From contig NZ_MRCE01000032.1 of assembly GCF_001904725.1 (NCBI RefSeq), forward strand, positions 1-64,000: a DNA stretch of 64,000 nt, in the 5' to 3' direction. Source of the DNA: [Phormidium ambiguum] IAM M-71 (GTDB lineage Bacteria > Cyanobacteriota > Cyanobacteriia > Cyanobacteriales > Aerosakkonemataceae). This document shows, piece after piece, positions 1 through 64,000 of this stretch. Both the position numbers and the translations under genes were made by a program. Numbering within the stretch: the first letter of the stretch is position 1; each line of letters starts with the position of its first letter. The notes under the pieces were generated by a model. The model was not told where the DNA came from, did not search any database, and saw only the letters and a program-made list of their open reading frames with translations.

Positions 1-18
1 CAGTTGCTCTCCATTTAA

Positions 19-336
19 TCAATCCTCAACATTTAAGAAATTGGTTTGCTCGTTGCTGCTACTGTACCTCTTAACAGCGCAAAGCGCTGTAAGTAATAGG
101 CTTAAATCAAGGCGTTCCTGATGTGTCAGGGACGCTTTGCCGTCAATGCCTGGGGTTTTCTTCCCTGCATTAAGCTGTGTTACTTGTCGGATTGCCAGTA
201 ATCTTGTTGCACGGGACTTCAGGATTAGCTTTTGTAATGACTTAGCTTTACGCAGGATTAAAGTCAGCGACTCCCTTACAAGAGCCGCTGCTCTCCAGAA
301 CGGAACGTGATAGTTTCCCATCATTCCGCTCCTCAT
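19..336 (-). pseudogene. Truncated N-terminal fragment (105 aa) of a second group II intron reverse transcriptase
   Basis: The translation aligns residue by residue with the N-terminus of the adjacent full RT, including its initial Met: MMGNYHVPFW...RLLAIRQVTQLNAGKKTPGIDGKASLTHQERLDL versus MGNHKVNW...KCLAVRRVTQDNQGKSTAGVDGKKSLTPNQRLEL. It stops after 105 aa. Its start overlaps the upstream ORF stop (ATGA). Confidence 0.5.
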
Positions 337-2033
337 TTATCCGCTTCCTTGACATTGGAGCTAGCTAAGACTGACATCATTGCAGTCTTCTTGTCGTGGC
401 AATGGCGATGGAGAAGTTGGAGGTTGCTAAAGGAGTTTTTACCTCCGAGGCGTTTCTCAATGGTGTGGTCTTTCTCCATTAAGTCTCCATCCATAAAGTT
501 ATGGCGACAATAGGCACACTTACCGTCTTGGCGCTTCAGCAATTTTGCCACTGTTGCGTCCATTTCAGGATGTTCCCCAAGGCGCGTACTCCAGTAGATT
601 AAATCGCCGTCAAATGGGCTTTTGGCTCCCTTAACTTTCTTATGCCTTACTATAGGTGTTCGGGCGTGGGATAGTAGCCAGCAAGGGTTCTTGGAATCTT
701 GACTGGTGGAGAAGGTCATGGCATCGTAGTCTCCTTGTCGGATTCTGTGCCAGTACCGTTCGTATACCCATTTTCCAGTTTTGGATGCGTGACGGCGTTT
801 CCCCCAATTTCTAAGGCTCCAATTCAAGAGGTGGTCTAGTTTCCCAAACGTCTCTTTACTCACCACTGCGCTGTAGTAATTTGACCAGCCTCTGATTATC
901 GGGTTGAGTTTGCCGATTAGTGCCGATTGTGGCGCTGCTTTCATTCTTACTATGATGTCAGCGAGTTTTTGATGGTGAGCTTGTACCTTTTCTTTCTGGG
1001 GTTTGATGAGAGTTACAAATCCCTGTTTGCTCTGATGTTTACCAATTTTGTGTTGGCAAATGTTGAAACCAAGGAAGTTAAATCCTGGTTTCTGGTTGTC
1101 ATGATTGATTAAGGTATGGACAACCCGTGTTTTATCGGGGTGTAACTCAAGACCGATTGATGCTAGGAATTCCGATGCGCCCTTTATGCAAGCCTCTAAT
1201 ACCTTTAGGTCTTTGTGAAGAATTACAAAATCGTCGGCATATCTTACTACTCCAAGTTCGTGCTTTGTAGTAGCGTTGGACTTAAAGCAGCTTCTAATAT
1301 GCTGTTCCATCCCGTGCAGGGCAATGTTAGCCAAGAGGGGGCTTATCACTCCCCCTTGAGGAGTCCCTGCATGGGTTGGCTCCCATTGGTAATTGAGGAT
1401 GTATCCTGCCTTTAGCCAAGATTTGACTTGGCGGCGTAATGCCGGGAAGGTATTCAGTTTGTGCAGCAGTGCCTTGTGGTCGATACGGTCGAAGCATTTG
1501 CTTATATCCGCATCAAACACATATTTAGGTTTTTGGGCAATGCTGATGAAGATAGATTGAATAGCATCGTGGCACGACCTTCCTGGTCTGAAGCCATAGG
1601 AATTTTCTTCAAACCGCGCTTCCCATTCTGGTTCCAGTGCGAGTTTGACCAGGCACTGTAATGCTCTGTCTGACATTGTGGGAATTCCGAGGGGACGCTT
1701 TTCGGCCTTTCCGGGTTTTGGAATCATCACCCTTCGTGTGGCTTTGGCTTTTGTACCTGGTTTTAGTGTTGCCACCAATTCCAGGCGCTGATTAGGTGTC
1801 AAGGATTTTTTCCCATCCACTCCAGCCGTAGATTTACCCTGATTATCCTGCGTTACCCTACGAACCGCTAGACATTTTGCGGCAAAGGATTTCATCAAAA
1901 GCTTCTGAAGTCGTCGCATTGTGCCGACATCACCACGTTGGCTTGCCTTGAATATTCGCTTTTGGAGGCGGTAGACATGACGATGGAATTTCTTCCATAC
2001 GATGTCTTTCCAGTTCACCTTATGGTTGCCCAT
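333..2033 (-). CDS. Group II intron-encoded reverse transcriptase/maturase with C-terminal HNH endonuclease (LtrA-like)
   Basis: RT motifs are present, including YADDFVIL (the YADD catalytic box). A maturase/X region follows. The C-terminal HNH is CAYCRHNF...HTIEKRLGGKNSFSNLQLLHRHCH. Confidence 0.9.
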   Translation of the reverse strand: MGNHKVNWKDIVWKKFHRHVYRLQKRIFKASQRGDVGTMRRLQKLLMKSFAAKCLAVRRVTQDNQGKSTAGVDGKKSLTPNQRLELVATLKPGTKAKATRRVMIPKPGKAEKRPLGIPTMSDRALQCLVKLALEPEWEARFEENSYGFRPGRSCHDAIQSIFISIAQKPKYVFDADISKCFDRIDHKALLHKLNTFPALRRQVKSWLKAGYILNYQWEPTHAGTPQGGVISPLLANIALHGMEQHIRSCFKSNATTKHELGVVRYADDFVILHKDLKVLEACIKGASEFLASIGLELHPDKTRVVHTLINHDNQKPGFNFLGFNICQHKIGKHQSKQGFVTLIKPQKEKVQAHHQKLADIIVRMKAAPQSALIGKLNPIIRGWSNYYSAVVSKETFGKLDHLLNWSLRNWGKRRHASKTGKWVYERYWHRIRQGDYDAMTFSTSQDSKNPCWLLSHARTPIVRHKKVKGAKSPFDGDLIYWSTRLGEHPEMDATVAKLLKRQDGKCAYCRHNFMDGDLMEKDHTIEKRLGGKNSFSNLQLLHRHCHDKKTAMMSVLASSNVKEADK

Positions 2034-3008
2034 AGTTTTGATATTTCCTCTGACTCGGACTATTCATATCGGACAAACGTGAGTCCGTCTGCGTATCCTG
2101 GGCATTACCCCAGGCATTAGCTTCTGACTCTATCTTTCCTATCCCTAGTTTTTGGTTAACACCTACCTCTGGTATTCGACCTCCAGAGGAACATACGGAA
2201 GGTTACTTCGTTCCTTATAGGCACATTGGACTTTTAGGGTGTTACTCTCTGCGAGGTAGTTTTGAGGATACCTGCACTTAAACGAATTCATGCAGCTTAC
2301 CACCGTTGACTTGTTTTGTCTGTGGCGTATCAACCTTGTTTCGCCACTTTCGAGTTACCGCAGTTCAAACGTAACTTCCTTTCGTACCCATGAGTCCTAG
2401 CCGAATGACACTATTTCAGGTTCGATTTCATGTCATCTTTTGTCCCGCTTCTCGGATTGATGGTTAGTCGCTACCGAGGGGAGATGGCTTCACTCTGTAT
2501 CTTGAGGGATGGGCTTGTCGTTCTGGGATACTTGACTCACCATCTTGCCTATAAAGTTGTCAAGGTTCAGATTTCTCTGTTCCTCGCCAGTCATCCCTAA
2601 GTATTGCTACTTAATTTCGACTGAACGAATCGCACTCATTGGCTCGAATAGCTTTGTAAACCCTCATTTGCAGGCGGAATAGGTTACGCCGAAATTTCTT
2701 CCAGGGTAATTTCTTCCAAAATTCGCTAGCACTAAGACTGCGCCTAATCATGCTCTACTTAATTAGTGTTTACTCTGATCGCCTTTCAGCAATTACGCTG
2801 AATCCTACCCGAATCTAGGGGTTTCCGCGCCTCGTCTTGCCTACCTGGGGTTCGACCTTTCCCAAGACCTTAGATTCGTTTTTCTTCGTTCCCTCAAGTG
2901 ATTGTCTCGTTCCTGTAGGTGTAGCCAATTCAACTGCTAGAAACCCTTGGTAAGGCTAGTCTCGCAAACACAAGCTAGCGGGTTTTGACTCTAGCGAAGT
3001 CCGGGGGG

Positions 3009-4844
3009 TTATTCTTTTCCGTCCGACTTTGGGGTAAGTTGCTTTTTTAGGCTCGGTTTCACCTTGGGAACTCCCCTAGCGCCAGTGTGCTTATAGTTAT
3101 GAATGATGCTATTAATTTTATCCACACAACCATAAGCTGGATGGTTAGGGTTAGCAACTGACTCGCTATCAATTCTGAGAATTCGTTTATGGGGAAATCG
3201 CTTTTGCAGTTGCGTTTCCAAGTTAATACAAGACCATTTTCCCTTAACTTTTTGGGAATCTTCCACCACCATGATCCGGGTGCGTTGATAGTCTTGGCTC
3301 ACATTTTGAGATAAAATTCTCTCCATCTGAGCAAACAGCGGTGCAGGGTTGCTAGTAGCGAAGAAAGTCACATCCCGTCCTGTTGTTGGTTTCCAATCAT
3401 TGACCGCTATCCAAGGCTCAATGGGGATGCCTGCCAAGGATATCAGATAGTCGATCGACAAATCCGATAAGTCAGCATCTTGGGCAACGACTAAGCCACC
3501 ACTGGTCAAAACGTTGTGGATTAGTTGTTGGAAAGTCTCCAAGATAGCCACCCGGTTCTCGTAGCAGGTGCTAGAGTTTAGGGCGTGCCAAATCACTTGT
3601 TCGCACTCATCGATAATGACGATCGCACCTTCCCAATCTTCCGGGTGAAAATTCGCATGCGACAAAGGATGCAGACTATCAATGCAAAGACCGTATCCGA
3701 ATAGTTTACCAGCAGTCGAATCTCTAGTTTCGTCGATGTAGTTAACTCCCAGAGTCGCACAGATCGCCCTACCCAGTTGAATCCGGTGAGTAATAATCAA
3801 CACGCGACGATTACCCGTATGGAGAGCATCAGAAACGAGATTGATTAAACCTTGAGTTTTTCCCGTCCCTTTAGGCGATTGGATGCCCACCAACCCCGAC
3901 TGTGGATATGGTACTTCTTCCAGGTAGCGCTGGCAGAGCCTTAAAGCCACCGGATAGGTCAATTGCCACGATTGCCTAGTTTGCCAAAACGAAAAGGCTT
4001 GTGCGCCCTCGTAGAGGTCACAGAACGCATCCTCGCCTTGGACTACCACAAAATCATCAACGCCTTTCTCTGGCCCCGGCAAGCAGATGACTTTCACCCC
4101 ACATTCAGCAGCCTGGAAGCATTGACCTAGTTTGTCAATTTCCCGGTTGACATTCCGAATAGTTTGGCGTTTGATGTCATGGTCGAAGCCGATGTAGATT
4201 TCTCGACCAGAGGTAGCGAAGTGTTGCAGTTCCGGGACGAGATAGGGAGAGCATTTTTCCCCGAACTGGGTTTTAGTGCGAACGCCCCCAGTGACCCCGG
4301 GGAGGGCAATAGCGGCGTAGCCCAAAGTGAGCAGGCAACCTGCTTTTTTAGCGCCTTCAACGATGACTATGGGCAGGTTCTTCGCCCATACCCATTGCCA
4401 GAAGCCCTGTTGCCTGTCTTCAGAGGTGATCGGGACATGGTAGCGTTCTGAGACTTGTTCCCAAATGCGGTCAGGGACTTGCAGGAAAAAGACTCTGGTG
4501 GGAGTTTGGGGCGGGTGTTCGTACTTGATGATTTTCCCTTCAGCGCCACAGCGGGGAGTGTTGGGTTTGAAGCAGCCCCACTGCATCGGTTGCCAGTTGT
4601 CTAAGGGGTCAAGTCCCGCACACCACCAACCGCCAGCTGCGATGTGACTGTATTTTTTCCTAGCCCAGCGCCATTGGGCATCGGAGTGGACTCTGCCAGA
4701 GGCAGCTTCGATTTCGTACAGGAGGTAGGCGTAAGGGGTGTCGCCTGTGACGACACGGACGTTGAGGGCGAAGATGAGGGGGTCTACGCCGCTACTTTGC
4801 CATTCATCGAAGGGTGCCGGAGAATTAAACATCGCGCACCCCAA
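3009..4844 (-). CDS. Plasmid replication initiator of the primase-helicase type (cyanobacterial RepA-like: primase-like N-terminal region plus P-loop NTPase)
   Basis: Walker A is GIQSPKGTGKTQ and Walker B is VIIDECEQV. An N-terminal primase/Toprim-like region is present. Iterons lie immediately upstream. Confidence 0.6.
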   Translation of the reverse strand: MGCAMFNSPAPFDEWQSSGVDPLIFALNVRVVTGDTPYAYLLYEIEAASGRVHSDAQWRWARKKYSHIAAGGWWCAGLDPLDNWQPMQWGCFKPNTPRCGAEGKIIKYEHPPQTPTRVFFLQVPDRIWEQVSERYHVPITSEDRQQGFWQWVWAKNLPIVIVEGAKKAGCLLTLGYAAIALPGVTGGVRTKTQFGEKCSPYLVPELQHFATSGREIYIGFDHDIKRQTIRNVNREIDKLGQCFQAAECGVKVICLPGPEKGVDDFVVVQGEDAFCDLYEGAQAFSFWQTRQSWQLTYPVALRLCQRYLEEVPYPQSGLVGIQSPKGTGKTQGLINLVSDALHTGNRRVLIITHRIQLGRAICATLGVNYIDETRDSTAGKLFGYGLCIDSLHPLSHANFHPEDWEGAIVIIDECEQVIWHALNSSTCYENRVAILETFQQLIHNVLTSGGLVVAQDADLSDLSIDYLISLAGIPIEPWIAVNDWKPTTGRDVTFFATSNPAPLFAQMERILSQNVSQDYQRTRIMVVEDSQKVKGKWSCINLETQLQKRFPHKRILRIDSESVANPNHPAYGCVDKINSIIHNYKHTGARGVPKVKPSLKKQLTPKSDGKE

Positions 4845-5016
4845 TACTTGCTCTGTCGATCAAAATCTTCATCGGGCTATTCCTTGCTTGGGAATAACCG
4901 TTCTTTTTCTCATGTTCTGAAAATTCCTGCTTGCACGCCGATCAAAGATAATTAAGTTAATCCAGGCGTAATAAAACGCTAAAACGCTTGCTGTTAAATA
5001 GTTTCAAAATTAACTT

Positions 5017-5080
5017 GTCACCAGATCCGGGTGTTTTTGTCACCAGATCCGGGTGTTTTTGTCACCAGATCCGGGTGTGT
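5017..5080. repeat. Three tandem 22-bp direct repeats (gtcaccagatccgggtgttttt), which are iteron-like
   Basis: Copies 1 and 2 are exact. Copy 3 diverges at its 3' end. The repeats lie about 170 bp upstream of the rep start codon. Confidence 0.85.
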
Positions 5081-5208
5081 CCGTAATAATTTTCTAAGCC
5101 ATGCCCCGTATGGGTTTGAGGCTTGTTTTGGGCTAAATTTTTCCTTATTACGCAAAAGCCCAGCTTTTATTACGGGCTAGGCTGCGGTTTGAAATGGGTG
5201 ATAATGCT

Positions 5209-7023
5209 TTAGATAGACAGTTCGGGTAGCACTTTAGGCAAAATTTTCCTGAGTTTAGCCGCAGTTTGGGGACTGATTGGCTTGCCTTTCTGAAGTTGGC
5301 AGACTAGCGGCTGGGATATGCCCAGCTTTTCAGCAATGAAACTTTGCTTCGTCCAACCCTTTGCTTCACAAGCCTTCTGTATTGGTTCCCACTCTAACTG
5401 CGCAGAAGATGCTGATTTCCGTTTTCGGGGCAAAGATTCTGACTTTTTAGCAGCTATCAGGGCGGGAATTTTACCGGGAGGCTTGATAGTAATCCCAGCT
5501 TCTAGCAGTAATTCAATAATTCTTTTTTTGCAATCTTTAGGTTTACCTATTGTACTTCCAGGTCGTAACCATTCTGGATAAGTTTCAGAGTCATATAGAA
5601 TCTGCCAATCTAACTCAATCAATCGTATTAAAGCTTTATCCCAACGTTGTTTCAGCTTACCAGCATAGCGATGATCTTTACGGGCTAATTCAATCTCATT
5701 TTTTGGCATCACCATCTCTAACACGGTCTTAATCGTGTATTTTCCATTGGTATGAATGGCGCTTTCTGTTGTTATATTGATGGCAATTAAGAACGCCAGC
5801 TCATCATGATACGGATTCATTTTGAGCGTCGATTCGGAAATCCAACCAAACTCATATAACGCAACTGGAGGAGTGGAATTCTTACCTTGCTTATTAAAGA
5901 AAAATTCCGCCCACCTCCCTGTCCGAATGAACGCTACTATTTCTGTTGGTTCTTCAATTTCATCTGTGAAAATATTGCGTTGTCCATAGCGTTCTATAGC
6001 AATATCCCAAATCAGGGAATTCATATCGCATCCCAGTTTTCCCACATTCCACTTAATAGTTGCATCCAATTTTCTTAGCAGCTTCAAACATTGCTCTATT
6101 TTGAGTAATTTCTGGGAAGTAGTCATATCTTTTCGCTCACCCCAACCCATTAAATTTATTAAATTAGTGCCGCCATTTTTCCCAGTTCCAGCTAACTTAA
6201 TTTCAGTTCTCCAAGGTTCAGGTTGCCGAAAAACATATGCAGACAGTAAACAGTGCAGTTTAGCGGTATCTTTACCCAAACTGCCAAATTCCTCAATAAT
6301 TCCCCAGGCTGCCTTGCCTGTAAAGTAAAAATATTCTTTAGTAACTGGGTCTTTATCTTTTAAAGCTAACTTGACAAAACCCGTGCTGTAACGATCCCAA
6401 AAAAACACATTTTTATGGATATCTTCCTGCCAATTCCAGATTCTGAGTAATGATTTACAAGCCGTTCTAGGAGGGGCTGAAGTGAGCAATTGAGTGATAG
6501 TGTTGCTAATAAATAGCTGAGGTTCTGTTGCTGGAACTGTTTTTGAAGCTAACCCCAGCATTGCGGTTAACTCATCTATTGTCCGATTGGATAAATCTAG
6601 TGGTTCTAGAAAACTCAAAGCTGAATCAACAGCCACCTTTTTCCATAAACTTTCCTCGGTTCTACCTGTCTGAAGCCAGGGGGTAATATGATTCAATATC
6701 TCCTCTGCTGTTGAAGAGTAGAAATCATTATCAACTATCTGCTGTCTGAGAAACTTTTCGAGTTCATCAACACACTTAGGACTAAAACCTTCTAATGTTT
6801 CATCCCTTTTAGTAATTTCGGCATGAATTCCCATTGCTACATTCAAGGCCAAGGTTTCTAAAAAATTCCCCTGTCTTAGCTTTTGGGCATATTCTTGAAT
6901 GCGGTTATAGTCTATTGAGTTATATGTTGCCGATAATATCAATACTGCCTTACCAGCTCTCTCTGGCTGCTCTGAGGTTCCTAGTTGTGTATTGATATTA
7001 ATTTTATTATTTGTTCCTGGCAT
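5209..7023 (-). CDS. Large hypothetical protein (604 aa) with a C-terminal XRE-type helix-turn-helix
   Basis: The C-terminus reads KQSFIAEKLGISQPLVCQLQKGKPISPQTAAKL, which is HTH-like. No other motif was recognised. The gene is adjacent to the iterons. Confidence 0.45.
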   Translation of the reverse strand: MPGTNNKININTQLGTSEQPERAGKAVLILSATYNSIDYNRIQEYAQKLRQGNFLETLALNVAMGIHAEITKRDETLEGFSPKCVDELEKFLRQQIVDNDFYSSTAEEILNHITPWLQTGRTEESLWKKVAVDSALSFLEPLDLSNRTIDELTAMLGLASKTVPATEPQLFISNTITQLLTSAPPRTACKSLLRIWNWQEDIHKNVFFWDRYSTGFVKLALKDKDPVTKEYFYFTGKAAWGIIEEFGSLGKDTAKLHCLLSAYVFRQPEPWRTEIKLAGTGKNGGTNLINLMGWGERKDMTTSQKLLKIEQCLKLLRKLDATIKWNVGKLGCDMNSLIWDIAIERYGQRNIFTDEIEEPTEIVAFIRTGRWAEFFFNKQGKNSTPPVALYEFGWISESTLKMNPYHDELAFLIAINITTESAIHTNGKYTIKTVLEMVMPKNEIELARKDHRYAGKLKQRWDKALIRLIELDWQILYDSETYPEWLRPGSTIGKPKDCKKRIIELLLEAGITIKPPGKIPALIAAKKSESLPRKRKSASSAQLEWEPIQKACEAKGWTKQSFIAEKLGISQPLVCQLQKGKPISPQTAAKLRKILPKVLPELSI

Positions 7024-7097
7024 TAGTTAGGCTTTCCCTGAAATTGCTAAATAGTAAAGTGAGCTAAGGAAAGAATTAGTGAATTAATGCGGACTTC

Positions 7098-8207
7098 CTA
7101 AGCTGTTGTTTCTTCAGAAAATTCAATAGCTGCTTCAGTTTCAACAGTTACGTTGTAGTGGGAAACGTCTGAAACCGAAACATCGATCCAATCTACAATT
7201 GTTGACACGGTATCGTTGCAGGAGTTAGCTGCACTGTGGGGAATAGGAATAGTTTCAGCAGGAGTGGAACTGCTTGTCTTAAGTGCTGCTTCTAAAACTT
7301 TGGCTACCCAGTCCACCAAAATCAATCCTTCTCCTCTAGCAGCATCTTGTATCAGGGATTGCAAGTGTGCGGGAAGCTGTAAAGTTAAGGTGAAAGTTTC
7401 TGTTGATAATGGCGTTCTTTTGGCTTGCTCAGGGCTTGCCTGTCGATTAGTCCAGAATTCGCATTCTGCTCCCCTTTCGTTGCCGTCCTTTTCAATAAAG
7501 TTCAATTTTCCTAACTGGTAGCAGTAAAAACTATGGGGGTCATCTAGGGACTTACGGCTGCAATGGTAGCAGTTCCAACAGCTTCGTGAATCAGTTCCCG
7601 CTTGACTTTGTGGCTTTTTGGAGATGTTCTTGTTCTTAGAGTTAGAACCTGAACCTTTTTGCTGATATTCTTTGGCAATTTGGGCAACATGAGTGGATGT
7701 AACTCTACCTTTAGGAGCAGTAGAGACGGCTTTAGCCCAAGCTTCCTGTTGCTTTTCGGGAGGGAGCGTCACCAAAGGACGAGTTTGACGCTCGTTGGCG
7801 GGAAGAATCTGTGCGCCATGGCGCACATTTTCATAAACTCTGGCTGCCTCAATTAATTGGTAAGCAGAACGACGAGACATTTCCCAATGATTAATACAGT
7901 AATCATCAAAGGTTCCGTACTCTTGTCGATATAAACGCCGCTCTCGAATTTGTCCTAAAGCTTGTCCTATCTCCCAAAATGCTTTCAGACCCTGTTCAAC
8001 TTTAGCTTCCAAGCTACTCAGTTCTATTAACTCAGCTTCTGAAAGTTTGTTTCCTGTAAATGAATTTTTAGCATTAACTTCTTTTAGCTGGGAGTCCTGT
8101 ACTGACCCAACAGGCGTAGTAGAATTAGCTAATGACTGTTTAGACGCATCAAGATGATCAACGGTGTCTGATATTAGCATTGATTCATATATCGAAATAT
8201 CGAACAT
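7098..8207 (-). CDS. Hypothetical protein (369 aa) with a conserved plasmid-associated N-terminal domain, a CCHC cysteine cluster and an acidic C-terminus
   Basis: The block AFWEIGQALGQIRERRLYRQEYGTFDDYCINHWEMSRRSAYQLIEAARV resembles the DUF3102-type domain. A CWNCYHC cluster is present. Confidence 0.4.
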   Translation of the reverse strand: MFDISIYESMLISDTVDHLDASKQSLANSTTPVGSVQDSQLKEVNAKNSFTGNKLSEAELIELSSLEAKVEQGLKAFWEIGQALGQIRERRLYRQEYGTFDDYCINHWEMSRRSAYQLIEAARVYENVRHGAQILPANERQTRPLVTLPPEKQQEAWAKAVSTAPKGRVTSTHVAQIAKEYQQKGSGSNSKNKNISKKPQSQAGTDSRSCWNCYHCSRKSLDDPHSFYCYQLGKLNFIEKDGNERGAECEFWTNRQASPEQAKRTPLSTETFTLTLQLPAHLQSLIQDAARGEGLILVDWVAKVLEAALKTSSSTPAETIPIPHSAANSCNDTVSTIVDWIDVSVSDVSHYNVTVETEAAIEFSEETTA

Positions 8208-8518
8208 TTTGCATCATGCCATAACTAATATTGCAATGTGCAAGCTTAATGACAAGGATGCTTAAAGTTTCTTAACTAATTTGCTCTTATAGCCAGCTTT
8301 ACTGCTTTATCGAACAAGTAAATGATGTGATGAAAGCGGAGAAGGAATCTTTACTGATACGTCGGATGGTCAGTTGCCACACCCTTGTAAATTTAGAAAT
8401 TTTCCTTTTAAATTAGATAGGTAAGTAACCTCTATAATCTCTGACAATTCTTATCCTAGATATTACTCATCATGGAGGGTAGGCAGAGGATAATAGTAGT
8501 GATACAAAGACTAAAATA

Positions 8519-8983
8519 GTGTGTAGTTATACTGCAAAGGTTAGACTTGTGACTGTTAGCTCTGTGTCTTCTCCTCTCCAAGAACGTCAAAAGCGGCTGA
8601 CTCAACTAATTGAGCAACTGCTAGAAGAGGGCTGGACTCAAAGTAGTTTAGCCAATGCCGTTGGTGTAGATTTTTCAACAGTACATCGGTGGTTAAGAGG
8701 CAAAACTATTCCTGATGTTGATTCTAAAAACTTTCGGCAATTGGCAAAGTTAAGTGGTGGCAATACAGCAACACTACAACTTTATTTAGATGGCGAAATT
8801 TCTTTATCAGAATACCGTAACGGTTTTGAGAAGAAAACAATAACAGAAGTACGGGATATCACTAAGAAATCAGCATCTGATGATATTAAAAGGGAGATAT
8901 TAGCGAAAATTAAGGCACTAGAGCCAGCTGATATTGTGGATGTAATTTCCTCATCAGCAGCATTTTTAGCTAATCAAGTGTGA
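8519..8983 (+). CDS. XRE-family HTH transcriptional regulator
   Basis: The HTH reads GWTQSSLANAVGVDFSTVHRWLRGKTIP. The true start may lie downstream of the annotated Met. Confidence 0.6.
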   Translation: MCSYTAKVRLVTVSSVSSPLQERQKRLTQLIEQLLEEGWTQSSLANAVGVDFSTVHRWLRGKTIPDVDSKNFRQLAKLSGGNTATLQLYLDGEISLSEYRNGFEKKTITEVRDITKKSASDDIKREILAKIKALEPADIVDVISSSAAFLANQV

Positions 8984-9107
8984 AGCAAGATAACAGTTAA
9001 AAAGTTATAGCAATTACTTAATTTTAGCAAAAATAATTTAATTTTTAATTTCCATGTTTTGACCTGTCCAATCTGGTTTAAGTTTTTCCGTCATTATTAC
9101 GAATAGC

Positions 9108-9308
9108 AAAGTTTAATAGCGGCGGGAAAGCGATCGCCATTCCTACCGATGTCACCAAACCGGAGGCTTGTCAAAATTTTATAGAAAAATCAATGAAAAC
9201 TTTTGGCGCTATCGATGGATTGGTGAATAATACCGGGATTTCCATGTTTGCCAAGGTTGAAGAAGTGACAGATGTTTCTATATTCGATCGCTATGATGCT
9301 TTTTCACA
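9108..9308 (+). pseudogene. Internal fragment of a short-chain dehydrogenase/reductase (SDR)
   Basis: Translation gives SGGKAIAIPTDVTKPEACQNFIEKSMKTFGAIDGLVNNTGISMFAKVEEVTDVSIFDRYDAF. The GxIDxLVNNAGI motif is typical of SDRs. There is no start codon and a stop lies upstream. Confidence 0.6.
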
Positions 9309-9314
9309 ATTCAT

Positions 9315-9848
9315 TTAGATTGACTTAGACTGACTGTAATGTACCTCAAAAGGAATTGTTACTCCAAAAACTTGTTCAATCTCATTACGAATGGCTTCGG
9401 CGTTACCCCACACAATATCGCTAGTAGTATGACTACGAGAAGACACTTCATTTTCAATAAGTTGGCAGTAATCATTACCATTGCGGTCAACAAAAAAGCC
9501 ATAAGTGCGACAAGCAATAGGACGTGCATCGTAAATCAGACAAGCACCCTCATTTTCATCAAGATAGGGACAAACAACCTGTGAGCTTACGGTATTTTCT
9601 GCTATTTGCACCAAAAGATGATTGATTTTCTGTTCGACTTCGATGCGGATGGGTTTCGGTAATGCAACAACTGCTTCATCAATACGCGCCCATTCCTGTA
9701 AACTCAGTTCGGGAGGCTGTGCCAGCTGACGACAACATTGTGAGCAGCCCCGGCGACACGGCCACCAGTCACGCGAAGTACGAATGTCTTGCACACGGGC
9801 TTCCACACGCTCTTCGAGATAGAGTAATTTTTGTTGTGCTTCCTTCAT
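9315..9848 (-). CDS. YkgJ-family (UPF0153) CxxCxxCC zinc/iron-chelating domain protein
   Basis: The CRRGCSQCCR motif and later conserved Cys residues are present. Confidence 0.6.
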   Translation of the reverse strand: MKEAQQKLLYLEERVEARVQDIRTSRDWWPCRRGCSQCCRQLAQPPELSLQEWARIDEAVVALPKPIRIEVEQKINHLLVQIAENTVSSQVVCPYLDENEGACLIYDARPIACRTYGFFVDRNGNDYCQLIENEVSSRSHTTSDIVWGNAEAIRNEIEQVFGVTIPFEVHYSQSKSI

Positions 9849-10041
9849 TAAACCTGTATTTTTCTACCAAATAAGCCTCAAACCTGCATTATTATCACCC
9901 AAATTAGCTGTCGAATAACAGGCTACTAACCATTACTGGGACAAATCTGTTTCCTTCCCCAGTGTACGTAGTTCAGCTATTACTAAGAAATAATGGCTAG
10001 CGCCATTTTAAAATACGATTCCAATTGATAAACCAAGCTTA

Positions 10042-10431
10042 ATGAGAAACCAAGAAGATTCATTTGTAGAAAATGTTGAAAAAATAGAAAATCAAAACTT
10101 CAGCATTAGCTTTGAAAAAATTGTTCTGATTATAGGAGTACAAATCTTAGCTCAATTAGAAGATGAATTAGAACGGCGTGTTATTTTAAGTTCAGGTATT
10201 AAAGGAGAACCACCTCTTCTATCTAGCTGTACACTAACTGAATTGCTTACTGGTATTCCTATCCAAGAAACTTTGCAGAGGCTAGAACAAAAATTACCGG
10301 AAATCATTGAAACAGCAAGAAATAGGAAAAAAATCAAGCAAGAAGTACAAAGTATTTCAAACCATATCACTACTCCACAATCAATGTCAGAAAATTCGGT
10401 CGAAAGAAGTACTCAAATCAGCTTTTTCTAA
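10042..10431 (+). CDS. Hypothetical protein (129 aa). It is the first gene of the putative E1/E2/JAB operon.
   Basis: The ORF is followed 2 nt later by the next start (taatatg). Confidence 0.4.
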   Translation: MRNQEDSFVENVEKIENQNFSISFEKIVLIIGVQILAQLEDELERRVILSSGIKGEPPLLSSCTLTELLTGIPIQETLQRLEQKLPEIIETARNRKKIKQEVQSISNHITTPQSMSENSVERSTQISFF

Positions 10432-10432
10432 T

Positions 10433-10861
10433 ATGCAATACATACTGAAACTAGAAGGTCAAGAGCTACCATTAACAGCTGAAATAGCAGCAACAGACGA
10501 AACAATCATTGCGGCGCTCGCACCGTTTTTCCCAGAAGCTGCTAGCGCAGAAATCAAACGAGAGCAGAACGGCGAAACCACCATCATTCGTCTAGTCAAA
10601 AAAGCAGGCACTAAAGGGAATTACCTAGAAAACATCATCAATGTTACCAATGAATTGAACCCATCTATTGCACTTTCATGGCAACTAAAACAAATGGAAA
10701 TTCGTGGGGAACTAACCTTAGAGAGATTGCTAAAAATTCAGCCATTACTGGAAAATGCAATAAGCGAAGGTGAAGCCTGGGAAGCTGAGATAAGCCGAGT
10801 AATTTCTCGCTTAAAAACTTGTCAACCAATTGCTTCAAATCAATCCATCAAAGGATATTAA
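10433..10861 (+). CDS. Hypothetical protein (143 aa from MQYILK). The N-terminal ~60 aa could form a beta-grasp.
   Basis: The ATG lies 2 nt after the upstream stop. The sequence MQYILKLEGQELPLT...TIIRLVKKAGTKG is weakly ubiquitin-like. The C-terminus is IKGY. Confidence 0.4.
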   Translation: MQYILKLEGQELPLTAEIAATDETIIAALAPFFPEAASAEIKREQNGETTIIRLVKKAGTKGNYLENIINVTNELNPSIALSWQLKQMEIRGELTLERLLKIQPLLENAISEGEAWEAEISRVISRLKTCQPIASNQSIKGY

Positions 10862-10895
10862 TTGAAAACCAGCGATATGTGGAATTGCTCAATTT

Positions 10896-11627
10896 TTGAA
10901 TCCAATGATGGGGAATCTTAAACGATATCAACTGCCACTAAAAGTAGGAGATTGCCTTGATTATTTACGTTCGCTCCAACTGCAAACAATTCTACTAGAA
11001 CTTTACGGAGAACTTTTTCCCATTCAATGGAGCAATTCTACTATCCCATTGTTCCAACAATCTCATCCCACAGTATACACAGACCGAGAAATCGAATTTT
11101 TGCAGCTGCTTAACACTTGGTTTCCCATTGAATATTACGAAGAATTGGAAACAATTGAGGAAAGATATACAGAAATTTATCTCTATCCGCAAAACATTAG
11201 TTGGTGGAATCAAACATTTGAGGAACTCAGTCAACTAGAACAATTTATCATCAGTTTATTAGATTGGGGATACGAGCGGGAAAAATGGGAATCGGTTTTT
11301 GGTTTTAGCCCTAATTATACTGCTAAACCAGAACAAATTAACTGGGAAAAATTAGAACAATTGTGCCAAACAGAAAAACCGCCATTACAATACTTTAGCA
11401 ATGTAATTAGCATCATCGACCATAGTTCAGACTGCATTTGGCTAGACTTGACTGATGAAAGTTATGAATCGTTGGCTTGGAGTAAAGAGAATATCCTTTA
11501 CCTAAAAAGCCAATGGGAAAAAGCACTTGAATTACAACAGCAAATGGCAGAATTTTCCGTTTGGTTTGAAGCGAAAGTCGAACACAAAAAAGCCGCCTTG
11601 AAACTGTGGAACCAAGCTAAAAAATGA
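10896..11627 (+). CDS. Hypothetical protein (243 aa), translationally coupled to the E2-like gene
   Basis: Its stop overlaps the next start (ATGA). Confidence 0.45.
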   Translation: MNPMMGNLKRYQLPLKVGDCLDYLRSLQLQTILLELYGELFPIQWSNSTIPLFQQSHPTVYTDREIEFLQLLNTWFPIEYYEELETIEERYTEIYLYPQNISWWNQTFEELSQLEQFIISLLDWGYEREKWESVFGFSPNYTAKPEQINWEKLEQLCQTEKPPLQYFSNVISIIDHSSDCIWLDLTDESYESLAWSKENILYLKSQWEKALELQQQMAEFSVWFEAKVEHKKAALKLWNQAKK

Positions 11628-12310
11628 ACGTAGCATTACCACCTCTAGACATTGGAAAACTGGTACAAACGATTGTTCCTCAAACCGAGTTGGGTGAAGT
11701 ACAAGCCCAACTCTTATTTTTGTCGGGACAGTACGTTTTGATTTACAAAGAACAGGAAAAAACCCATTGTAAATTTGTATCGCCAGCCGCCATAGCTCGA
11801 GCTTTCGCCAATACAGTAATTGATTCGGGTTGGCTTGATTGTCATACCGTCCGCTGGGGACATGGTTTATCTGGGGAATGGGTAGTGCAGTACTATCCAC
11901 CACAGCAGTATCAAATTTTTTGTGAAAACAATGAATGGCAAATTCCCCTACCTGCCTTCATATTCGTCGGCTATCGGTCTAGGTACTGGATTTGGGCATC
12001 GAAAACTAAACAGTTTGACCCAAATGCAGCTTTGTACGCCGCCCCCCTGCCTAACGTTTATGGCGATGGTGCCATTTGCTTTGGCGAACTGCATCCACCT
12101 GATTGTTCGCCAAGCCAAATCGGAGTAGCTTGGAAAACATTTTGGCAGAGTAATTTTAGCAACCACCTAATTCAAGGTAAATCAAAGCGCTACCCTCAAA
12201 ACGTGCTTAAGCAACTAATGCAGGTGAGAAACAAACGAATTTATCCCAGCAAAGACTTAGTAATTATGAACAAATCCCTCGACGTTATTTGCCAAGGCAT
12301 TACTAGATGA
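11624..12310 (+). CDS. E2-like (UBC-fold) ubiquitin-conjugating-enzyme homolog
   Basis: PLPNVYGDGAICFGELHPP resembles the E2 active site HPNIyxDGxICLDIL, including the catalytic Cys. The gene has ATGA overlaps with both neighbours. Confidence 0.6.
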   Translation: MNVALPPLDIGKLVQTIVPQTELGEVQAQLLFLSGQYVLIYKEQEKTHCKFVSPAAIARAFANTVIDSGWLDCHTVRWGHGLSGEWVVQYYPPQQYQIFCENNEWQIPLPAFIFVGYRSRYWIWASKTKQFDPNAALYAAPLPNVYGDGAICFGELHPPDCSPSQIGVAWKTFWQSNFSNHLIQGKSKRYPQNVLKQLMQVRNKRIYPSKDLVIMNKSLDVICQGITR

Positions 12311-12912
12311 AAATTCCTCAATTTATAGAGTACAAAACAGCTTTTGATGTAAGTTTACCACCAATAACTGCTAGCGCACTCGAATATTGGTTATCCAGAA
12401 ATGCTGTATTTGTTCGAGCACAGCGACAAGGAATAAAAGCTTGTTTCCCCATCGCCTATTGTCGCATTGCTTCCTTGGCAGTATTAGAACCTTATTTTCA
12501 CATGGAATACCCTCGCGTACCGATGGAAATAACCAAATTGATGTGGTTACTTAGTGAGTCAGCAGGCGAAAATGAAATACTTTTTCACCTATCCTTTAAA
12601 ACCGGAGGTTGGCATTTAGAAGTTCCCGCCCAAATTGCTACACCAACTAGCGTTACACCTTTGATCGGTTCGGTTGATTCATCTTATGAAACAGCATTGA
12701 TTGAAGTGCATTCTCATGCCAACATGAGTAGTGAATTTTCGGAAGCAGATAATCGAGAAGAAACTGGATTTAGAATTTTTGCCATTCTAGGTAAGCTGAG
12801 AAGCCAACCGGAAATTAATACTCGAATTGGCATTTATTCTCACTTTTACTCAATTCCCGCAGGTTGGATATTTGAATTACCAGAGATGTTAGCGGAAAAA
12901 GTACCAACTTAA
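12307..12912 (+). CDS. JAB/JAMM (Mov34/MPN) metallopeptidase, a deubiquitinase-like protein
   Basis: The JAMM motif is E...HSHANMSSEFSEAD, that is HxH-x7-S-x2-D. Confidence 0.7.
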   Translation: MKIPQFIEYKTAFDVSLPPITASALEYWLSRNAVFVRAQRQGIKACFPIAYCRIASLAVLEPYFHMEYPRVPMEITKLMWLLSESAGENEILFHLSFKTGGWHLEVPAQIATPTSVTPLIGSVDSSYETALIEVHSHANMSSEFSEADNREETGFRIFAILGKLRSQPEINTRIGIYSHFYSIPAGWIFELPEMLAEKVPT

Positions 12913-13032
12913 AGCATTAATTGTAGCTGATTTTCTGCGATAATCATTTCTCCTTACCACCACAAGAATCAGTAGGTTTTAGCCATACTGATTCTTTCTG
13001 TCTTTGCAAAATTTAGTTAATCATTAAATACT

Positions 13033-13866
13033 ATGATAGACCTAACTTACAGTAATTCTGTCCCAATTTTAACTCGTCATAGACATCAAATTAATATTTG
13101 GATTGTTGGCACAGGAGGGACAGGAGGATGGCTGGTTCCTAGCCTAGCTCGATTAAGCAAAGTTATGGAAACAAGTAGTAACAAAAAGGTTACTTGTACT
13201 TTGGTAGACCCGGATATTATTGAAGCGAAGAACATTTCCAGACAGAACTTTATTGAGAGTGAAATTGGCAGTAATAAAGCCTTAGTTCTAGCCACTAGAT
13301 ACAACCTAGCATTAGGCGGCAATTTAACTGCTATTCCGAAACCTTTTCATCAAGATTTAATAGATAATTGGTGGACGGGTTTAACGATAATTATTGGTTG
13401 TGTGGATAATGCAGCAGCCCGTTACCAAATCAGTCAATGTCTGGACTTGAATCAAAATAAAGAACCGGACATTTGGTATTTGGATTGTGGGAATCATGCC
13501 AATTCAAATTCGGGACAAGTGTTACTTGGTTCTGCCAATCAATTCCAACTAAAAAATGCTTTCGACAACCCAGAAAAGCCCAGTTTTTGTATTAACTTAC
13601 CTTCGCCTACTTTGCAGCATCCTGAATTACTAGAACCGCTACCTGAAGAACTGAGTAATACCTCGCTTTCTTGTGCAGAAATCGCATTGCGTAACCAACA
13701 AGCATTATTTGTAAATCAACAAGTAGCTGCCATAGCGACAGAGTATGTAAAATCTCTTCTATTAACAGCAGGATTGAGACGGTTTGCTACTTACTTTAAT
13801 AGTGATATTGGTTCAATGCGATCGCGCTACATTTGTTCCCAAAATATAACACAATATACAACCTAA
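13033..13866 (+). CDS. E1-like ThiF/MoeB-family adenylyltransferase
   Basis: The Rossmann motif is IWIVGTGGTGGW. The motifs VDPDIIEAKNISRQNF and GCVDNAAAR are typical of E1/ThiF. Confidence 0.75.
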   Translation: MIDLTYSNSVPILTRHRHQINIWIVGTGGTGGWLVPSLARLSKVMETSSNKKVTCTLVDPDIIEAKNISRQNFIESEIGSNKALVLATRYNLALGGNLTAIPKPFHQDLIDNWWTGLTIIIGCVDNAAARYQISQCLDLNQNKEPDIWYLDCGNHANSNSGQVLLGSANQFQLKNAFDNPEKPSFCINLPSPTLQHPELLEPLPEELSNTSLSCAEIALRNQQALFVNQQVAAIATEYVKSLLLTAGLRRFATYFNSDIGSMRSRYICSQNITQYTT

Positions 13867-13872
13867 CACAAC

Positions 13873-15123
13873 ATGAGCCAACTTTTCCACCTCGACACTG
13901 CTATGGGTAATTCAAATCAGTTACTCAAACTTATAGAGTCAAAAAATTTAGCTTTAGAACCAAAAGATATAATAGCAGTTTTTGGAGCATCTCTTACCCA
14001 ACCAAAATTACCTAAATTGCATCAGTTTCAATTAGGAGATATTGTAACCCAAGGACAATGTTATGGGGTAGTAACTGTACTAAATGAAACAGACCGACCC
14101 ATAACAATTACTTGGGATGGAAATAGTGATTCTGAACCTGATGTATTTGCTTACACGCTGGACGAAATTCGGTTTTTGGGAATTGCAATTATTCCTCAAT
14201 TAATCCCACGGAAAACAATTGTAGAACTACCAGCAAACATAACTATTCAACTAGGGAATGCTAAATTCGTCAAGTTCAATCAAGCGAATACTTTCTTAGT
14301 TGAAGAAGTTAGCGAACATCATTTGATTATCCGCTCTCTTGAAGAGCGATATCGCTTGACTAAAGAACTGTTTCCGGGAAAGTTATTTGCTTGTATTGTA
14401 GATATTCCCATCTCGGCTCAAGTACCTAGTAATTTATCTTTAATAGCCTTAAAAAATAAAGTTAAATTACATTTAAAAATGGCTAAGGCTGTTAACGATA
14501 ATTTGTCATGCTTAACGGCAATGAAGAAACAACAATTATTTGAAGAATTGGTTTTGGAATTAGCAGGCGAAAACTATGATACTGAGGAACTAAACGAAGT
14601 TTGGTCAGCAGTATGGGCAGAACAAATAGCCAGTTTAGCTAAGGAACAAGGTTTGTACAACTTTAAACTAAGTGAGCGTGTTTTCAGACAACGAGAAGGG
14701 TTAGAAATCTGGGGAACTATTGTGGAGTTAAACGTTGAACTAACACGACCCTTTTTAATTGAATGGGAGCAGGGAGAAGTGCAGGATTATAGCTTAATTG
14801 AATTAAAATGTTTAGGGATTACTCCCCTCAAACCTGTCATCAAATTATCGCCTAATGTTGCTTATCAAATTAGCGAAGACGGTCGTTACTTTAAAGCTTG
14901 GATTGGCTTTCGTACCAAAGGGTTAGCGAAAGCTTGGTGGCGGATAATTAAAAAGCAAGTGGGATACCTCAGTCATTGGCGAGAATGTTTTAGTGCTGAA
15001 TTGAAACATACAGATAAGCGTTATGAATGCGTTGTAGAAAAGTTTTGTCAAAAAACTGTAGCTAAACGATTATCAGTTTTGCAAAGATTAGCAGAAACAA
15101 ACTTGGAAGAAATGCCACGATGA
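13873..15123 (+). CDS. Hypothetical protein (416 aa) immediately downstream of the E1-like gene
   Basis: It starts 7 nt after the E1 stop. No motif was recognised. Confidence 0.45.
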   Translation: MSQLFHLDTAMGNSNQLLKLIESKNLALEPKDIIAVFGASLTQPKLPKLHQFQLGDIVTQGQCYGVVTVLNETDRPITITWDGNSDSEPDVFAYTLDEIRFLGIAIIPQLIPRKTIVELPANITIQLGNAKFVKFNQANTFLVEEVSEHHLIIRSLEERYRLTKELFPGKLFACIVDIPISAQVPSNLSLIALKNKVKLHLKMAKAVNDNLSCLTAMKKQQLFEELVLELAGENYDTEELNEVWSAVWAEQIASLAKEQGLYNFKLSERVFRQREGLEIWGTIVELNVELTRPFLIEWEQGEVQDYSLIELKCLGITPLKPVIKLSPNVAYQISEDGRYFKAWIGFRTKGLAKAWWRIIKKQVGYLSHWRECFSAELKHTDKRYECVVEKFCQKTVAKRLSVLQRLAETNLEEMPR

Positions 15124-15198
15124 ATGGAAGGAAAAACATAGTACTCTGGAAAAGAGCGTAGGAGTGGGAAAATTTGATTATTTCGGTGGTTTTGAGGT

Positions 15199-16251
15199 TT
15201 GAATGAGTTCATGAGTACATATAACATAATGAATAGAAAACGGGGACTAATTTTAGGGAAATTTGCACCTTTCCATCAAGGGCATCAACTGTTAATGGAA
15301 ACAGCATTATCAGAAATGGATGAAGTAATTACAGTTATTTACAATTGCCCAGAAATAACTAATGTTCCTCTAAATATACGTGCTGGCTGGATCGAGAAAA
15401 CATACCCTAACGTCCAAGTAATAAAAGCATGGGATGGCCCTACGGAAGTAGGAGATACAGCAGAAATTAAGCAAAAGCACGAAGATTACATTATTAATTA
15501 TCTAAAAATACAAGGAATCACACACTTTTATTCGAGTGAATTTTATGGAGAACACATGAGTTTAGCTCTAGGAGCAGTTAATCGTCTGGTAGATTATCAT
15601 CGCAGTAGAGTTCCCATTTCAGGTACACAAATCAGGAACAATCTGTTTAAATTTCGTCAATATTTACATCCCTGGGTATATCGTGACTTGATTACCAATA
15701 TAGTTTTTCTCGGAGCACCTTCTACAGGGAAAACTACAATTACTGCACAATTAGCAGAAGAATATAACACAGTTTGGATGCCCGAATATGGAAGAGAGTA
15801 TTGGGAAAAGCATCAAATCAATCGGCGATTATCTTTAGTACAATTAGAGGAAATTGCTGAAGGACATCTAGAGCGGGAAGAAGCATTACTAGAGAAAGCT
15901 AATCAATACTTATTTACAGATACTAATGCTATTACTACTTATCTATTTTCTTTATCTTATCACAATCAAGCTGCACCAAGATTAGTTGAGTTAGCCCAAC
16001 AAGCAGCATCTCGCTATGATTTAGTATTTGTTTGTGACTCGGATATTCCTTATGATGATACTTGGGATCGTTCGGGAGAAGAAAATAGAAAAATATTTCA
16101 AAAACAAATTATTAATGAACTCATTATTCGTAAAATTCCTTTTTTTTTACTGCAAGGGGAACTGGAAACCAGAATAAACTATGTAAAAAGTATTTTAGCT
16201 AAATATTGTAAGTATGAAAATTTACTACAGTTGTTTGCTATGAATAAGTAA
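15199..16251 (+). CDS. nadR: Bifunctional NMN adenylyltransferase / ribosylnicotinamide kinase (NadR-like, without HTH)
   Basis: The nucleotidyltransferase motif is GKFAPFHQGH (HxGH). The kinase P-loop is GAPSTGKTT. Confidence 0.7.
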   Translation: MNEFMSTYNIMNRKRGLILGKFAPFHQGHQLLMETALSEMDEVITVIYNCPEITNVPLNIRAGWIEKTYPNVQVIKAWDGPTEVGDTAEIKQKHEDYIINYLKIQGITHFYSSEFYGEHMSLALGAVNRLVDYHRSRVPISGTQIRNNLFKFRQYLHPWVYRDLITNIVFLGAPSTGKTTITAQLAEEYNTVWMPEYGREYWEKHQINRRLSLVQLEEIAEGHLEREEALLEKANQYLFTDTNAITTYLFSLSYHNQAAPRLVELAQQAASRYDLVFVCDSDIPYDDTWDRSGEENRKIFQKQIINELIIRKIPFFLLQGELETRINYVKSILAKYCKYENLLQLFAMNK

Positions 16252-16271
16252 GTAAAAATATCTCTGAAAAA

Positions 16272-16937
16272 ATGTGGAAATTCTTTAGCGTAAATAATAT
16301 TGCCTTTACGCTCATGGGATATCCCATGAGCTATGTAGAATTTATAGGTACTATCCTTTATTTATGGTCGGCATGGTTAGTAGCACGGAGGAGGATATTA
16401 ACATGGCCAGTTGGGATTGTGAGCGTGTTATTGTACATGGCATTGTTCTACCAAATTCGATTATATTCAGATATGTTGGAGCAGGTCTATTATTTAATAA
16501 CCAGTATTTATGGTTGGTGGCAGTGGAGTAAATCTAGTCGCACTCCAGTTAATTCAACTTCTTTCCGTTACAGTTCTCAACGTTATATAATTCGATTTTT
16601 GGCGCTGACATTAGTAATTTCATTTGTTACTGGAACTTTAATGAGTCGTATAGATATAATATTGCCAACTTTTTTTCCAGAAAAGGCATCTTTTCCTTAT
16701 TTAGATGCGTTGACAACTATAATGAGTTTTACCGCTAACTGGTTAATGATTGAAAAGCGGGTAGAAAGTTGGTATTACTGGATTGTTGTCGATTTGCTTG
16801 GAATTGGGTTGTATTACGTTAAAGAGGTAAGATTTATTGCTTTGCTTTATGTTATTTTGTTAGGGATTGCTATTAATGGCTTAGTATCTTGGCATCAAAT
16901 TACTAAAAAATCAGCAATTGCTCAAAAGATTAAGTAG
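16272..16937 (+). CDS. pnuC: Nicotinamide riboside transporter PnuC
   Basis: This is a multi-pass membrane protein with the PnuC-typical GWWQW motif. It directly follows the nadR-like gene. Confidence 0.65.
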   Translation: MWKFFSVNNIAFTLMGYPMSYVEFIGTILYLWSAWLVARRRILTWPVGIVSVLLYMALFYQIRLYSDMLEQVYYLITSIYGWWQWSKSSRTPVNSTSFRYSSQRYIIRFLALTLVISFVTGTLMSRIDIILPTFFPEKASFPYLDALTTIMSFTANWLMIEKRVESWYYWIVVDLLGIGLYYVKEVRFIALLYVILLGIAINGLVSWHQITKKSAIAQKIK

Positions 16938-17074
16938 CTACTTATTTAACAAAAACAATTTTCAACTCCCGTTCAAATGCGTAACTAAAATTACATCTAA
17001 CTATTTATTGTTTCTGCCAATCATAAATTAAGTAAGCTAGCGCTTAAATCAAAGGTTGAATAAATAGTAATTGA

Positions 17075-18505
17075 GTGAAATCAATGAGCCAAAATTTACT
17101 CAACCTAACCCAAACCAGCGAATCACACCAGTTTACTTTTACCCCACAACAATCAAAAGCTATCCAACAACTAAAAGAATTTTTGATTAGCCCAAACACT
17201 TTCTTTCTCTTATGTGGATATGCCGGAACCGGAAAATCGACAATCATCATTCAATTCATCAAAGAACTGCTACAACAAGGCAAAAGAATTGCTTTAAGTG
17301 CGCCCACCAACAAAGCAGTTAATATCCTCAAAAAGTTAGCAGCACAGCACCAAATTATCGAAGTAGACTTTTTGACAATCCACCAACTTTTAGGATTAGG
17401 AATGGTCAGAAAAGAACAAGATAAAGTGCTAGAGCAAACCAACTCCAGTACCCTATACTTATACGACATTATCATTCTTGATGAATGTTCGATGGTAGGA
17501 AGAGAACTGTGGAAATGGATAGAAAAAGGATTCAAGCAAACACTGTTCAATCGAAAAAAACTAATTTTGATGGGAGATTCAGCCCAATTAAATCCCATTG
17601 GAGAAAAGCGCAGTCCTAGTTTTAATGTAATCGAGCGAGCTATCCTGACAGAAGTAGTTAGACAACCAGGAGAAAGTCCAATACTGGACTTTATTACTAA
17701 CTGTCGCTCCTTCGTAAAAAATCAAGCTAAGACTTCAATTTTCCTACCTCATTCCCAATACAAAAAAGGAGACAAATCGAATGGTGCTTTCAAAGTAACC
17801 AGCGAAACAATGTTAGACTATGCCATCAAAACAATCAAGCGAAAATTTGCTCTTCATCCCGATTGTTTTAGAATCCTCTGCTGGACAAACAAACGAGTAG
17901 ATTACTACAATCAGATAATTCGAGAACAAGTCTACGGTTCGACTGCACCACGATTCGTTCCCGACGAACGACTAATTACTAAAAAACCAGTAATAGCACC
18001 AGATGGCAAGACAGTAATTTTGCCAACTTCGACTGAATTTACTGTAAAAGAAGTAGAAATCAGTCAACATTATGGCTATCGAGTATGGCTGCTAAAAATT
18101 GTTACCGATGAGGGAATAATGCGGCAGATTTTTGTGCAGCATGAATCCGAATCCAACCGCTACGAAGCAGAACTAGAACAGAAGCTAAAAAGCGCCAAAC
18201 GAAATGGTTTTTTGTGGCGCAAATATTATTGGTTCAAAGATGATTTGTTTGCCGAAGTCGATAATTGTTTTTCTTTAACGGTACATAATTCGCAAGGAAG
18301 TACTTTTGATGAAGTAGGAATAGATGGGGATGACCTTTTCACGCGCTTATTGGTAGGAAATGATGAGAGCAGAAAACAGAAATTAAAGGAGTATCATCGT
18401 TTATGGTATGTATCAGGTTCCAGATGTAAAAAAAGACTATTATTTGTCGCTCCTCAACTTCAAAAAGTTGAGAGATTATTCCCCCGACAAATCACGCTTT
18501 TTTAA
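17075..18505 (+). CDS. SF1B helicase of the RecD/Dda-like family
   Basis: Walker A is GYAGTGKST, Walker B is IIILDECSM, and VHNSQGSTFD (motif V) is present. Confidence 0.7.
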   Translation: MKSMSQNLLNLTQTSESHQFTFTPQQSKAIQQLKEFLISPNTFFLLCGYAGTGKSTIIIQFIKELLQQGKRIALSAPTNKAVNILKKLAAQHQIIEVDFLTIHQLLGLGMVRKEQDKVLEQTNSSTLYLYDIIILDECSMVGRELWKWIEKGFKQTLFNRKKLILMGDSAQLNPIGEKRSPSFNVIERAILTEVVRQPGESPILDFITNCRSFVKNQAKTSIFLPHSQYKKGDKSNGAFKVTSETMLDYAIKTIKRKFALHPDCFRILCWTNKRVDYYNQIIREQVYGSTAPRFVPDERLITKKPVIAPDGKTVILPTSTEFTVKEVEISQHYGYRVWLLKIVTDEGIMRQIFVQHESESNRYEAELEQKLKSAKRNGFLWRKYYWFKDDLFAEVDNCFSLTVHNSQGSTFDEVGIDGDDLFTRLLVGNDESRKQKLKEYHRLWYVSGSRCKKRLLFVAPQLQKVERLFPRQITLF

Positions 18506-18608
18506 CTAATGAAGTAGGGAGTAGATAACTTTGATTCGCTACTCTCTATTTCCTCATAATAACCACTGCTATCGCAGCGATAAGTCGAACCATTAAATTG
18601 CCAGAATT

Positions 18609-20048
18609 ATGACAAGAATTGGACTGAAAAAATCAGTTAGAGCTAAAACAGTTAACTCTACTGTAACGCCCCCAGAAAAATCAAATGCAGATAGTGCTAA
18701 AAAACGACAAAAAAGTTCAAAGACTACCTCCACTAACCAACCAAAACCAACTGAACCGTCAGAAACTATTTCATCCCAAACCGAACAAACCTCTGAAATA
18801 TCGGCTTTACCAATACCAACACCAGTAGAAGCGATTTGTAATTCTAGGGAATTCAACGATTACGTGCAGGTACTTAAAGCGATAGTTCCTAACAATAATA
18901 ACCATCCGATATTGTGCAACATTCTGATTGAAGCAGAGCCGAATTCCCAACAATTACAATTGACTGCATACAACCTAGAATTTGGAATGCAAGTTAGCTT
19001 TGATGCCACAATTAATCAATCAGGTTCTCTGACATTACCTGTTACCATACTAGCTGATATATTAGGGAAATTTCCTCAAGGTCGGCTGACAATAAATAGT
19101 GAAGTTACTATACCCAAAGGTAACAAAGCTGCAAACACACCACCATCCATAACTGCCACCTTATCAATGCCAAGAAGTCAGCACGTTATTCGAGGATTAA
19201 TTGCCAGCGAATTTCCTACAATTCCTCCAGTAAACCACAAATTGTTTTCTCTCCCAGCTAGCACGCTAATAGGGGTACTTAAAGGTAGCTTGTTTGCTGT
19301 CAGTTTGAATGAAGCGAAACGAATTATAACAGGTGTTAACTTTAAACTTAGTTATGATGCAGAACGTGGGATTAATCACCTGAGAATTTGGACAACAGAC
19401 GGACATCGAATTGCCATGATTTTGGGATTAAGTGAGAGCAACAATGAGGCTAATCATTGGCTCGAAGAAGCAGTAGAATTTACTGTACCTGCTAAAGTGT
19501 TGAAGCTACTAGAACGCAATTTAAACCCGACAGAGCGCGTTTCTATTTACTACGATGGTTCGGCAGAGCAGGTAGCAAAGTATGTAGCTTTTCGTTGTCA
19601 AAATTGGCAAATGACAACCCAGTTGTTAGAAGGAAATTACCCACCATGTAACCAAATTGTTGACCCTTACAGAAGTGAGTTGAAGTATCAAATAATAGTG
19701 GAGCGATTAGCTTTAGTTAGGGCATTGGAAAGATTAGCAACTCACAGCGATAAATCCCACGTTACGGTAGGGTTAGAATTTGATTCCGAACAACAACAAA
19801 TTCGAGCTTCAATTACTAATGCAGTTAGTTCTGGTCAGGAAATAATTGCTGCTAAGATTGATGGTGATAAGTTGCGAGTAAAGTTAGATATTCGCTATTT
19901 AATCGATACGGTGAAAGCAGTTACAACGTCAGATTTGCGAATGCTGTTAGCTTCACCCCTGGCACCAGTATTGATTGTGCCTTTTGGTACGCCAGTTTCG
20001 GGAGAAGCGGCTATCGAATCAGAATATGCAATAGCACCCCAAGAGTAA
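18609..20048 (+). CDS. dnaN: DNA polymerase III beta sliding clamp (DnaN-like) with a Lys/Ser/Thr-rich N-terminal extension of about 95 aa
   Basis: PILCNILIEA, LQLTAYNLEFG, and TTDGHRIAM (compare E. coli ATDGHRLAV) are present. Confidence 0.75.
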   Translation: MTRIGLKKSVRAKTVNSTVTPPEKSNADSAKKRQKSSKTTSTNQPKPTEPSETISSQTEQTSEISALPIPTPVEAICNSREFNDYVQVLKAIVPNNNNHPILCNILIEAEPNSQQLQLTAYNLEFGMQVSFDATINQSGSLTLPVTILADILGKFPQGRLTINSEVTIPKGNKAANTPPSITATLSMPRSQHVIRGLIASEFPTIPPVNHKLFSLPASTLIGVLKGSLFAVSLNEAKRIITGVNFKLSYDAERGINHLRIWTTDGHRIAMILGLSESNNEANHWLEEAVEFTVPAKVLKLLERNLNPTERVSIYYDGSAEQVAKYVAFRCQNWQMTTQLLEGNYPPCNQIVDPYRSELKYQIIVERLALVRALERLATHSDKSHVTVGLEFDSEQQQIRASITNAVSSGQEIIAAKIDGDKLRVKLDIRYLIDTVKAVTTSDLRMLLASPLAPVLIVPFGTPVSGEAAIESEYAIAPQE

Positions 20049-20049
20049 G

Positions 20050-20095
20050 TGAAAAAGGGAGAAGGATTCTTGACTTTTCCTACTCCCTTTTTCCT
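20050..20095. terminator. Bidirectional hairpin terminator between convergent genes
   Basis: The stem is gggagaagga...tcctactccc and is flanked by T/A runs. Confidence 0.5.
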
Positions 20096-20101
20096 CTTAA
20101 A

Positions 20102-21040
20102 TCAATCATTATTCTCTTCTGATTGAGACTGAGATATAAGTTGCTGAAAATCAGACAAAGATTCAATAGTAACAGCTTGCCTATGCAACATCCTGAGTAA
20201 CTCAGAATCTTGTACCAGATTAATAGCTTTTACCAACTCACTTGGCAGTTCTGTGAACCGGATTTCTAAAATTTCGATAATATCCTCTCGACGAGCTAAA
20301 CGTTCAAAAGTAGTATCGTAACGCATTTGATTTTCCTCCTCAAAACGTTTGATTTCTTGACTAAACCCACTTTCCAAATCTCCTGGCAATGTCATCATCC
20401 AGTCAATTAATCGAAATAATTCACGGATTTCAGACCGATTATAACCCCGTTCAAACAGACTCTTGACAATGCTTAATTTCCACTCTAACCGCTCTTGAGG
20501 TTTTCCACCTGTCGCCTGTGTTTTTAGATACGCCATAACAATAGGAGCGAAAGGGTTGATACTTGCTTCTAAAGTTTGCCAATCCTCTTGATAGTCTAGC
20601 AACTTGACCATCGAAAACCTTAACAAAACCCTAGTTCCCCAAATGTCATAACTGTATTCTTGGGGTCGCCAAGATTTTTCTGAGTCGGATAAAATTGCTA
20701 AACTCGCCACTTTTTTCCGGTAAATACCGAAAATGCGACTGTTGTAAACATACATTCTTTCCGCAAAAGTTGATTGGTATTGACTTTGCACTTCTAAATG
20801 AATCAACACCCAAGTTTCCTGACCGTTAGTTAACCAAACTTTAACTAATTTATCAGCTTCTCTTTGTCCTAATTCGTCATCCCGCATCACTTGTCTGAGT
20901 TCATTATCCAGAAATTCGTATGGGATTTTCCAGTCTATTTGTTCGTAGATATCTGGGAAAAAGAAAGCAATAAAAGATTTAAAGTAAACAGCGATAGCTT
21001 CTTTCCAAGGATTATCATAATCATCCCGTTGTTTAGACAT
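20102..21040 (-). CDS. Rpn-family (YhgA-like) recombination-promoting nuclease/putative transposase with a DUF4351-type C-terminus
   Basis: The likely start MSKQRDDYDNPWKEAIAVYFKSF matches typical Rpn N-termini. PD-(D/E)XK-like residues are present. The table ORF begins 26 aa earlier. Confidence 0.6.
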   Translation of the reverse strand: MSKQRDDYDNPWKEAIAVYFKSFIAFFFPDIYEQIDWKIPYEFLDNELRQVMRDDELGQREADKLVKVWLTNGQETWVLIHLEVQSQYQSTFAERMYVYNSRIFGIYRKKVASLAILSDSEKSWRPQEYSYDIWGTRVLLRFSMVKLLDYQEDWQTLEASINPFAPIVMAYLKTQATGGKPQERLEWKLSIVKSLFERGYNRSEIRELFRLIDWMMTLPGDLESGFSQEIKRFEEENQMRYDTTFERLARREDIIEILEIRFTELPSELVKAINLVQDSELLRMLHRQAVTIESLSDFQQLISQSQSEENND

Positions 21041-21095
21041 ATTTCTCCTTCCCCTAGCGGGGATTCTCTGGGAACTTTTGTGAAAAACTGAAATA

Positions 21096-22472
21096 ATGCA
21101 CCAACCATTATCACTCAAATATCGACCAAAAAATCTGGCAAGTTTAGTAGGTCAAGAACCAATCAAAATCGCCCTAACAAATGCAGTAACTTCGGCTAAA
21201 ATTGCCCCAGCTTATTTGTTTACTGGGCCAAGAGGAACAGGTAAAACTTCTACAGCACGCATTCTAGCCAAATCGTTAAATTGTCTTAATTCGTCAGTGA
21301 CGACAGCAAATCCTTGCCAAAAATGTGCATCATGTAAAGCAATTGATGCAGGCAATAGTTTAGATGTAAGTGAAATTGATGCAGCTAGTCATAATGGGGT
21401 AGAAGATGCTAGAGAATTAATCGAACGCAGCAATTTTGCACCAGCAATGAGTCGGTATCGAATATTCGTTTTAGATGAATGTCATCAACTTAGTAGTAGT
21501 GCTCAAAATGCACTGCTCAAATGTATCGAAGAACCACCATCTCATGTGGTATTTATTCTCTGTACAACTGAAGCGCACAAGGTATTACCAACTATTAGTT
21601 CGCGCTGTCAAACGTTTAACTTTAAAGCACTGTCTATGGAGGCAATTGTCGAACAATTGTCACGAGTAGCTGTTCAAGAATCGATCGCCATTACAGAGGA
21701 AGCAAATAAGCTAATTGCAAAACATTCAGAGGGTGGATTAAGAGATGCTTTGCAATTGCTTTCTCAATTATCGTTGATGGGAGAAGAAATTACACTAGAG
21801 CGTGTAGTGGAAGTGTCTGGTGGGATTCGTTCTCATGATTTAGCTACGCTTGTCAAAGCTATCTGTGCGGGTGATGTACTGACAGTATTACAATCAGCAA
21901 GGACTCTAATTGATAGCGGTAAAACACCAAAATTGATTCTGAGTAGTCTGTTGGCAGTTTACCGCGATTTACTGATTGTTAAAAGCGTACCCAAAAGTGA
22001 GAATATACTCGCCGGAACTCTATCGTATTCGCAATTGCGACAAGTTGCTAACACGCTAGATTTTCCTAGCATAGATGCAGCTTTAATGCAATTACAAAAA
22101 TCAGAAAGTCAGTTGAGAGTAACGACTAATGGTGCTACTTGGTTAGAAGTATGCTTGCTCAATTTGATTCACAATAATCAACGCCAACTACTAGGGAATC
22201 AAGAGCAGCATAACCGAAACGGGAATGGCAAAGTTGAGGAATTGAGTTCAGTTTGGATGAAGGTTGTTGAAGCAACAAAACCAGCTAATCGCAGCTTACT
22301 TTCTCGCGCAAAATTAATCAGTTTAAATGAAAGTAATTGTGTACTAGTAGTCCCCACATCTGATGTGAAAAAGTTTCAAAGCAATGTGGCATTAGTAGAA
22401 CGAATTGTCAGCCGAGTATTGGGTTATTCAGTTACGATTGCGATTGAAGAAAGGAAGGAACTGTCAGTATGA
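21096..22472 (+). CDS. dnaX: DNA polymerase III gamma/tau-like clamp-loader ATPase (short DnaX)
   Basis: YRPKNLASLVGQE, GPRGTGKTS, the zinc module CLNSSVTTANPCQKCASC, DECHQLS, and SRCQ (the SRC motif) are present. Confidence 0.8.
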   Translation: MHQPLSLKYRPKNLASLVGQEPIKIALTNAVTSAKIAPAYLFTGPRGTGKTSTARILAKSLNCLNSSVTTANPCQKCASCKAIDAGNSLDVSEIDAASHNGVEDARELIERSNFAPAMSRYRIFVLDECHQLSSSAQNALLKCIEEPPSHVVFILCTTEAHKVLPTISSRCQTFNFKALSMEAIVEQLSRVAVQESIAITEEANKLIAKHSEGGLRDALQLLSQLSLMGEEITLERVVEVSGGIRSHDLATLVKAICAGDVLTVLQSARTLIDSGKTPKLILSSLLAVYRDLLIVKSVPKSENILAGTLSYSQLRQVANTLDFPSIDAALMQLQKSESQLRVTTNGATWLEVCLLNLIHNNQRQLLGNQEQHNRNGNGKVEELSSVWMKVVEATKPANRSLLSRAKLISLNESNCVLVVPTSDVKKFQSNVALVERIVSRVLGYSVTIAIEERKELSV

Positions 22473-23458
22473 TAACGCTATTAGTTGGCAACGATACTGA
22501 AGCGATTAAGCAAGAATTGGCAACATTTAAAGCACACACGCATCCCCGGTGGCGAGACTTTAACGTGCATCAATTTAGTGCTGAACAATTAAGTGCTGCC
22601 ATGATGAGTGCTTTTTCAGTTCCTTTTGGTGAAGGTGGCAAACTAATTATCGTAGAAAATTGTGATTTCAAACAGTTTGGTGAAACTGGATTAGAGATGT
22701 TGCAACCTTTATCCCTGTTACCCAAAACTACCCATTTGGTATTTACGGCTAATTCTATTGATAAGCGGCTGAAGGTAACTAAACATTTGTTATCGTTAGG
22801 TAAGCTGAAAGAGTTGGCTTTGATTCCGCCTTGGCGTAGTGACTTAATCGAACAAGCGATCGGCAATACTGCTAAACAAATGCAGTTAACTATTGCTCGT
22901 GATGCTGTGAACTATTTAGCCCAAGCCATTGGTAATGATACTACTAGAATGGTGAAAGAATTGGAAAAGCTAGCTGTTTATGCCGCAGGTGCAAAAATTA
23001 CCAAAGAGCAGGCTATTGCGTTAATTCCCATCACCACAAGCAACAGTTTACAATTAGCTCAAGCATTACTGAAACGTGAAACTGTCCCAATTGTTCAGAT
23101 AGTACGCGAATTACTATCTCGTGCTGAATTTCCTTTAGTAATTGTTGCTACTCTCATTACTCAGTTTAAGACTTGGTTGTGGGTGAAAGCAGCATTAGTA
23201 GCTAAACGTTCTGACTCAGAAATTGCTACTTTGTGCGGTTTAGGTAATCCCAAACGAATGTATTTCTTACGACAAGAAGTAAATGATGTTTCGACAAATT
23301 ACTTGTCAAAAGTACTTTCGATGCTATTTGAGTTGGAAGTTGAATTAAAAAGTGGAGAAAAAGCTGATTCCATACTGCCAGCATTGTTGAGAATTGTACA
23401 GGTACCCTCTCATACTACATCGGTATGTTACAATAATGGGGCAAGTAGTAATACATGA
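22469..23458 (+). CDS. holA: DNA polymerase III delta subunit (HolA-like)
   Basis: The start MITLLVGND is holA-like. The gene is coupled to dnaX (ATGA overlap). It is paralogous to 50954..51907. Confidence 0.65.
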   Translation: MITLLVGNDTEAIKQELATFKAHTHPRWRDFNVHQFSAEQLSAAMMSAFSVPFGEGGKLIIVENCDFKQFGETGLEMLQPLSLLPKTTHLVFTANSIDKRLKVTKHLLSLGKLKELALIPPWRSDLIEQAIGNTAKQMQLTIARDAVNYLAQAIGNDTTRMVKELEKLAVYAAGAKITKEQAIALIPITTSNSLQLAQALLKRETVPIVQIVRELLSRAEFPLVIVATLITQFKTWLWVKAALVAKRSDSEIATLCGLGNPKRMYFLRQEVNDVSTNYLSKVLSMLFELEVELKSGEKADSILPALLRIVQVPSHTTSVCYNNGASSNT

Positions 23459-23548
23459 ACTGGCTATGGTTTGGGTTCTTTTTGCCCAACTGGTGCGCCA
23501 ACCTCTGGATTGCGCGTATACCGCACAGAAATGCGTGACTACTCAACA

Positions 23549-23621
23549 GTTTGATTAGCTCAGAGGTAGAGCATCCGAGCGCATCGGTAGGACGTAGGTT
23601 CGATTCTTACATCAAACGCCA
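23549..23621 (+). tRNA. tRNA-like gene, possibly a degenerate tRNA or pseudo-tRNA
   Basis: The acceptor stem (GTTTGAT/ATCAAAC) is perfect. The D-arm is GCTC-AGAGGTA-GAGC. The T-arm is GTAGG-TTCGATT-CTTAC. A discriminator G and encoded CCA are present. The anticodon arm is about 2 nt short and reduces to CCGA-GCGCA-TCGG. Confidence 0.45.
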
Positions 23622-23696
23622 GGAAGTTAGCTCAATGGGTAGAGCGATCGACTCTTAATCGATTTGTCACAGGTTCAAATCCTGTACTTTCAACCA
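23621..23696 (+). tRNA. tRNA-Lys (anticodon CTT)
   Basis: The sequence folds as a 76-nt cloverleaf. The D-arm is GCTC/GAGC. The anticodon stem ATCGA/TCGAT encloses the loop CTCTTAA. The T-arm is ACAGG-TTCAAAT-CCTGT. CCA is encoded. Confidence 0.7.
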
Positions 23697-24075
23697 ACCC
23701 TGTCCGGGTCAAAAGACACTACTTTTTGGAAGTAGCTTACCTCAACTCTCTAACAAACTCTGCAATGTAGGTGTGTACTAGCAATAGTAAACAGTAAAGA
23801 AGCCAGTGCAATTGTTTTCTCTCTAACTTAAGTATGTCCTTCGTTGTCTAGATCCAGTTTTTCTGGAACGACAAACTGAACGGCATATCTGAGGATTGCG
23901 ATCTTTTTCTGAGTACTCTACTCACGAAGTAGCAATCATCTTAATCCAGTCCGAGAAGAAGCAACTCGCCCGCAACCGAACTGCAAACACCTACATTTGC
24001 AGATTTGACAATCTGTGTAGTATCTATGTAGCATAAAGTTAATAGTAAAAACCTAAGTCGTCTGAGCAATTTTCT

Positions 24076-25593
24076 ATGTGGAAAACATTTTATATTAAAC
24101 CTAACGAAATTGGAATTTTGTATCACCGTAGTGATTTCCAAAAAATTTTGCAGCCGGGGACTTACACTTTTTTTGGTTGGCGGTGGCGAGTCAAAACCTA
24201 CGATCTCAATCAACCAGAGGTAAAGATTGAGAACTTGGAGCTATTACTGCGAGATCGTAGTGCGGAGTTAGAGCCATACTTATTAGTAGTAAGAACTGCA
24301 TTTAATCAAGCCGCTTTAGTACGAATAGGACAAAATTGGGTTAGTGTTTTACCCAACCAATTGCGAGCTTTTTGGCGCGGTTTTATTGAAGTCGAGTCTC
24401 ATATTTTCAATTTGGATGAAAGCTTGGAATTATCAGCCGAGTTCAGAGAACAAATACGTAAGATTGCCTTGGATGGAATCCAGAAGTTCTTAATTTCCGA
24501 GTCGGAAATTGGTTTACTTTACGTGCAGAAAAACTTCGTGCGCTCGCTCGAACCAGGCGAGTACGCTTTTTGGACTGTCGAGCAACTTGTTTTAGTCCAC
24601 AATCTCAGCCGAATTATACCCAATCCAGACTTTCCTTTACCAGATGTATTGATCGAGCAACATCCTGATTTCGTAGCTGCTTACTGCGAAACGGTACAAT
24701 TACAAAATCATCAGGTAGCTATTGTTAGCTATCAAGGTAAAGTTATTTCCATCCTCCCGCCAAGTATGAGGAAACTATTTTGGCTAGGTGTGGAAGTAGA
24801 GGTAATTGATATCAGCAATGATGCTAAATTATCAGCTAATTTAGTGGCAGAATTAGTCTTGAATGCGCCAGAGATAGTCCGCAATTTTTTGCATATTCAA
24901 GAAGTGCCAGCACAGCACGTTGGATTACTTTACATCAATCAAGAGTTTCAAACCCAACTTCAGCCAGGAATACACGCTTGGTGGATATTTGGACGTTCTT
25001 GGCAGACGGAAGCCATTGATTTGAGATTGCAAACGATCGAAGTATCCGGTCAAGATATTCTCTCTAAAGATAAAGTACCTTTGCGGTTAAATTTAACTGC
25101 TGGGTTTCGCATTCTAGATCCATTAAAAGCCAAAAACGGTTTATCCGATATTGCTGGTTTCTTATACAAGGAACTACAATTTGGTTTGCGGGGAGCAGTG
25201 GGCGAACGTACTCTAGATGCTTTACTAGAAAATAAAGGAGCAGTCGATAAAAGCGTAGCTGAATATATCGAGCAAAAAACTGCCGACTATGGAATTGAAA
25301 TTAATTCAGTTGGGGTCAAAGATATTATTTTACCTGGCGAGATTAAGACAATTTTGAGTAAGGTGGTAGAGGCAGAGAAATCTGCTCAAGCTAACGTAGT
25401 ACGTCGTCGAGAAGAAACTGCTGCCACTCGCAGTATGTTGAATACGGCGAAAGTGATGGAAGATAATCCGGTGGCTTTGCGTTTAAAAGAGTTGGAAGTG
25501 TTAGAAAGAATTGCTGAGAAGATCGATCGCATTCAAGTTAACGGTAGCTTGGATAGTATTTTGACCGACTTAATTCGGCTCAACCGGGAATAA
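24076..25593 (+). CDS. SPFH/band-7 (stomatin/prohibitin-like) domain protein with a triplicated N-terminal repeat
   Basis: There are three ~150-aa repeats: EIGILYHRSDFQKILQPGTYTF, EIGLLYVQKNFVRSLEPGEYAF, and HVGLLYINQEFQTQLQPGIHAW. The C-terminus has GVKDIILPGEI...AEKSAQANVVRRREETAATR, typical of SPFH. Confidence 0.6.
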   Translation: MWKTFYIKPNEIGILYHRSDFQKILQPGTYTFFGWRWRVKTYDLNQPEVKIENLELLLRDRSAELEPYLLVVRTAFNQAALVRIGQNWVSVLPNQLRAFWRGFIEVESHIFNLDESLELSAEFREQIRKIALDGIQKFLISESEIGLLYVQKNFVRSLEPGEYAFWTVEQLVLVHNLSRIIPNPDFPLPDVLIEQHPDFVAAYCETVQLQNHQVAIVSYQGKVISILPPSMRKLFWLGVEVEVIDISNDAKLSANLVAELVLNAPEIVRNFLHIQEVPAQHVGLLYINQEFQTQLQPGIHAWWIFGRSWQTEAIDLRLQTIEVSGQDILSKDKVPLRLNLTAGFRILDPLKAKNGLSDIAGFLYKELQFGLRGAVGERTLDALLENKGAVDKSVAEYIEQKTADYGIEINSVGVKDIILPGEIKTILSKVVEAEKSAQANVVRRREETAATRSMLNTAKVMEDNPVALRLKELEVLERIAEKIDRIQVNGSLDSILTDLIRLNRE

Positions 25594-26084
25594 AATAATA
25601 TAGGACTTACGCATTGACAAAATAGTTCAAATATGAATCAATTGCTAAAATTATGCGATACCTTTAGCGGGTAAAATCTCCGCCACCAAAAACAATTGCA
25701 AAAGCCCATAAGTGCTGAGGTTTTGCTAGTGAAATAGTATCTCTGAATATCGTTTTTGAATTTCTTTTGAAATACTTTCACTTGCCCGAAATTTAACCTT
25801 ATTGCTTGCGCTGTCGATAAGTGAACCCTCAGACAAGCACAGTTGAGTTTATTACGCGATCCGAACTTCCGGCATCCTCCCTACTGGGCACCTTATGTCC
25901 TAGTGGGCAACTGGTTGTAATTCCTGTTCCATAAGCACTTCAAGAAAAAATTTATTTAACCAACATTAGCGTGCATAAAAAAGCAAACTTGCCCGCCTAA
26001 TGCTGTAGAGGGTTGATTGACATATCAAAGCAAGCAACTGAATGGCATCAACACTCAAATTAACCTGAAATTCTTCTATTAATT

Positions 26085-26678
26085 ATGGAGCAACTCATGA
26101 AAACTTTATCCATCAAACCAACCATTCAGAAACTCGCAAAATTCAGTTTGATAGTCTTAGCCGCAACTTCTTTATCCACAGTTGGTGCTACAGCTTTGAG
26201 AGTGCCTGTTGCTGCCCAACAAACAACAACTGCTACTTCACAAAGCATGACTAGAGGAATCGCTTACAACCGCTTACAAATAGGGGGTGTCAATCTTTCA
26301 ATGTCTGAAGTACAAGTTAGAAAAGTTTTAGGTCAACCGCGAGAAATCAAGAATGGTTACATGGCTATCGCTGGTAAAACTCGTACTCTTCGATATCCAG
26401 GGCTAACTATTAATTTACTTGAACGTGACGAGTCAACCAATAACTTTTTTGTCTATGAGATAGAAGCTGACAGTTCTCGGTATGCTACCAAGGATGGAGT
26501 TAAAGTAAGCGATCGCGTTTCAAAAGTCACAAGCATTTATGGGAGAACTGAATTGAGCGAAACCAATTCGGCGACTACTTTAAGCTACCCCGTTAATAGT
26601 ACTAGTCCTGCTTATTTTAACTTTACCATTCAAAATGGCAAAGTTCTAAAAATTACTTTTGGTGATTTCTTAGGCTAG
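26085..26678 (+). CDS. Secreted hypothetical protein (signal peptide)
   Basis: The N-terminus has a hydrophobic h-region followed by an A-x-A-like site (TALRVPVAAQQ). Confidence 0.5.
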   Translation: MEQLMKTLSIKPTIQKLAKFSLIVLAATSLSTVGATALRVPVAAQQTTTATSQSMTRGIAYNRLQIGGVNLSMSEVQVRKVLGQPREIKNGYMAIAGKTRTLRYPGLTINLLERDESTNNFFVYEIEADSSRYATKDGVKVSDRVSKVTSIYGRTELSETNSATTLSYPVNSTSPAYFNFTIQNGKVLKITFGDFLG

Positions 26679-27216
26679 TAAATCCAGTTGTTAAAAAGAA
26701 CGCCTGCTATTCTTCAGAACAACAGCGAAACCCAACCTAGCCAACTAGATTTAAGCCCACATTCCGCACTTCAAAATGTAGTATTAAATACTACGGGAAA
26801 ATCTTTTGCTTGCTTGAGAGTAGTTTCGGCAAAAATCTGCCAGATATAGAGAGGTGAATGAGTGAAAGTAGAACAATTAAAAATGAGCCAGTAGGACTAG
26901 ATAATAGAAAGTCAATTCCGGGAATAAATAATTAGTTTATCAAATTGCTCGGAGCATAAAATCAAGGATTTAAGCAGTTGAAATTAGATAATAACGTTGA
27001 CATGAATCGAGAAAAAATGAAGGATATTAATCAATTCTTCAGTTAAATTATTGACTTGTTTTATGTATGAGAAAGTTAAGAGATGGATACCTTGAAATAG
27101 CTGGTTCTATAATAGTGCGACTGCTTTCATATTTCGGATGAGAATTAATCGAGCGAACACATACACATTGCTGCCATTTGTACTGCTTAATTTTTATTTT
27201 TTAACCGCCCCTATCG

Positions 27217-29874
27217 GTGGCGGTAAATAGAATTACAGACAGTTTACAAATGCAACCAGATTATCTAAAATTACTGGCTCAATTCGAGAATGAATTTTCT
27301 CCTATCTCTAACAATCAATTATTAACAGACAACCAATTGATTGAGGCTGACAATCTACTAGAATTACTAGGAGAAGACATCATTTGGCATGAAACAACAC
27401 CTGCAACCAACCCACTTAATAAAAATCTGCCATCTGATTTACCAAAAGAATTGAAAGAAGCTTTACAACAGCAAGGCATAAAACAGCTTTATTCTCACCA
27501 AATCAAAGCTCTCAAAGCAGTGCGTCAAGGTCGAGATATCATCTTATCAACTACAACTAGTTCTGGCAAATCTTTGAGCGCATATCTTCCTATTTTAGAA
27601 GGAGTAATGCAGCATGAATACACAGCCTTAGCTTTTTATGGATTAAGAGCCTTAACATCAGATCAAGGTCAAAAAGTTGCCAACTTAATCAAATCTATTC
27701 CCCAGTCTACACAACCTCGATTAGCGATGCTAACTGGAGATACTAGCAAAGAGGAAAGAGAAAGATTGTTAGCAACTAATCCTCAAATTATTGGAGCTAC
27801 GCCAGAATTAATTCACTTTGCACTTAGAGGAGTTCATTGGAGTCAACCTTGGCAGCAATTTTTGAGCAAATTGCGTTACGTGCTAATTGATGAAGCGCAC
27901 ACTTTTAATGGTGTTTATGGAGCAAATATGGCAGCTTTAATTCGTCGATTAAAGTTAGCAGTTGATAGTAATGGTGGTAATTCTAATCAACTACAATTCA
28001 TCTTTTTGAGTGCTACAATCGGTAATCCAGTAGAATTAGCTAGGAGATTATCTAGTAGAAATCGTCAACGCAATTCAACTAAAGCAGATAGATTGGTTTG
28101 GATTAATTCCAGTGGAGCAGCTACACCTTCTCGACAGTTAATTGTTACTAAACCTAGCCATAATGCTAATCCAGATGCAGCGAGAATTATCTTGTTTTTA
28201 TTGCAGTCTGGACAAAGCGGAATTTGTTTTTGTAATGGCAGACAAGCTATTAAGAATTTGTGGTCAACTTTACGACAGGAGGCGATTCAACAAGGTTATA
28301 GTAGCATTGAAAAACAAGTAGCTATATTCTATAGCAGTTTAACGAGCCAGCGTCGTACCGAAATAATTCAACAATTAGAACTAGGTCAAATTCGATGTAT
28401 TATCAGTACCAGTTCGTTAGAAGCTGGAATTGACCTACCACAACTGGATTATGTAATTATTAGAGGTTGGCCTGGTAGTTTGCAAGCATTTCGGCAAAGA
28501 TTAGGAAGAGCAGGGAGAGTAAAAGCTGGTTTAGCTGTTTTTATTCCGATTGCTCAATTACCGTTGGATAATTATTTTGCTACGCATCCTCAGTTGTTAT
28601 TAGGAGCTCCTTCAGAACAAGTTAGCTTTAGTACCAATTACCCAATCGACTTAGCCAAACATTTGATGTGTGCCGCAGTAGAAACGGGAATTCCTGTGAC
28701 TAAACTCAAGTACTATTTTGGTAAATTGGCGCTTCGTATTGTCACAGCTTTGATGGAACAGGGAGTCATGCACAAAAGTCGCGGTCGATTATGGGCTAAA
28801 GGATTTCCTCATAAAGATGTTAACTTTCGGGGTGGAATAAATAGCAGCACAGTTCAATTGGTAGATGCGGAATCTGGAGAAGAAGTTGAAAGTTTAAGTG
28901 CCCAAATTGCTATCCATGAAGTGTTCCCTGGTGCAATTTACCGAACGCAGAATTCAGACGGACAATTGGTAAATTATCGTTCGGAAACTTTGGAATTGGA
29001 AATGGGAAAAGCCCTATTACAGTTAATTACAGAAACTCCGTTGTTTACGATTGCTATCAATCGTGTTGATACCTGTATCCATCAAGAATTGAGTACGCCT
29101 AAAATTGTTCCTTTGCTTGTGTTAACCGGAGAAAGCAATGGTTCCACTCAAGTTCCGCTATCAATACAATTGAGTTTAGGTTGGGGTGAAATTAGTCAAC
29201 AAGTGACTGGGTATCAATTACTAACCCGGTCATACAAGTTAACTTGTTTGCAGAAAAAGTGCGTAAATTACAAGGAAGGATTGAACGAACGTACTCATTG
29301 TCCAGCTTGTGGTAAACGGTTGCGGAAAGCGGAGTTAACAACGGTACTTAATGAAGTTGAATTTGAGCGACCTTATGCTATCAAATTTAGTACTCCTGTT
29401 GTTCAAATTAGTGTTAGCGAATCAGTTAATCGATACTGGCAAGAAATTGTAGTTCGGACTCGCACTCAACTTTTGCAAGCCAAGCAACCAATTCCAACAA
29501 ATTATCAACAGCTGTGGGAATATCCAGCGCAGTTTTTAGTAATTCATAGTTTTGGGCATCAGATTTTAGCAGCTTTGCCATTGGTGGTATTGTCTGGGAT
29601 GAATGATGTGAGTTTTCGAGTAGAAAAACGAGGAATTGCAGATTATGTTGGTTTATTTTATGACAGAGTTGAAGGTGGTTCTGGTAGTGCAGAGGCAATT
29701 TTTAAGCAGTTACCAAAACTTGCTAAAGTAGCAGGTGAATTAGCTCGAAATTGTGAATGCGAATCCGGTTGTCCTAAATGTTTGATTCAACCTGGTTGTC
29801 CTGATGGTAATAAAGGTTTGCTCAAAGAATTGGGACTGCTTTTATGTGATGCGCTCTCATTAACTGAAGCATAA
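27217..29874 (+). CDS. DEAD/DEAH-box helicase with a C-terminal DUF1998-type Zn-ribbon domain (MrfA/YprA-like architecture)
   Basis: Walker A is TTTSSGKSL and DEAH is VLIDEAHTF. The C-terminal Cys clusters are CPACGKRL...CECESGCPKC. Confidence 0.65.
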   Translation: MAVNRITDSLQMQPDYLKLLAQFENEFSPISNNQLLTDNQLIEADNLLELLGEDIIWHETTPATNPLNKNLPSDLPKELKEALQQQGIKQLYSHQIKALKAVRQGRDIILSTTTSSGKSLSAYLPILEGVMQHEYTALAFYGLRALTSDQGQKVANLIKSIPQSTQPRLAMLTGDTSKEERERLLATNPQIIGATPELIHFALRGVHWSQPWQQFLSKLRYVLIDEAHTFNGVYGANMAALIRRLKLAVDSNGGNSNQLQFIFLSATIGNPVELARRLSSRNRQRNSTKADRLVWINSSGAATPSRQLIVTKPSHNANPDAARIILFLLQSGQSGICFCNGRQAIKNLWSTLRQEAIQQGYSSIEKQVAIFYSSLTSQRRTEIIQQLELGQIRCIISTSSLEAGIDLPQLDYVIIRGWPGSLQAFRQRLGRAGRVKAGLAVFIPIAQLPLDNYFATHPQLLLGAPSEQVSFSTNYPIDLAKHLMCAAVETGIPVTKLKYYFGKLALRIVTALMEQGVMHKSRGRLWAKGFPHKDVNFRGGINSSTVQLVDAESGEEVESLSAQIAIHEVFPGAIYRTQNSDGQLVNYRSETLELEMGKALLQLITETPLFTIAINRVDTCIHQELSTPKIVPLLVLTGESNGSTQVPLSIQLSLGWGEISQQVTGYQLLTRSYKLTCLQKKCVNYKEGLNERTHCPACGKRLRKAELTTVLNEVEFERPYAIKFSTPVVQISVSESVNRYWQEIVVRTRTQLLQAKQPIPTNYQQLWEYPAQFLVIHSFGHQILAALPLVVLSGMNDVSFRVEKRGIADYVGLFYDRVEGGSGSAEAIFKQLPKLAKVAGELARNCECESGCPKCLIQPGCPDGNKGLLKELGLLLCDALSLTEA

Positions 29875-29890
29875 TTCGATTAGGTTTATA

Positions 29891-29929
29891 GAGAGGTCTA
29901 AGGTAATCTCTGATTACCTTAGACCTCTC
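29891..29929. terminator. Perfect 18-bp inverted repeat with a 3-nt loop, downstream of the helicase gene
   Basis: The sequence is gagaggtctaaggtaatc-tct-gattaccttagacctctc. Confidence 0.5.
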
Positions 29930-30529
29930 CCCGACAGGCAAGAAATTACTTTTGGTACTTTAGTTTTATTGAGCATATTCACTCATTGACATTGGTTCTT
30001 TTTTCTTAATCTGTCACGAATGGACTTGAAGCAGTTAAAATCAGTTCCAGATTGGCAATCTGTCGCGGGTGAACTGAAGTAGTGAGCTTCGCTGCTTCAG
30101 TTCCTCAAGACCGTTTTGCGTTACCGCTCAACTAAACCTACTCAAAGGCTGAAAGTTCAGTCATTCGTAGTGGGTCAAGCACCAAAGGATTAAACGGCAA
30201 ACCCTTTATTCCTTGGGTTAATGATTTTCATGGCTCGACTTTAGCAGCAATGGAGGTGCGATCTTTATTCAGCAAAAATTACTCAAGTCAATTAACTTTT
30301 TGGATTTGATTAAGTCATTTAAATTAAGCAAACATTTACCAGGAAATCAAAGCGATCTGAGGAAATGTTGGATACATTAGTCCCTAATGTTCCAAATGCA
30401 AGGTTAGCTTGTCAGATTGACCTCACAGTTAATGTTAAAATTTCTAGATTTGATGAAGAATGTTGAAAGATCAAGCAGAATTAATGAGCGTAAATAGTTC
30501 GCTCTCTTTGACTTTCTAATTTATTGCAA

Positions 30530-32065
30530 TTATTCTTGATTCCAGAATTGTTTGTTTTTTTTATCAGTATGCAACTCATCTAATACATCTCTAATTTCAT
30601 TCCAGCCATCTGAAAATTTATAAAAATCTTTTTCTGGAGTCCGAATAGGCAAGCTTTCATATTCTTCAGAGTCATTTAATTTGGAAATATTTTTCATAAT
30701 CGAGAATAAAATTTCTGTTCCTAACTTTTGAGCAACCTCCTCTGCTTCAAAAATTTTTATATCATCTGAAGTAAAACTTCCGTGTAAAAGTTCATTTCTA
30801 ACTTGAATGAACTGAGGAGTAGCTTTATTACCCATGTATTTCTTCCAATCAATGCCTAAATCATCAATGAAGAATCGGATGACAGTCGAAAGGTACGGTG
30901 TTTTACTACTGCTTTGAGAATTTAGTTTTTTAAGCTTACTAAAAGAAGCCTGGTTCAAATCTACAAGTTGATTATTTTGCGAAACAGCACTGATTAGCTT
31001 TGAAAGTCCATTCATTTCCCAAAACCAGTAAGAATAGAAGTATTCAATTGCAGAACAGGCTGCCATTAATTTCAACTCTACAGTAGATTCATAAACTGTA
31101 ATCTTGAGGTGTTCAATTCCTCGGCTCAGTTGTTTGCTTAAAGGACAACATTCAAGAAATGAAGTAATATTGCCGAGAAAATGAATTCCTTGTGTAGGCC
31201 AAGATTTGCTAGTTCTAGGTATTCTTCTTCTCTCCCAAATAGGAATTATTCGACCAGAAATATATTTCTGTTTATAAAACATCGAATAATCATAATAAAT
31301 TGGTATAATTTCATAATCACAAATAATGCTAAGAAAAGCACAAGTATCATTAAGAACCTGCTCTAAATGTCTAACTAACGAAACTTCAATTTCTTTAGTC
31401 CCATCAATTATTAACTTAATTAGATGCTTGTTTCTTAATGGAATACTAATATCTATAAAACTAAACTTATAGAGAGTATCTATATTTCTTTTATAAACAA
31501 CATCGTGATCTTTGTGAGTGATAAACTTTTTACCACACTTGACTTCGTACCCTGAATTCAAGGCGCAATATAAACTTGGGTGAGCTATTTTAGTACTCAA
31601 GTTTCTGTCTCTTCGCTGGGGCATATTCTCAAATTCTGTAGCAAAAATCTCATCCATTGATGAAAACTCGTCATTTAAGTAAGCTCTTAATTGAATAAAA
31701 TAATCTGGCTGTTCTTCGGTAAAACAATTTTTTGGTAGCCCTGAATAAGTTATAAATCTAGCTACATAAAAGTTTGTTATTCCGTTATTAGTATCAAAAG
31801 GTGGTCTAGAATACCCAATTAAAAATATACTTCCTTGAATAACTAGAAGTTGCTGCTTCTCTTCTTGTATCTTTACGGCAGTTTTTAACCGTTTATCATC
31901 AGTAATACCTTTCCAGATTAGCTTGACATCTATATCGGCTTGCTCTACAAAGATGAGGCGTAGGCTAATTGTTATTGGTTGAACAGCGTCACCAATTAGA
32001 AGTTTGGCATCGCCATGATATGTCCAGTCTCCTGGAAAACCACCTAACCATCCGGGATGAGTCAT
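30530..32065 (-). CDS. Hypothetical protein (511 aa) in an AT-rich segment with a possible C-terminal HEPN-like motif
   Basis: GC content is markedly lower than the flanks. The motif RNELLHGS fits the HEPN Rx4-6H pattern. No other domain was recognised. Confidence 0.35.
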   Translation of the reverse strand: MTHPGWLGGFPGDWTYHGDAKLLIGDAVQPITISLRLIFVEQADIDVKLIWKGITDDKRLKTAVKIQEEKQQLLVIQGSIFLIGYSRPPFDTNNGITNFYVARFITYSGLPKNCFTEEQPDYFIQLRAYLNDEFSSMDEIFATEFENMPQRRDRNLSTKIAHPSLYCALNSGYEVKCGKKFITHKDHDVVYKRNIDTLYKFSFIDISIPLRNKHLIKLIIDGTKEIEVSLVRHLEQVLNDTCAFLSIICDYEIIPIYYDYSMFYKQKYISGRIIPIWERRRIPRTSKSWPTQGIHFLGNITSFLECCPLSKQLSRGIEHLKITVYESTVELKLMAACSAIEYFYSYWFWEMNGLSKLISAVSQNNQLVDLNQASFSKLKKLNSQSSSKTPYLSTVIRFFIDDLGIDWKKYMGNKATPQFIQVRNELLHGSFTSDDIKIFEAEEVAQKLGTEILFSIMKNISKLNDSEEYESLPIRTPEKDFYKFSDGWNEIRDVLDELHTDKKNKQFWNQE

Positions 32066-32649
32066 ATAAAGTTGCTCTGTCTGAATGCCTTATAAATGAG
32101 AAATTTGAAGATTTACACTACACTGTAACATATTTGTAGTACTTATAGGTGTTAAGACTTGATAATATGATATAAATATCCTACTTATCCTCAAGAACTT
32201 GCCAAAGAATTGATTCAGCGTGAGATTTGCGATCTCTTAATTCAAAGTGAGTACGGAAAATATTTGGATATTCGATCTGTAGCCGATTGGCAACAGGTTT
32301 TAATCGTTGATTATGACCAGCTTGAACCTTTGATTTTAGGCAAACAAAATTCTCAACGTCAGCGAATTCTACTAACACCAGAACCAATTTTTTTATGAAA
32401 AAACCTCTGGAAGTAGCGGTGCAGTTAAATGGATTCCTTACACGCGAACGCTGCGAAATCGCCGATTAATACTGCACTTTTTGAGCAACTGAAATTTCAG
32501 ATTCAATCAAATATTTAAGTGAGTAACTCATCAATATTCATAGTTCTAGCCTCCCGCTTCCATATTTAGTTTAAGGAATTTGTTCTATTATTTGTTTCAC
32601 TAATTCGGAAGCTGAATCTAATTGATTTAGATTCACATTTGTATAGTAG

Positions 32650-33477
32650 TCAGGCATCCGAGCGATTTTTCTCACCACTGTTGCTCTCATCAGCATTTCC
32701 TTTCCTCGCTCCTAATCCATTGATAGAACATTCGATTTGTCTTGCGCCACTATAGAGAGCAGCTATTGAATTTTCGACAGCCAAACCTAAATCATCATGA
32801 CAGTGAACTGAGAGTGTAATGCCATGATTGATCTCCCTCACCCGTTGCTGTATCATTTGAATTAGTTGAGCAAATGATTCCGGGGAAGCTGTTCCCAGAC
32901 TATCAGGAATACTGATGGTAGTTGCTCCACTAGTACAAGCTGTTTCCACCGCCTGACATAAGAAATCTGGTTCACAGCGAGTGGCATCAAACGCTGACCA
33001 TTCGACATCTGCACAATAGTTTTTTGCTGTAGTCACGCTTTCTCGAATCCGGGCTAGTGTTTCTGCTTGACTGTGGATCGATCGATCTTTTAAATTTACA
33101 GGAGTGTAAAGATGAATTCTACCTTGAGCCGCAGGTTTAATCGCCTGGGCTGCCACCATAATTTCTTCAAGTTTATCGCTAGCTAAAGCACAAACAATCG
33201 ACTCTTTTACAAGTTGAGCCACTTGGAAGACAGCAGCAAAATCTTTCTCTTTAGCTGCCGGATATCCCACCTCAATTACGTCAACCTTCATGAATTCTAA
33301 AAACTGAGCCAATTCCAGTTTTTGCTCCACATTAATTTGCACCCCTGGCATCAATTCTCCATCGCGCAGAGTAGTGTCAAAAATGATGACTTTGTTTCCA
33401 TCTTCTCCAGCCATATTGCACCTCGCGCCAGTCCTCGCTCGACAAAAACTTAGCCGTTCCAGTGGCGCAACCGCCAC
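32650..33477 (-). pseudogene. Truncated 2-isopropylmalate/homocitrate synthase-like gene (HMGL-like catalytic TIM barrel only, LeuA/NifV family)
   Basis: IFDTTLRDGE, HCHDDLGLAVENSIAAL and INGLGARKGNAD are present. The C-terminal half of the family is missing. The likely true Met is at MAGEDGNKV. Confidence 0.55.
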
Positions 33478-33510
33478 TTAAGTTTCAGAACTAGTACTCA
33501 TTCTGAAACT

Positions 33511-34170
33511 ATGAAACTGCTAACTTTATCAGACTTCCAATCAATTAAAAGTCACAAATCAACCTCTCTAGTTTCTAGCCACATTCAACAACAATTCCAG
33601 TTACTTGTCAAACAAATGTTAATAGGATTACCAGTAGAACCAATCCTTGACAATTATCCCCAATTTCAACAATGGATTGTGTCGTTAAAAGAACTAGTAC
33701 CTAGTCTATTTGTTCCCCACAAGAAGCTTTTTGTTGACCTAGCAATTACGGCTCGACTAGCGTGGAATTTGGATGCAAACAATACTTCTTCTCCTTCATC
33801 TTTCCCGCTCATTGAAGTTCGGACAAATGTAGGGATTATTAAAAGAAGAAAGCACTTATTTGAATGGGGAATTCGGCATTCTAGCCTGAGTTATTCTGAC
33901 CGAATTAAGTTATGGGTAGCGACTGAGCATTTTCAAGTAAATCCTGATGAAATGCAACTGACTGTTTTAGCACTGCATCCAACAAAAACTGCTCAAAAAG
34001 TAGTATTTAATTGGGATAGCAAGCAACACAAACAGACAAAGAATTGGTTGATTAACAAAATTACCAAACAAACGAATCAGTCATTTCAACCATCTAATGT
34101 TATTGTTAATTCCGATACAGCGAGTACTCTAGCAAAAAGTCTAGACGAAATCGATGAAGTACTGCTCTAA
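33511..34170 (+). CDS. Hypothetical protein (219 aa)
   Basis: The ORF is supported only by length and codon usage. No motif was recognised. Confidence 0.35.
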   Translation: MKLLTLSDFQSIKSHKSTSLVSSHIQQQFQLLVKQMLIGLPVEPILDNYPQFQQWIVSLKELVPSLFVPHKKLFVDLAITARLAWNLDANNTSSPSSFPLIEVRTNVGIIKRRKHLFEWGIRHSSLSYSDRIKLWVATEHFQVNPDEMQLTVLALHPTKTAQKVVFNWDSKQHKQTKNWLINKITKQTNQSFQPSNVIVNSDTASTLAKSLDEIDEVLL

Positions 34171-34327
34171 GCAATTTGTGAACTCATCTATGCAGACAGA
34201 AATAGTCCTGTCTGCATAAATATCTTGTTAAAATTATTACTTTTTCTTCTCTCAATCGGCTGATGTCATTTTCAATCCTCGCCGGAAAAGATAGTGGAAG
34301 AAACCAGAATCAACAGCACAAGTAAAA

Positions 34328-34990
34328 ATGATTACCAATACTGAGATTAAGGCAAAAACCGTTCTGATTGTGGAAGACAATCCGATGTTGCAAGTGGGAC
34401 TGCGGCACGCACTCTCTGCCCAGCCCGCACTGAAGGTGATAGGACAAGTCGAGGATGGTCTGCAAGCCGTAAATATGGCAGTCCAGTTAAAACCAGACAT
34501 TGCCTTGGTTGATATTGAATTACCTGGGATGGACGGTATTACACTTACAGGGCGAATCAAAGAGGTGCTGCCGGATACGCGCATTATCATTTTCACCCAC
34601 TACACCAATCCAACTAAAGTGATGGCAGCTTTATCGAGTGGGGCTAACGGATACTGCGTTAAAGGTGTTAGTATCCCTCAACTAGAGGCAGCAATTATGG
34701 CAGTGTCCGATGGAAACTGGTATTTAGATGCTAAAATTGCCGACTGCGTGTTGCAAAATATTAGACAACCACTGCCCGATGGGGAAGAACTAGAAGAAGT
34801 TCGATTGACCGAACGTGAAATGGAAGTGTTGCAACAACTGGTTGAAGGTAAAAGTAATACAGAAATTGGTGTTGAACTGGGGGTAAGTGCAAACACGATT
34901 AAAGGTCACGTACAGCAGATCATTCACAAGCTCAAGGCAAGCGATCGCACTCAGGCAGCAGTTAAAGCATTACGCTTGGGTTTAGTTTAA
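34328..34990 (+). CDS. NarL/FixJ-family response regulator (REC + LuxR-type HTH)
   Basis: The REC domain has LIVEDNPM...DIELPGMDG. The LuxR HTH reads EREMEVLQQLVEGKSNTEIGVELGVSANTIKGHVQQIIHKL. Confidence 0.8.
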   Translation: MITNTEIKAKTVLIVEDNPMLQVGLRHALSAQPALKVIGQVEDGLQAVNMAVQLKPDIALVDIELPGMDGITLTGRIKEVLPDTRIIIFTHYTNPTKVMAALSSGANGYCVKGVSIPQLEAAIMAVSDGNWYLDAKIADCVLQNIRQPLPDGEELEEVRLTEREMEVLQQLVEGKSNTEIGVELGVSANTIKGHVQQIIHKLKASDRTQAAVKALRLGLV

Positions 34991-35227
34991 CATTCCATAT
35001 AAGGAGTTAGATATTAACTCGGCTAATACGATCGCTCCTGCGTTGACTCGTGGCAAAATCTCCATAATTAAAAATAAGTCAGTTCTTTTATCTGCTGGAG
35101 TACCGCTAAATAATCTGGGTGAGGATAGCCATAGATTTGCATAAGCTGTTTGGCTTTCATTCGCAATTCGATTAAGGTTGCTTGGTCATTTTGATGGTGA
35201 TGATTAGACATAGTTTCACCTAATTGG

Positions 35228-36418
35228 TTAATGGATATCTGTCTGCGCGATCGAGAGTGGCAATGTAAACCAAAAAAGCGTGCCTTTACCCAACTCGCTT
35301 TCAACTCCAATGTGTCCACCATGAGCTTCTACAATTTGGCGACAAATGTAAAGCCCTAAACCAGACCCAGTACGATTTTTTGCACCCCTTCCCCGCACGT
35401 ACAAATCAAATAATTTGTCGCATTCAGTCTTGGGAATACCAATGCCATTATCAACAACACTTACTCTTAGCATGGATGTTTTAGCATCTACCTGGGCATC
35501 TAATGTCAAAGTAATACCCGGTGAATTATATTTAAGAGCATTCCCAATTAAATTTTCAAATACTCGCCACAATTGCTCAGGATCGACATGAATATAGGGT
35601 AACTTTGAAAGGATGCGATTGTTAAGGACAACTCGTGATGAGGTTAACATCGGAAACCATGCTTTGATGACACTGTTTGTCAAAGCAAAAAGCGAAATTG
35701 ATTGCAAGTTTAACGGATAGTTGTTAGCTTCTAACTTTTGCGTTTCCACCAAAGAATCAATTAATTGAAGCTGTCGAATACAACTAGCCAACATCATTTC
35801 TACAGTTGGTTTGTCAAGTACAATATTTTCGGTACTATTACTCAGATAACTTTGCAGTAACAACGAAATACCTGTCACCGGATTTCGCAAATCGTGGGAA
35901 ACAGCATGAACAAAAACCTTCAAACGTCCTTCTGCCTGCTGTCGCTGTTTAATTTCTCGCTCTAACTGAATATTGCGTTGAGCAAGTTGTTCGTTTTTTG
36001 CAAATAGTTCCTGTTGATAGCGACGCATTACTAATTGTTGTTCGACTCGCGCCACTACTTCAATCGGTTCAAACGGTTTGGTTATGTAATCAGCACCTCC
36101 CGTCTGAAAACCTTTTACCTTGTCAAAGACATCATCGGCAGCGCTAATAAAAATAATCGGTATTCCCTTTGTAATATCGGATGCTTTGAGCCGTCTGCAA
36201 ACTTCATAACCATCCATATCTGGCATTCGGATATCGAGTAAAATTAGGTCAGGCACTTGCAGGGCGATCGCTTTCAGTGCCCTTTCTCCACTTACCACTT
36301 TTCGTACCCGATAGCCGTTGTCAACTAGCATTGATGAGAGCAGCCGGATATTATCGGGAATGTCGTCAACAATCAAGATATCAGGACTAATCAAGTTTTC
36401 ATTCATCGCGATTACCAT
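35228..36418 (-). CDS. Hybrid sensor histidine kinase with an N-terminal receiver domain
   Basis: The REC domain has [10 protein letters not shown]...DIRMPDMDG. The H-box is [14 protein letters not shown]. HATPase_c motifs N, G1 and G2 (GSGLGLYI) are present. Confidence 0.8.
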
Positions 36419-38327
36419 TAATTGCTCTTTTTTTTAAGAGTTCCCGAAATTTGCCCATCGCTATCTTCCCAGTCGCTTTTTGGTCTGACTTCACATCAGC
36501 AGTTGTCACTGGCTCAGTTGGGTCATTGGGTAGCGGTAGCAATTCATACGCAGCACGAATGCGATTATCGAGTTCCGTATCGATATCGATCGATTGTTTG
36601 GTCTTAGGGTCAAGTGAGTGCCAATAAGCTCGTTTTTCCAGTTGCGATCGAATGTTCGTATCCCACAATGCTTCCGACTCTTTAGCACGTTTGAGGTCAC
36701 TAGGCTTCACAGGAACTTTTAAGGGATAGGGAAATAGCGCTTCCGTACCAGAACCATAAGCAGGAGACGTAATTACGCACTTACCTTGGGGAAATCTTAG
36801 AATTTCGTCAACACTAATCAGCGGTTTCTTTTGCAATTGTTCGTTCCAATTGACAGAACGACTGGTCTGATGACCCATCGAACTACCCGTCGAGCGATTT
36901 TTAACCAGTACCTCTACTTCGCCGTAACGTTTAGAGTATTTCTCAGCGGTATCGTAATCACCTGGATTGAATAGCACATGGGTAGAAAGGGCACTAGCGA
37001 TCGCAGCCCCTTTTTTATCCCCGTAAAGGTTATACAATTGGTTCAAGCTTTGAATGCCCACAATGGGAACACCACCAGCACTGCGATATTCGTTAGCCCA
37101 TTGATCCATGCGATCGAATTTCAGTGAGGGGAATTCGTCCAAACAATACACGAAGGGGTCTTTTCTCTGTTTGGATAAATTACTGACGACGCACAAGTGA
37201 ATGGCAGCAGCTAAAAGCGGCCCAACTACAGCACGTCTTTGGTCATCTAATTTGAAAATGATGCACTTTTTCCCTGATAAAACAATCGGGATGGTACTTT
37301 GACCGATAAAGGCTCTTAGTAAATCTTTTTGAATGAAAGCCGAATAAGTTGCTTCGGCGGTAGCTTTGATACCTGCTACAGTTTTTTCAGCATCTTTGGA
37401 ACTTAAAAGTTGAGAGAAACTAGCAGCAATCCATCGATCCATTTTCAAAGGATGACCGTCAGGACGGTGAACGGCATGATGAATGCGCTTGACTAAATCT
37501 GGTAATTGAATGATTGCATAGACCATTGCTAAATCTGGATAGGGACTACCTTTAGCTAGCTGTACTAATCCCTTTGCCATCAACTCACCAGCTTTCTCAA
37601 AAAACTCGTTACCTTTGCTATCTCCCAAACTGGCATTACGCGCAATTACCGAACCAATTTCTGCTGCCATGACTGCATCTTGAGCATCTCTCATAAAATC
37701 CAGGGGGTTAATAACACCCGAATAAGTTTCCCCCGGTGCAAACACCTGCACGTCATAACCGTAACGAACAGCTAAGGGAGCGTGTAATTTCATTTGCTCG
37801 CCTTTTTTATCGTAAATAATGACTGGAAATCCTTGTTGAAATGCGCTTTCAACTAAACGGTCAATAACGCTAAAAGTTTTACCACTACCTGGTGCGCCAA
37901 TTACCAAAATACCGCGTTCGGCGTGAGGGAACCAAACAGTAGGAGAAGCACTTAGTAAGGTTTGTAAGTAAGAGCTTAAACCCTTTAATTTACCAGGTAG
38001 CCAATAACTTGGGCTACCACTCCACAAAGTTACAGGTTGTCGTTTTTTTTCTTTAATTTGTTTGAGAGATAGACCTGTGGCTGTCATTTTTTCTGCTACA
38101 CCACACAAGCGTCCAGATGTTACTTTACCCTTGCCTGTTCCTACCAGTTTGGAAAAAATGATTAATCCTAAAAACATCCCTAACATTCCCAGCCCTTCTG
38201 GGTTCATAAACTGACCTATTAATCCACTAAATTCAATACCAATTAGCGGACGTTTAGCTGGTTGGCTTGTTGTTTGCAGCAGAATAGGTTGAGGATTTTG
38301 TTGAACAATGAATTGATGGTTTTGCAT
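36399..38327 (-). CDS. Type IV secretion coupling protein (VirD4/TraG/TraD family)
   Basis: An N-terminal TM segment is present. Walker A is [20 protein letters not shown] is Walker B-like. The size is 642 aa. Confidence 0.65.
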
Positions 38328-38504
38328 AGTTAATTAGGGGGTAGGTGTTAGGTGTTAGGGGTTAGGGATTGGGGTGTAGGGAACGAATATTAGACAATGC
38401 GAAAGAGAGCTTTTACCCAATTGTTTTCCCTACCTCCTAACCCCTTTTCCTCCAAAACGGCTATCGCCTTTAATGAAAGACAATAGTGCTTAGGATTTGC
38501 CAAA

Positions 38505-39506
38505 ATGGTTAAAACTAATAATGCTAAATCGCCCAATCAAAACAGTTCTAAACAAAAGCAAACAACTCAATTTGAAGTAGATCCAGAATTGCTGAATCCT
38601 CAATACAATCAAACTAGACGACCTTCATTGCCATACGGCATCATCATTAATGACAACCCGGCTGGTATTTTAATTCCAACCGACCAACTCGTGAAAGCTG
38701 AGTGGAAAATAATGCCGACAGAAGAAGAGTTGATGACAGTTGACTTAACTGAAGCCGTAACGGGTCTATTTCTAGGTAATGCGCGGATGTTAGTGTTAGC
38801 TTTTGTGCCAGAGTACATTCGCTACAAAGATATAGAAGAAAACGGTGAATTAGCTGGAACATTTGTTGGCTTGTATGATGAATATCGTCAAATTCTAGAT
38901 AAGAAGACGCAGGAAGTGTGTTCGGAACACGCTCTCATCTTTCTCAATTCCAAGAACCAACCGCTGCATAAAAATCCGATTGTGGTGCGATTTAAAAATG
39001 TAGCACTTTGGAGTTTTAAGAGCGCTCGTGAAGAGTTTTATCGTCATTTAGAAAAGGTATTTGCCGATTATTTTGAGGTAGATTATAGCGGCAAGAATGA
39101 CAAGTGGCGTTCTTTAGGTGTTCTAAACATCAAATTTCAAGCTGTCAAAGAAGGAGAAGGAAAGAACAAATCATTTTGCTGTAAAACGGCTAACATTACT
39201 AAGCCAACTCTAGAGAATCTGCCTAAACTATACTTGGGAACTCCCGAACATAAGAAAACATTTTGGGGTTTACATCAGGATATTGCTGGTTTTATTGAAG
39301 TTGGGGAATCACAATTACCTGCGTTAGCTAAGAGTGGAGAACCGGAGGAAGTTGAGGTATTACCTACTGTTGATAGCCGTGGGGGTAAAAATAAATCGAA
39401 ACCACCTCGTCGAATTAAACAAGTTGAAGAGTCTGATGCTGAACTAGAGGAATTGGATGATTTTGAAACGATTGAAGTTGATGCAGAGGTTGATTTAGAA
39501 GACTAA
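38505..39506 (+). CDS. Hypothetical protein (333 aa) with an acidic C-terminal tail
   Basis: The ORF was called on length. The C-terminus is EESDAELEELDDFETIEVDAEVDLED. Confidence 0.4.
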   Translation: MVKTNNAKSPNQNSSKQKQTTQFEVDPELLNPQYNQTRRPSLPYGIIINDNPAGILIPTDQLVKAEWKIMPTEEELMTVDLTEAVTGLFLGNARMLVLAFVPEYIRYKDIEENGELAGTFVGLYDEYRQILDKKTQEVCSEHALIFLNSKNQPLHKNPIVVRFKNVALWSFKSAREEFYRHLEKVFADYFEVDYSGKNDKWRSLGVLNIKFQAVKEGEGKNKSFCCKTANITKPTLENLPKLYLGTPEHKKTFWGLHQDIAGFIEVGESQLPALAKSGEPEEVEVLPTVDSRGGKNKSKPPRRIKQVEESDAELEELDDFETIEVDAEVDLED

Positions 39507-39563
39507 TTGAGATACTAAGGAAGTAGACAGTGAAAAGTAGCTTTTTTCTACATTTGCAATTGT

Positions 39564-40172
39564 CTACTCCTTACTCTCTACTGCCCGGTTTCTTTTTTCT
39601 ACCAATTGATAAGTCAAGCGCTCGTAACAAAACTTAAGCTGAGTTTGATTGTTACTAGATTGTTGAGTAGCTACCAAACAAGGCATTCCGTTATAAGTTG
39701 ATTCAGCTTCAGCTTGGAATAAAGGGATTTCTGGTGGTAGGTTGGGATTGAGATAAGCTGCGAATACTTCTTTTGACACCTGAGTTTGAGCAAAGGGAAT
39801 GAAGTATCCTACATAAAGACAGCCGATTTGACCGCAGATATTAGGTTGATGAAAATCATAAATGTTTAATACTCCTTCTCTGCCCTTTACTTGCCACACT
39901 TTCATTTGATCGATCGCACTTTGAAGTTCTGTTAAATTGCTGTGAGATTGAACAATTTGAACTAAAGTTTCTCTTGGTGTCAATTTAGTAGCAGGCTGCC
40001 AAGAAGATAAAATCGTTTTGGCTGAACTATTAGAAGTACAAGCGGTAGTTCCTAACAGCAATGTGATGACACTAAAAAGTATTAAACCAATCCGAAACCA
40101 ATAGGCACTACGATTTAACCAAACAGGCGGTTTTCTAGGTGGCGAGGAAAGTGTAGAAGAATTATTTGGCAT
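39564..40172 (-). CDS. Small membrane-anchored hypothetical protein
   Basis: From the likely start MPNNSS, a TM helix is predicted at FRIGLILFSVITLLLG. The table ORF extends upstream to 40262. Confidence 0.4.
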   Translation of the reverse strand: MPNNSSTLSSPPRKPPVWLNRSAYWFRIGLILFSVITLLLGTTACTSNSSAKTILSSWQPATKLTPRETLVQIVQSHSNLTELQSAIDQMKVWQVKGREGVLNIYDFHQPNICGQIGCLYVGYFIPFAQTQVSKEVFAAYLNPNLPPEIPLFQAEAESTYNGMPCLVATQQSSNNQTQLKFCYERLTYQLVEKRNRAVESKE

Positions 40173-40183
40173 CTTTTTTCTAG

Positions 40184-42292
40184 TTAATGAATGAATGCAG
40201 ATGTACCAATTGTGATAGCAATGCTTAAACCAACCAACAGCCAAAACGAACGCACCTGGCATGGGTGAAGAAACTGCATGAAGTAGCCGATTAAACCTAG
40301 TAAACTAAACAGCGATGCAATCTTTAAGCGAGTGGTACTCCATGCAATACCAGAACCAAGAAAATTGCTATTCTGAGAATTAGATAAGCAATTATTTTTG
40401 TTGTTGTAGTTATAAAGCTGTAACACCTTCTCTCCGTAGGATTTGAGCGAGTAACCACCGTAAATATCGGAGTAGTTAGCATCTACTTTGCTACCTTCTC
40501 CCCCAAAGTGTTTTTGCGCTACTCGTTCGATGAGGCGATCGCCTTCAAATAATTGTCCGGTGGTAGGATCGACTTGAGAACGAGTGCGATCGATACTTTC
40601 AGCTAGAGTGTTTTGCAAAAGCCGATCTTGCACCGCCGGGGGGAAGAAGCGGAATAGTTCTTGTGATGTAGGTTTTTTACCGCTTTTGACTTGCTTGAGG
40701 AATTCAGTACCTCCAGCAACAGAACCGATCGCTTGTTGTACATCTTCACGGTAACTCATCAATTGATAGCGACCTAAAGCCATACCGCAATTAGTTCCCC
40801 CATCGGCACAAACATAAGCGCCAATGGCTTGATAGTCGCCGCTATCTGCACTTTCCAGGTTAGCGATCGCCTCTGTTAGACTGGCAGTATCCACATCACC
40901 GATGTAAGTACTCGGACGCACGCATCCAGGCTGGCTTTTCAGTGGTTCAGTTCGATTTGAATTAGAGTTAGAAGGTATAGACTGCTTGGGTTTTGAGGAT
41001 TTAGCAGCATCAGTGGAACGAGACACAGTTCTTGAGGGACCGCCTTCTAGCAAACCCACAAATATCGGTGAATTGACGTTGTAACTGAAAAAGGGAATTG
41101 GGCCGATAATGTAAGGAGATTTGCCGCAAGGAAGGCTTAAGCGAAAGTAAAGTGCGGTATCAACTTTATCGGTGGTTTCATCGGTTTCCATTACCACGAC
41201 TTTGAAAGCTTTACCAAAGGGATGGCGACCCGTTGGTTCCCAACCTGCCAAACAACCAGAACCGCCTCGAACTTCTTGGTACTTTCCACTAATCCACTGT
41301 TTGCCTTCCAGTGGGGCACTAATGCGACGACCGGAGTTTTCTAAATCATCAAGTTCAATGTAAGCGCAGTTTTTAGTGCAGGTAACTGCAAACCCTTCGA
41401 CATCAGAACCGGAAATAGTGTTTTGGCGCTTGCTTTCAGATGCACCATAAACCATGTCAATTCGCATCACTCCACCGCCTACTTCTGCTACTGGTACTGG
41501 AAATTGAGAAAGCGGTAGCGTCGCGAGGTTGGGAATATCAGCTATTCGTTCGGGTTCCCAACCAGAAAACTGTTCAAGATTGACACTGGTTAAGTTGGGT
41601 ATTTGTGCAATTGAAAATGCAGATAGGTCAATTTGGTTAAGTTGAGTTTCTCCTAACTTTGGTACTCGTTCTATTACTTGACTAATTGGTAAGTTATTGG
41701 AGTTAAAGGTAACAGAAGATAGCTGAGAAATTAAAGCTGCGATCGGCGGCACTTCACTCAATCGAGAGTGACCTAAATTGGGAACAATTTCGACCAGATG
41801 GCTGAGGGTTTGCTTGCCTAATAACGGAAATGCTGACAAAGCTACATTTTGCCAATTTGTGCTATTAGCTAGAAGTTGTTTAATTGCTGCTAAGGAAAGG
41901 ATTTCTGGTTTAAGGTCGCTAATATCTGCTAGCTGTAAAATTTGTTCTATTTTATCGCCTGCTTGCCAACTTCTATTACCAGCGATTCCTGCATTGGGAA
42001 CTGCTGGAAAGTCGCTAAAGGTAATCTGATTCCAATCGGGTAATAATACTTTAGCTTGTTCTGATTCCCAAATTCGAGTAGGTAATGGATTGGCATAAGC
42101 CATTGATGAAAAGCTTAACCAGATAAACACAGAAATAGCGAGTGGTAATATGAAATTACATCGCTTTAAAATCCTTTTGACATCAATGCAGTAATTAAAT
42201 TGATTGGAACCGTTCATTTGGTTCACCGTTATCTTTTTGAGGCTTTGACAAATAAAGAAAAGAGTGGCGAGTAAGAAATAGAGAGTGAGCAA
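40184..42292 (-). CDS. Large exported or membrane-anchored hypothetical protein. A possible peptidoglycan-hydrolase-like segment is present.
   Basis: There is an N-terminal signal/TM region and a C-terminal TM region. VCADGGTNCGMALGRYQL loosely resembles the GH108 lysozyme DxGGxTxxGIT motif, which is a weak match. Confidence 0.4.
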   Translation of the reverse strand: MLTLYFLLATLFFICQSLKKITVNQMNGSNQFNYCIDVKRILKRCNFILPLAISVFIWLSFSSMAYANPLPTRIWESEQAKVLLPDWNQITFSDFPAVPNAGIAGNRSWQAGDKIEQILQLADISDLKPEILSLAAIKQLLANSTNWQNVALSAFPLLGKQTLSHLVEIVPNLGHSRLSEVPPIAALISQLSSVTFNSNNLPISQVIERVPKLGETQLNQIDLSAFSIAQIPNLTSVNLEQFSGWEPERIADIPNLATLPLSQFPVPVAEVGGGVMRIDMVYGASESKRQNTISGSDVEGFAVTCTKNCAYIELDDLENSGRRISAPLEGKQWISGKYQEVRGGSGCLAGWEPTGRHPFGKAFKVVVMETDETTDKVDTALYFRLSLPCGKSPYIIGPIPFFSYNVNSPIFVGLLEGGPSRTVSRSTDAAKSSKPKQSIPSNSNSNRTEPLKSQPGCVRPSTYIGDVDTASLTEAIANLESADSGDYQAIGAYVCADGGTNCGMALGRYQLMSYREDVQQAIGSVAGGTEFLKQVKSGKKPTSQELFRFFPPAVQDRLLQNTLAESIDRTRSQVDPTTGQLFEGDRLIERVAQKHFGGEGSKVDANYSDIYGGYSLKSYGEKVLQLYNYNNKNNCLSNSQNSNFLGSGIAWSTTRLKIASLFSLLGLIGYFMQFLHPCQVRSFWLLVGLSIAITIGTSAFIH

Positions 42293-42332
42293 AAAGTTCT
42301 ACTCTCTATTTCTTACTTGCTGTTAATAAAAG

Positions 42333-42551
42333 CTAATCAAGCTCTAGTTCTAACTGTGGATTGAAACGAGTAGGTGAATCTGTCCAAGCACTGTCGGCTA
42401 AATTAGATGAGTCGTAAACGTTTTCTTGATAGCCGTCATCAAAATTACCTTGACGTGCTTTCTCTGGTGAGGCATAACCTAATGTATCTTCATCAGCATA
42501 GTATCCAGAGTTTTGATAGCCTAAATTTGGCTCGAAGGAAGTATTGTTCAT
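42333..42551 (-). CDS. Small acidic hypothetical protein (72 aa)
   Basis: The call rests on the ORF only. Confidence 0.25.
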   Translation of the reverse strand: MNNTSFEPNLGYQNSGYYADEDTLGYASPEKARQGNFDDGYQENVYDSSNLADSAWTDSPTRFNPQLELELD

Positions 42552-42723
42552 AGTTTAGATTGAGTCAGTTAAGTAAACAACTTCAAACTAAATCATGCCA
42601 AACATTTACTACTTCACCAGAACTGGTAATTCTTGACCATTATAGTTACCCCCTCCACTTGGAGGGGAGAGCTTTAATATTAGTTAATCTATAAAGTTAC
42701 AACTTTTCGTCCTCTCAAAATAA

Positions 42724-43035
42724 TCACTTTTGATACAAAGCACGAGTAAAATCTAAAACTTCTCTTTTACGTTCCTCAGATAAGTTTCCGATGGCTGCTA
42801 CAATCTGTTCTGATACTGATAACCAACTTTTAGTTTTAGCCTTCCAAACCACTATAAATTGCTCGGATGATAGCGGACAAAGAACCTCTGCTTCTCCTTC
42901 TTCGTTAGTAAATTCTACTTCATATTTACCATCAGCATAGCAATCTACAATTGCTCCTCGCACTCCCGAAAAAAGATTATACTCAGGCAAATTAACCAGT
43001 AATTCAATTACATCAAATAATTCTGGTTCAATCAT
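42724..43035 (-). CDS. Small conserved hypothetical protein (DUF4926-like)
   Basis: MIEPELFDVIELLVNLPEYNL...GKYEVEF is typical of this small cyanobacterial family. The assignment is from memory. Confidence 0.4.
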   Translation of the reverse strand: MIEPELFDVIELLVNLPEYNLFSGVRGAIVDCYADGKYEVEFTNEEGEAEVLCPLSSEQFIVVWKAKTKSWLSVSEQIVAAIGNLSEERKREVLDFTRALYQK

Positions 43036-43168
43036 CTTCTCCTCCGCACGAAAACGTCATAGAGATTAAATTGATTATAACTGTCTAGATGATTAGTTGC
43101 TAGCAAATAAAATGGATATTAAATTGCCCTACCACTAAACATTTTTATAGTTAGGGCAATATTTTTAC

Positions 43169-43396
43169 TCATTTAACGGTTAACTCTGCTGCCTGCAAAA
43201 CTGCTTCTATATCGTAATCAGTTGGTAGCATAATAACTTGGTAACTGTAATTGTCCAGCGATTGAGTCTCAGAATGATTATCCAATAAATTTTGAACAGC
43301 ATCACAAAATATATCTTGTCCATAGGTTTCTAAAATAGAACCTAGTTTGGCAACACAATCTTGGATCTGTTTGTTTCTAGATTTGAATTGTCTCAT
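43169..43396 (-). CDS. Small hypothetical protein (75 aa)
   Basis: The ORF is adjacent to the DUF4926-like gene. The two may form a pair. Confidence 0.3.
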   Translation of the reverse strand: MRQFKSRNKQIQDCVAKLGSILETYGQDIFCDAVQNLLDNHSETQSLDNYSYQVIMLPTDYDIEAVLQAAELTVK

Positions 43397-43584
43397 CTTG
43401 GTTTAACCTGTTAATTGATAATTATTTGTTAGCGAACGCAACTTTAGTCATTAGTTAATTTTCACGGTACACTCGTACTTCAGCTAAAAAAGTAATGATA
43501 ATTAGCCAAAGATTTAATGACTAAGTGACTCTCTTCACTTACCGCGAGCGCGGTAGCTAAAAAAAGCTAGTATTTACCACTGAA

Positions 43585-45498
43585 ATGAAACTTATTGCCA
43601 AATCAATTATTCGACGTTACTCCTGTACCCGTAGCAGAAAAGATAGTCCAGGTTCTTTTTATTCCTGGGCCGAAACCCAAGTAATGATGCAATATAATCA
43701 GTTAGCTCGGTTTGTCAAAATAAACAACACTAGCTTTTTGAATTATCCCTATCAATTAATCGATAATGCTGCCGATTTAGAAACAGCACTTGAACCATTT
43801 ATGGCAGCAAAAATTATTGGCGTTGACTGTGAAACATCAGGAGGAATTGATCCATATCGAGCCAAAATTCGCTTGGTGCAACTAGCGATTCCCCAACATC
43901 CAGCTATCATTATTGATTTAGCTGCTATTGATAGTGCAGATTTGTCACCATTACGCCAACTTCTCAGGGGAAATGCACTCAAAGTAGGACACAATCTTAA
44001 ATTTGAATGGATGATGTTAGCACAAGCTGGATTAAAACCAAGCCGCCCTTTTTTTGATACCTACCTTGCTTATCGCGTGCTAACTGCCGGACTTAAATGT
44101 AGTTTATCTCTAGAAGCAGCAGCAGCACAATTACTAAATGTCAAATTAGACAAAAGGTTACAAACAAGTGATTGGTCGGGCGAACTAACAGCTGCTCAAT
44201 TACAATATGCAGCTATAGATGCAGCAATTGTATTGCCTTTACGAACTAACTTGAAACGTCAACTAAAAAAAGCTTTGTTGTGGTCAACTGCTTTACTGGA
44301 ATTTGCTTGTTTACCAGCAGTTGCTCAAATGGAACTCAATGGAATGTGGTTAGATAAACAACAATGGCAGTTATTGAAAGCACAGCTAGAAGCACAACAG
44401 AAAGCACTTGCTATAGAGCTTTCTTCATTGCAAATTCCATCCCCGAATAAACAAATTTGTTTACTTCCAGAATTCGCTAATTCTATCAATCTGCGCTCTC
44501 CCAAACAAGTTTTAGCTGCTTTGCAAGCCCAAGGAATTCCGGTTTCTTCTACTAACACTCAAGCTTTAATTCCTTTAGTTAACGAATACCCCATAATACA
44601 AGCATTGCTGGATTATCGTAGTTTATCAACTAGAATTAGCACCTTTGCAGAAGGATTAGTACAGCACGTTCATCCCGTTACTGGACGCATTCATCCCAAT
44701 TGGTTTCAAATAGGAGCTAAATCGGGTAGATTTAGTTGTCGAGAACCGAATTTACAAAATGTTCCCAGAAATCCAGCTACTCGACAATGTTTTAAACCTG
44801 CATTGGGCCATGTTTTACTGAAGGCAGATTACAGTCAAATTGAACTACGAATCATGGCTAAAGTGACTGGCGATATGCGAATGATTGCTGCTTATTCAAA
44901 GGGTGAAGATTTGCACAAATTAACTGCTTCTTTAGTATTGGGTAAGTCGCTATCTGAGATTAATTCAGAGGAACGACAGCTTGGTAAAATCATCAACTTT
45001 GGCTTAATTTATGGTATGGGAGCCAAGAAATTTAAAAATATGGCACAAGCCGAACATGGTAGAGTTTTGAGTTTAGAAGAAGCTTCACAGTTTCGGAAAC
45101 GCTTTTTTGAAAGCTACGCTGGCATTGCAGAATTTCACAAGCATATTCGCAGAAACTGGCTTCAAGGAATTAGAGAAAGTCGTACTTTAGGAGGTAGGCG
45201 AAGACTTTGGTCTAAAGATTCTAAGCCATTGCTTAACGAGATGTTGAATAATCCAATTCAAGGACTGAGTGCTGATATCACAAAACTGGCACTAGCCAAA
45301 CTATTTGCACCACTGAATCGCACAGAAGCCAGGTTGATTTGCGTAATTCACGATGAGATTTTACTAGAGTGTCCGATTGCAGAAGTAGAACCAGTTAAAG
45401 CTTTACTAAAACGCTCTATGGTAGAGGCTGGAGACAAGTTTTTAACACCAATTTCCTGTGAAGTTGAAATTCAAATGGTTGAGAGTTGGGGAGGTTAA
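43585..45498 (+). CDS. Family A DNA polymerase (PolA-like, with a 3'-5' exonuclease domain and no 5' nuclease domain)
   Basis: Exo I is IGVDCETSG. Motif A is DYSQIELRI, which is identical to E. coli Pol I. Motif B is RQLGKIINFGLIYGMG. Motif C is VIHDEILLE. Confidence 0.85.
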   Translation: MKLIAKSIIRRYSCTRSRKDSPGSFYSWAETQVMMQYNQLARFVKINNTSFLNYPYQLIDNAADLETALEPFMAAKIIGVDCETSGGIDPYRAKIRLVQLAIPQHPAIIIDLAAIDSADLSPLRQLLRGNALKVGHNLKFEWMMLAQAGLKPSRPFFDTYLAYRVLTAGLKCSLSLEAAAAQLLNVKLDKRLQTSDWSGELTAAQLQYAAIDAAIVLPLRTNLKRQLKKALLWSTALLEFACLPAVAQMELNGMWLDKQQWQLLKAQLEAQQKALAIELSSLQIPSPNKQICLLPEFANSINLRSPKQVLAALQAQGIPVSSTNTQALIPLVNEYPIIQALLDYRSLSTRISTFAEGLVQHVHPVTGRIHPNWFQIGAKSGRFSCREPNLQNVPRNPATRQCFKPALGHVLLKADYSQIELRIMAKVTGDMRMIAAYSKGEDLHKLTASLVLGKSLSEINSEERQLGKIINFGLIYGMGAKKFKNMAQAEHGRVLSLEEASQFRKRFFESYAGIAEFHKHIRRNWLQGIRESRTLGGRRRLWSKDSKPLLNEMLNNPIQGLSADITKLALAKLFAPLNRTEARLICVIHDEILLECPIAEVEPVKALLKRSMVEAGDKFLTPISCEVEIQMVESWGG

Positions 45499-45568
45499 GT
45501 TGGCTTTATATACCTAGCTAGATTGAACATTGCTGAAATGAGAAAGTGAAGAAATTGAAGTTTTTACC

Positions 45569-45592
45569 AACCCGCATTAGCGGGTTTTTTTT
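45569..45592 (+). terminator. Rho-independent terminator
   Basis: The sequence is aacccgc-atta-gcgggtt followed by a T9 run. Confidence 0.75.
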
Positions 45593-45625
45593 ATGAAATT
45601 CACTTTATCGGCTTAGAGATTAAAT

Positions 45626-46063
45626 ATGTCCAATTATACATTTGTACCGCCCATCTGGATTATTTGCCCACATGAAGGATTAAGATTGAGAATTAGTATT
45701 GAGTCAGAATTGCTGGGAACAATTAGTGATGGCGAACAACTTCAAACAATTACTCGTTATCAAAGATTTGGCACTAGTCCTGCTAATGGGGATTTCATCG
45801 AAGGCGTTGCTGCTGTTACTTCTAGTACAGGATTAGTCATAGGAATTCATCGAAGATTGTATGTCACTTGGTTGGCTCCTGCATTAAACCCAGCACTAAA
45901 TTATAGTCGTTATTTTGTGACGATTTTGGCACTGCCGACAACGATGTCTTCTTCTCCCAACGAGTATCCAGCTGCTGTTAGTTTGTTAGAAACGCAACGT
46001 TTTTGCGAACCATCTAATTTGCCAGAAGATATCAACAAGCAACCACCATTTTATCTTGAATAA
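45626..46063 (+). CDS. Hypothetical protein (145 aa)
   Basis: The call rests on the ORF only. Confidence 0.35.
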   Translation: MSNYTFVPPIWIICPHEGLRLRISIESELLGTISDGEQLQTITRYQRFGTSPANGDFIEGVAAVTSSTGLVIGIHRRLYVTWLAPALNPALNYSRYFVTILALPTTMSSSPNEYPAAVSLLETQRFCEPSNLPEDINKQPPFYLE

Positions 46064-46074
46064 CTTAACCGCGA

Positions 46075-47259
46075 TTGCGGTCAATGGGTAGCAAAACTTC
46101 TTTGTTGTTACCCATGAAAAGTTTACTTGAAATTCCCATAATTGATTCAAAAATTCGCATTGAAGTTCGGCAGCACTTACGAAAAGAATCCTACCAAATT
46201 AAGAGCAGGAAAGATTTAATTCCTCACCTCAACCGGAATTTGAAACATGGCTGGCTCTTACCAATTTTAGCGCAAGTAGACCGTTGTCTTTGGGGAAGGT
46301 GGGATTATTGGGCGAGGTGTCAAGCAGTTCCGGCTCATGCTTGGACAAGATGGCAAATGGAACCAATGTTAGCTCTTTTAGAAAATCGCAAATCCGAACG
46401 ATTACCCAAATTTGTGATTCAAGAAACACTACCGAATGAACCAATACCTCAAATTGAATGGCAGTATTCGAGCCTAGCAGAAAGTATGCTAAACAATACG
46501 CTTAATTGTATTCCTAAACATGGGGAATGGCGCACTTGGAGTGCTTGGGAATATTTGCAATATTTCTTGCATTGGGCTTTGTTTGGTTTCGGTCATCCGG
46601 CTTACAAAAGTTTACCGAAAGAACCAGCAGGTTGTGAAGGTGCATCAATGCGTCTGTATCAGGTTTTCGATTTGTCTGCTCTCCTACTTTATCCTGAAGA
46701 TTATTTAGGTAGAATTCTTCCTGATATTTGTGGCAAGAAAGCTCAGAGAAATGCTGGGTTTTATCCGACACCGTTAGTGGTTGCTAGTTTCATATCTCAA
46801 GTAATTAGTCATGAGAAAATCGACCGAACTGCTAGTTTTTCTGAACCAGCTTGTGGGACGGGTGCTTTGATGTTGGCACAATCTAATAATTGTTTGTCTG
46901 GTATTGGTCAAGATATCGACCAAGTTTTGTTAAAATGCGCTTTATTTCAGTTTTTTCTCTATGCACCTTGGTTGGCAATACCGATTTGGTGGTTGGGTCA
47001 AACTGACCTATTACTTGGTAATAGTTTATCAGCCAAAAAGCCTGAATCAATGAATGCGGTTTATTGGTATTCAGAATGGTTTGAAACTGTTGAAAATAAG
47101 GAAGTGGCGGAAAATATTGAACCAACAATTGAGATAGTAGAACCAACAATAACCCCGAAAATAGTAGTTCAAGAAGTAGTACAGGGTAAACGCAAACCGA
47201 AAAAGAATCCAGCTTCAGGTCAGCAAATGACATTGTTTAATTTGGAAAATTTTACTTGA
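46075..47259 (+). CDS. N6-adenine DNA methyltransferase-like protein (HsdM/N6_Mtase-like motifs). Motif IV is not evident.
   Basis: AGFYPTPLVV matches the GxFYTP motif and EPACGTGALM matches the SAM motif I. No NPPY/DPPF was found. Confidence 0.4.
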   Translation: MRSMGSKTSLLLPMKSLLEIPIIDSKIRIEVRQHLRKESYQIKSRKDLIPHLNRNLKHGWLLPILAQVDRCLWGRWDYWARCQAVPAHAWTRWQMEPMLALLENRKSERLPKFVIQETLPNEPIPQIEWQYSSLAESMLNNTLNCIPKHGEWRTWSAWEYLQYFLHWALFGFGHPAYKSLPKEPAGCEGASMRLYQVFDLSALLLYPEDYLGRILPDICGKKAQRNAGFYPTPLVVASFISQVISHEKIDRTASFSEPACGTGALMLAQSNNCLSGIGQDIDQVLLKCALFQFFLYAPWLAIPIWWLGQTDLLLGNSLSAKKPESMNAVYWYSEWFETVENKEVAENIEPTIEIVEPTITPKIVVQEVVQGKRKPKKNPASGQQMTLFNLENFT

Positions 47260-47386
47260 AAGCTAAAATTCCAAATAAATAGGAAAAATTCAAACGTAAG
47301 TAATATTTCAAGAAATTGAAGCAATCTTATGTAACGGTCAAAGTAATCTAAGCGTTACATAAGACTCAATTTTAGTGAAATTAGAC

Positions 47387-47408
47387 AGGCGACTATTGTC
47401 GCCTTTTT
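47387..47408 (+). terminator. Rho-independent terminator
   Basis: The sequence is aggcgac-tatt-gtcgcct followed by TTTTT. Confidence 0.7.
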
Positions 47409-47433
47409 CGATGAAGTGAAATAGGTAAAAATC

Positions 47434-47769
47434 ATGCAAAATGTTAACTTCATCGGCTACAAATGTGAAGTCAAAGTTAGTCGTTATGCTCATGGCATAT
47501 CTCCCTGCCTACGTTTAGTGGATACTGAAGGAATGCCTATAGCAACAGCCACAATCAATGTGCCTAATTTTCAATTACCACCCGATTATGTTGTTATCAA
47601 AAATTACTCGGAAAATGAAGGTATTTTGGAAGCACTGGTAGCTGCTGAAATTGTACATCCAACTGGAAAAACAGTGCCAATCGGTCACAGCATTGGCTAT
47701 ATTTGTCAGCTAGCTCCTGAAGTAGCAGCACAACTGCCATCTGTTGAGCTTAATAATATTAAGGTTTAA
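47434..47769 (+). CDS. Hypothetical protein (111 aa) bracketed by terminators
   Basis: It forms an independent small transcription unit. Confidence 0.4.
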   Translation: MQNVNFIGYKCEVKVSRYAHGISPCLRLVDTEGMPIATATINVPNFQLPPDYVVIKNYSENEGILEALVAAEIVHPTGKTVPIGHSIGYICQLAPEVAAQLPSVELNNIKV

Positions 47770-47793
47770 AAGCTTTTGGCAGAAAGATAAAAA

Positions 47794-47817
47794 CTCCGCA
47801 GTCCTGCGGAGTTTTTT
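47794..47817 (+). terminator. Rho-independent terminator
   Basis: The sequence is ctccgcag-tc-ctgcggag followed by TTTTTT. Confidence 0.75.
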
Positions 47818-48157
47818 AGGCTCTTGACTTGCCAGAATTAGGTCAAATTGAGAAACTTACGCTTCGCCAATGTCGTGCAATTATTCGCTCACTTAATAAT
47901 ACGCTGCCAAAAAGCGATCGTTTTTTGAAAAATTCAAGAACTGCTTTAGCTTTTTTTAATATTTCTTCGTTGGAGTACTTCGCTATAATTCTTTTTTTGT
48001 CAGGAATTAATCAAGAAAAAACAACTTATTATAGAAGCTGCATCAACTATAATTAAGTCTTTTATTAATAGCTTATTTAACTTTAACTACAGTAATGACA
48101 AGTTGTTTTCTGGGCAGCTAGCGCTGCCCCAGTATGACAGCTATTTTAAGATAAAAT

Positions 48158-49588
48158 ATGCAAACAAAAACTCGACCTGCTAAAAGAAAAAGCCAAGTCA
48201 AAGAAAATGGTTCTGTTCAAACAAAAGCTAAAGCTGATACCACGAGACGAACGGAATCTCAAGCTGAGAAGAAACCCAAAGTAGAAACAAAAGTAGAAAC
48301 AAAAGCAGAATCTACATCCGAAGTCAATACTAACAGTTCAGATGCTGTTCTATCAACGGGGATGCGATTAATTTGCACGCAAGAGAACTTAGCAACTCAC
48401 CTCGATTTAGTTAGTCATGCCGTGCCTGCTAAACCCACGCATCCAATATTAGGAAATGTTTTGTTGATTGCTAATCAAGAAACTCAAAAAGTTCAACTGA
48501 GTGTTTTTGACCTTAATCTAGGTATTCAAACATCATTTGATGCTAAAGTTCAAGCCTCTGGCGAATTGACTATTCCAGTGGGAATCTTGAGTGATATTGT
48601 AGCGAAACTCTCTCGCGGGGATATTACTTTAGTCAATCAATCGCCTTTGAATACGGAGGAAACTGAAGATAATCATCCCGAGAAAGTAGAGGCAGGTCAA
48701 CATCAAATTATGACGTTAATCGCTACTACTGGACGCTATCAAGTACGGGGATTACCAACTGAGGAATTTCCGCCGATTCCTGAAGTTAATTCAACGCTAA
48801 AAATTCGGGTGCCAGTGGAAGCTTTGCAAGCCGGAATTAAAGGAACGTTAATCGCTACAACTAGTGATGAAACTAAGCGCATTTTAACAGGTATTCACTT
48901 CAAAATAGAGTCAAATGGCATCGAATTTGCTGCGACGGATGGACATCGATTAGCTGTTATTAATACTTCGCTTTCCGGGTTCAAAAAGAAGAAACAAACT
49001 GAAATTACAGAGCCTTTAGAGTTTACAGTACCAGCTAAGGCGCTGGTGGAGTTAGAGCGGATTTTATCGAGTAGAACATCAGTCGAGCCAGTGGAATTAT
49101 TCTATGAAGAATCAAAGGGACTTATCGAATTTCGCTGGGGAACGCAACGATTAGTTAGCCGTTGTTTAGAAGGTGCATATCCAGCGTATCAAGAGTTATT
49201 GAAGCAGGATTTTAAACAACAGGTAACGTTGGAGAAAGCACCTTTGATTAAGGCTTTAGAAAGAATTGCGGTGTTGGCTGATAAGAAGGAAAAGAGTGTC
49301 AGTATCCGTCTTAATAGTGAAGCTCAACAAGTTTGTTTGTCATTGTTTAGGGAATTTGGAAATGGTCGGGAAGAGATGACGGCTTGCATTAATTGCGATA
49401 GTGATATGTCAGTTTCTTTTAACATTAAATACTTGTTGGAAGGAGTAAAAGTTATTGCTAGTTCAGAAATTCAGATGCAACTAACTCAAAAAGATGGCCC
49501 TGCTATTTTAGTTCCGTTTGGCAATCGAGAGCAACCTAATATTCTGATGGATGCTCAATACTTGTTAATGCCAATTTTCAAAGAATAA
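48158..49588 (+). CDS. dnaN: Second DnaN-like beta sliding clamp with a Lys-rich N-terminal extension
   Basis: HPILGNVLLIA and ATDGHRLAV are present. The protein is about 40% identical to the 18609..20048 copy by eye. Confidence 0.75.
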   Translation: MQTKTRPAKRKSQVKENGSVQTKAKADTTRRTESQAEKKPKVETKVETKAESTSEVNTNSSDAVLSTGMRLICTQENLATHLDLVSHAVPAKPTHPILGNVLLIANQETQKVQLSVFDLNLGIQTSFDAKVQASGELTIPVGILSDIVAKLSRGDITLVNQSPLNTEETEDNHPEKVEAGQHQIMTLIATTGRYQVRGLPTEEFPPIPEVNSTLKIRVPVEALQAGIKGTLIATTSDETKRILTGIHFKIESNGIEFAATDGHRLAVINTSLSGFKKKKQTEITEPLEFTVPAKALVELERILSSRTSVEPVELFYEESKGLIEFRWGTQRLVSRCLEGAYPAYQELLKQDFKQQVTLEKAPLIKALERIAVLADKKEKSVSIRLNSEAQQVCLSLFREFGNGREEMTACINCDSDMSVSFNIKYLLEGVKVIASSEIQMQLTQKDGPAILVPFGNREQPNILMDAQYLLMPIFKE

Positions 49589-49607
49589 TGAGGGGAGAAA
49601 ATAAATC

Positions 49608-50957
49608 ATGTACGCAGCATTACCTCAAAAATATCGTCCGCGCACGCTATCAGAATTAGCCGGACAGGAATACATTCAAAGAACGCTGGCTAATGCGATT
49701 AAGGGGAACAAAATAGCTCCTGCTTATCTATTTGCAGGCGAACGAGGTGTTGGTAAAACTTCAACGGCTCGTATTTTTGCTAAGTCGCTTAATTGTAATG
49801 CTACAGATAAACCAACTGTTACGCCATGTGGCAAATGTCAGTCCTGTCGTTCCATTGAAAAAGGGAATAGTTTAGATGTAGTTGAAATTGATGCAGCTTC
49901 TCATAATGGAGTAGAAGATGCTCGAACATTAATCGAACGAGCGCATTTTGCACCAGCGATGAGTCGCTATCGGATTTTCGTTTTAGATGAATGTCATCAA
50001 TTAAGTTCTCAGGCGCAAAATGCACTGCTCAAGTGTATCGAAGAACCTCCGGCTAATGTGGTTTTTATTCTTTGTACGACAGAAGCACATAAGCTATTGG
50101 CGACTATTAGTAGTAGGTGTCAAGTATTCCATTTTCGGGTGTTAGCTATTCATGCAATTGTACAGCAGTTAACGATGATAGCTGATAGCGAATCTATCGC
50201 TATTTCGGATGAGGCGAAGGTGGCTATTGCTCGGATTGCAGAAGGTGGACTTAGGGATGCTTTGCAATTACTTGACCAATTAAGTTTGTTAGGGGAGGAA
50301 ATTACTAGCTCTCACGTTTTGGAATTATCAGGAAGAATATCGGAGTCTGATTTAATAACAATTCTGCAATCAATTCGTAGTGGTGATACGTTGAAGTTGT
50401 TGCAATTATCTCGCGAGTTGATTGATAGCGGGAAGACAGCAAAGGTGTTATTGATGTCGCTACTTGCTTGTTATCGAGATTTACTGTTGGTAGGGAATGT
50501 ACGCGATAGTTTGCATTTGTTAACTAGCGGGATTTCCCATTCGACACTGCTGAAGATAGTGGCAGATTGGGACTATACAGTAATTAATGCTGGTATCGAA
50601 CAGCTACGTGCTTCGGAATGGCAGTTAAGTAAAAGCTTACAACCGAGTTTATGGTTAGAGGTTTGTCTGCTGGGATTGGTGCAGGGTAATAATTCCCCAA
50701 AGTCGAGTCAATGTTCTAAAGAAAAACAGCCTGTTCAACTAACAGCTATTTGGGAAAAGGTGCTGTCTAAAACTTCCGAAAGTAATCGAGTTCTGCTTGA
50801 GGTTGCTTCTTTAGTGGAACTCAAAGGTAAGAAAGCTGTATTGGCTGTGCCTGCTAAGTACTTAGATAGGTTTAATCGGAATACGGCTAAGGTACAAAAG
50901 ATGCTGTTTGGGGTGACTGGTGTTCATTATCAATTGTTGATTCAGGAGAAGATTTGA
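49608..50957 (+). CDS. dnaX: Second DnaX-like gamma/tau clamp-loader ATPase
   Basis: YRPRTLSELAGQE, GERGVGKTS, CNATDKPTVTPCGKCQSC, DECHQLS and SRCQ are present. The N-terminal half is about 70% identical to the 21096..22472 copy. Confidence 0.8.
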   Translation: MYAALPQKYRPRTLSELAGQEYIQRTLANAIKGNKIAPAYLFAGERGVGKTSTARIFAKSLNCNATDKPTVTPCGKCQSCRSIEKGNSLDVVEIDAASHNGVEDARTLIERAHFAPAMSRYRIFVLDECHQLSSQAQNALLKCIEEPPANVVFILCTTEAHKLLATISSRCQVFHFRVLAIHAIVQQLTMIADSESIAISDEAKVAIARIAEGGLRDALQLLDQLSLLGEEITSSHVLELSGRISESDLITILQSIRSGDTLKLLQLSRELIDSGKTAKVLLMSLLACYRDLLLVGNVRDSLHLLTSGISHSTLLKIVADWDYTVINAGIEQLRASEWQLSKSLQPSLWLEVCLLGLVQGNNSPKSSQCSKEKQPVQLTAIWEKVLSKTSESNRVLLEVASLVELKGKKAVLAVPAKYLDRFNRNTAKVQKMLFGVTGVHYQLLIQEKI

Positions 50958-51907
50958 TGATTAGTTTGTTAGTTGGTGATGACGTTCACGCGATTAACAA
51001 GAAGCTTTTGGAGTTCAAAAAAAGTCTTGACCCGGATTGGATAAGTTTCAACTACCATCGATTTTCGGCTGGTGTAATTGAGGAGGCTATTGATTGTGCG
51101 TTAACTCGTGCATTAGGGAAAGGGAAAGGAAAGTTAGTGGTGGTTGAGGAGTGCAATTTCAAACAGTTTACTGAGGAAACGATGAAAAGTCTTCAGTTGT
51201 TATCGCAGGTGCCAGAAACAACACATTTGGTATTTGTCGCATCAGCGATTGATAAGCGATTGAAAGTGGTAAAGTTTCTACTTTTTCAAGGTAAACTGTT
51301 TGAATTCAATTTAATTGCGCCTTGGAGAACAGATTTAATCGCTCGGTCGATAGGAAGTGAAGCAAAAGCAATGGGTTTGTCGCTTGATAGAAAGATTATT
51401 GAGTATTTGGCGGGTGCTATTGGTAATAATTCGGCGCGTGCTGAAGTGGAATTACGAAAGCTGGCGAGTTACAGTAATGGGAAGAAGCTTAGTGTTGAGG
51501 AAGTGGGAGTACTTGTTCCTTCAACTACTCAGAATAGTCTGCAATTAGCTTCTGCAATTCGAGAGAGTAATGCAACTAAAGCTGTCAATTTGTTGCAAGA
51601 GTTGCTAGATAAGGAGACTTTTCCATTGGCGATTTGTGCCACACTAATTACTCAGTTTAGAACTTGGATGTGGGTGAAGGCGGTGCTGGTGGGTGGGGTG
51701 AAGCAGGATGCTGAAATTGCCAGAGTTTGTCAAGTTGCTAATCCCAAACGGGTATATTTTCTCAAACAAGAGGTGGCTGGTGTGGGTTTGCGGTCTTTAA
51801 TTCAAGCGATGTCGATGTTGTTGGAGTTGGAGGTGGCGCTTAAAGGGGGACGGAAGGGGGATTTGATGTTGACGACGGCGTTGGCGATGGCTTTAGTATT
51901 TGGTTAA
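50954..51907 (+). CDS. holA: Second HolA-like delta subunit
   Basis: The start MMISLLVGDD is holA-like. The gene has an ATGA overlap with dnaX. It is collinear with the 22469..23458 copy. Confidence 0.65.
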   Translation: MMISLLVGDDVHAINKKLLEFKKSLDPDWISFNYHRFSAGVIEEAIDCALTRALGKGKGKLVVVEECNFKQFTEETMKSLQLLSQVPETTHLVFVASAIDKRLKVVKFLLFQGKLFEFNLIAPWRTDLIARSIGSEAKAMGLSLDRKIIEYLAGAIGNNSARAEVELRKLASYSNGKKLSVEEVGVLVPSTTQNSLQLASAIRESNATKAVNLLQELLDKETFPLAICATLITQFRTWMWVKAVLVGGVKQDAEIARVCQVANPKRVYFLKQEVAGVGLRSLIQAMSMLLELEVALKGGRKGDLMLTTALAMALVFG

Positions 51908-52371
51908 GTGCTTGTTTGTGAATGGAAAATTTTCCATTGGAGTTCAGGTAACGCTATGCCAGCAGTAAATTTACTTTTGGCTTAGCGTTGTCCTAATTAA
52001 TGAAGGCACTTCATTGCAGTCAGGATGGGAACACTGCGACCCGATGGTATTTTTTAGAGAGTTACAATAATCCTTAATCCTTTGGGTCTTGCTTACGGTC
52101 TTTATAGCCCTGCCTATTATCGATTAACTCAGCCGCTCACCGTAGTAGGTGTCGCTTCATGACAATGCGATCACAATTAGTGCGGGTGACTCTGGCGAGA
52201 CTAACTAGTGGGTAGGGACTCCCTGTGGCTTGAGTTGTTAGAGCTATTAGCAAAAAAATGAGCAATAAGGAGGCTCAGTCAACTCCGAAGGCCAATCAGC
52301 TGGACATTATGCCGAATAACTTGCTTATCATATAAAAGGCTCTTTTGTGATAGATATAACTTTAGCCTTGC

Positions 52372-55300
52372 ATGATTGCCCCTAACGAGTTTCAGCGCTA
52401 CTTAAAATCAGTTCTTGATACTTCAGGGGAGAACACCAAACGGGAGGTAGCTGATCGCTATATTCCAACGCTAGCTGAGTTGCCCTTGCAGGTACAAACT
52501 GCTGTATCATCTCAGCCAAACTCACAGGAACAACAAAATGAGAGGCGAGAGCAGTTCGCAGTGCTAGAGGGATTGCGAAAGTATGCTCCAGATCGTGTGC
52601 TGTTGGTGGGTAAACCTGGTTCAGGAAAATCAACTTCACTGCGGCGATTGTTGTGGGAAGAAGCAGAACGCTGTTTAAAAGCGATCGAGGAAGGTGAGAG
52701 CGAGATTCCCCCAATACCTATCTTGATTGAATTGCGGGGTCTTAAAGGTTCAGTGTTAGCAGCGATTCAAGAAAATCTGGGATGGTGGCTTGACCTTGAT
52801 GAGAAAACCTTAAAAAGTCTCTTCCGTGATAGAGGATTGTTCGTGTTCTTAGACGGGTTGAATGAATTACCTAACGAACAAGCTTGGCAAGCAGTAGATC
52901 AATTTAGACAGGTATGTGCTGATTTAAAAGTTCCTATAATCATTACAACGCGAGAACTGGGTTCCGGCTTGGTTCAGGAAAATATTAAGAAGCTGGAAAT
53001 GCTACCGCTGACTGAGCCTCAGATGTGGGAGTTTGTCCAAAAGCAGTTACCGGAGACGGGTGGGGAACTATGGCGGCAAATTCAAGGGAAGCTTCGGGAA
53101 TTAGCAGAAACGCCGTTGCTGCTAAAGATGTTGTGTGATGTTTTTAAACAGAATCATAAAAATATTCCTAAAAGCCGAGGAGATCTATTTCGTAAGGAAT
53201 TTGCGCGACGATATGAGGAATTTAAACCTGAACGATATCGGAATATTTCTGAAGACTCGCGTCGTTTTGCGTTTGATCTACTGAGCTATCTCGCCTTTAC
53301 GATGGTTCAAGGCGAACCTCATACCGATCCCTGCCAACCCAGTGCCTCTTGGATTACTATTCCTAAAACTCAGGCAGAAAAAATATTAGCCACGTTTCTG
53401 GCAGGCGATCACATACAAACTTTGGAGGATACGACAAAAGCAAAAGAGTGGTTAGAGGATTTAGTGGAATGGCATTTACTCCAAGTAGCTAGTGACCCAA
53501 CCCAAATAGAGTTTCACCATCAACTGTTTCAGGAATATTATGCAGCGGAGCGGCTAGCGCCACAGTTGGCAGAGTTGAGTGATGAAGAATTGCAATATTA
53601 CTACTTAAATTATCTAAAGTGGACGGAATCGCTAGCAATGGCGATGTCGTTTGTGGAGTCTGAGGTCTTAGCAGTGCGGATAGTGAAACTAGCACTAGAT
53701 GTTGATTTGCAATTGGGAGCAAGACTAGCTGGAGAAGTTAAGCGTGAAAATCAAGCCAGAACAGTAAATATGATTACTGATTTAGAAGTTTCTGAAAAAT
53801 TTAAGGTTAGACTATTGGGCATGACAAGTTCTGATGTTGCTATTCCTTTTCTCAGCCAAGCTCTAGAAAATAATAACGATACCTTTACAAAAAATGAAGT
53901 TGCTGATTGCTTAGAGAAAATTCATAGTTATGCTTCAATTCCTCTCCTTAAGAAGATTCTAGAGGATGCTGATTTTAAACTTAAGTTAAAGGCTGCTTGT
54001 TCATTAGCTCGTTATGGTGATGAAACGGTTATACCAATTCTTAAATATGCTCTCAATAATAAAGAATACCATTTTAGATCTCTTCTGGCCCTAGAGAAAA
54101 TCAGTCGAGATGTTGTGATTCATGCACTAAACGAAATCTTGAGTAGAGGAGATATAGAGATGCGCCGTCAAACGGTATCTAGTCTTCATGTTTTAATTCA
54201 GCGAAAATATGAAAATATAGTACCTCTTTTAATAAAGGCATTGGGTGATGAAGATAGAGAAATTAGGTATCAAGCAGCATATGTTTTAAAAAATCAAGGA
54301 GGCAAAGACGCTCTCGCTGCTTTAGCAAAACTATGGAAAGATGAAAACATTTTAATCCGAAATATTGTTTATATTACGTTTAAGGGACAAGAAAGGAAGG
54401 ATTTAATATCCGAGCTGACAGAATCTCTTTTATCCGAGGATTCTGCACTTCGTAAGAAAGCCGTAGAAACTCTAGGAAGACTGGGTACAGAATCAAAAAC
54501 AGCCATTAAAGCACTCTTTAAAGTTGCTTTTGCAGATCGAGACTTTCTAGTTCGCAATAGTGCTTTAACCGCTCTGATTCAAATCGGAAACTCAACATTA
54601 ATACAGACCTTATCCAAAATTTTAGAACAACAAGAAGAAGTAATTGAATACAGTTCAAATCACTGTGTAGCAGTTATTACATTAATAATGATTCGCTGTA
54701 AGGAAGCCATCCCTATATTATCTCGCGTTTTAATAGATAATAATAGAAGTCCTATACTGCGCGGATTGGCAGCTAAAGCTCTTGGTGAAATAGGCGATAC
54801 ATCAGTTAATAATATACTTCTGGAAATACTGAATAATAATCAGATAGATGATTATATCTGGTTTCAGGTTCTTTTGGCTTTAGGAAAACTTGGTATTGAA
54901 GGTCTTGAAGGCAGGATCGCTAATTTTCTAAAGCATCCAAATTCTGATAAACGAAAAGAAGCTGTAGAAACTTTAGCAATCATTGGAACCGTTACAGCAA
55001 ATGTTGGTTTAACTCAGGCTCTTACCGATGATGACTTTTCAGTTCGTTTCACTGCTGCTTGTTCTTTGGGAAAAAACGGCAATGAAGCCGCCATCCCCGT
55101 TTTAATTGAAGCACTGGGGCAGCGTGACTCTATAGGATGGGAAGATACAAGAGTATGTGAAGATGCTATAGAGGTTCTGAGTCAGATTGGAGCAATAGCT
55201 CTCATTCCTCTGAAGGAAGCTTTAAATAATTCCGACTACCAGATTGAACGGAATGCAGAAAAGGCCATTAAAAAAATTAGCAAATCTCTGGCAAAAGATT

Positions 55301-56097
55301 TGTTAAGCGATGACTTTGAGAGCTATAAATTTTTAAGTCTTGATAGTTCCATTAATGAATCCTTAAATCAGTATAATGATATTAATGAAAAATCAAATTT
55401 ACTAGAAAATTTTTTGTCGTATTTTGATGCGTATTGGGAATCAAAGCCTGAATTGAGTAATGATGCTATTACTGAAGATATCTCTCTGCTTTATAAACTT
55501 ATTGCCGAAGAACAATCAAGTGAGTTATTGAATTATATTGTAAATAAAATCCTTTCAACTCAATCCCGTTGTCAATTTTATAACTGCGACATCGCTCGGT
55601 TGCCACCCCCTCGGAAAACGCAAAGCAAAGAATCAAGTATAGAAGATTTAGTACATAATAAGTTAGACATACTTACCCAGGAGTTCAAAAAAGTGTCTGA
55701 AGAACCTAAGCGCGTCATTAATACTAACAACTACTTTGAACAAGGCATCCATACCCATACCCACAATTATGCAAACGATGAAACTTTAAAACAACAAACC
55801 GTCGAACTTCGCCAATTGGTACATCAAATTCAGCAAACCCACCAACCAACCACCGAAGTCGAAGCTGCTAAGATCATTGATGTCGAATTTCGCGAAATCC
55901 AAAAGACGAACCCGACTCGGTGGCAAACACTAAGGAAACAACTGCAACTTTTAAAGCGCCAACTCTTCAACCCAGAAAGTCACTTTAAAGCCACAAAAGC
56001 AACCCTTGCTGAAATCGCTAAACATTATCTCGAAGAAAGTGTCGTTTCCAAAGCCGTCATTACTTACCTAGACACTATGAGTGCTGACTCTGACTAA
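52372..56097 (+). CDS. STAND/NACHT-type P-loop NTPase fused to a long array of HEAT (PBS-lyase-type) repeats (1241 aa)
   Basis: Walker A is LLVGKPGSGKST and Walker B is LFVFLDGLNE. At least 10 repeats of about 31 aa have the form LxxALxDxDxxVRxxAAxALGxIG. Confidence 0.7.
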   Translation: MIAPNEFQRYLKSVLDTSGENTKREVADRYIPTLAELPLQVQTAVSSQPNSQEQQNERREQFAVLEGLRKYAPDRVLLVGKPGSGKSTSLRRLLWEEAERCLKAIEEGESEIPPIPILIELRGLKGSVLAAIQENLGWWLDLDEKTLKSLFRDRGLFVFLDGLNELPNEQAWQAVDQFRQVCADLKVPIIITTRELGSGLVQENIKKLEMLPLTEPQMWEFVQKQLPETGGELWRQIQGKLRELAETPLLLKMLCDVFKQNHKNIPKSRGDLFRKEFARRYEEFKPERYRNISEDSRRFAFDLLSYLAFTMVQGEPHTDPCQPSASWITIPKTQAEKILATFLAGDHIQTLEDTTKAKEWLEDLVEWHLLQVASDPTQIEFHHQLFQEYYAAERLAPQLAELSDEELQYYYLNYLKWTESLAMAMSFVESEVLAVRIVKLALDVDLQLGARLAGEVKRENQARTVNMITDLEVSEKFKVRLLGMTSSDVAIPFLSQALENNNDTFTKNEVADCLEKIHSYASIPLLKKILEDADFKLKLKAACSLARYGDETVIPILKYALNNKEYHFRSLLALEKISRDVVIHALNEILSRGDIEMRRQTVSSLHVLIQRKYENIVPLLIKALGDEDREIRYQAAYVLKNQGGKDALAALAKLWKDENILIRNIVYITFKGQERKDLISELTESLLSEDSALRKKAVETLGRLGTESKTAIKALFKVAFADRDFLVRNSALTALIQIGNSTLIQTLSKILEQQEEVIEYSSNHCVAVITLIMIRCKEAIPILSRVLIDNNRSPILRGLAAKALGEIGDTSVNNILLEILNNNQIDDYIWFQVLLALGKLGIEGLEGRIANFLKHPNSDKRKEAVETLAIIGTVTANVGLTQALTDDDFSVRFTAACSLGKNGNEAAIPVLIEALGQRDSIGWEDTRVCEDAIEVLSQIGAIALIPLKEALNNSDYQIERNAEKAIKKISKSLAKDLLSDDFESYKFLSLDSSINESLNQYNDINEKSNLLENFLSYFDAYWESKPELSNDAITEDISLLYKLIAEEQSSELLNYIVNKILSTQSRCQFYNCDIARLPPPRKTQSKESSIEDLVHNKLDILTQEFKKVSEEPKRVINTNNYFEQGIHTHTHNYANDETLKQQTVELRQLVHQIQQTHQPTTEVEAAKIIDVEFREIQKTNPTRWQTLRKQLQLLKRQLFNPESHFKATKATLAEIAKHYLEESVVSKAVITYLDTMSADSD

Positions 56098-56597
56098 CAA
56101 GAATAAATCATGTAAATCGCGATCGCAGCCGTAGTTCCTATTTTAGGATTCCATCCCACATTCCGCACCCACTGAAAATCACTCTCGCTTAAGGGAAAAC
56201 CAATTCAGCTATTGCTAATTTTAAGTTTTACAACAGGTTAGATTTTGCTAATTCAGGCTGGGGGAAATTTATTCAGATTTATAGCAAGCCTGACAGTAAG
56301 GCTTAACTTTTTAATTAAAATTTTGAAACTAAAGTCGCACTCTTTCCCGTTGATATCCAGTTCGTAATTGAAGGTATATTCAGTACAATACTAAAACTAG
56401 AAAACAAATAAGTATTTTCACTATATAAAGCAGTTATCAAATATTAAGTAAATCCCGTAATTCCTCGTAATAAATCTTTATAAATAAGTTGTAATCTGGG
56501 TACAGAAGCACATTTATTAGCTTCAATCATATTCACAGAAATACTCAAAATAAATGAGAATTAGAGTTTTATTATAGGAATTTTCTTAGATACAGTA

Positions 56598-56978
56598 GAA
56601 GATAATGATGAATCTAGTGGTTGGAGGATTGAATCTTTACGCAAGAAACTGGGCATCCTCCCCTCGACTCCTCTAACGTTTCCCACTATAATCTGCCCAC
56701 TTTGTCACCAAGGTTTTTTCTCTGATATTGAGTTACAAAACCATATTTTTCAGGTTCATAAAGATCACCGTTGCTACATTCGCCTTAACGATCAAAGCCG
56801 ATACTTCCCTGGAGATTTTGCTGCGTTGATTGAGCCAAGCATAATGAAAGAGAGTCGAGTTAGAGCTATGTACTTTGATTCTCAACAAATTAATGAATAC
56901 TTACAGACTATTATGTGCCTCAACTGCAATCGTCCATGTGCTGGTACTTGTCAACTAGATCCTCCAAAACATTCCTAA
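56598..56978 (+). CDS. Possible small C2H2 zinc-finger protein. The reading frame has no canonical start codon and may be frameshifted.
   Basis: The frame encodes ICPLCHQGFFSDIELQNHIFQVH, which is C2H2-like, followed by CLNCNRPCAGTC. An ATGATG start lies in the +1 frame at 56605 and gives 23 codons before a stop. Confidence 0.3.
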   Translation, partial: EDNDESSGWRIESLRKKLGILPSTPLTFPTIICPLCHQGFFSDIELQNHIFQVHKDHRCYIRLNDQSRYFPGDFAALIEPSIMKESRVRAMYFDSQQINEYLQTIMCLNCNRPCAGTCQLDPPKHS

Positions 56979-57035
56979 TATTTAGTAAAATAATTGATTC
57001 CATATAGATTAGTAAGGCTAGATAAGGGGAGCAAG

Positions 57036-57836
57036 TTAATTCAGTACTAGAATTCCTTGATAAATCAACCGATCGATATGTTCTGTAACTTGGCTGGCTA
57101 AATCTTGACTGTGAACTAACAGTCCCATTTCCATATTCAGCGCCAGTGCATATTCGGTTAGATTCGCACTGGAAATGAAGAGGTGGGTGTTATCTGCGAT
57201 CGCACATTTAATATGCAAAGAACCAAACCGACCGTCTGAATCAGTCAGTCGTTGTTCGTGAGGCCAAACAAATACTTGCGCTTTGGTGATAATTTTAGTA
57301 CCGAAAGCTGTTTTAATCCCAAATGGAATTTTAGCATGGTCAGAATCGGGTGTTTCCACAATTATTCGCAGTTTCACACCTCGATTAATAGCAGTTACCA
57401 ATGCCGCTGCTATTTCAGGGACTTTATAAACAGCAAAACTAATCAAAAGTAATTCTTGTTGAGCATTTTGAATTAATTGTAATAGCACTTGGTCAGTGCG
57501 ACGCAGAGGAATATCGGAAATACTTGGGCCAGTCCAAACTATTTCAACTGATAATTGTTCTTGGTTTTGTTGCTCGCAATAAGCAGCAGTTAATAAAGCA
57601 GTAGCCAGAGAAGAACTATCCAAACTTGGGGCTTGAGTATGCCATACTTCAATTAATTGGACGATCGCTTGTCGCCAACTGACTTTAGGTAATCGCTGGA
57701 GTAATTCACTTTTTAAGTTATCAGAATCTCCTCTGCTTTGACAGTTACTTAAGACATTAGCAATTGATTCCAATGTCGGGGTTGGTAGTTCCAAAGCTAC
57801 ACGCCGAATTTGAGCTAGTAATGGGGGTGACAGCAT
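57036..57836 (-). CDS. drmC: Phospholipase D-family (HKD) nuclease-like protein, DrmC-like
   Basis: The HKD motif is HIKCAIADNTHLFISSANLT, that is HxK-x4-D-x6-GSxN-like. The gene shares a boundary nucleotide with the upstream DUF1998 gene. Confidence 0.55.
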   Translation of the reverse strand: MLSPPLLAQIRRVALELPTPTLESIANVLSNCQSRGDSDNLKSELLQRLPKVSWRQAIVQLIEVWHTQAPSLDSSSLATALLTAAYCEQQNQEQLSVEIVWTGPSISDIPLRRTDQVLLQLIQNAQQELLLISFAVYKVPEIAAALVTAINRGVKLRIIVETPDSDHAKIPFGIKTAFGTKIITKAQVFVWPHEQRLTDSDGRFGSLHIKCAIADNTHLFISSANLTEYALALNMEMGLLVHSQDLASQVTEHIDRLIYQGILVLN

Positions 57837-59722
57837 TAATTAAATTTGAAGAATGCTAGTTCATTTAAATCAGATTTCATCGTAGGAATTAACAAAGTGC
57901 GATCGAGATATTTATTACCCCGTTCGCAGGATGTTTCTGGACTGAACAGACAAGCATGGCAAGCTGCCCAATGTAAGGATGTTGTATTTTGTAAGGGAGT
58001 GTGTTCTGCACATAAGGGGTCAGAAGCACACAGACGCATTTGTTCTAGCGCTTGGTCAATGTGACGACCCAAAGTATTAGGTTCGCCTAAACTTACCAAT
58101 CCTCCTAGCGTACCTTCGCTGTCTGGTGCAGCCGTATAAAGCAACACGCCTGCCATTGGGCCATTGTCTTCATTGGGATATTTTGAGTAAATGCGTTCGC
58201 GTAGGCTAGCAGCAGTGTAGCCACATTCGATCGCCAGTTGCCGCATCAATGCGTGAGCGAAAGAATGAAGCAAAATATAACGAACGCCAGGGTAGTTGGC
58301 ATCAAGAGGTTCCAGAGAACGTGCTCTGCGCCAAAGGCGATGGGCTTCTAGGCTTTGTTGGTCGTAAGTTTTTAATCGGGGCGTACTGGATAACCAATGT
58401 TGTATTGCTTGTTCTCGAAATTGAATAAAAATGCCTTCACCGCGCACCTCTGAGGCTGGCACCCATTTAGGCACAGAGCGACTTAAAGATGCCCAGTATT
58501 CTTCGGGTAATTCTCCCGTTTCAGCATAATCGCCAGGGGATTCGATGCGAGTAAAACCTACCAAGGCACGAACTTCTCGCAAGCGTTCTACTAATACCAC
58601 TTTTTCAAAATATGATTCGTAATTTTTAGGGGCAGCAACAGGCGTTAACCAAAAGTCAGCATTATTTAAATTAGTATTAGCTTGGGAAAAAACTTGCCAT
58701 TCTGGAGTTTTAATATCTTTAACATCAATCGGGTCTGCTTCATTCGTTCCTTTACGTTTACCCTCTATTTCTTGCCAGATTTCTGTGTCTGAATATTTAG
58801 CAAATTCTTTGAGTTGACCGATTTGGCGGAAAGCAGCGAGAATTTCAATTGCGATCGCTTTTTCTAACACCATCCAATGTTTTTCCACCAGTTGTCCAAG
58901 TTGATTGATGGTTGTTGGAATGGAGAGAACAGAAAGCGTTATAGGAAACCAGCTATTTGATGCGCCCAGCAATATACTCTTCATTTGTTGAGTGCATCCA
59001 TCTTCATCGAAGCTGCGTAGATGTGGATTACGTCCCCGACACTGGGGCATATTTTTCTTACCTAATTCGCCAAAAGCATCGGACATCCGACGAGAAGCAT
59101 TACAAGTATCGCATTTGACCTCGATATCGGTAGCTGAACCGGAAACTCCATACTCGTAGAGGCGAAGAGAACCTTTGCAATTACTGTTACCTTTATGTAC
59201 AAAGTAGTGCCAGGGAAAATCATCTAAATGTCCGTGCTGGCAAGCAACTAGAAATCTAGCAGGGATAACAGTTGGTGGATATTTTCCTTTCGGGCAGTTG
59301 CTATGCACGTAACGATTTTGGTCGGGTCGATAGCGGTCTGTTTTTAGCTGGAATAATCCCGATTTTAGAGGAGCGAGTAATCGGCATTGGGGGCATAACG
59401 CCCAAGTTGGGAATGGTGAAACGGGAATTCCTATTTTGACGCTTTCATCAAGAATGGTACTGCTAGACTCTGAAGCAACAGGTGGTGTTAGTAGTTTTTT
59501 AACTTGATTGCCTAGTTCTCGTCGCACAGCTGCTAGCAAGCGTTCTTCTCCTAATTCGGAGGCGTGGGTAATGTCCCAGTCATCTAATCCCATTACCATT
59601 GTTGAAAGGTTGGGTAAGTCTACAACTGAACCTATTCCTGAAGAAAATAAAATTTGGCTGGGTCGTAATTCTCCGACTTTGTTTCTAGATGAAGATTGAT
59701 TTGTTGTCATAGTATTAAGCAA
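57836..59722 (-). CDS. drmB: DUF1998-family protein, DrmB-like
   Basis: The C-terminus has the signature ACHACLFSPETSCERGNKYLDR. Internal Cys clusters are CPQCRLL and CDTCNASRR. Confidence 0.55.
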   Translation of the reverse strand: MLNTMTTNQSSSRNKVGELRPSQILFSSGIGSVVDLPNLSTMVMGLDDWDITHASELGEERLLAAVRRELGNQVKKLLTPPVASESSSTILDESVKIGIPVSPFPTWALCPQCRLLAPLKSGLFQLKTDRYRPDQNRYVHSNCPKGKYPPTVIPARFLVACQHGHLDDFPWHYFVHKGNSNCKGSLRLYEYGVSGSATDIEVKCDTCNASRRMSDAFGELGKKNMPQCRGRNPHLRSFDEDGCTQQMKSILLGASNSWFPITLSVLSIPTTINQLGQLVEKHWMVLEKAIAIEILAAFRQIGQLKEFAKYSDTEIWQEIEGKRKGTNEADPIDVKDIKTPEWQVFSQANTNLNNADFWLTPVAAPKNYESYFEKVVLVERLREVRALVGFTRIESPGDYAETGELPEEYWASLSRSVPKWVPASEVRGEGIFIQFREQAIQHWLSSTPRLKTYDQQSLEAHRLWRRARSLEPLDANYPGVRYILLHSFAHALMRQLAIECGYTAASLRERIYSKYPNEDNGPMAGVLLYTAAPDSEGTLGGLVSLGEPNTLGRHIDQALEQMRLCASDPLCAEHTPLQNTTSLHWAACHACLFSPETSCERGNKYLDRTLLIPTMKSDLNELAFFKFN

Positions 59723-59772
59723 TATATAAATTTCTTAGCTTTGTAGTGAGCGCTTTAGCGCTAAAGCGCTTA

Positions 59773-62700
59773 CTACGAACTTATGATTTCGTTTATACTT
59801 TGGAGTGGGCGGGAGTCATCATCGGGAATGCGCTCGTCTAAAATTAACCCAATGCTCGGTTCTACATTTCGCAAAGAATTTAAGCAAGTAAAAGGTTGCC
59901 AATTGCTTTGTCCGGGTTGTTCCAATAGCCCAAGGGTAACGCCATCTTTCTTAGTTTGATATCCTAAAATGCTTCCCCCAACTGAATTGGCTGCTACCTC
60001 CAGCCAATAGTCGAGTTTGGCTTCTAGTTCCTGTTTCACTAAGTCGCGAGTTTTGGCATCTCCTACCGCCCAAGCCCGATCGCAAATTGCATCAATAGCA
60101 GCTTGCACGTAAGGATGATGTCGGGAAATTCTTCCGGCTTTATCATTGAGGTTTAGTTCGCTACCTGCTAATCGCACTAAGGAAACTAATAAAGCAGCTA
60201 ATCCTCGATCGATCGCGCGGGGGGCAAAGGGAGTAATTGAAAGCGCTTCAACGTGCTGGTAGAAGGTAGCATGATAATGTTCAAATTGTTCGTAATGAGA
60301 TAAATCTCTGGGTCGCGCCCAGTTATAAACTGTGAACACTAAACCAGGGAAGGTGCGCCCTACCCGCGAGGTTGCTTGAATATATTCAGCGGTAGTTTTG
60401 GGTTGTCCTGTTACTACCATTACCCCTAAACGTTTTACGTCTACACCAACAGAAATCATGTTGGTAGCTAGTAAAACATCTAAAGGTTTGCGTCTATTGT
60501 TTTTCTGAGATTTATCTGAAGAAAAGGGCGTTTCTAACCAATCCAATACGATGGGAATATCGGTAGAATTTTTCCGGGAGGTGAGTTCTTCTACTTCAAT
60601 TCGCAAACGTTTTGCTAAACCTCTGCGATCGGTTTTTCCCAAGCGAGATTGGATATCATCATCAACTAAACGCCTAGTTCCCCCTAATTCCCGCATTGAG
60701 TTAAAATAACCAACTAAGGTCATCCAAGGGTCAACGCGATCGCCTTCTTTTTCAAATAAGTATTGCGATGCTGCTAATACTGCTGTATAAACCCGAATTA
60801 ATGCTGCTTTTAATCGTCTTCCGGTGGCACAGATGCCTAAATATCGCCGACCTGGATAATCTTCTGAAGGCGGACGTTGGCAGGAAAAAAAGTTATCTTT
60901 AATATCTAATCCTTGGGGTGGAAAAACTTGTACTTGGCGCAAAAATAGGTTGTGTACTTGGTCACGCGCCTGTCGAATTGTCGCAGTAGAAGCTATCACT
61001 TTGGGACGAACAATTTTACCATTAACTTCCCAAGATGCTAGTTTATCAACGGCGGTTTCATAAAGTCCGACCAGAGTTCCTAAAGGGCCGCTAATTAAGT
61101 GTAATTCATCTTGAATAATTAAATCTGGCGGTCGCAAGGGATTAGTAGGAATTGTTTTAGCGCTGGGAAGTCCGTATTTACTTGGATGGGAGTCAGAATC
61201 ATCTATTTCGGGAGAACGAAAACCGTGACGAGTGCAGTATCCATCTACTTGTCCGAATAGCATTTGCACTGCACCATTCCAAGGCATTTGGGCAAATTTA
61301 TCAACAGTTGCAATCAGCAATGTTGGCAAACGGCGATAAATTTCTTCGTCTACAACGACGATGGGTAAACCTTCAGTGGGGGATTGTCTTTGGGTAAATA
61401 AACATCTTCCTAAAGCATCGCCGCAGTAAATTAAAGTACGTCCTTGTCCCTTGGCGAAAGATTCAACTTTAATATGTTGTTTGCCTGGGTCTATTTTAGA
61501 ACCACACCAAGGACAATTTGTTAATTGATGGGGAGAACCGCTGCTAGCGGATTGGTATTGTCCGAGTTTTTGTTTGAGAAATTCATCGCTTTGTTCGGTA
61601 CGATTTGGGGTGGTTTTCATTCCCACCCATAACCCAATTCGGAAGGGTTCTTTTCCCCATTTTTGTTCATCTTGGCGGCGGATTTCTTCGCAGGCACAAA
61701 TTAAGGCGGTAGCGCGTTGGAATTGTTGTAATGTCAATAGGCGGAGAGTGTAGCGCATGAGAACGGCAACGCCTGCTTCACCAGAACGTCCGGCAATGGT
61801 TCCTTGCAATCTTCTCAAACCAATGGTGTATGCTGTTAATCCTAAATATGCTTCGGTTTTACCGCCGCCTGTGGGGAACCAAAGTAAATCTGCGATCGCT
61901 TCTGTAGGATGACACCTATCTATATGATCTAATTGAGTAATACTGGGAAGATTAAGCAAAATAAATGCTAATTGAAAGGGTCGCCAAGTGCGATTTTTCG
62001 GAACATCAATTTTCTCTATTTCAATATCTTCACCGCGTCTTTTATTTTCCGCATAAATTGAGTGAATCCTCTGTTGCCACATGGCGCGATTCATAAAGCG
62101 GAAAGCTTCGGCGGCGTTGTTATCTGTTTGCAGCAAATCGATTCCAGCTTGGATGCGTTGGAGAGTGCGATCGCAATTTTCCATTGCTGTTTTAGCTGCA
62201 TCCTGATAATCTGTTAAACCAGAGGCAGGGTCGGAAATTTTGGCAGTTTGTTGAAAAATCCAATCGGCATAAGCAGTCGTTAAAGAACTTAAAGCAGTTG
62301 ATAAATCAGAAATTTCTGCCAGTTCTTTCATATCTAAAACTAATCCCGCCAGTCCGGGGATTTCGGCAATTGTTGGCGGTGTTGTTTGGGGAACTTCGTA
62401 GGCGGGAACGACTTTGGTAGAAAGACGAATGGCGCGATGGGGGTTTCCGGGTAGCGTTTCGGCGTGTACGCCTGTACCATGTCCGACAGCGAATTCTACG
62501 CAGTCGCGGTACAGCATCGCCATTGCTTGTTCTTCTGCAAATAAGGCGGGGTCGAGTTTACCAAGTTGGCGTTTTTGTTGCCTTTTAATAAAGATGTCGG
62601 GTTGATGATTATCGGCAGATTCGACGCTGAGTTCTGGTTGGAATAACCAAGCTTTATCGACTAATCTTTCTGGTTCTTTTTGTCCGTTAACTAAGAATAA

Positions 62701-63720
62701 AGTTACTATCCAATCTTCGCCTTGTTTGCGAATTAATCCTGAGACGATTACATCTTCATAATCAGGATGAATTATCCAAGGGGGAATATTTCCTACTTTG
62801 AGAAGTATTGGATTAGAAATACCGACTATTGGCGTGCGTTTCCAGACGGTTTTAGGACTTTTACCATCTTCTTTGAAAATTGTTTCGCTGGCAATGCGAT
62901 CGTACTGTCCCCAACCTGCTTTTACTTTAATTGCTTTGGCAGTTCCATCAACGCAAAAAGTCATCCCCATTGATGAGGGAAACATTTTTTCAGCAGGGGG
63001 AATGCTACTTTCAGTGGTGCCTTCTTCTGCTGTACCGCTACCGGAAACTGCCAATTCGTCTATTTGTTCTGGCGTTTCTTCTAATTCTTCCGGTCTAATG
63101 CGTCGCTGCGTGGGTGCGAGGAGTCCGACAAGGTAGCGATCGCTTACTCGCTGTTCGTCTATTTCTTCATTTTCTCCCCCAGCAGGGCCAAGTAAATCAT
63201 CTAATACCGCTTGTTCTAATTCTGCCCGAATTTGATAATAGCTTGCAGGTTCTAAGATAGAAGACTGCAAAGTTTCTATCTTAGGTATTTCAGTCTGTAA
63301 TTCTGCATTGTCTTCACTAACGGTAGGAACGAATTGCATTTCTATAAGTTTTCCTTGTCCGTCTGTTTCTTGAGTTTGACAAGGAATGAATTGAGTTTCA
63401 AAAAGATTGCCTTGTTTGGCACTTATAGGATCGATCTGAGAAGGTTTTTGGCAGGTAAACCTTTTCGTTTTTTTCTGTTGATTATCGAAAAAACGGATAA
63501 TTTCAGCAGCTATAGTATCGGACATAGTGCTGCTTTCTAAATCCAAGACTTCCGCATCATTTATTAAATCTAAACCTTTTAGTAAGATGGCAAGATGTCG
63601 TTCTGGTGCAGAAACTACGCTACTCCAATCTAATTGAGTATTCCCATTTTTTAATTTTTGATTAATCGCTGCTAAATCCAAATTGCCAGGAAGTACAGCC
63701 GGAAGTTGAATAATATTCAT
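59773..63720 (-). CDS. drmA: Large SF2 DExH helicase, DrmA-like (1315 aa)
   Basis: Walker A is FPTGGGKTEAYLG and DExH is IIQDELHLISGP. Motif VI is QATSRVGR. There is a long N-terminal non-helicase region. Confidence 0.55.
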   Translation of the reverse strand: MNIIQLPAVLPGNLDLAAINQKLKNGNTQLDWSSVVSAPERHLAILLKGLDLINDAEVLDLESSTMSDTIAAEIIRFFDNQQKKTKRFTCQKPSQIDPISAKQGNLFETQFIPCQTQETDGQGKLIEMQFVPTVSEDNAELQTEIPKIETLQSSILEPASYYQIRAELEQAVLDDLLGPAGGENEEIDEQRVSDRYLVGLLAPTQRRIRPEELEETPEQIDELAVSGSGTAEEGTTESSIPPAEKMFPSSMGMTFCVDGTAKAIKVKAGWGQYDRIASETIFKEDGKSPKTVWKRTPIVGISNPILLKVGNIPPWIIHPDYEDVIVSGLIRKQGEDWIVTLFLVNGQKEPERLVDKAWLFQPELSVESADNHQPDIFIKRQQKRQLGKLDPALFAEEQAMAMLYRDCVEFAVGHGTGVHAETLPGNPHRAIRLSTKVVPAYEVPQTTPPTIAEIPGLAGLVLDMKELAEISDLSTALSSLTTAYADWIFQQTAKISDPASGLTDYQDAAKTAMENCDRTLQRIQAGIDLLQTDNNAAEAFRFMNRAMWQQRIHSIYAENKRRGEDIEIEKIDVPKNRTWRPFQLAFILLNLPSITQLDHIDRCHPTEAIADLLWFPTGGGKTEAYLGLTAYTIGLRRLQGTIAGRSGEAGVAVLMRYTLRLLTLQQFQRATALICACEEIRRQDEQKWGKEPFRIGLWVGMKTTPNRTEQSDEFLKQKLGQYQSASSGSPHQLTNCPWCGSKIDPGKQHIKVESFAKGQGRTLIYCGDALGRCLFTQRQSPTEGLPIVVVDEEIYRRLPTLLIATVDKFAQMPWNGAVQMLFGQVDGYCTRHGFRSPEIDDSDSHPSKYGLPSAKTIPTNPLRPPDLIIQDELHLISGPLGTLVGLYETAVDKLASWEVNGKIVRPKVIASTATIRQARDQVHNLFLRQVQVFPPQGLDIKDNFFSCQRPPSEDYPGRRYLGICATGRRLKAALIRVYTAVLAASQYLFEKEGDRVDPWMTLVGYFNSMRELGGTRRLVDDDIQSRLGKTDRRGLAKRLRIEVEELTSRKNSTDIPIVLDWLETPFSSDKSQKNNRRKPLDVLLATNMISVGVDVKRLGVMVVTGQPKTTAEYIQATSRVGRTFPGLVFTVYNWARPRDLSHYEQFEHYHATFYQHVEALSITPFAPRAIDRGLAALLVSLVRLAGSELNLNDKAGRISRHHPYVQAAIDAICDRAWAVGDAKTRDLVKQELEAKLDYWLEVAANSVGGSILGYQTKKDGVTLGLLEQPGQSNWQPFTCLNSLRNVEPSIGLILDERIPDDDSRPLQSINEIISS

Positions 63721-63916
63721 ACTTGCAATATTTCGTAATATATATAAACTAGCAATTTAGCCTTTTAGCATAATACCACATTTAAATACGTAGGGTGCGT
63801 TAGGCGCAGCCGTAACGCACCATCTCATCTAATAAAACCTTCCAAATATTAAAACTTTTCAGTCCGTTAAAACGGACTTTCGCTATAAGAAAAGCGAATT
63901 GATTCGCAGGCGGGCT

Positions 63917-63982
63917 AAAACGACGGACAATTGATTCGCAAATGGGCTAAAACGACAGACACAAGATTTAAGATATACTATT
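63917..63982. promoter_or_regulatory. Two ~33-bp direct repeats (attgattcgcaNNNgggctaaaacgacRgaca) upstream of the drmA-like gene. The first overlaps a GCGAAT-TG-ATTCGC palindrome.
   Basis: The repeats are visible directly in the sequence and lie about 200-260 bp upstream of the drmA start. Confidence 0.45.
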
Positions 63983-64000
63983 TTAGTCAGAAAAATCAGG

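Follow-up and report, generated by a model that had tools for sequence, protein, structure and literature searches.

A plasmid-borne cyanobacterial gene cassette of PRTRC type, probably a ubiquitin-like conjugation operon with a fused modifier precursor

The window analysed here is a 64,000-nucleotide stretch of the [Phormidium ambiguum] IAM M-71 genome (contig NZ_MRCE01000032.1, positions 1 to 64,000). Its region 10042-13866 carries six co-oriented genes, among them those for a Prok-E2_D E2, a JAB-N/JAMM peptidase and a PRTRC-type ThiF E1, and a further gene, g416, follows 6 nt behind the E1 gene (Table 1). A sequence-only reading had listed these seven open reading frames and all are present, but the second product, given there as 143 aa, is 142 aa long. 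The same reading had linked the genes up to the JAMM gene by 2-nt gaps or ATGA overlaps; the overlaps at g243/E2 and E2/JAB stand, whereas g129 and g142 lie 1 nt apart and g142 and g243 43 nt apart if ATG 10905 is the g243 start, as homologue N-termini indicate. A TTG at 10896 is a possible alternative start of g243.

Table 1. Features of the cassette and its surroundings (window positions).
Feature	Position	Strand	Description
g129	10042..10431	+	Protein in PRTRC-E position; small N-terminal domain, low-complexity linker, C-terminal QISFF-COOH
g129 QISFF-COOH codons	10414-10428	+	
g142, putative Ubl precursor	10433..10861	+	142 aa; beta-grasp, linker, helical domain
g142 residues 1-62	10433-10618	+	Prok_Ub/PRTRC-C beta-grasp domain ending K56-x-A-G-T-K-G62
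g142 G62 codon	10616-10618	+	
g142 residues 63-75			Linker
g142 residues 76-142			Conserved helical domain ending ..KGY (family consensus ..PxGF-COOH)
g243	10905..11627	+	Conserved protein in PRTRC-F position (synteny, alignment)
E2-like conjugating enzyme (Prok-E2_D)	11624..12310	+	Pfam match, invariant residues
E2 catalytic Cys152 codon	12077-12079	+	
JAB-N + JAMM metallopeptidase (PRTRC protein A-like)	12307..12912	+	Invariant residues, Prok-JAB, PRTRC_A
Hairpin, JAB-E1 spacer	12964..12995	+	11-bp perfect stem AAGAATCAGTA/TACTGATTCTT
E1-like adenylating enzyme (PRTRC-type ThiF)	13033..13866	+	Profile matches, conserved residues
g416	13873..15123	+	Adjacent gene outside conserved cassette (locus comparison)
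RecD/PIF1-like helicase (context)	17075..18505	+	Ends ..RQITLF-COOH, second clamp-binding-type C-terminus
DnaN, beta clamp, plasmid-borne (context)	18609..20048	+	N-terminal extension ~75 aa

The three enzymes had been identified correctly, as motifs in the translations and HMM matches both show. The E2 translation contains AAPLPNVYGDGAICFGEL and matches Pfam Prok-E2_D at 4.7e-36 and TIGR03737 at 64.5 bits, below the cutoff of the latter; C152, G154 and the pair P141-x-x-N144 are invariant in 11/11 sequences from four phyla, and the predicted UBC fold of the E2 stands on the Pfam match together with the invariant Cys and PxxN. The JAB translation contains HSH-x7-S-x2-D (EVHSHANMSSEFSEADN) and matches Prok-JAB at 5.9e-5 (23.4 bits, cutoff 25) and PRTRC_A at 2.7e-6, and its residues E90, H135, H137, S145 and D148, with R40 of the JAB-N part, are invariant in 9/9 sequences; it is predicted to be the Ubl-processing protease and deconjugase. 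GTGGTGG, NISRQNF and VDNAAAR can be read directly in the E1 translation, which matches ThiF at 1.8e-15 and TIGR03736 PRTRC_ThiF at 139.5 bits and has a nucleotide-binding GxGGxG, N67/R70/Q71, D125 and an invariant Cys214, the candidate thioester site. Catalytic residues of all three enzymes are intact in the window and invariant in cyanobacterial, proteobacterial, Bacteroidota and Bacillus versions.

The likeness to PRTRC cassettes (ParB-Related, ThiF-Related Cassette; NCBIfam TIGR03734-TIGR03742) proposed in the sequence-only reading is borne out by gene order, which is E-C-F-B-A-ThiF as in canonical PRTRC, for example E-C(Ubl)-F-B(E2, Prok-E2_D)-A(JAB)-ThiF(E1) on a Cupriavidus taiwanensis plasmid. 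E2, JAB, E1 and Ubl are homologous between the two, the Ubl proteins have a ...G-x-K-G end motif in common, and both cassettes reside on plasmids or ICEs, that of the window on a plasmid. PRTRC profile matches were found for E1, E2 and JAB (PRTRC_ThiF, TIGR03737 and PRTRC_A, respectively), but all window proteins score below the NCBIfam PRTRC trusted cutoffs, and for the proteins in the E and F positions no similarity to their PRTRC counterparts could be detected (g129, no significant similarity to canonical E; g243 against PRTRC_F, hhalign P = 0.079). Canonical PRTRC has ParB, whereas the window lacks a ParB gene, as previously stated: three PRTRC ParB proteins searched against it gave a best E of 0.11, and no Pfam ParB occurs among 30 of its ORFs.

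Among the 50 cyanobacterial loci retrieved with the E2, g142-g243-E2-JAB-E1 is syntenic in 45, and the same synteny occurs in two metagenomic loci; of the remainder, two run into a contig end and three are decayed or broken in the stored DNA (L005, deletion; L006, insertion; L032, 10-kb record). This co-occurrence is far beyond chance, and the objection that homologues of these genes might never co-occur elsewhere fails because they do so in other genomes. Between genera the cassette is conserved at 30-60% protein identity.

Its component list (Ubl, alpha-helical protein, E2-like, JAB-N/JAB and E1-like) is also that of operon type 6d in the part of Iyer, Burroughs & Aravind (2006; PMC1779556) drawn on here; the paper names Anabaena PCC 7120 and A. 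variabilis, and the plasmid cassettes of both are homologous to the one in the window. The conserved JAB-N arginine of type 6d is present in the window JAB, and g243 is the 'novel alpha-helical protein' described there. Differences are that the type 6d Ubl stands alone as a small protein ending in Gly, whereas the window Gly is internal; that our alignment of Nostocales homologues does not retain the His which the paper calls 'absolutely conserved' downstream of the E2 Cys; and that no mention of a clamp-binding motif or replication-module context was found in that part of the paper. A literature search found no experimental work on any PRTRC/6d system. Homologues of g243 align with invariant acidic (Asp/Glu) and aromatic residues, and no PDB relative was found; candidate roles for g243 are specificity factor, E3-like component and target. 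Homology, gene order, catalytic-residue and motif conservation and genomic context are established directly, and we favour, as the probable reading jointly with the mechanism given below, a six-gene plasmid-borne ubiquitin-like conjugation operon that is a cyanobacterial variant of PRTRC/type 6d.

No small gene ending in Gly had been seen, and this holds for the window; by profile comparison, the apparently missing Ubl is residues 1-62 of g142, homologous to PRTRC protein C. Aligned by hhalign with 122 PRTRC C proteins, these residues gave 93.4% probability (P = 2.4e-7), AGTKG pairing with AGAKG, and Prok_Ub and TIGR03738 are by far the commonest profile matches among g142 family members. The link is transitive via the family profile because the window protein itself matches neither in a direct profile search. 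The ...IKGY end pointed out in the sequence-only reading is not the Ubl terminus. The homologous Gly is internal: G62 is kept in 127/128 family members, K61 in 123/128 and G59 in 124/128. The segment right behind it is of low complexity and ranges in length between about 10 and about 130 aa across the family, and the window Ubl is fused to a helical domain (80 aa), whereas canonical PRTRC C proteins extend 0-13 aa beyond the equivalent Gly.

Since a variable linker and then a conserved helical domain come after the invariant KxAGTKG in which the Ubl ends, g142 looks like a ubiquitin-fusion precursor. Eukaryotic ubiquitin is made as fusions to ribosomal proteins (UBA52/RPS27A) or as polyubiquitin (UBB/UBC), and a dedicated peptidase exposes its C-terminal Gly. 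As in g142, the modifier is the N-terminal part of a fusion to another folded protein, and the head-to-tail repeats of polyubiquitin can be likened to a Bacillus thuringiensis Ubl of four tandem repeats, each with an AKAGTKG end; the parallel is confined to gene architecture, the partner here being a helical domain instead of a ribosomal protein and the processing enzyme, unlike that of eukaryotic precursors, predicted to be a JAMM metalloprotease of the same operon. A JAMM gene is present in every sampled locus with an extended Ubl, and in 4/4 JAB-less loci the Ubl stops exactly at the Gly, although one locus (L060) has a JAB yet an untailed Ubl. These patterns suggest JAB cleavage after Gly62. 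An alternative interpretation is that the Ubl domain stays uncleaved, the 142-aa protein being stable or activated at Gly141 after removal of its last residue, with both domains together acting as the modifier. The penultimate G141 is a second near-invariant Gly (116/128) that could be an alternative activation site, the terminal residue is aromatic in 101/128 members, and the C-domain is kept in all of them and modelled at pLDDT 93-98. We nevertheless consider this very unlikely because the internal KxAGTKG is conserved even better and corresponds in the alignment to the genuine C-terminus of canonical PRTRC C, the linker behind G62 is hypervariable in length, and both the B. thuringiensis poly-Ubl and the correlation between JAB and Ubl tail favour cleavage at GTKG.

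The C-terminal QISFF of g129 is read as a putative beta-sliding-clamp binding motif, QLSLF being an established one (PMC5397184). Every E-position protein of cyanobacterial-type loci, g129 included, ends in QL[ST][LF]F-COOH; within the window such a C-terminus occurs only on g129 and on the helicase, both just 5' of dnaN, and other bearers of it in these loci are a DNA polymerase (L001, ..KQLSLF) and RecD-like helicases. No QLxLF ending was found on the sampled canonical PRTRC E proteins, so the clamp link may be restricted to cyanobacteria. The plasmid DnaN is presumed to be the docking partner of these QxxxF C-termini. Plasmid primase, helicase, dnaN and dnaX genes surround the cassette; in most loci dnaN and dnaX lie 3' of it, and on conjugative plasmids it is flanked by a primase-polymerase gene and dnaN/dnaX, flanks unlike those of canonical PRTRC. 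The 416-aa gene, previously counted as a cassette partner, is a member of the neighbouring helicase-dnaN replication module: neighbourhood conservation extends to g243, which is syntenic with the cassette in all loci, but g416 occurs in only 4/50 loci, and its homologue on Oscillatoria pOSC7112.04 lies between holA and helicase-dnaN without a Ubl cassette.

The clamp-binding-type ending of g129 suggests that the cassette has a role at the plasmid replication machinery. In the mechanism that we infer, the JAMM peptidase would cut the Ubl-X fusion precursor behind Gly62, releasing a beta-grasp Ubl of 62 aa that ends in Gly, and a separate helical domain; the E1 would adenylate Gly62, probably with a thioester on Cys214; and the Ubl would move to Cys152 of the E2 and then to lysines of target proteins, a modification that the JAB may also undo. 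QISFF would tether the system to the plasmid-encoded clamp, so that conjugation would act on replisome or plasmid-maintenance proteins, with g243 as specificity factor or substrate.

A different role would be anti-phage defence of the Bil or CBASS-Cap2 kind, with infection triggering attachment of the Ubl to proteins of phage or host, and the plasmid site merely reflecting mobile-element carriage. Bil (type 6e) and CBASS Cap2/Cap3 do have the same enzyme classes, the E1, E2, JAB and Ubl logic and mobile-element carriage; the E1 weakly matches PADLOC 'E1-E2' (Cap2) models (best 1.2e-7), the 142-aa family is in PADLOC-DB as C3a152, 'Type III-C specific' (3e-26), the Anabaena cylindrica cassette adjoins a type III CRISPR locus, and Iyer et al. 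(PMC1779556) already speculated on an addiction or defence role. We consider defence unlikely because profile searches, including PADLOC, found no Bil or CD-NTase match and no effector gene, the Cap2 matches span the shared adenylation domain only, CRISPR adjacency was seen in only one locus, and one would not expect a core component of a defence conjugation system to carry a clamp-binding motif. The window also lacks a JAB-E1 or E1-E2 fusion, its E2 belongs to a different family (Prok-E2_D), no copy was found in 50,697 phage records, and the genes conserved beside it are those for primase-polymerase and helicase, dnaN and dnaX, not ones for defence. The resemblance to antiviral Bil/Bub systems drawn in the sequence-only reading receives no direct support.

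We judge similarly doubtful a plasmid establishment or anti-defence module that, expressed early after conjugative entry, modifies or protects proteins of the incoming plasmid or recipient host as part of a leading-region gene set, like the ParB/DUF932/antirestriction neighbourhoods of canonical PRTRC. On conjugative plasmids and ICEs, canonical PRTRC has ParB and DUF932 genes next to it, 16/22 plasmids with a two-domain Ubl are typed conjugative, and the window encodes a T4SS coupling protein, but profile searches found no known anti-restriction domains in the cassette. Such a role is compatible with the replisome-tethering model.

Decayed cassettes occur in several relatives (L005, L006, L015 and L066), which argues that the cassette is dispensable. 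Here it could likewise be what is left, without function, of a mobile-element operon in decay: in the nearest relative, L005, g129, g142 and the 5' portion of g243 have been lost, in L006 JAB and E1 are separated by a 1.3-kb insertion, L015 has a JAB-E1 deletion fusion, and L066 is interrupted by IS elements. We find this highly improbable, since the window's six ORFs are intact and translationally coupled, every catalytic residue is kept, and the cassette is conserved between genera.

The hairpin reported earlier between JAB and E1 is real, with a stem of 11 rather than 10 bp. The spacer has a better fold than its shuffled versions (z = -3.16), and a conserved ATTTTCTGCGATAAT box lies upstream of the hairpin, which may serve the E1 gene as a 5'-UTR or attenuator element. 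Its stems are conserved in L005, L007 and L012, and the loops of L005 and L007, read on the opposite strand, are identical to that of the window.

The gene cassette is a cyanobacterial branch of the PRTRC/type 6d class of ubiquitin-like (Ubl) operons, known computationally since 2006, and no new kind of system. The sequence-only reading had described adjacent E2-, JAB- and E1-like genes with four unknown partner genes and no obvious Ubl gene, and had likened them to PRTRC or Bil/Bub cassettes; the finding is real and its family assignment essentially right, all seven ORFs being present in the window and the motifs quoted for E2, JAB and E1 being confirmed by reading their translations. What is added here is the identification of the Ubl as a probable fusion precursor, a comparative case for its predicted processing by JAB after Gly62, the removal of g416 (ORFs of the region other than the enzymes are named by length in amino acids) from the cassette, and the recognition that a core component carries a clamp-binding motif.

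Positions of features in the window, with strand and product length where available.
Feature	Positions	Strand	Product length
Group II intron reverse transcriptase/maturase with HNH domain	333-2033	minus	
p369	7098-8207	minus	369 aa
g129	10042-10431	plus	129 aa
g142	10433-10861	plus	142 aa
g243 (two possible starts)	10896/10905-11627	plus	243/240 aa
E2	11624-12310	plus	228 aa
JAB	12307-12912	plus	201 aa
Hairpin, JAB-E1 spacer	12964-12995		
E1	13033-13866	plus	277 aa
g416	13873-15123		416 aa
NadR-like and PnuC genes	15199-16937		
RecD/PIF1-like helicase	17075-18505		
First dnaN-dnaX set, with holA	18609-23458		
dnaN of the first set	18609-20048		
Second DEAD/MZB (MrfA-like) helicase	27217-29874		
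Family-A DNA polymerase	43585-45498		
Second dnaN-dnaX set	48158-50957		
Defence-like cluster	52372-63720		
NACHT + HEAT-repeat protein (cluster)			1241 aa
PLD-like nuclease (cluster)	57036-57836		
MZB-domain protein (cluster)	57836-59722		
Helicase-C protein (cluster)			1315 aa

PRTRC/type 6d operons are widespread on plasmids and integrative and conjugative elements (ICEs) of many phyla, and a search of PLSDB with E1 recovered 252 plasmids. Profile comparisons place all three enzymes within this class. E2 matched Pfam Prok-E2_D (PF14460) at 4.7e-36 and TIGR03737 PRTRC_B with 64.5 bits (cutoff 131.45), while JAB matched Pfam Prok-JAB at 5.9e-5 and TIGR03735 PRTRC_A at 2.7e-6 with 27.1 bits (cutoff 101.8); homology is clear for both, at scores below equivalog status. 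E1 matched Pfam ThiF at 1.8e-15 and TIGR03736 PRTRC_ThiF with 139.5 bits (E 1.1e-40, model positions 9-238 of 245), just missing the trusted cutoff of 144.75; PRTRC_ThiF is clearly its closest family. Across cyanobacterial, proteobacterial, Bacteroidota and Bacillus versions, the invariant residues comprise G26, G28, G29, G31, D59, D61, N67, R70, Q71, K82, D125, R130 and C214 of E1; R40 (the JAB-N Arg), E90, H135, H137, S145 and D148 of JAB (9/9 sequences, JAMM site intact); and P141, N144, C152 and G154 of E2 (C152 in 11/11 sequences). Since the catalytic residues are invariant, all three enzymes look catalytically competent. No PDB entry was found by sequence for the E2, JAB or g243 families.

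Gene order agrees with the same assignment. The PRTRC operon of a Cupriavidus taiwanensis plasmid is arranged ParB-E-C-F-B-A-ThiF and, without ParB, matches the window exactly, on one strand. Type 6d was described by Iyer, Burroughs and Aravind in 2006 as a Ubl, an alpha-helical protein, an E2-like protein, a JAB-N/JAB protein and an E1-like protein, with Anabaena PCC 7120 and A. variabilis among the named hosts (PMC1779556). The window has the Prok-E2_D protein with its conserved Cys and the JAB-N/JAB protein with its conserved Arg and intact JAMM, and the cassette on pCC7120beta is homologous to it, which makes Nostoc/Anabaena PCC 7120 a tractable model host. A locus search restricted to one genome per species, with an E2 query built from three cyanobacterial sequences, returned 50 loci, all cyanobacterial, the nearest E2 being those of Floridaenema aerugineum (96%), F. 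evergladense (93%) and [Phormidium] sp. LEGE 05292 (92%). By tblastn mapping, g142-g243-E2-JAB-E1 stand in constant order in 45 of the 50; among the other five, two are cut by a contig end (L048, L051) and one by the end of its 10-kb record (L032), F. aerugineum lacks g142 through a deletion, and F. evergladense has an insertion between JAB and E1. A weakly conserved ORF is always present at the g129 position (g129 itself is lost in F. aerugineum), and dnaN and dnaX usually lie downstream. The arrangement is unchanged in two metagenomic loci with distant g142 relatives, one of which continues with a Toprim primase.

The suggested likeness to Bil did not hold: PADLOC gave no Bil matches, E2 belongs to family D and not to Prok-E2_A, and JAB and E1 are unfused. 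Nor does the cassette correspond to CBASS Cap2/Cap3, as E1 matched the PADLOC Cap2 "E1-E2" models only weakly (1.2e-7 or worse) and over the adenylation domain alone, and no CD-NTase was found in the neighbourhood. E2 had no match in 50,697 phage records. To our knowledge no function or substrate has been described for PRTRC/type 6d, whereas Bil, CBASS-Cap2 and Bub are now characterised; our literature search turned up no experimental study of PRTRC or 6d. The g142 family does appear in PADLOC-DB as PDLC01077 (C3a152, "Type III-C specific", 3e-26), a listing that likely arose because its genes adjoin type III CRISPR loci on some plasmids. The functional association with type III CRISPR that it implies was rejected as probably mere adjacency, seen at one locus, A. 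cylindrica pANACY.02, where the cassette adjoins a type III CRISPR-Cas locus (L001 1-4693).

The gene reported as missing from the cassette is present. The reading had noted a weakly ubiquitin-like N-terminus in g142 and had looked for a terminal Gly; this N-terminus is indeed the Ubl, to judge by its similarity to PRTRC C and its AF2 fold, and the relevant Gly is internal. A word-index search found only 10 relatives of g142, and an exhaustive profile search found 414 cluster representatives, nearly all of them, among the matches listed, two-domain proteins of about 140 aa. The motif K-x-A-G-T-K-G (K56, G59, K61, G62) is near-invariant, with G62 in 127/128 aligned members, and recurs at the end of canonical PRTRC C proteins (...RAAGAKG-ADA in Cupriavidus, ...TTIGTKG in Parabacteroides). 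When residues 1-62 were aligned by hhalign with 122 canonical PRTRC C sequences (93.4% probability, P = 2.4e-7, 55 columns), the G-x-K-G motifs of the two families fell together. The window protein had no direct match to TIGR03738 or PF14454 (Prok_Ub); among 146 family members scanned singly, TIGR03738 PRTRC_C was found in 19 and Prok_Ub in 29, all sub-cutoff, and these were the only families to recur, the next occurring in at most five members. An AF2 model from the 146-sequence alignment (pLDDT 88.3, pTM 0.47) has a beta-beta-alpha-alpha-beta-beta domain at residues 2-55, lower confidence around residues 55-75 and a very confident helical domain at 77-129; the low pTM argues for two independent domains. 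Thus g142 has the beta-grasp Ubl of type 6d with a conserved, predicted activatable Gly, but whereas PRTRC protein C is a small Ubl ending in Gly, g142 is not small and its Gly is internal. PLSDB has 22 plasmids with the two-domain Ubl, all cyanobacterial and 16 of them typed conjugative, and their annotation of it is always "hypothetical protein".

The family ends in ..PxG-F (G141 in 116/128 members, F in 101/128). A canonical PRTRC C on a Ca. Manganitrophus plasmid (L063 2261-2578) carries a 37-aa basic tail after ...AVGRKG, and this tail ends in ...HSGF, resembling the ..GF-COOH of the cyanobacterial two-domain family. A gene-boundary shift, by which the helical C-domain of g142 would be the N-terminus of a longer canonical PRTRC F, was considered and rejected (hhalign P = 0.72 against F); the same domain gave P = 0.041 against PRTRC E and did not match g243 or g129.

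We infer that g142 is a fusion precursor, from which the JAB peptidase would free the Ubl by cutting after Gly62. Hypervariability in the family is confined to the stretch following G62, which is of low complexity and about 10 to 130 residues long, and canonical PRTRC C proteins extend 0-13 aa past the matching Gly (3 aa in 77/120). In a 6d-type locus of B. thuringiensis HD-789 pBTHD789-2, a 249-aa ORF annotated as a hypothetical protein (L059 882-1631) encodes four head-to-tail PRTRC-C-type Ubl repeats, each ending in FTAKAGTKG followed by a short spacer, with a 17-aa tail after the last; from its sequence this ORF appears to be a polyubiquitin-like precursor. In our small sample of loci, an extended Ubl was always accompanied by a JAMM gene, be it the 3-aa tail of Cupriavidus, the 37-aa tail of Ca. 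Manganitrophus, the Bacillus poly-Ubl or the fusions of L001 (A. cylindrica), L002 and L056, and in all four loci lacking a JAMM motif (Parabacteroides, Vibrio, Marinobacter and P. putida) the Ubl stops exactly at Gly. One locus, L060, has a JAB and an untailed Ubl, which is compatible with JAB acting as a deconjugase too. If g142 is such a precursor, its architecture would mirror that of eukaryotic Ub-fusion genes, as its Bacillus relative would mirror polyubiquitin, and a predicted cleavage site on a defined Ubl precursor lends itself to a simple biochemical assay.

Overall conservation at the g129 position is poor (about 17-30% identity outside the nearest clade), and the C-terminus is shared. 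The beta-clamp consensus is QL[SD]LF; at this position, the 45 loci examined have proteins ending in NQLSLF, NQLTLF or KQLSLF, the window and the relatives nearest to it have TQISFF, and a distant metagenomic locus has EQLSFF. The window g129 thus has a terminal pentapeptide of this type on a flexible tail, QISFF-COOH, with QLSLF, QLTLF or QLSFF in homologues, QLSLF being an established beta-clamp binding motif (PMC5397184). A scan of 1338 ORFs of related loci supplied positive controls with a clamp-type end: an annotated DNA polymerase of the A. cylindrica locus (..VGKQLSLF), RecD-like helicases (QITLF/QMTLF) and a small number of further large ORFs. Among window ORFs of at least 60 aa, only g129 and the RecD/PIF1-like helicase have such a C-terminus, and both are encoded just upstream of a plasmid dnaN. 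The helicase, directly upstream of that dnaN, ends in RQITLF-COOH, and its homologues in the two Floridaenema loci and the Phormidium relative L007 end in QMTLF or QITLF. Canonical PRTRC E has the build of g129, in which a low-complexity linker joins a small N-domain to a short hydrophobic end, but its C-termini (DLASLL, PASLW, DSGAL, EFGL, ASQF), unlike that of g129, have no canonical clamp motif; among canonical PRTRC cassettes, one on a P. putida megaplasmid is followed by dnaN 4 kb downstream.

From motif and genomic context together, we infer that g129 probably binds the beta clamp. The motif points to the plasmid DnaN, encoded within a few kb, as a candidate docking partner and therefore hints at where substrates might be, giving an orphan system a testable location of action. 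A further step is conceivable, although we consider it rather doubtful: that the Ubl system is recruited to the beta clamp by this QLSLF-type adaptor, and that Ubl released from the fusion-type precursor modifies proteins that replicate or maintain a conjugative plasmid in association with the clamp. If true, prokaryotes would have a counterpart to PCNA ubiquitylation and SUMOylation, and the PRTRC/6d family, an orphan since 2006, its first function; should the replisome link hold, Ubl tagging of the sliding-clamp machinery would extend past eukaryotes and archaea.

The remaining partner genes differ in their standing. For g243, invariant Asp, Glu and Trp residues and a position matching that of the type 6d alpha-helical protein would fit the alpha-helical protein that diverges quickly and has conserved charged residues, "possibly an enzyme", as given by Iyer 2006 (PMC1779556); a word-index search with g243 found only two proteins. 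Neither g129 and g243 nor their family members matched TIGR03741 or TIGR03742 (PRTRC E and F) at E <= 1, and hhalign was not significant for g129 against PRTRC E (P = 0.46) or g243 against PRTRC F (P = 0.079); the two genes correspond to PRTRC E and F only in position and rough architecture. Pfam and NCBIfam scans at E <= 10 gave nothing meaningful for g129, g142 (full length or residues 1-62), g243, g416 or p369. The fourth proposed partner, g416, is not one: it is seen only in the four loci closest to the window, and plasmid homologues occur without a Ubl cassette, which assigns it to the replication module; on O. nigro-viridis pOSC7112.04 the order is dnaX-holA-hyp-g416-helicase-dnaN. The reported absence of ParB was borne out, as three PRTRC ParB proteins gave a best E of 0.11 against the window (tblastn) and no ParB Pfam domain was found in 30 ORFs. 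On three complete plasmids, by annotation, a primase-polymerase gene lies upstream of the cassette, where PRTRC has ParB. The minus-strand ORF p369 was considered as a hidden ParB and rejected, being unlike the three PRTRC ParB proteins and without a Pfam or NCBIfam match.

The window looks like part of a conjugative plasmid or ICE, carrying a T4SS coupling protein, two dnaN/dnaX sets, holA, a family-A polymerase, DUF3854 and a group II intron reverse transcriptase; PLSDB holds no near-identical DNA. The first DnaN has a Lys/Ser/Thr-rich N-terminal extension of about 75 aa. In several relatives the cassette has decayed, and it is therefore not indispensable: in F. aerugineum, the closest, g129, g142 and the 5' third of g243 are gone (L005 5901-7004); F. 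evergladense has a 1.3-kb JAB-E1 insertion whose 429-aa ORF ends in DGVQLSLF (L006 8220-9620); Trichormus NMC-1 has a JAB-E1 deletion fusion (L015 7675-8667); and Chroococcidiopsis pCHRO.01 has its cassette broken up close to IS200/IS605-TnpB.

Most gene junctions agree with the first description, with ATGA overlaps at g243/E2 and E2/JAB, but the g129-g142 gap is 1 nt and the g142-g243 gap about 43 nt. The hairpin reported between JAB and E1 exists, with a perfect stem of 11 bp instead of 10 bp, in a spacer that folds better than shuffled sequence (z = -3.16). Its stems are kept in F. aerugineum and the Phormidium relative (alignment A7), with a conserved ATTTTCTGCGATAAT box upstream; in Nostocales loci the JAB-E1 spacer is absent altogether. 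The 11-nt loop of the window, GGTTTTAGCCA, is the exact reverse complement of the Floridaenema/Phormidium loop, TGGCTAAAACC, and has therefore flipped between the inverted repeats. Two genes between g416 and the helicase, one NadR-like (NMN adenylyltransferase/ribosylnicotinamide kinase; AAA_28 + CTP_transf_like) and one for a PnuC transporter, had no tblastn match at any related locus, suggesting that this NAD-salvage pair was inserted into the replication module recently. A defence-like cluster occupies the far end of the window.

Follow-up and report, generated by a model that had tools for sequence, protein, structure and literature searches.

A type-B dnaN-dnaX-holA clamp and clamp-loader set beside a type-A set on one plasmid contig of [Phormidium ambiguum] IAM M-71, probably joined by inter-plasmid recombination

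Modules of the genes dnaN, dnaX and holA, for sliding clamp, clamp-loader ATPase and delta subunit, are annotated on the plasmids pOSC7112.01 and pOSC7112.02 of Oscillatoria nigro-viridis PCC 7112, p1 of Planktothrix agardhii and pNPM2 of Nostoc, in the same order as in the locus analysed here; like the latter, they show an overlap of dnaX and holA and a tailed clamp, and both have a RecD-like helicase, a DEAD/MZB helicase, a type IV coupling protein (T4CP), DUF5895 and a PolA-type polymerase as neighbours. A literature search found no publication describing dnaN-dnaX-holA modules of cyanobacterial plasmids. Homologues of holA were present at 43 places on 42 PLSDB plasmids, and none of these 42 complete plasmids carried two triads (the sole apparent double, pNPM2, has as extra copy only a C-terminal holA fragment). 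The species-representative genomes yielded 199 triad loci; among the best 80 of these, no two shared a contig, and one triad was present in each fetched locus. The triad is a hallmark backbone module of a family of large cyanobacterial conjugative megaplasmids and normally occurs once per replicon. In contrast to the plasmids named above, which carry one triad each, the contig studied here contains two triad lineages together.

The window, i.e. the whole 64-kb stretch of DNA that was analysed, belongs to a draft contig of [Phormidium ambiguum] IAM M-71 (NIES-2119) with a backbone of the conjugative-plasmid type. Its relevant genes are:

17075-18505, plus strand: RecD/PIF1-like SF1B helicase, directly upstream of dnaN1
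18609-20048, plus strand: dnaN1, type-A plasmid-type clamp with a 72-residue N-terminal tail
21096-22472, plus strand: dnaX1, type-A clamp-loader ATPase, 458 aa
22469-23458, plus strand: holA1, type-A delta subunit, 4-nt overlap with dnaX1
27217-29874, plus strand: DEAD/DEAH helicase with MrfA-type Zn domain, a recurrent triad neighbour in the backbone
36399-38327, minus strand: type IV coupling protein, single-copy conjugative backbone gene between the triads
38505-39506, plus strand: DUF5895, single-copy conjugative backbone gene between the triads
43585-45498, plus strand: PolA-type polymerase of the type-A backbone (3'-5' exonuclease and polymerase, no 5' nuclease)
46114-47259, plus strand: ORF394, truncated methyltransferase-like protein with disordered linker and C-terminal QMTLF
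48158-49588, plus strand: dnaN2, type-B plasmid-type beta sliding clamp (Pfam, TIGR00663)
49608-50957, plus strand: dnaX2, gamma-like clamp-loader ATPase, 449 aa
50954-51907, plus strand: holA2, delta subunit (Pfam, TIGR01128)
57036-63720, minus strand: DISARM-like block (PLD/DrmC, DUF1998/DrmB, DrmA)

The second set proposed in the sequence-only reading was recovered exactly at 48158-51907, intact and in the gene order of the first, which has in addition a minus-strand ORF (20102-21118) between dnaN1 and dnaX1; 24.7 kb separate the end of triad 1 from the start of triad 2 (29.5 kb from start to start). Its description of the two triads as paralogous and collinear rather than a recent repeat was correct, with pairwise BLASTP E-values of 1e-75 (DnaN), 4e-165 (DnaX) and 1e-107 (HolA). 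The global identity of the DnaX copies was 54.8%, with 69.9% over residues 1-229, matching the approximately 70% estimated for the N-terminal half; for HolA, 50.6% was measured and 45-50% had been expected, whereas the approximately 40% suggested for DnaN was slightly too high (33.4% global, 35% in the core). Indeed, both DnaN proteins are extended at the N-terminus by a tail of about 70 residues, basic and low in complexity, whose lysine richness had been noted; however, this extension is not peculiar to the pair but family-wide, since at least 40 extra N-terminal residues (median 65) were present in 62 of 72 plasmid DnaN ORFs.

All six triad proteins contained the expected Pfam domains: PF00712, PF02767 and PF02768 (the three clamp domains) in DnaN1 and DnaN2, PF06144 and PF21694 (the delta N- and C-terminal domains) in both HolA copies. 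In DnaN2, a basic, disordered tail of 68 residues precedes the canonical clamp, which starts at M69; from residue 69 on the protein matches solved clamps (E 7e-38), and its score against TIGR00663 was 271 (cut-off 138). By eye, the DnaN C-termini (...LMPI and ...IAPQ) look like the cleft-lining C-terminus. DnaX2 scored 388 against TIGR02397 (cut-off 250), while its match to the cyanobacterial DnaX model spanned only 5-378 of 640 positions and scored below the cut-off of that model; solved gamma/tau structures matched residues 2-292 only (E. coli gamma at E 5e-67), the tau C-terminal domains IV-V are absent and the C-terminal region is family-specific. In DnaX1, the C-terminal 75 residues gave a weak match to PF23007. 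Both DnaX copies retain the AAA+ motifs (Walker A, Walker B, sensor 1 and SRC arginine finger) as well as the Zn module, and the check for frameshifts, of which the sequence-only reading had seen none, likewise revealed none in either triad. HolA2 scored 173 against TIGR01128 (cut-off 80), so that all three triad-2 proteins exceed curated NCBIfam thresholds. RefSeq lets holA2 begin with the ATG at position 50957; the overlap of the gene with the stop codon of dnaX2 points to translational coupling. The pN/pS values of triad 2 (0.05-0.23) indicate purifying selection, and no non-synonymous excess was found on the window branch (8/16 versus 35/109, p=0.45).

For each of DnaN, DnaX and HolA, a separate neighbour-joining tree with 200 bootstraps was calculated, chromosomal HolA being included; the designations type A and type B are our own. 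Triad 1 was of type A and triad 2 of type B in the trees of all three proteins: HolA type A and type B were supported by 99.5% and 100%, DnaX type B by 100% and DnaN type A by 100% of the bootstraps, DnaN type B by 45%, with an unstable placement of Planktothrix. Type B unites pOSC7112.01 (63-70% protein identity to triad 2), Planktothrix and large contigs of Floridaenema, with ORF145-ORF394 upstream, a synteny that triad 2 shares; triad 1 clusters with pOSC7112.02. Plasmid and chromosomal HolA were split at 100% bootstrap, plasmid holA forming the sister clade to cyanobacterial chromosomal holA (approximately 39% identity). The two types regularly reside apart, on separate plasmids or contigs in five related strains: one strain harbors them on two complete plasmids, pOSC7112.02 (type A, rep_cluster_309) and pOSC7112.01 (type B, rep_cluster_1695), while separate contigs were found in Kamptonema, two Microcoleus strains and F. 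aerugineum (contigs of 101 kb and 190 kb).

The transition between the type-A backbone and the type-B sequence was delimited by comparison with Floridaenema relatives:

45417-47260, plus strand: segment shared by type A and type B (approximately 92-94% nucleotide identity; shared 31-mers start at 45417)
47434-47769, plus strand: ORF111, a small gene and the first type-B-specific sequence past the switch
51871-52035, unstranded: right end of the type-B homology, just past the holA2 stop codon

The type-A backbone is continuous up to 47260 and followed by type-B sequence; homology to type B is limited to 45417-47260 (approximately 92%) and 48104-51871/52035 (94-95.5%). The shared segment of 1.85 kb comprises the last 81 nt of the PolA gene, ORF145 (45626-46063) and ORF394 (46075/46114-47259). 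F. fluviatile is collinear with the window over 45536-51891, and ORF111 is also located between ORF394 and dnaN in its type-B contig. The type-A contig of F. flaviceps represents an empty site: it matches window positions 37798-47260 at 86-97% and then goes on without a triad. No sharp crossover point was found within the shared segment, no homology or repeat was recognisable at the right junction, and the sequence to the right of 51871-52035 had no match in the loci of either type from the Floridaenema relatives. The DISARM-like block, positioned downstream of PolA as in the single-triad pNPM2, has 81-83% DNA identity to DISARM genes adjoining Microcoleus type-B triads, and because of this resemblance the type-B-derived part may exceed 6.5 kb.

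Based on these comparisons, the type-B triad 2 was probably joined to the type-A backbone by homologous recombination with a co-resident plasmid: the switch from type-A backbone to type-B sequence, the empty site and the absence of a sister relationship between the triads (see below) argue for inter-plasmid recombination and not for an in-situ duplication. The shared segment 45417-47260 is the probable recombination substrate and left junction; the crossover would lie within it (PolA 3' end, ORF145, ORF394), and the joined type-B stretch would extend at least from ORF111 through holA2 (window positions approximately 47.3-52.0 kb). The product could be a full cointegrate, arising by a single crossover, or a patch, arising by a double crossover. 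A cointegrate of two related replicons had been considered in the sequence-only reading; this idea holds insofar as triad 2 stems from a lineage normally found on its own replicon and the join lies in a shared segment, but the 64-kb window contains a single backbone set (one each of T4CP, DUF5895, PolA, DEAD/MZB helicase and RecD-like helicase) and is collinear with the single-triad pNPM2 from E2/ThiF through DISARM. A patch-type insertion is in consequence as likely as a full cointegrate, although a second backbone set could lie beyond the window, the replicon being incomplete. The alternative of a fused phage-plasmid was unsupported, as nothing phage-like was seen.

The arrangement might also be an artifact. 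The contig was obtained from MiSeq 2x300 reads by metaSPAdes assembly, BESST scaffolding and FinishM gap closing, and a different contig of the strain bears its third triad, which is of type B and 92-98% identical to triad 2; the earlier caution about misassembly was therefore apt for a short-read, scaffolded and gap-closed contig with repeats from this third triad, for which the type-B locus L089 was used as proxy:

49896-50636, unstranded: exact repeat of 741 bp in dnaX2, identical to type-B locus L089

Since this repeat exceeds reads and inserts, the sequence to the right of 50636 is not phaseable to the left part of triad 2. A chimera, in which triads 1 and 2 would be located on different molecules misjoined via a repeat common to the other type-B locus, would accord with the short-read-only assembly and its graph-based gap closing, the near-identical third triad, the 741-bp repeat, the separate contigs of types A and B in related species, and the independent Logan assembly of the strain, which breaks exactly at 45446 and 51822. 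However, the positions of both breaks follow to the base from shared 31-mers and thus reflect repeat, not error. In the left junction segment, no exact repeat is longer than 128 bp, compared with 300-bp reads, so that the succession PolA-ORF394-ORF111-dnaN2 is resolvable by reads; moreover, exactly two ORF394 copies (90% cluster) exist in the strain and a type-B triad follows each, so that the PolA-linked copy must lead into a type-B triad. Triads 1 and 2 have no 31-mers in common and are therefore not confusable in assembly. Taken as a whole, a chimera is unlikely.

An old segmental duplication of one triad within the element, followed by divergence, as suggested in the sequence-only reading beside a cointegrate, would account for the same gene order, the tails of both clamps and the deep divergence; it was refuted by the trees, in which each triad is closer to those of other genera and the two never formed an exclusive sister pair for DnaN, DnaX or HolA (0 of 200 bootstraps each). 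Each triad has orthologues of 93-97% identity on different Floridaenema contigs and of 63-72% in other genera, single-triad relatives share the backbone, the site exists in an empty state, and the clamp tail is not private to the two copies; the probability left to this scenario is minute. Also proposed was a functional specialisation, in which two orthogonal sets would serve different polymerases or clients, e.g. PolA versus host Pol III. This is supported by the intact and constrained state of the two sets, by the clamp, which has diverged most of the components between the types (33% identity versus 51-55%), and by the retention of a separate set on each co-resident plasmid; nevertheless, the window contains one polymerase gene only, a recent recombination event explains the arrangement, a close relative has no second set at the site, and the absence of a double-triad state from all 42 complete plasmids indicates that this state is not generally selected. 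Specialisation is accordingly quite improbable, and triad 2 is most likely a functional passenger of recombination rather than an adaptation to a second polymerase.

As to function, each triad would supply a plasmid-private processivity system: a minimal loader of DnaX and HolA, devoid of delta-prime and tau domains, would load the tailed beta clamp, and the clamp would serve the plasmid's own PolA-type polymerase together with other clients such as ORF394. When all window ORFs of 150 aa or more were considered, the DNA_pol3_delta2 domain was confined to the two copies of DnaX, and tblastn with DnaX in pNPM2 found nothing further; the plasmid loader could use the host delta-prime. The PolA-type polymerase (score 653 against NF011539, cut-off 640) is a candidate client polymerase of the clamps. 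It contains an internal loop, QICLLP, at the exo/pol junction; a Q[LIM]xL[LF]P loop was present in 8/9 triad-bearing versus 2/7 triad-less plasmids, counts that ignore kinship, and in F. flaviceps PolA the Q of the motif is replaced by E. Of the 15 PLSDB plasmids whose HolA is most closely related, 11 encode such a polymerase, which is also present on triad-less plasmids of 12-42 kb, once directly after a DnaB-like helicase; on pCC7120beta, a PolB-like gene is flanked by clamp and loader genes. A RecD/PIF1-like helicase homologue was located near the triad in 39 fetched loci.

The structural model of ORF394 (pLDDT 83.6) shows disorder at residues 328-373. A C-terminal QxxLF motif of the clamp-binding type was conserved in 94 of 120 homologues, with Q371 invariant and L374/F375 at least 90% conserved; judged from this conserved Qxx(L/M)F in a disordered terminal region, ORF394 is a predicted clamp client. 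Its likeness to methyltransferases is weak (Pfam N6_Mtase at E 0.024 over 50 residues only; best Foldseek match at E 3e-3 and TM of approximately 0.3). Motifs X (FxPTP) and I (GxG) are conserved, and motif IV reads YAPW, not (D/N/S)PP(Y/F/W); an HsdM-like N6-adenine DNA methyltransferase was rejected, as this catalytic motif is replaced and the fold truncated.

Triad 2 itself would be explained by ordinary inter-plasmid recombination; the family merits attention. A clamp and a minimal loader of their own are encoded by hundreds of cyanobacterial plasmids, seemingly undescribed in the literature searched, and a single strain often harbors two or three of these plasmids, whose versions differ. 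A tentative and rather unlikely, more far-reaching reading is that co-resident cyanobacterial megaplasmids each encode a private, mutually orthogonal clamp/loader set. Each set would consist of a clamp with a tail and episodes of fast evolution, a DnaX-HolA loader that manages without delta-prime, a replicase of the PolA type that binds the clamp through an internal loop, and a methylase-like protein tethered to the clamp. In this way, the replication of each plasmid would be insulated from the Pol III holoenzyme of the host as well as from the other plasmids, and the window would represent a natural recombinant with two orthogonal sets on one replicon. If replicon-specific, the sets would exemplify orthogonal replisome parts in nature; they could help to understand large-plasmid replication in polyploid cyanobacteria and provide parts for engineering orthogonal replication. 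Through the conserved clamp-binding-type tail of the methylase-like ORF394, a bacterial link of replication with DNA modification becomes directly testable.

Compared with the (gamma/tau)3-delta-delta' loader and beta clamp of E. coli, plasmid DnaX is similar in its Walker A/B, SRC and Zn module, and plasmid HolA and DnaN pass the curated family models; in contrast, the plasmid set has no delta-prime gene and no tau domains IV-V, and possesses an extra DnaX C-terminal region and an additional basic clamp tail of 65-75 residues. The more distant version on pCC7120beta has a delta-prime-like gene. Phage T4 (gp45 with gp44/gp62) and archaeal RFC (small/large) follow the same logic of a mobile element or minimal system that has its own clamp and a two-gene loader, although they have no specific sequence relationship to the plasmid genes; by analogy, the plasmid loader is probably composed of four ATPase subunits and one clamp-opening subunit. 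The methylase-like domain of ORF394, with its 45-residue disordered linker and terminal QxxLF, may resemble the tethering of eukaryotic DNMT1 to PCNA, and its terminal QxxLF-type motif is shared with the bacterial QL[SD]LF clients, namely Pol II/IV/V, Hda, MutS and IS transposases.

By exact-sequence match, all six proteins of the two dnaN-dnaX-holA sets (clamp plus two-gene clamp loader; triad 1 and triad 2) were located on a single draft contig (71,511 bp) of [Phormidium ambiguum] IAM M-71 (NIES-2119), where the triads are collinear, with the order dnaN-dnaX-holA in each:

18609-20048, dnaN1, triad 1
21096-22472, dnaX1, triad 1
22469-23458, holA1, triad 1
48158-49588, dnaN2, triad 2
49608-50957, dnaX2, triad 2
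50954-51907, holA2, triad 2

The presence of two intact sets, as claimed in the sequence-only reading, was confirmed: the expected Pfam domains were matched by all six products, the NCBIfam curated cut-offs were exceeded by DnaN2, DnaX2 and HolA2, and no frameshifts were found in the triads. The identities estimated there were good overall upon recomputation, the DnaN figure being slightly high: DnaN1 and DnaN2 share 33% global identity (core 35%), DnaX1 and DnaX2 55% (69.9% for residues 1-229, 29% for the final 85) and HolA1 and HolA2 51%, with BLASTP E-values of 1e-75, 4e-165 and 1e-107, respectively. Nucleotide alignment of the triads was restricted to approximately 600 bp of dnaX and 60 bp of holA, and no 31-mers were common to the two triad regions. 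The Walker A/B, sensor 1 and SRC arginine finger motifs and the Zn module are kept in both DnaX proteins, and dnaX and holA overlap in both triads. The pN/pS values of triad 2 against four orthologues ranged from 0.05 to 0.23, and the window-specific changes (8 non-synonymous/16 synonymous) showed no difference from those on the other branches (35/109; p=0.45); the triad 2 copy is not decaying. As terminator-like hairpins are located 3' of the PolA-type polymerase gene, ORF394 and ORF111 (47434-47769), triad 2 appears to form a separate transcription unit.

A minus-strand ORF between dnaN1 and dnaX1 (20102-21118; weak YhgA/Transposase_31 match, E 0.007) is kept at the same place in Floridaenema aerugineum, and a Xenococcaceae MAG has a homologue close to its triad; the dnaN-dnaX gap is likewise widened by inserted sequence in plasmid pNPM2 and in Kamptonema. 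The dnaX-holA overlap is constant across all annotated loci examined. Directly 3' of holA1 lie tRNA-Ala(CGC) and tRNA-Lys(CTT) (23549-23696); F. aerugineum has a tRNA-Ala(CGC) at the equivalent site (L086, its fetched locus, 11241-11389), followed by an ARAGORN-called tRNA with a four-base anticodon (gaaa).

According to its gene content, the window looks like the backbone of a conjugative plasmid: it comprises a group II intron, a DUF3854 gene, a Prok-E2/ThiF cluster, NadR-like and PnuC genes, a RecD/PIF1-like helicase gene adjoining dnaN1 on its 5' side, an SPFH gene, genes for a DEAD/MZB helicase, a two-component system, a type IV coupling protein, DUF5895, the PolA-type polymerase (3'-5' exonuclease and polymerase domains; NF011539 score 653, cut-off 640), a NACHT/HEAT protein, as well as a DISARM-like block. 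pNPM2, a complete plasmid with a single triad, is collinear with the window from E2/ThiF through DrmA (common order: E2, ThiF, RecD-like helicase, dnaN, dnaX, holA, DEAD/MZB helicase, ORF219, T4CP(-), DUF5895, ORF232(-), ORF702(-), PolA-exo, PLD(-), DrmB(-), DrmA(-)); in consequence, the window shows one backbone. For the fused phage-plasmid suggested earlier, no phage-like features were seen within the window.

Several backbone genes deserve separate mention. The E2/ThiF/ORF416 cluster (Prok-E2_D, E1-like ThiF and ORF416; 10307-15123) looks like a ubiquitin-like conjugation system belonging to the backbone: E2 and ThiF recur in pNPM2, ThiF and a JAB-type gene lie upstream of the pCC7120beta triad, and ORF416 is present in 11 triad loci. 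The NadR-like (cytidylyltransferase plus AAA_28) and PnuC (nicotinamide mononucleotide transporter) genes upstream of the helicase (15199-16937) may be NAD-salvage cargo; at this spot, F. aerugineum contains an AhpC-TSA_2 gene and a gene without Pfam domain. ORF219 (33511-34170), a neighbor of the triad in 37 fetched loci, has a conserved acidic-hydrophobic C-terminal tip (NLDEIDEVxL) that recalls SSB C-terminal tails, and in DUF5895 (38505-39506) a basic linker precedes a long acidic tail that contains Phe. Positions 1-6000 have a GC content of 46-47% versus 35-43% for most of the remaining window; the group II intron lies within these first 6 kb (RT/maturase 333-2033, domain V 257-333), and a contig of the independent Logan assembly begins at approximately 5049, indicating a further repeat boundary there.

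DNA and protein searches of PLSDB identified the triad carriers as large, mostly MOBP/MPF_T conjugative cyanobacterial plasmids, with HolA homologues at 43 places in 42 records. Only single triads were present among these related plasmids: the second holA place of pNPM2, considered as a double-triad precedent, is a C-terminal fragment that lies 1 kb 3' of the genuine gene. Scanning a single genome for each species gave 199 loci; among the best 80 of the 199, no two were on one contig, and the fetched loci contained exactly one triad each within 10 kb either side of holA. Several triad plasmids per strain are frequent, each with its own triad (three in Oscillatoria nigro-viridis PCC 7112). Since homologues of ORF145 and ORF394 (XWK88790, XWK88789) occur on a 6.86-Mb contig of a Phormidium MAG, and some HolA family members on Mb-size contigs (e.g. 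Richelia sinica, 5.7 Mb), these modules can evidently be chromosomal or integrated.

HolA2 belongs to a populous clade (60-96% identity; Floridaenema, Argonema, Kamptonema, Microcoleus, Planktothrix, pOSC7112.01), to all members of which HolA1 is only about 50% identical; relatives of HolA1 are found in F. aerugineum (97%), Phormidium LEGE 05292 (86%) and on pOSC7112.02 (67%). These two plasmid lineages are termed type A (triad 1) and type B (triad 2). In neighbor-joining trees (200 bootstraps), the type-A clade was recovered at 99.5% for HolA and 100% for DnaN, the type-B clade at 100% for both HolA and DnaX, and all plasmid HolA split from chromosomal HolA at 100% (e.g. Crinalium PCC 9333, approximately 39% identity); triads 1 and 2 were exclusive sisters in 0 of 200 bootstraps for each of the three proteins. 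In PCC 7112, types A and B reside on separate complete plasmids of different replicon clusters, and Kamptonema UHCC 0994, two Microcoleus strains and F. aerugineum (contigs of 101 kb and 190 kb) likewise keep them on different replicons or contigs. As a result, in-situ duplication of the triad, the old duplication of the sequence-only reading, is refuted.

Most likely, triad 2 is a type-B plasmid module that recombined onto a type-A backbone. The type-A contig of F. flaviceps matches the window over 37798-47260 at 86-97%, through PolA, ORF145 and the ORF394 homologue, and continues with unrelated genes and no triad, i.e. an empty site. Type-B loci match the window only at 45417-47260 (approximately 92%) and 48104-51871/52035 (94-95.5%), and F. 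fluviatile is collinear over 45536-51891, ORF111 included; the type-B loci retain 73-81 nt of the PolA 3' end as a remnant 5' of ORF145 (L089 3275-3356; L006 2708-2779; both fetched comparison loci). Taken together, empty site, limited matches and remnant show that types A and B share a recently exchanged 1.85-kb segment (45417-47260; PolA 3' end, ORF145, ORF394), which the window enters via the A path and exits via the B path. No sharp crossover point was visible inside this segment by sliding-window identity, which is uninformative here because both types are equally similar within it. In the type-B plasmids with the remnant, PolA is missing from this place, owing either to its deletion or to import of the segment from a type-A plasmid. 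As no flanking repeats, integrase or IS were found at the block ends, transposition or site-specific insertion is unsupported, and homologous recombination is the simplest mechanism; a cointegrate would result from a single crossover and a patch from a double one, and the incomplete replicon is compatible with either. The earlier interpretation, which named a cointegrate of two related replicons beside the duplication, was thus partly right. The DISARM genes right of triad 2 are 81-83% identical to those adjoining type-B triads in Microcoleus, so that the type-B-derived part may be larger than 6.5 kb. Such a two-triad mosaic is unusual, yet mechanistically ordinary.

A chimeric assembly, by which triads 1 and 2 would truly be separate, is rather improbable. 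The genome was assembled from MiSeq 2x300 bp reads by metaSPAdes with BESST scaffolding and FinishM gap closing (PMC5334580), and the window contains no Ns. Another contig of the strain (154,844 bp) carries a third triad (OKH36141, OKH36142, WP_084555156) with 91.7% (HolA), 98.4% (DnaX) and 94.8% (DnaN) identity to triad 2. Over 12469-45446 and 51822-64000, the Logan assembly (run SRR4407854) agrees with the window at 100% identity; it has no piece between 45446 and 51822, and no exact-protein matches of DnaN2, DnaX2 and HolA2 were found in the Logan contig index. These breaks were dropped as a sign of misassembly: the first and last 31-mers shared with L089 (a metagenome contig, JGI 3300003315, used as proxy for the third locus; its HolA is identical to the third copy) start at 45417 and 51821 and predict the Logan contig ends to the base, so that the breaks reflect a repeat rather than an error. 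At the left junction, no exact repeat exceeds 128 bp, which is less than the read length, and the link from PolA to dnaN2 is therefore resolvable by reads. To the right, a 741-bp exact dnaX stretch (49896-50636) exceeds read and insert length and leaves the sequence beyond 50636 unphaseable against the 155-kb contig, which gives the chimera some room; however, the 90% cluster contains exactly two ORF394 copies from this strain, one on each contig and both followed by a type-B triad, so that the PolA-linked copy leads into a type-B triad either way. As a loose end, only one ORF145 of the strain is present in its 90% cluster. The 741-bp identity is shared with L089, an unrelated metagenome contig, amid about 5% divergence elsewhere, and reflects either gene conversion between type-B copies or a repeat collapsed in the assemblies.

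QxxLF is a beta-clamp-binding consensus, and the strongest candidate clamp client is the methyltransferase-like ORF394 (46114-47259; WP_073596050), whose family comprises at least 277 homologues and reaches beyond cyanobacteria. Its C-terminal peptide is …GQQMTLFNLENFT; a basic stretch followed by QxxLF terminates 94 of the 120 homologues examined, with Q371 invariant. In the structural model (pLDDT 83.6), the motif follows a folded methylase-like domain and a 45-residue disordered linker; the SAM-binding motifs are kept, but the catalytic motif IV tetrad is YAPW. ORF394 may be a clamp-tethered methylase-like factor. PolA has no conserved terminal clamp-binding motif, only an internal QICLLP loop (44440-44470, residues about 286-296; …PNKQICLLPEF), Pro/Ser-rich and located between exonuclease and polymerase domains. 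In other triad-plasmid PolAs, the corresponding loop of the alignment is QLSLF, QLSLL, QMSLL or QISLL; it is absent or deleted in the PolAs of small triad-less plasmids (plasmids with Q[LIM][SCP]L[LF]P: 8 of 9 with a triad versus 2 of 7 triad-less; p=0.035, phylogeny ignored). Two helicases were rejected as clients: the C-terminal QITLF of the RecD-like helicase is missing from the other 37 homologues examined, and the 'LLKQMGLLLL' matches of the DEAD/MZB helicase lie within a folded Zn domain, the window copy having no Q.

Of the 15 plasmids whose HolA proteins are the closest relatives, 11 carry the PolA-type polymerase, which also occurs on 12-42-kb triad-less plasmids, once directly after a DnaB-like helicase; it is thus plausible that the enzyme is the plasmid replicase, to which large plasmids would add a processivity module. 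The wider interest lies in a family of plasmid-private clamp/loader sets and their candidate clients, no published description of such modules in cyanobacteria having been found in the literature searched. Both clamps carry a low-complexity, K/T/S/E-rich N-terminal tail of 65-75 residues with a basic start (18609-18830 and 48158-48361); family-wide, 62 of 72 plasmid DnaN ORFs have at least 40 extra residues (median 65), with the frame maintained. The loader is probably minimal, as the triad DnaX proteins are without tau domains and no delta-prime gene was found in the window or in pNPM2: it might assemble as a DnaX4-HolA1 pentamer similar to T4 gp44/62 or archaeal RFC, or recruit the host delta-prime. 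In contrast, the distant pCC7120beta module has a delta-prime-like gene, a PolB-like gene between dnaX and holA, and a clamp with an 85-residue C-terminal tail in place of the N-terminal one. Its gene order (62861-71105) is dnaN, dnaX, a hypothetical gene, a PolB-like '3'-5' exonuclease', a second hypothetical gene, holA and the delta-prime-like AAA gene, and ssb and parAB follow after a few kb; this module amounts to a fuller plasmid replisome around a family-B polymerase.

Follow-up and report, generated by a model that had tools for sequence, protein, structure and literature searches.

The drmABC core of a class 1 DISARM system in Phormidium ambiguum IAM M-71, with the methyltransferase gene drmMI beyond the window edge

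Overall organization of the drmABC core

The window, a stretch of 64,000 nucleotides from Phormidium ambiguum IAM M-71, carries three open reading frames on its minus strand at 57036-63720, exactly where the preliminary description had placed them. The gene drmA (63720..59773) starts with ATG and encodes a class 1 (short-type) SF2 DExH helicase of 1315 residues, drmB (59722..57836) starts with TTG and encodes a DUF1998/MZB zinc-binding partner of DrmA of 628 residues, and drmC (57836..57036) encodes a class 1 type PLD/HKD nuclease-family protein of 266 residues. An alternative call of drmB starts at 59710 and yields 624 residues; depending on the start, drmA and drmB are spaced by 50-62 nt, and drmC overlaps the drmB stop by one shared base. 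The reading frames and catalytic motifs of all three proteins are intact. The gene next to drmC on its downstream side is convergent and encodes a NACHT-HEAT protein, and no methyltransferase gene was found downstream of drmC. The DNA around the locus resembles a plasmid or a conjugative element.

Profile searches revealed that DrmA matches the NCBIfam model NF038325 (DISARM_DrmAS) with 1430.7 bits against a cut-off of 950, compared to 765 bits for the long-type model DrmAL, which is under its cut-off of 999. The PADLOC DrmA model gives 1144 bits, and Pfam adds a Helicase_C domain (pfam00271). Motifs I, II and VI could be read directly from the sequence as GGGKT at residue 618, DELH at residue 871 and QATSRVGR at residue 1115. 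The protein is 100% identical to RefSeq WP_073596057.1, named "DISARM system helicase DrmA" of Phormidium ambiguum, and it resembles the Serratia DrmA (PDB 7S9V_A) with 1142 bits, residues 143-1302 corresponding to 125-1312.

DrmB matches NF038324 (DrmB_fam) with 728.6 bits (cut-off 240), and its residues 488-592 correspond to the Pfam domain PF09369 MZB (DUF1998) with 43.5 bits. The cysteine motifs are located at residues 588 (CHAC) and 596 (ETSCE), followed by LDR at 606, and the Serratia DrmB (PDB 7S9V_B) aligns with 653.9 bits, residues 12-626 corresponding to 5-617. DrmC scores 237.4 bits against NF038319 (DISARM_DrmC_I; cut-off 133) and 404 bits against the PADLOC DrmC model; its PLD domain is recognized as PLDc_2 (pfam13091; 79.9 bits), with the HxK(x)4D motif present as HIKCAIAD at residue 208. 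The best PADLOC matches of all three proteins are exclusively DrmA, DrmB or DrmC models, with a weak ZacB match (E 3e-4) at the tail of the list for DrmC. With all three proteins far above the NCBI curated cut-offs, the three genes are the drmA-drmB-drmC core of class 1 DISARM, a defence system against phages, as had been proposed from the open reading frames, and are already annotated.

The methyltransferase gene drmMI is located upstream of the core

The window has no methyltransferase, drmD or drmE gene beside the core, and this is due only to its edge, which lies 280 nt upstream of drmA. A look-up with the DrmC protein yielded the Logan contig SRR4407854_118, whose positions 3837-16015 correspond to window positions 64000-51822 with 100% identity across 12,179 nt, and which runs on past window base 64000. 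On this contig, drmMI is encoded on the same strand as drmA and ends 2,691 nt upstream of it. The gene call on the contig gives a 1378-residue MmeI-type adenine methyltransferase with the Pfam domains MmeI_N, N6_Mtase, Eco57I, MmeI_Mtase and MmeI_TRD. The C-terminal 475 residues (contig 1-1428) were read directly and score 600.9 bits against the PADLOC DrmMI model, while the catalytic N-terminal part was taken from the precomputed gene call and Pfam list. This C-terminal fragment shares 70% identity with its counterpart in the Ancylothrix DISARM. SRR4407854_118 showed no C5 methyltransferase. The contig is unlikely to be a chimera, as the length of the NCBI contig, 71.5 kb, is what the same extension predicts.

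The lack of a methyltransferase in the window is thus an artefact of the window edge, and the suggestion that the modification module might lie beyond the window proved right. By contrast, the methyltransferase-like gene suspected at 46075 is an open reading frame with no match in Pfam, PADLOC or NCBIfam.

A full-length DrmD, an SNF2-like helicase (pfam00176) of 1049 residues, is encoded in the same strain on a separate 40.6 kb assembly contig, and scores 1365.6 bits against NF038317 (DISARM_DrmD; cut-off 610); like DrmA, it is already named in RefSeq. The gene drmD lies directly upstream of drmMI in all 38 scorable related loci (38/38), with a gap of 750-870 nt in the nearest Microcoleus/Oscillatoria group. 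Both P. ambiguum assemblies stop ~940 nt upstream of drmMI, which fits this gap. We infer that drmD most likely lies directly upstream of drmMI, across the assembly gap.

The leader and the spacer between drmMI and drmA

The 280 nt upstream of drmA (63721..64000, minus strand) are a non-coding leader that forms the drmA-proximal end of the drmMI-drmA spacer. As noted from the sequence before, this leader contains a repeat and a hairpin: a tandem repeat of two 32-nt units at 63897-63961, and a hairpin with a 9-bp stem at 63794-63821, found a single time in the window. As a whole, the leader folds only modestly better than shuffled sequences (z = -1.9).

Outward from drmA, the spacer harbors two small ORFs of 114 and 65 residues on the strand opposite to drmA, then two of 155 and 128 residues, and finally a 207-residue ORF with an RNase III domain, beyond which lies the 3' end of drmMI. 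Several terminator-like hairpins are found within the spacer. Since 2.7 kb and five unrelated ORFs split drmMI from drmA, the locus does not form a single tight operon, and drmABC is predicted to rely on its own promoter or on read-through transcription.

Comparison with cyanobacterial relatives

The closest drmC-bearing relative is found in Ancylothrix sp. C2 (GCA_025370775.1, JAMXEX010000037.1), in the order drmD-drmMI-DUF559-uvrD-like-drmA-drmB-drmC, with identities of 85% for DrmA, 86% for DrmB and 78% for DrmC. At the DNA level, the two loci share 85% identity from 462 nt inside drmA through the end of drmC, and weaker matches reach back to the drmA start codon, exactly where the homology begins; on the other side of the spacer, drmMI is 95% identical over its last 400 nt. 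Between these two segments, Ancylothrix has a DUF559 gene and a UvrD-like helicase gene that overlaps the drmA start, whereas the P. ambiguum spacer contains neither gene nor a remnant of either. As the UvrD-like helicase gene abuts drmA in the closest drmC-bearing relatives, the P. ambiguum system could be impaired if this helicase is required in the clade.

A different layout is seen in plasmid pOSC7112.01 of Oscillatoria nigro-viridis PCC 7112 (drmD-hyp-MTase-xisI/xisH-drmA-drmB) and in the loci of Microcoleus spp., whose DrmA proteins are 80-85% identical to that of P. ambiguum. They share with P. ambiguum the order drmD-small ORF-drmMI-spacer-drmA-drmB, in which the placement of the P. 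ambiguum drmD is the probable one given above, small opposite-strand ORFs in the spacer, and a plasmid backbone with dnaN-dnaX-holA nearby. Compared to P. ambiguum, these loci lack drmC, with dnaN directly after drmB, and their spacer is only ~1 kb long and holds xisI/xisH.

Assignment to class 1 DISARM

By definition, class 1 DISARM has drmD and drmMI ahead of drmABC (bioRxiv 10.1101/2021.12.28.474362). The P. ambiguum locus combines a short-type DrmA, a DUF1998 DrmB and a PLD DrmC with drmMI ahead of the core; it does not follow class 2, in which a long-type DrmA goes with the C5-cytosine methyltransferase DrmMII (pfam00145), with or without DrmE, beside drmABC, as the DrmAL score is under its cut-off and DrmC fits the class 1 model. 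We therefore propose, with a probability of about 0.86, that it is an ordinary class 1 DISARM with drmMI just past the window edge and drmD likely upstream of drmMI.

The architecture is similar to that of the class 1 DISARM of Serratia sp. SCBI (drmD-drmMI-drmA-drmB-drmC, plus drmMII). DrmA and DrmB align over their full length with the chains of the Serratia DrmAB cryo-EM structures (7S9V/7S9W), with common helicase motifs, an acidic trigger-loop region and DUF1998 cysteine motifs; both systems also have a DrmC of the class 1 type, and upstream of the core both encode an MmeI/PglX-like DrmMI. In contrast to Serratia, P. ambiguum DrmA has ~140 extra N-terminal residues, as do its cyanobacterial and Chloroflexi relatives, drmMI and drmA are kept apart by the 2.7-kb cargo spacer, a drmMII gene was not seen in P. 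ambiguum, and drmD is on a separate assembly contig.

As its other alternative, and as the reading of its title, the preliminary description gave a methylase-less variant. In such a variant, DrmABC would act alone and recognize invader DNA by its structure, with no self-marking partner. The bare core in the window agrees with such a variant, as does the finding that Serratia DrmABC without methylases still guards against M13 and that methylase loss is non-toxic (bioRxiv 10.1101/2021.12.28.474362); in addition, 7 of 54 related loci have no drmMI within ~10 kb upstream of drmA. At the P. ambiguum locus, however, this variant is refuted by the same-strand drmMI on SRR4407854_118, whose overlap with the window is 100% identical. 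The preliminary description had itself named a methyltransferase gene right upstream of drmA, past the edge, as evidence against the variant, and essentially such a gene is present, with five small ORFs intervening. The same genome also encodes drmD, and by subtype DrmA and DrmC belong to the class 1 equivalogs, which are accompanied by drmD and drmMI, leaving a methylase-less system very improbable. It is next to inconceivable that the helicase and DUF1998 pair belongs to another YprA-family system such as ARMADA, Druantia, Dpd or MrfAB repair. All of them indeed have YprA-like helicases and DUF1998/MZB modules in common (bioRxiv 10.1101/2025.09.15.676423), and the Pfam match of DrmB is named "MrfA Zn-binding domain". 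Yet the profile check suggested earlier returned DISARM models: the DISARM equivalog cut-offs are widely exceeded, other helicase models on DrmA are weak (DECH_helic 21.5 bits, RecG 14.6 bits), the PADLOC matches of DrmA and DrmB are without exception to models of DrmA or DrmB, and ARMADA, Druantia and Dpd models are absent among their PADLOC and NCBIfam matches. Moreover, as in DISARM, the DUF1998 module forms a protein of its own with a PLD gene behind it, and the Serratia DrmA and DrmB are the only PDB relatives. ARMADA and class 1 DISARM both have a BrxHII/SNF2-like helicase, a PglX-like methyltransferase and a YprA-family helicase, but the ARMADA gene sets as described include neither a separately encoded DrmB nor a PLD gene, and their YprA helicase groups with Druantia, not DISARM (bioRxiv 10.1101/2025.09.15.676423). 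The P. ambiguum proteins, by comparison, pass the DISARM equivalog models and include both a separate DrmB and a PLD protein.

A decaying or dismembered DISARM, in which cargo insertion, loss of the UvrD-like gene and possible separation of drmD uncouple the modules while the genes stay intact, appears unlikely, albeit less so than the two readings above. It would account for the spacer with its five ORFs, of which two lie on the opposite strand, and its terminator-like hairpins, for the absence of the Ancylothrix UvrD-like and DUF559 genes, for drmD being on another contig, and for homology to Ancylothrix that begins precisely at the drmA start codon. On the other hand, every reading frame and catalytic motif is preserved, and relatives with intact genes commonly show gaps as long as 8.8 kb. 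The UvrD-like gene is likewise missing from eight Microcoleus/Oscillatoria loci, in which opposite-strand xisI/xisH occupy this site, which speaks for the layout being tolerated.

The ordinary class 1 reading adds one more member to an already known system, and removes the false lead of a methylase-less DISARM. Where a window edge lies within 300 nt, a missing partner gene does not show that the locus lacks it. Furthermore, class 1 DISARM modules can sit several kb apart with unrelated genes in between, so rule-based detectors with a tight distance threshold may score such loci as incomplete.

A putative mechanism of the P. ambiguum DISARM

Beyond the gene identities, intact motifs, gene order and drmMI position established here, the activity of the system and its methylation motif are predicted from the characterised Serratia orthologues. 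In Serratia, the system is known to act against phages or plasmids and to methylate host DNA at the DrmMI motif (bioRxiv 10.1101/2021.12.28.474362), and a trigger-loop mechanism has been described for DrmAB (PMC9142583). By analogy, the MmeI/PglX-like N6-adenine methyltransferase DrmMI would mark host DNA at a non-palindromic motif, and DrmA and DrmB would form a heterodimer autoinhibited by the acidic trigger loop of DrmA. DNA with a 5' single-stranded overhang may push this loop aside, and ATP-driven translocation might then stop the replication of the invader. The PLD protein DrmC is probably an accessory, one that the systems tested to date can do without.

A variable cargo site between drmMI and drmA

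Across 51 related loci, the drmMI-drmA gap ranges from 18 to 8,850 nt, the upper value being a lower bound, and is often filled with other defence genes. Most cargo families (105 of 127) were seen only once; among the cargo are Iet, DarTG-like, AbiL/PARIS-like ATPase, PDC-M03 and Mko-like genes. A UvrD/GajB-like helicase gene overlaps or directly abuts the drmA start in 29 loci, as a sixth gene of DISARM might. No paper describing a UvrD-like partner or a cargo site of DISARM was found in a limited literature search. We tentatively suggest, at somewhat less than even odds, that the junction between drmD-drmMI and drmA-drmB-drmC is a nesting site for defence cargo in cyanobacterial and Chloroflexi class 1 DISARM. 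If so, P. ambiguum would represent a UvrD-less state with a degenerate RNase III-domain gene, which is possibly co-transcribed with drmMI and a candidate accessory. The variable site is a modest side observation; together with the drmA-abutting UvrD-like gene, it could help the cataloguing of defence islands and the dissection of which DISARM components are needed.

The drmABC core genes

The three genes occupy the minus strand and encode ORFs of 1315 aa (drmA, 63720..59773), 628 aa (drmB, 59722..57836, with a TTG start and a 624-aa alternative from 59710) and 266 aa (drmC, 57836..57036). The first two are separated by 50-62 nt, and drmB overlaps drmC by one base. A palindromic AGCGCTTA x3 element (TAAGCGCTTTAGCGCTAAAGCGCT) at 59749-59772 occupies part of the drmA-drmB gap.

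Profile searches against NCBIfam assigned the products to DISARM_DrmAS (1430.7 bits, cut-off 950), DrmB_fam (728.6 bits, cut-off 240) and DISARM_DrmC_I (237.4 bits, cut-off 133), respectively, and the long-type (class 2) DrmA model scored 765 bits on the same DrmA, under its cut-off of 999. The best PADLOC matches are likewise DrmA, DrmB and DrmC, except for one weak ZacB match on DrmC, and the Pfam domains comprise Helicase_C, MZB (the former DUF1998) and PLDc_2. The motifs GGGKT, DELH and QATSRVGR of DrmA, CHAC, ETSCE and LDR of DrmB, and HIKCAIAD of DrmC can all be read in the sequence. Thus the ORFs, the motifs and the profiles agree on the DISARM core recognized in the preliminary description. 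The same description had pointed to a small "zinc-finger" ORF downstream of drmC (56826-56978, 50 aa), which lacks conservation and was taken as a chance ORF, as the homology to the Ancylothrix sp. C2 locus ends at the drmC stop codon.

The only solved structures related to DrmA and DrmB are the chains of the class 1 DISARM of Serratia sp. SCBI (PDB 7S9V/7S9W), which align with the window proteins nearly end to end, with scores of 1142 and 654 bits, respectively. The Serratia trigger loop aligns with an acidic low-complexity stretch of the window DrmA at about residues 205-245. In Serratia, DrmMI methylates a non-palindromic motif (bioRxiv 10.1101/2021.12.28.474362), and the DrmA trigger loop keeps DrmAB autoinhibited until DNA bearing a 5' single-stranded overhang activates the complex, which requires ATPase activity, DNA binding and heterodimer formation (PMC9142583). 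DrmC is dispensable in the systems tested (bioRxiv 10.1101/2021.12.28.474362; PMC9142583). By analogy to the Serratia work, DrmMI of P. ambiguum would mark a non-palindromic motif, and DrmAB would be held off by the trigger loop until it meets DNA with a 5' overhang.

The methyltransferase gene beyond the window edge

The drmABC triplet of class 1 DISARM comes after drmD and drmMI (bioRxiv 10.1101/2021.12.28.474362). As the drmA start codon sits 280 nt from base 64000 and transcription heads away from the window edge, these partners are expected outside the window. Looking up the exact DrmC sequence retrieved a 19.7-kb contig of a public read-set assembly (Logan SRR4407854_118). Its readable part, hereafter L080, stops 3,647 nt short of the upstream contig end, and L080 positions 3837-16015 are 100% identical, without gaps, to window 64000-51822. 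Therefore, L080 1-3836 represents the continuation of the window.

Moving upstream from drmA, this continuation presents a spacer of five ORFs. The two nearest drmA, of 114 (or 140) aa and 65 aa, lie on the strand opposite to drmA, and the next two, of 155 aa and 128 aa, have hydrophobic N-termini; none of the four has a match in Pfam or PADLOC. The 65/114-aa pair showed no relation to the xisH/xisI pair found at the same site in Oscillatoria. The fifth ORF (L080:1457-2080, about 1.9-2.5 kb past base 64000) encodes a 207-aa protein with an RNase III domain (PF00636) and devoid of a dsRNA-binding domain. Its signature, read by eye, is KRLAHLGD...AEMFKAVFGAIY, with apparent replacements at several of the acidic positions expected for catalysis. 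A homologue of 47% identity is found in Tildeniella nuda (L021:4291-4908), as cargo upstream of DISARM and beside a 917-aa helicase/restriction-like protein.

The stop codon of drmMI lies 28 nt beyond the RNase III-domain ORF. The drmMI product has 1378 aa, with the called domains MmeI_N, N6_Mtase, Eco57I, MmeI_Mtase and MmeI_TRD. Its readable part, the C-terminal 475 residues, scores 600.9 bits against the PADLOC DrmMI model and is 70% identical to DrmMI of the Ancylothrix DISARM; the best match to this fragment in a large protein collection is 73% identical. Together with the identity of the contig to the window, these matches place the end of a methyltransferase gene 2,691 nt upstream of drmA, in the same orientation. 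A methylase-less variant, to which the title of the preliminary description points, does not hold given this gene; the other suggestion made there, a modification module beyond base 64000, proved correct on extending the sequence. A methyltransferase-like ORF that the description had named as a possible partner (46075-47259, plus strand) follows a family A polymerase gene and a 145-aa ORF; it was ruled out, having zero matches in Pfam, PADLOC and NCBIfam.

Compared with Ancylothrix at the DNA level, drmMI is a mosaic, in which identity is 95% over the last 400 nt (L080:964-1367) and 74% over the preceding region of the C-terminal part (L080:7-688). The less similar region is where the MmeI_TRD target-recognition domain was called, and such a pattern would fit a swapping of the specificity domain.

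DrmD in the same genome

Using the Microcoleus DrmD as query and then listing the cluster yielded a full-length DrmD of the same strain, P0367 (1049 aa, OKH31124.1 / WP_073597074.1), which is encoded on a separate 40.6-kb contig and scores 1365.6 bits against the NCBIfam DrmD equivalog (cut-off 610). Among related loci with enough upstream sequence, drmD is directly upstream of drmMI in 38 of 38, with a gap of 750-870 nt in the closest Microcoleus/Oscillatoria group. The NCBI contig carrying drmA is 71.5 kb. The Logan contig extends 7.5 kb past the window, and the window and this extension together come to about the same length, so that a break about 0.94 kb before the drmMI start appears to be common to the NCBI and Logan assemblies. 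This distance (~940 nt) is close to the drmD-drmMI gap of the relatives. Moreover, a Logan contig with a DrmD of at least 90% identity breaks 66 nt past drmD (L083:5131-5197). The contig breaks at this site suggest that, in the P. ambiguum lineage, some repeat lies between drmD and drmMI. From the layout of the relatives and the contig-end distances, we infer that drmD probably adjoins drmMI in P. ambiguum as well.

Altogether, the P. ambiguum locus is a standard class 1 DISARM, and its apparent lack of a methyltransferase is an artefact of the window edge. The system is already known and annotated: the window DrmA is 100% identical to OKH33164.1 / WP_073596057.1 of [Phormidium ambiguum] IAM M-71, which RefSeq names "DISARM system helicase DrmA".

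Comparison with related loci

A scan restricted to one genome per species returned 79 loci. In Microcoleus and Oscillatoria, with DrmA proteins of 80-85% identity, the order is drmD, a PD-(D/E)xK-like ORF, drmMI, xisI/xisH on the opposite strand, drmA and drmB. These loci, including that of the annotated plasmid pOSC7112.01 of Oscillatoria nigro-viridis PCC 7112 (L081), lack drmC, drmB being followed directly by plasmid-borne dnaN-dnaX-holA (L081, L001, L002, L007, L009, L012, L026 and L047). The locus of Ancylothrix sp. C2 (85% identical; L082) is arranged as drmD-drmMI-DUF559-uvrD-like-drmA-drmB-drmC. Its DNA is 85% identical to that of P. ambiguum between a point 462 nt into drmA and the drmC stop codon, with weaker matches back to the drmA start codon. 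The segment between drmMI and drmA is unrelated in the two genomes, and the similarity resumes in drmMI. Neither the P. ambiguum spacer nor the window as a whole contains remnants of the UvrD-like and DUF559 genes of Ancylothrix.

The separation of the modification and restriction halves by five unrelated ORFs might also be read as a sign of a partly uncoupled or decaying system. Expression of drmABC may start from its 280-nt leader. This leader holds hairpins and a 32-nt x2 tandem repeat, detected by Tandem Repeats Finder and missed by another repeat finder. Rfam models run over the window and L080 gave no match in or near the DISARM region, and the numbers of promoters and terminators predicted in the spacer and downstream of drmC were near the shuffled expectation, from which no inference was drawn. 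A UvrD-like partner, frequent in the clade, is missing at the P. ambiguum locus, which would fit decay as well; however, it is also missing in Microcoleus. We consider decay or uncoupling quite unlikely, and favor an ordinary class 1 DISARM.

The gap between drmMI and drmA as a possible cargo site

Across 51 loci, the distance from drmMI to drmA ranges from 18 nt (in Actinobacteria) to 8,850 nt. In 29 related loci from cyanobacteria, Chloroflexi and others (L003, L021, the Ancylothrix locus L082 at about 7900-10004, and 26 more), drmA is closely preceded by a gene for a UvrD/GajB-like helicase of ~700 aa, which is absent from the window locus and the Microcoleus group. In all three loci checked, this gene and the drmA start codon overlap by 4 nt, as if it were a putative sixth DISARM gene. 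In a limited literature search, we found no paper tying DISARM to a UvrD-like partner, and the matches concern ARMADA ArmD only.

The other cargo of the gap is mostly unique, with singletons accounting for 105 of the 127 families. The recognized defence genes include those for IetA/IetS, AbiLi/AriA-like ATPases, PDC-M03B, MkoA-like helicases, PDC-S26 and PDC-S11, in addition to a DarG-like macrodomain protein with a DarT-like giant protein; loci with cargo include L005, L006, L010, L011, L016, L021, L042, L043, L058 and L060. Judged from gene content, the gap looks like a putative defence-cargo hotspot nested inside DISARM, a reading that, like that of the UvrD-like partner, bears more on the relatives than on the window.

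Seven relatives with ~10 kb of upstream sequence (L003, L004, L013, L018, L021, L056 and L066) have no drmMI in the fetched locus; drmD is likewise absent in six of them, and the seventh, L004, gave a single weak SNF2-type match of 30% identity. These loci either hold more than 10 kb of cargo or are genuine uvrD-drmABC modules with no adjacent methyltransferase. If genuine, they would represent the variant proposed in the preliminary description, in other genomes.

Plasmid-like context of the window

With its plasmid- or ICE-like backbone, the window resembles a section of a large plasmid or a conjugative element. It encodes a T4SS coupling protein (36399-38327), a family A DNA polymerase (43585-45498) and two sets of dnaN/dnaX/holA-like genes (18609-23458 and 48158-51907), one of which is 65-80% identical in protein to its pOSC7112.01 counterparts. 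The left edge of the window carries a group II intron (257-2033), and there are two tRNA genes (23549-23693). In addition, the window encodes another relative of the DrmA/DrmB family, this one fused: an 885-aa YprA/MrfA-type helicase (27217-29874, plus strand) with DEAD, Helicase_C and WHD_HRQ1 domains and a C-terminal MZB/DUF1998 domain. Converging on drmC, a plus-strand gene (52372-56097) encodes a 1241-aa NACHT-HEAT protein, which has an N-terminal NACHT/AAA_16-like P-loop, many HEAT repeats and a PADLOC HEAT-ARM_XIII match, and may be a separate NLR-like defence gene.
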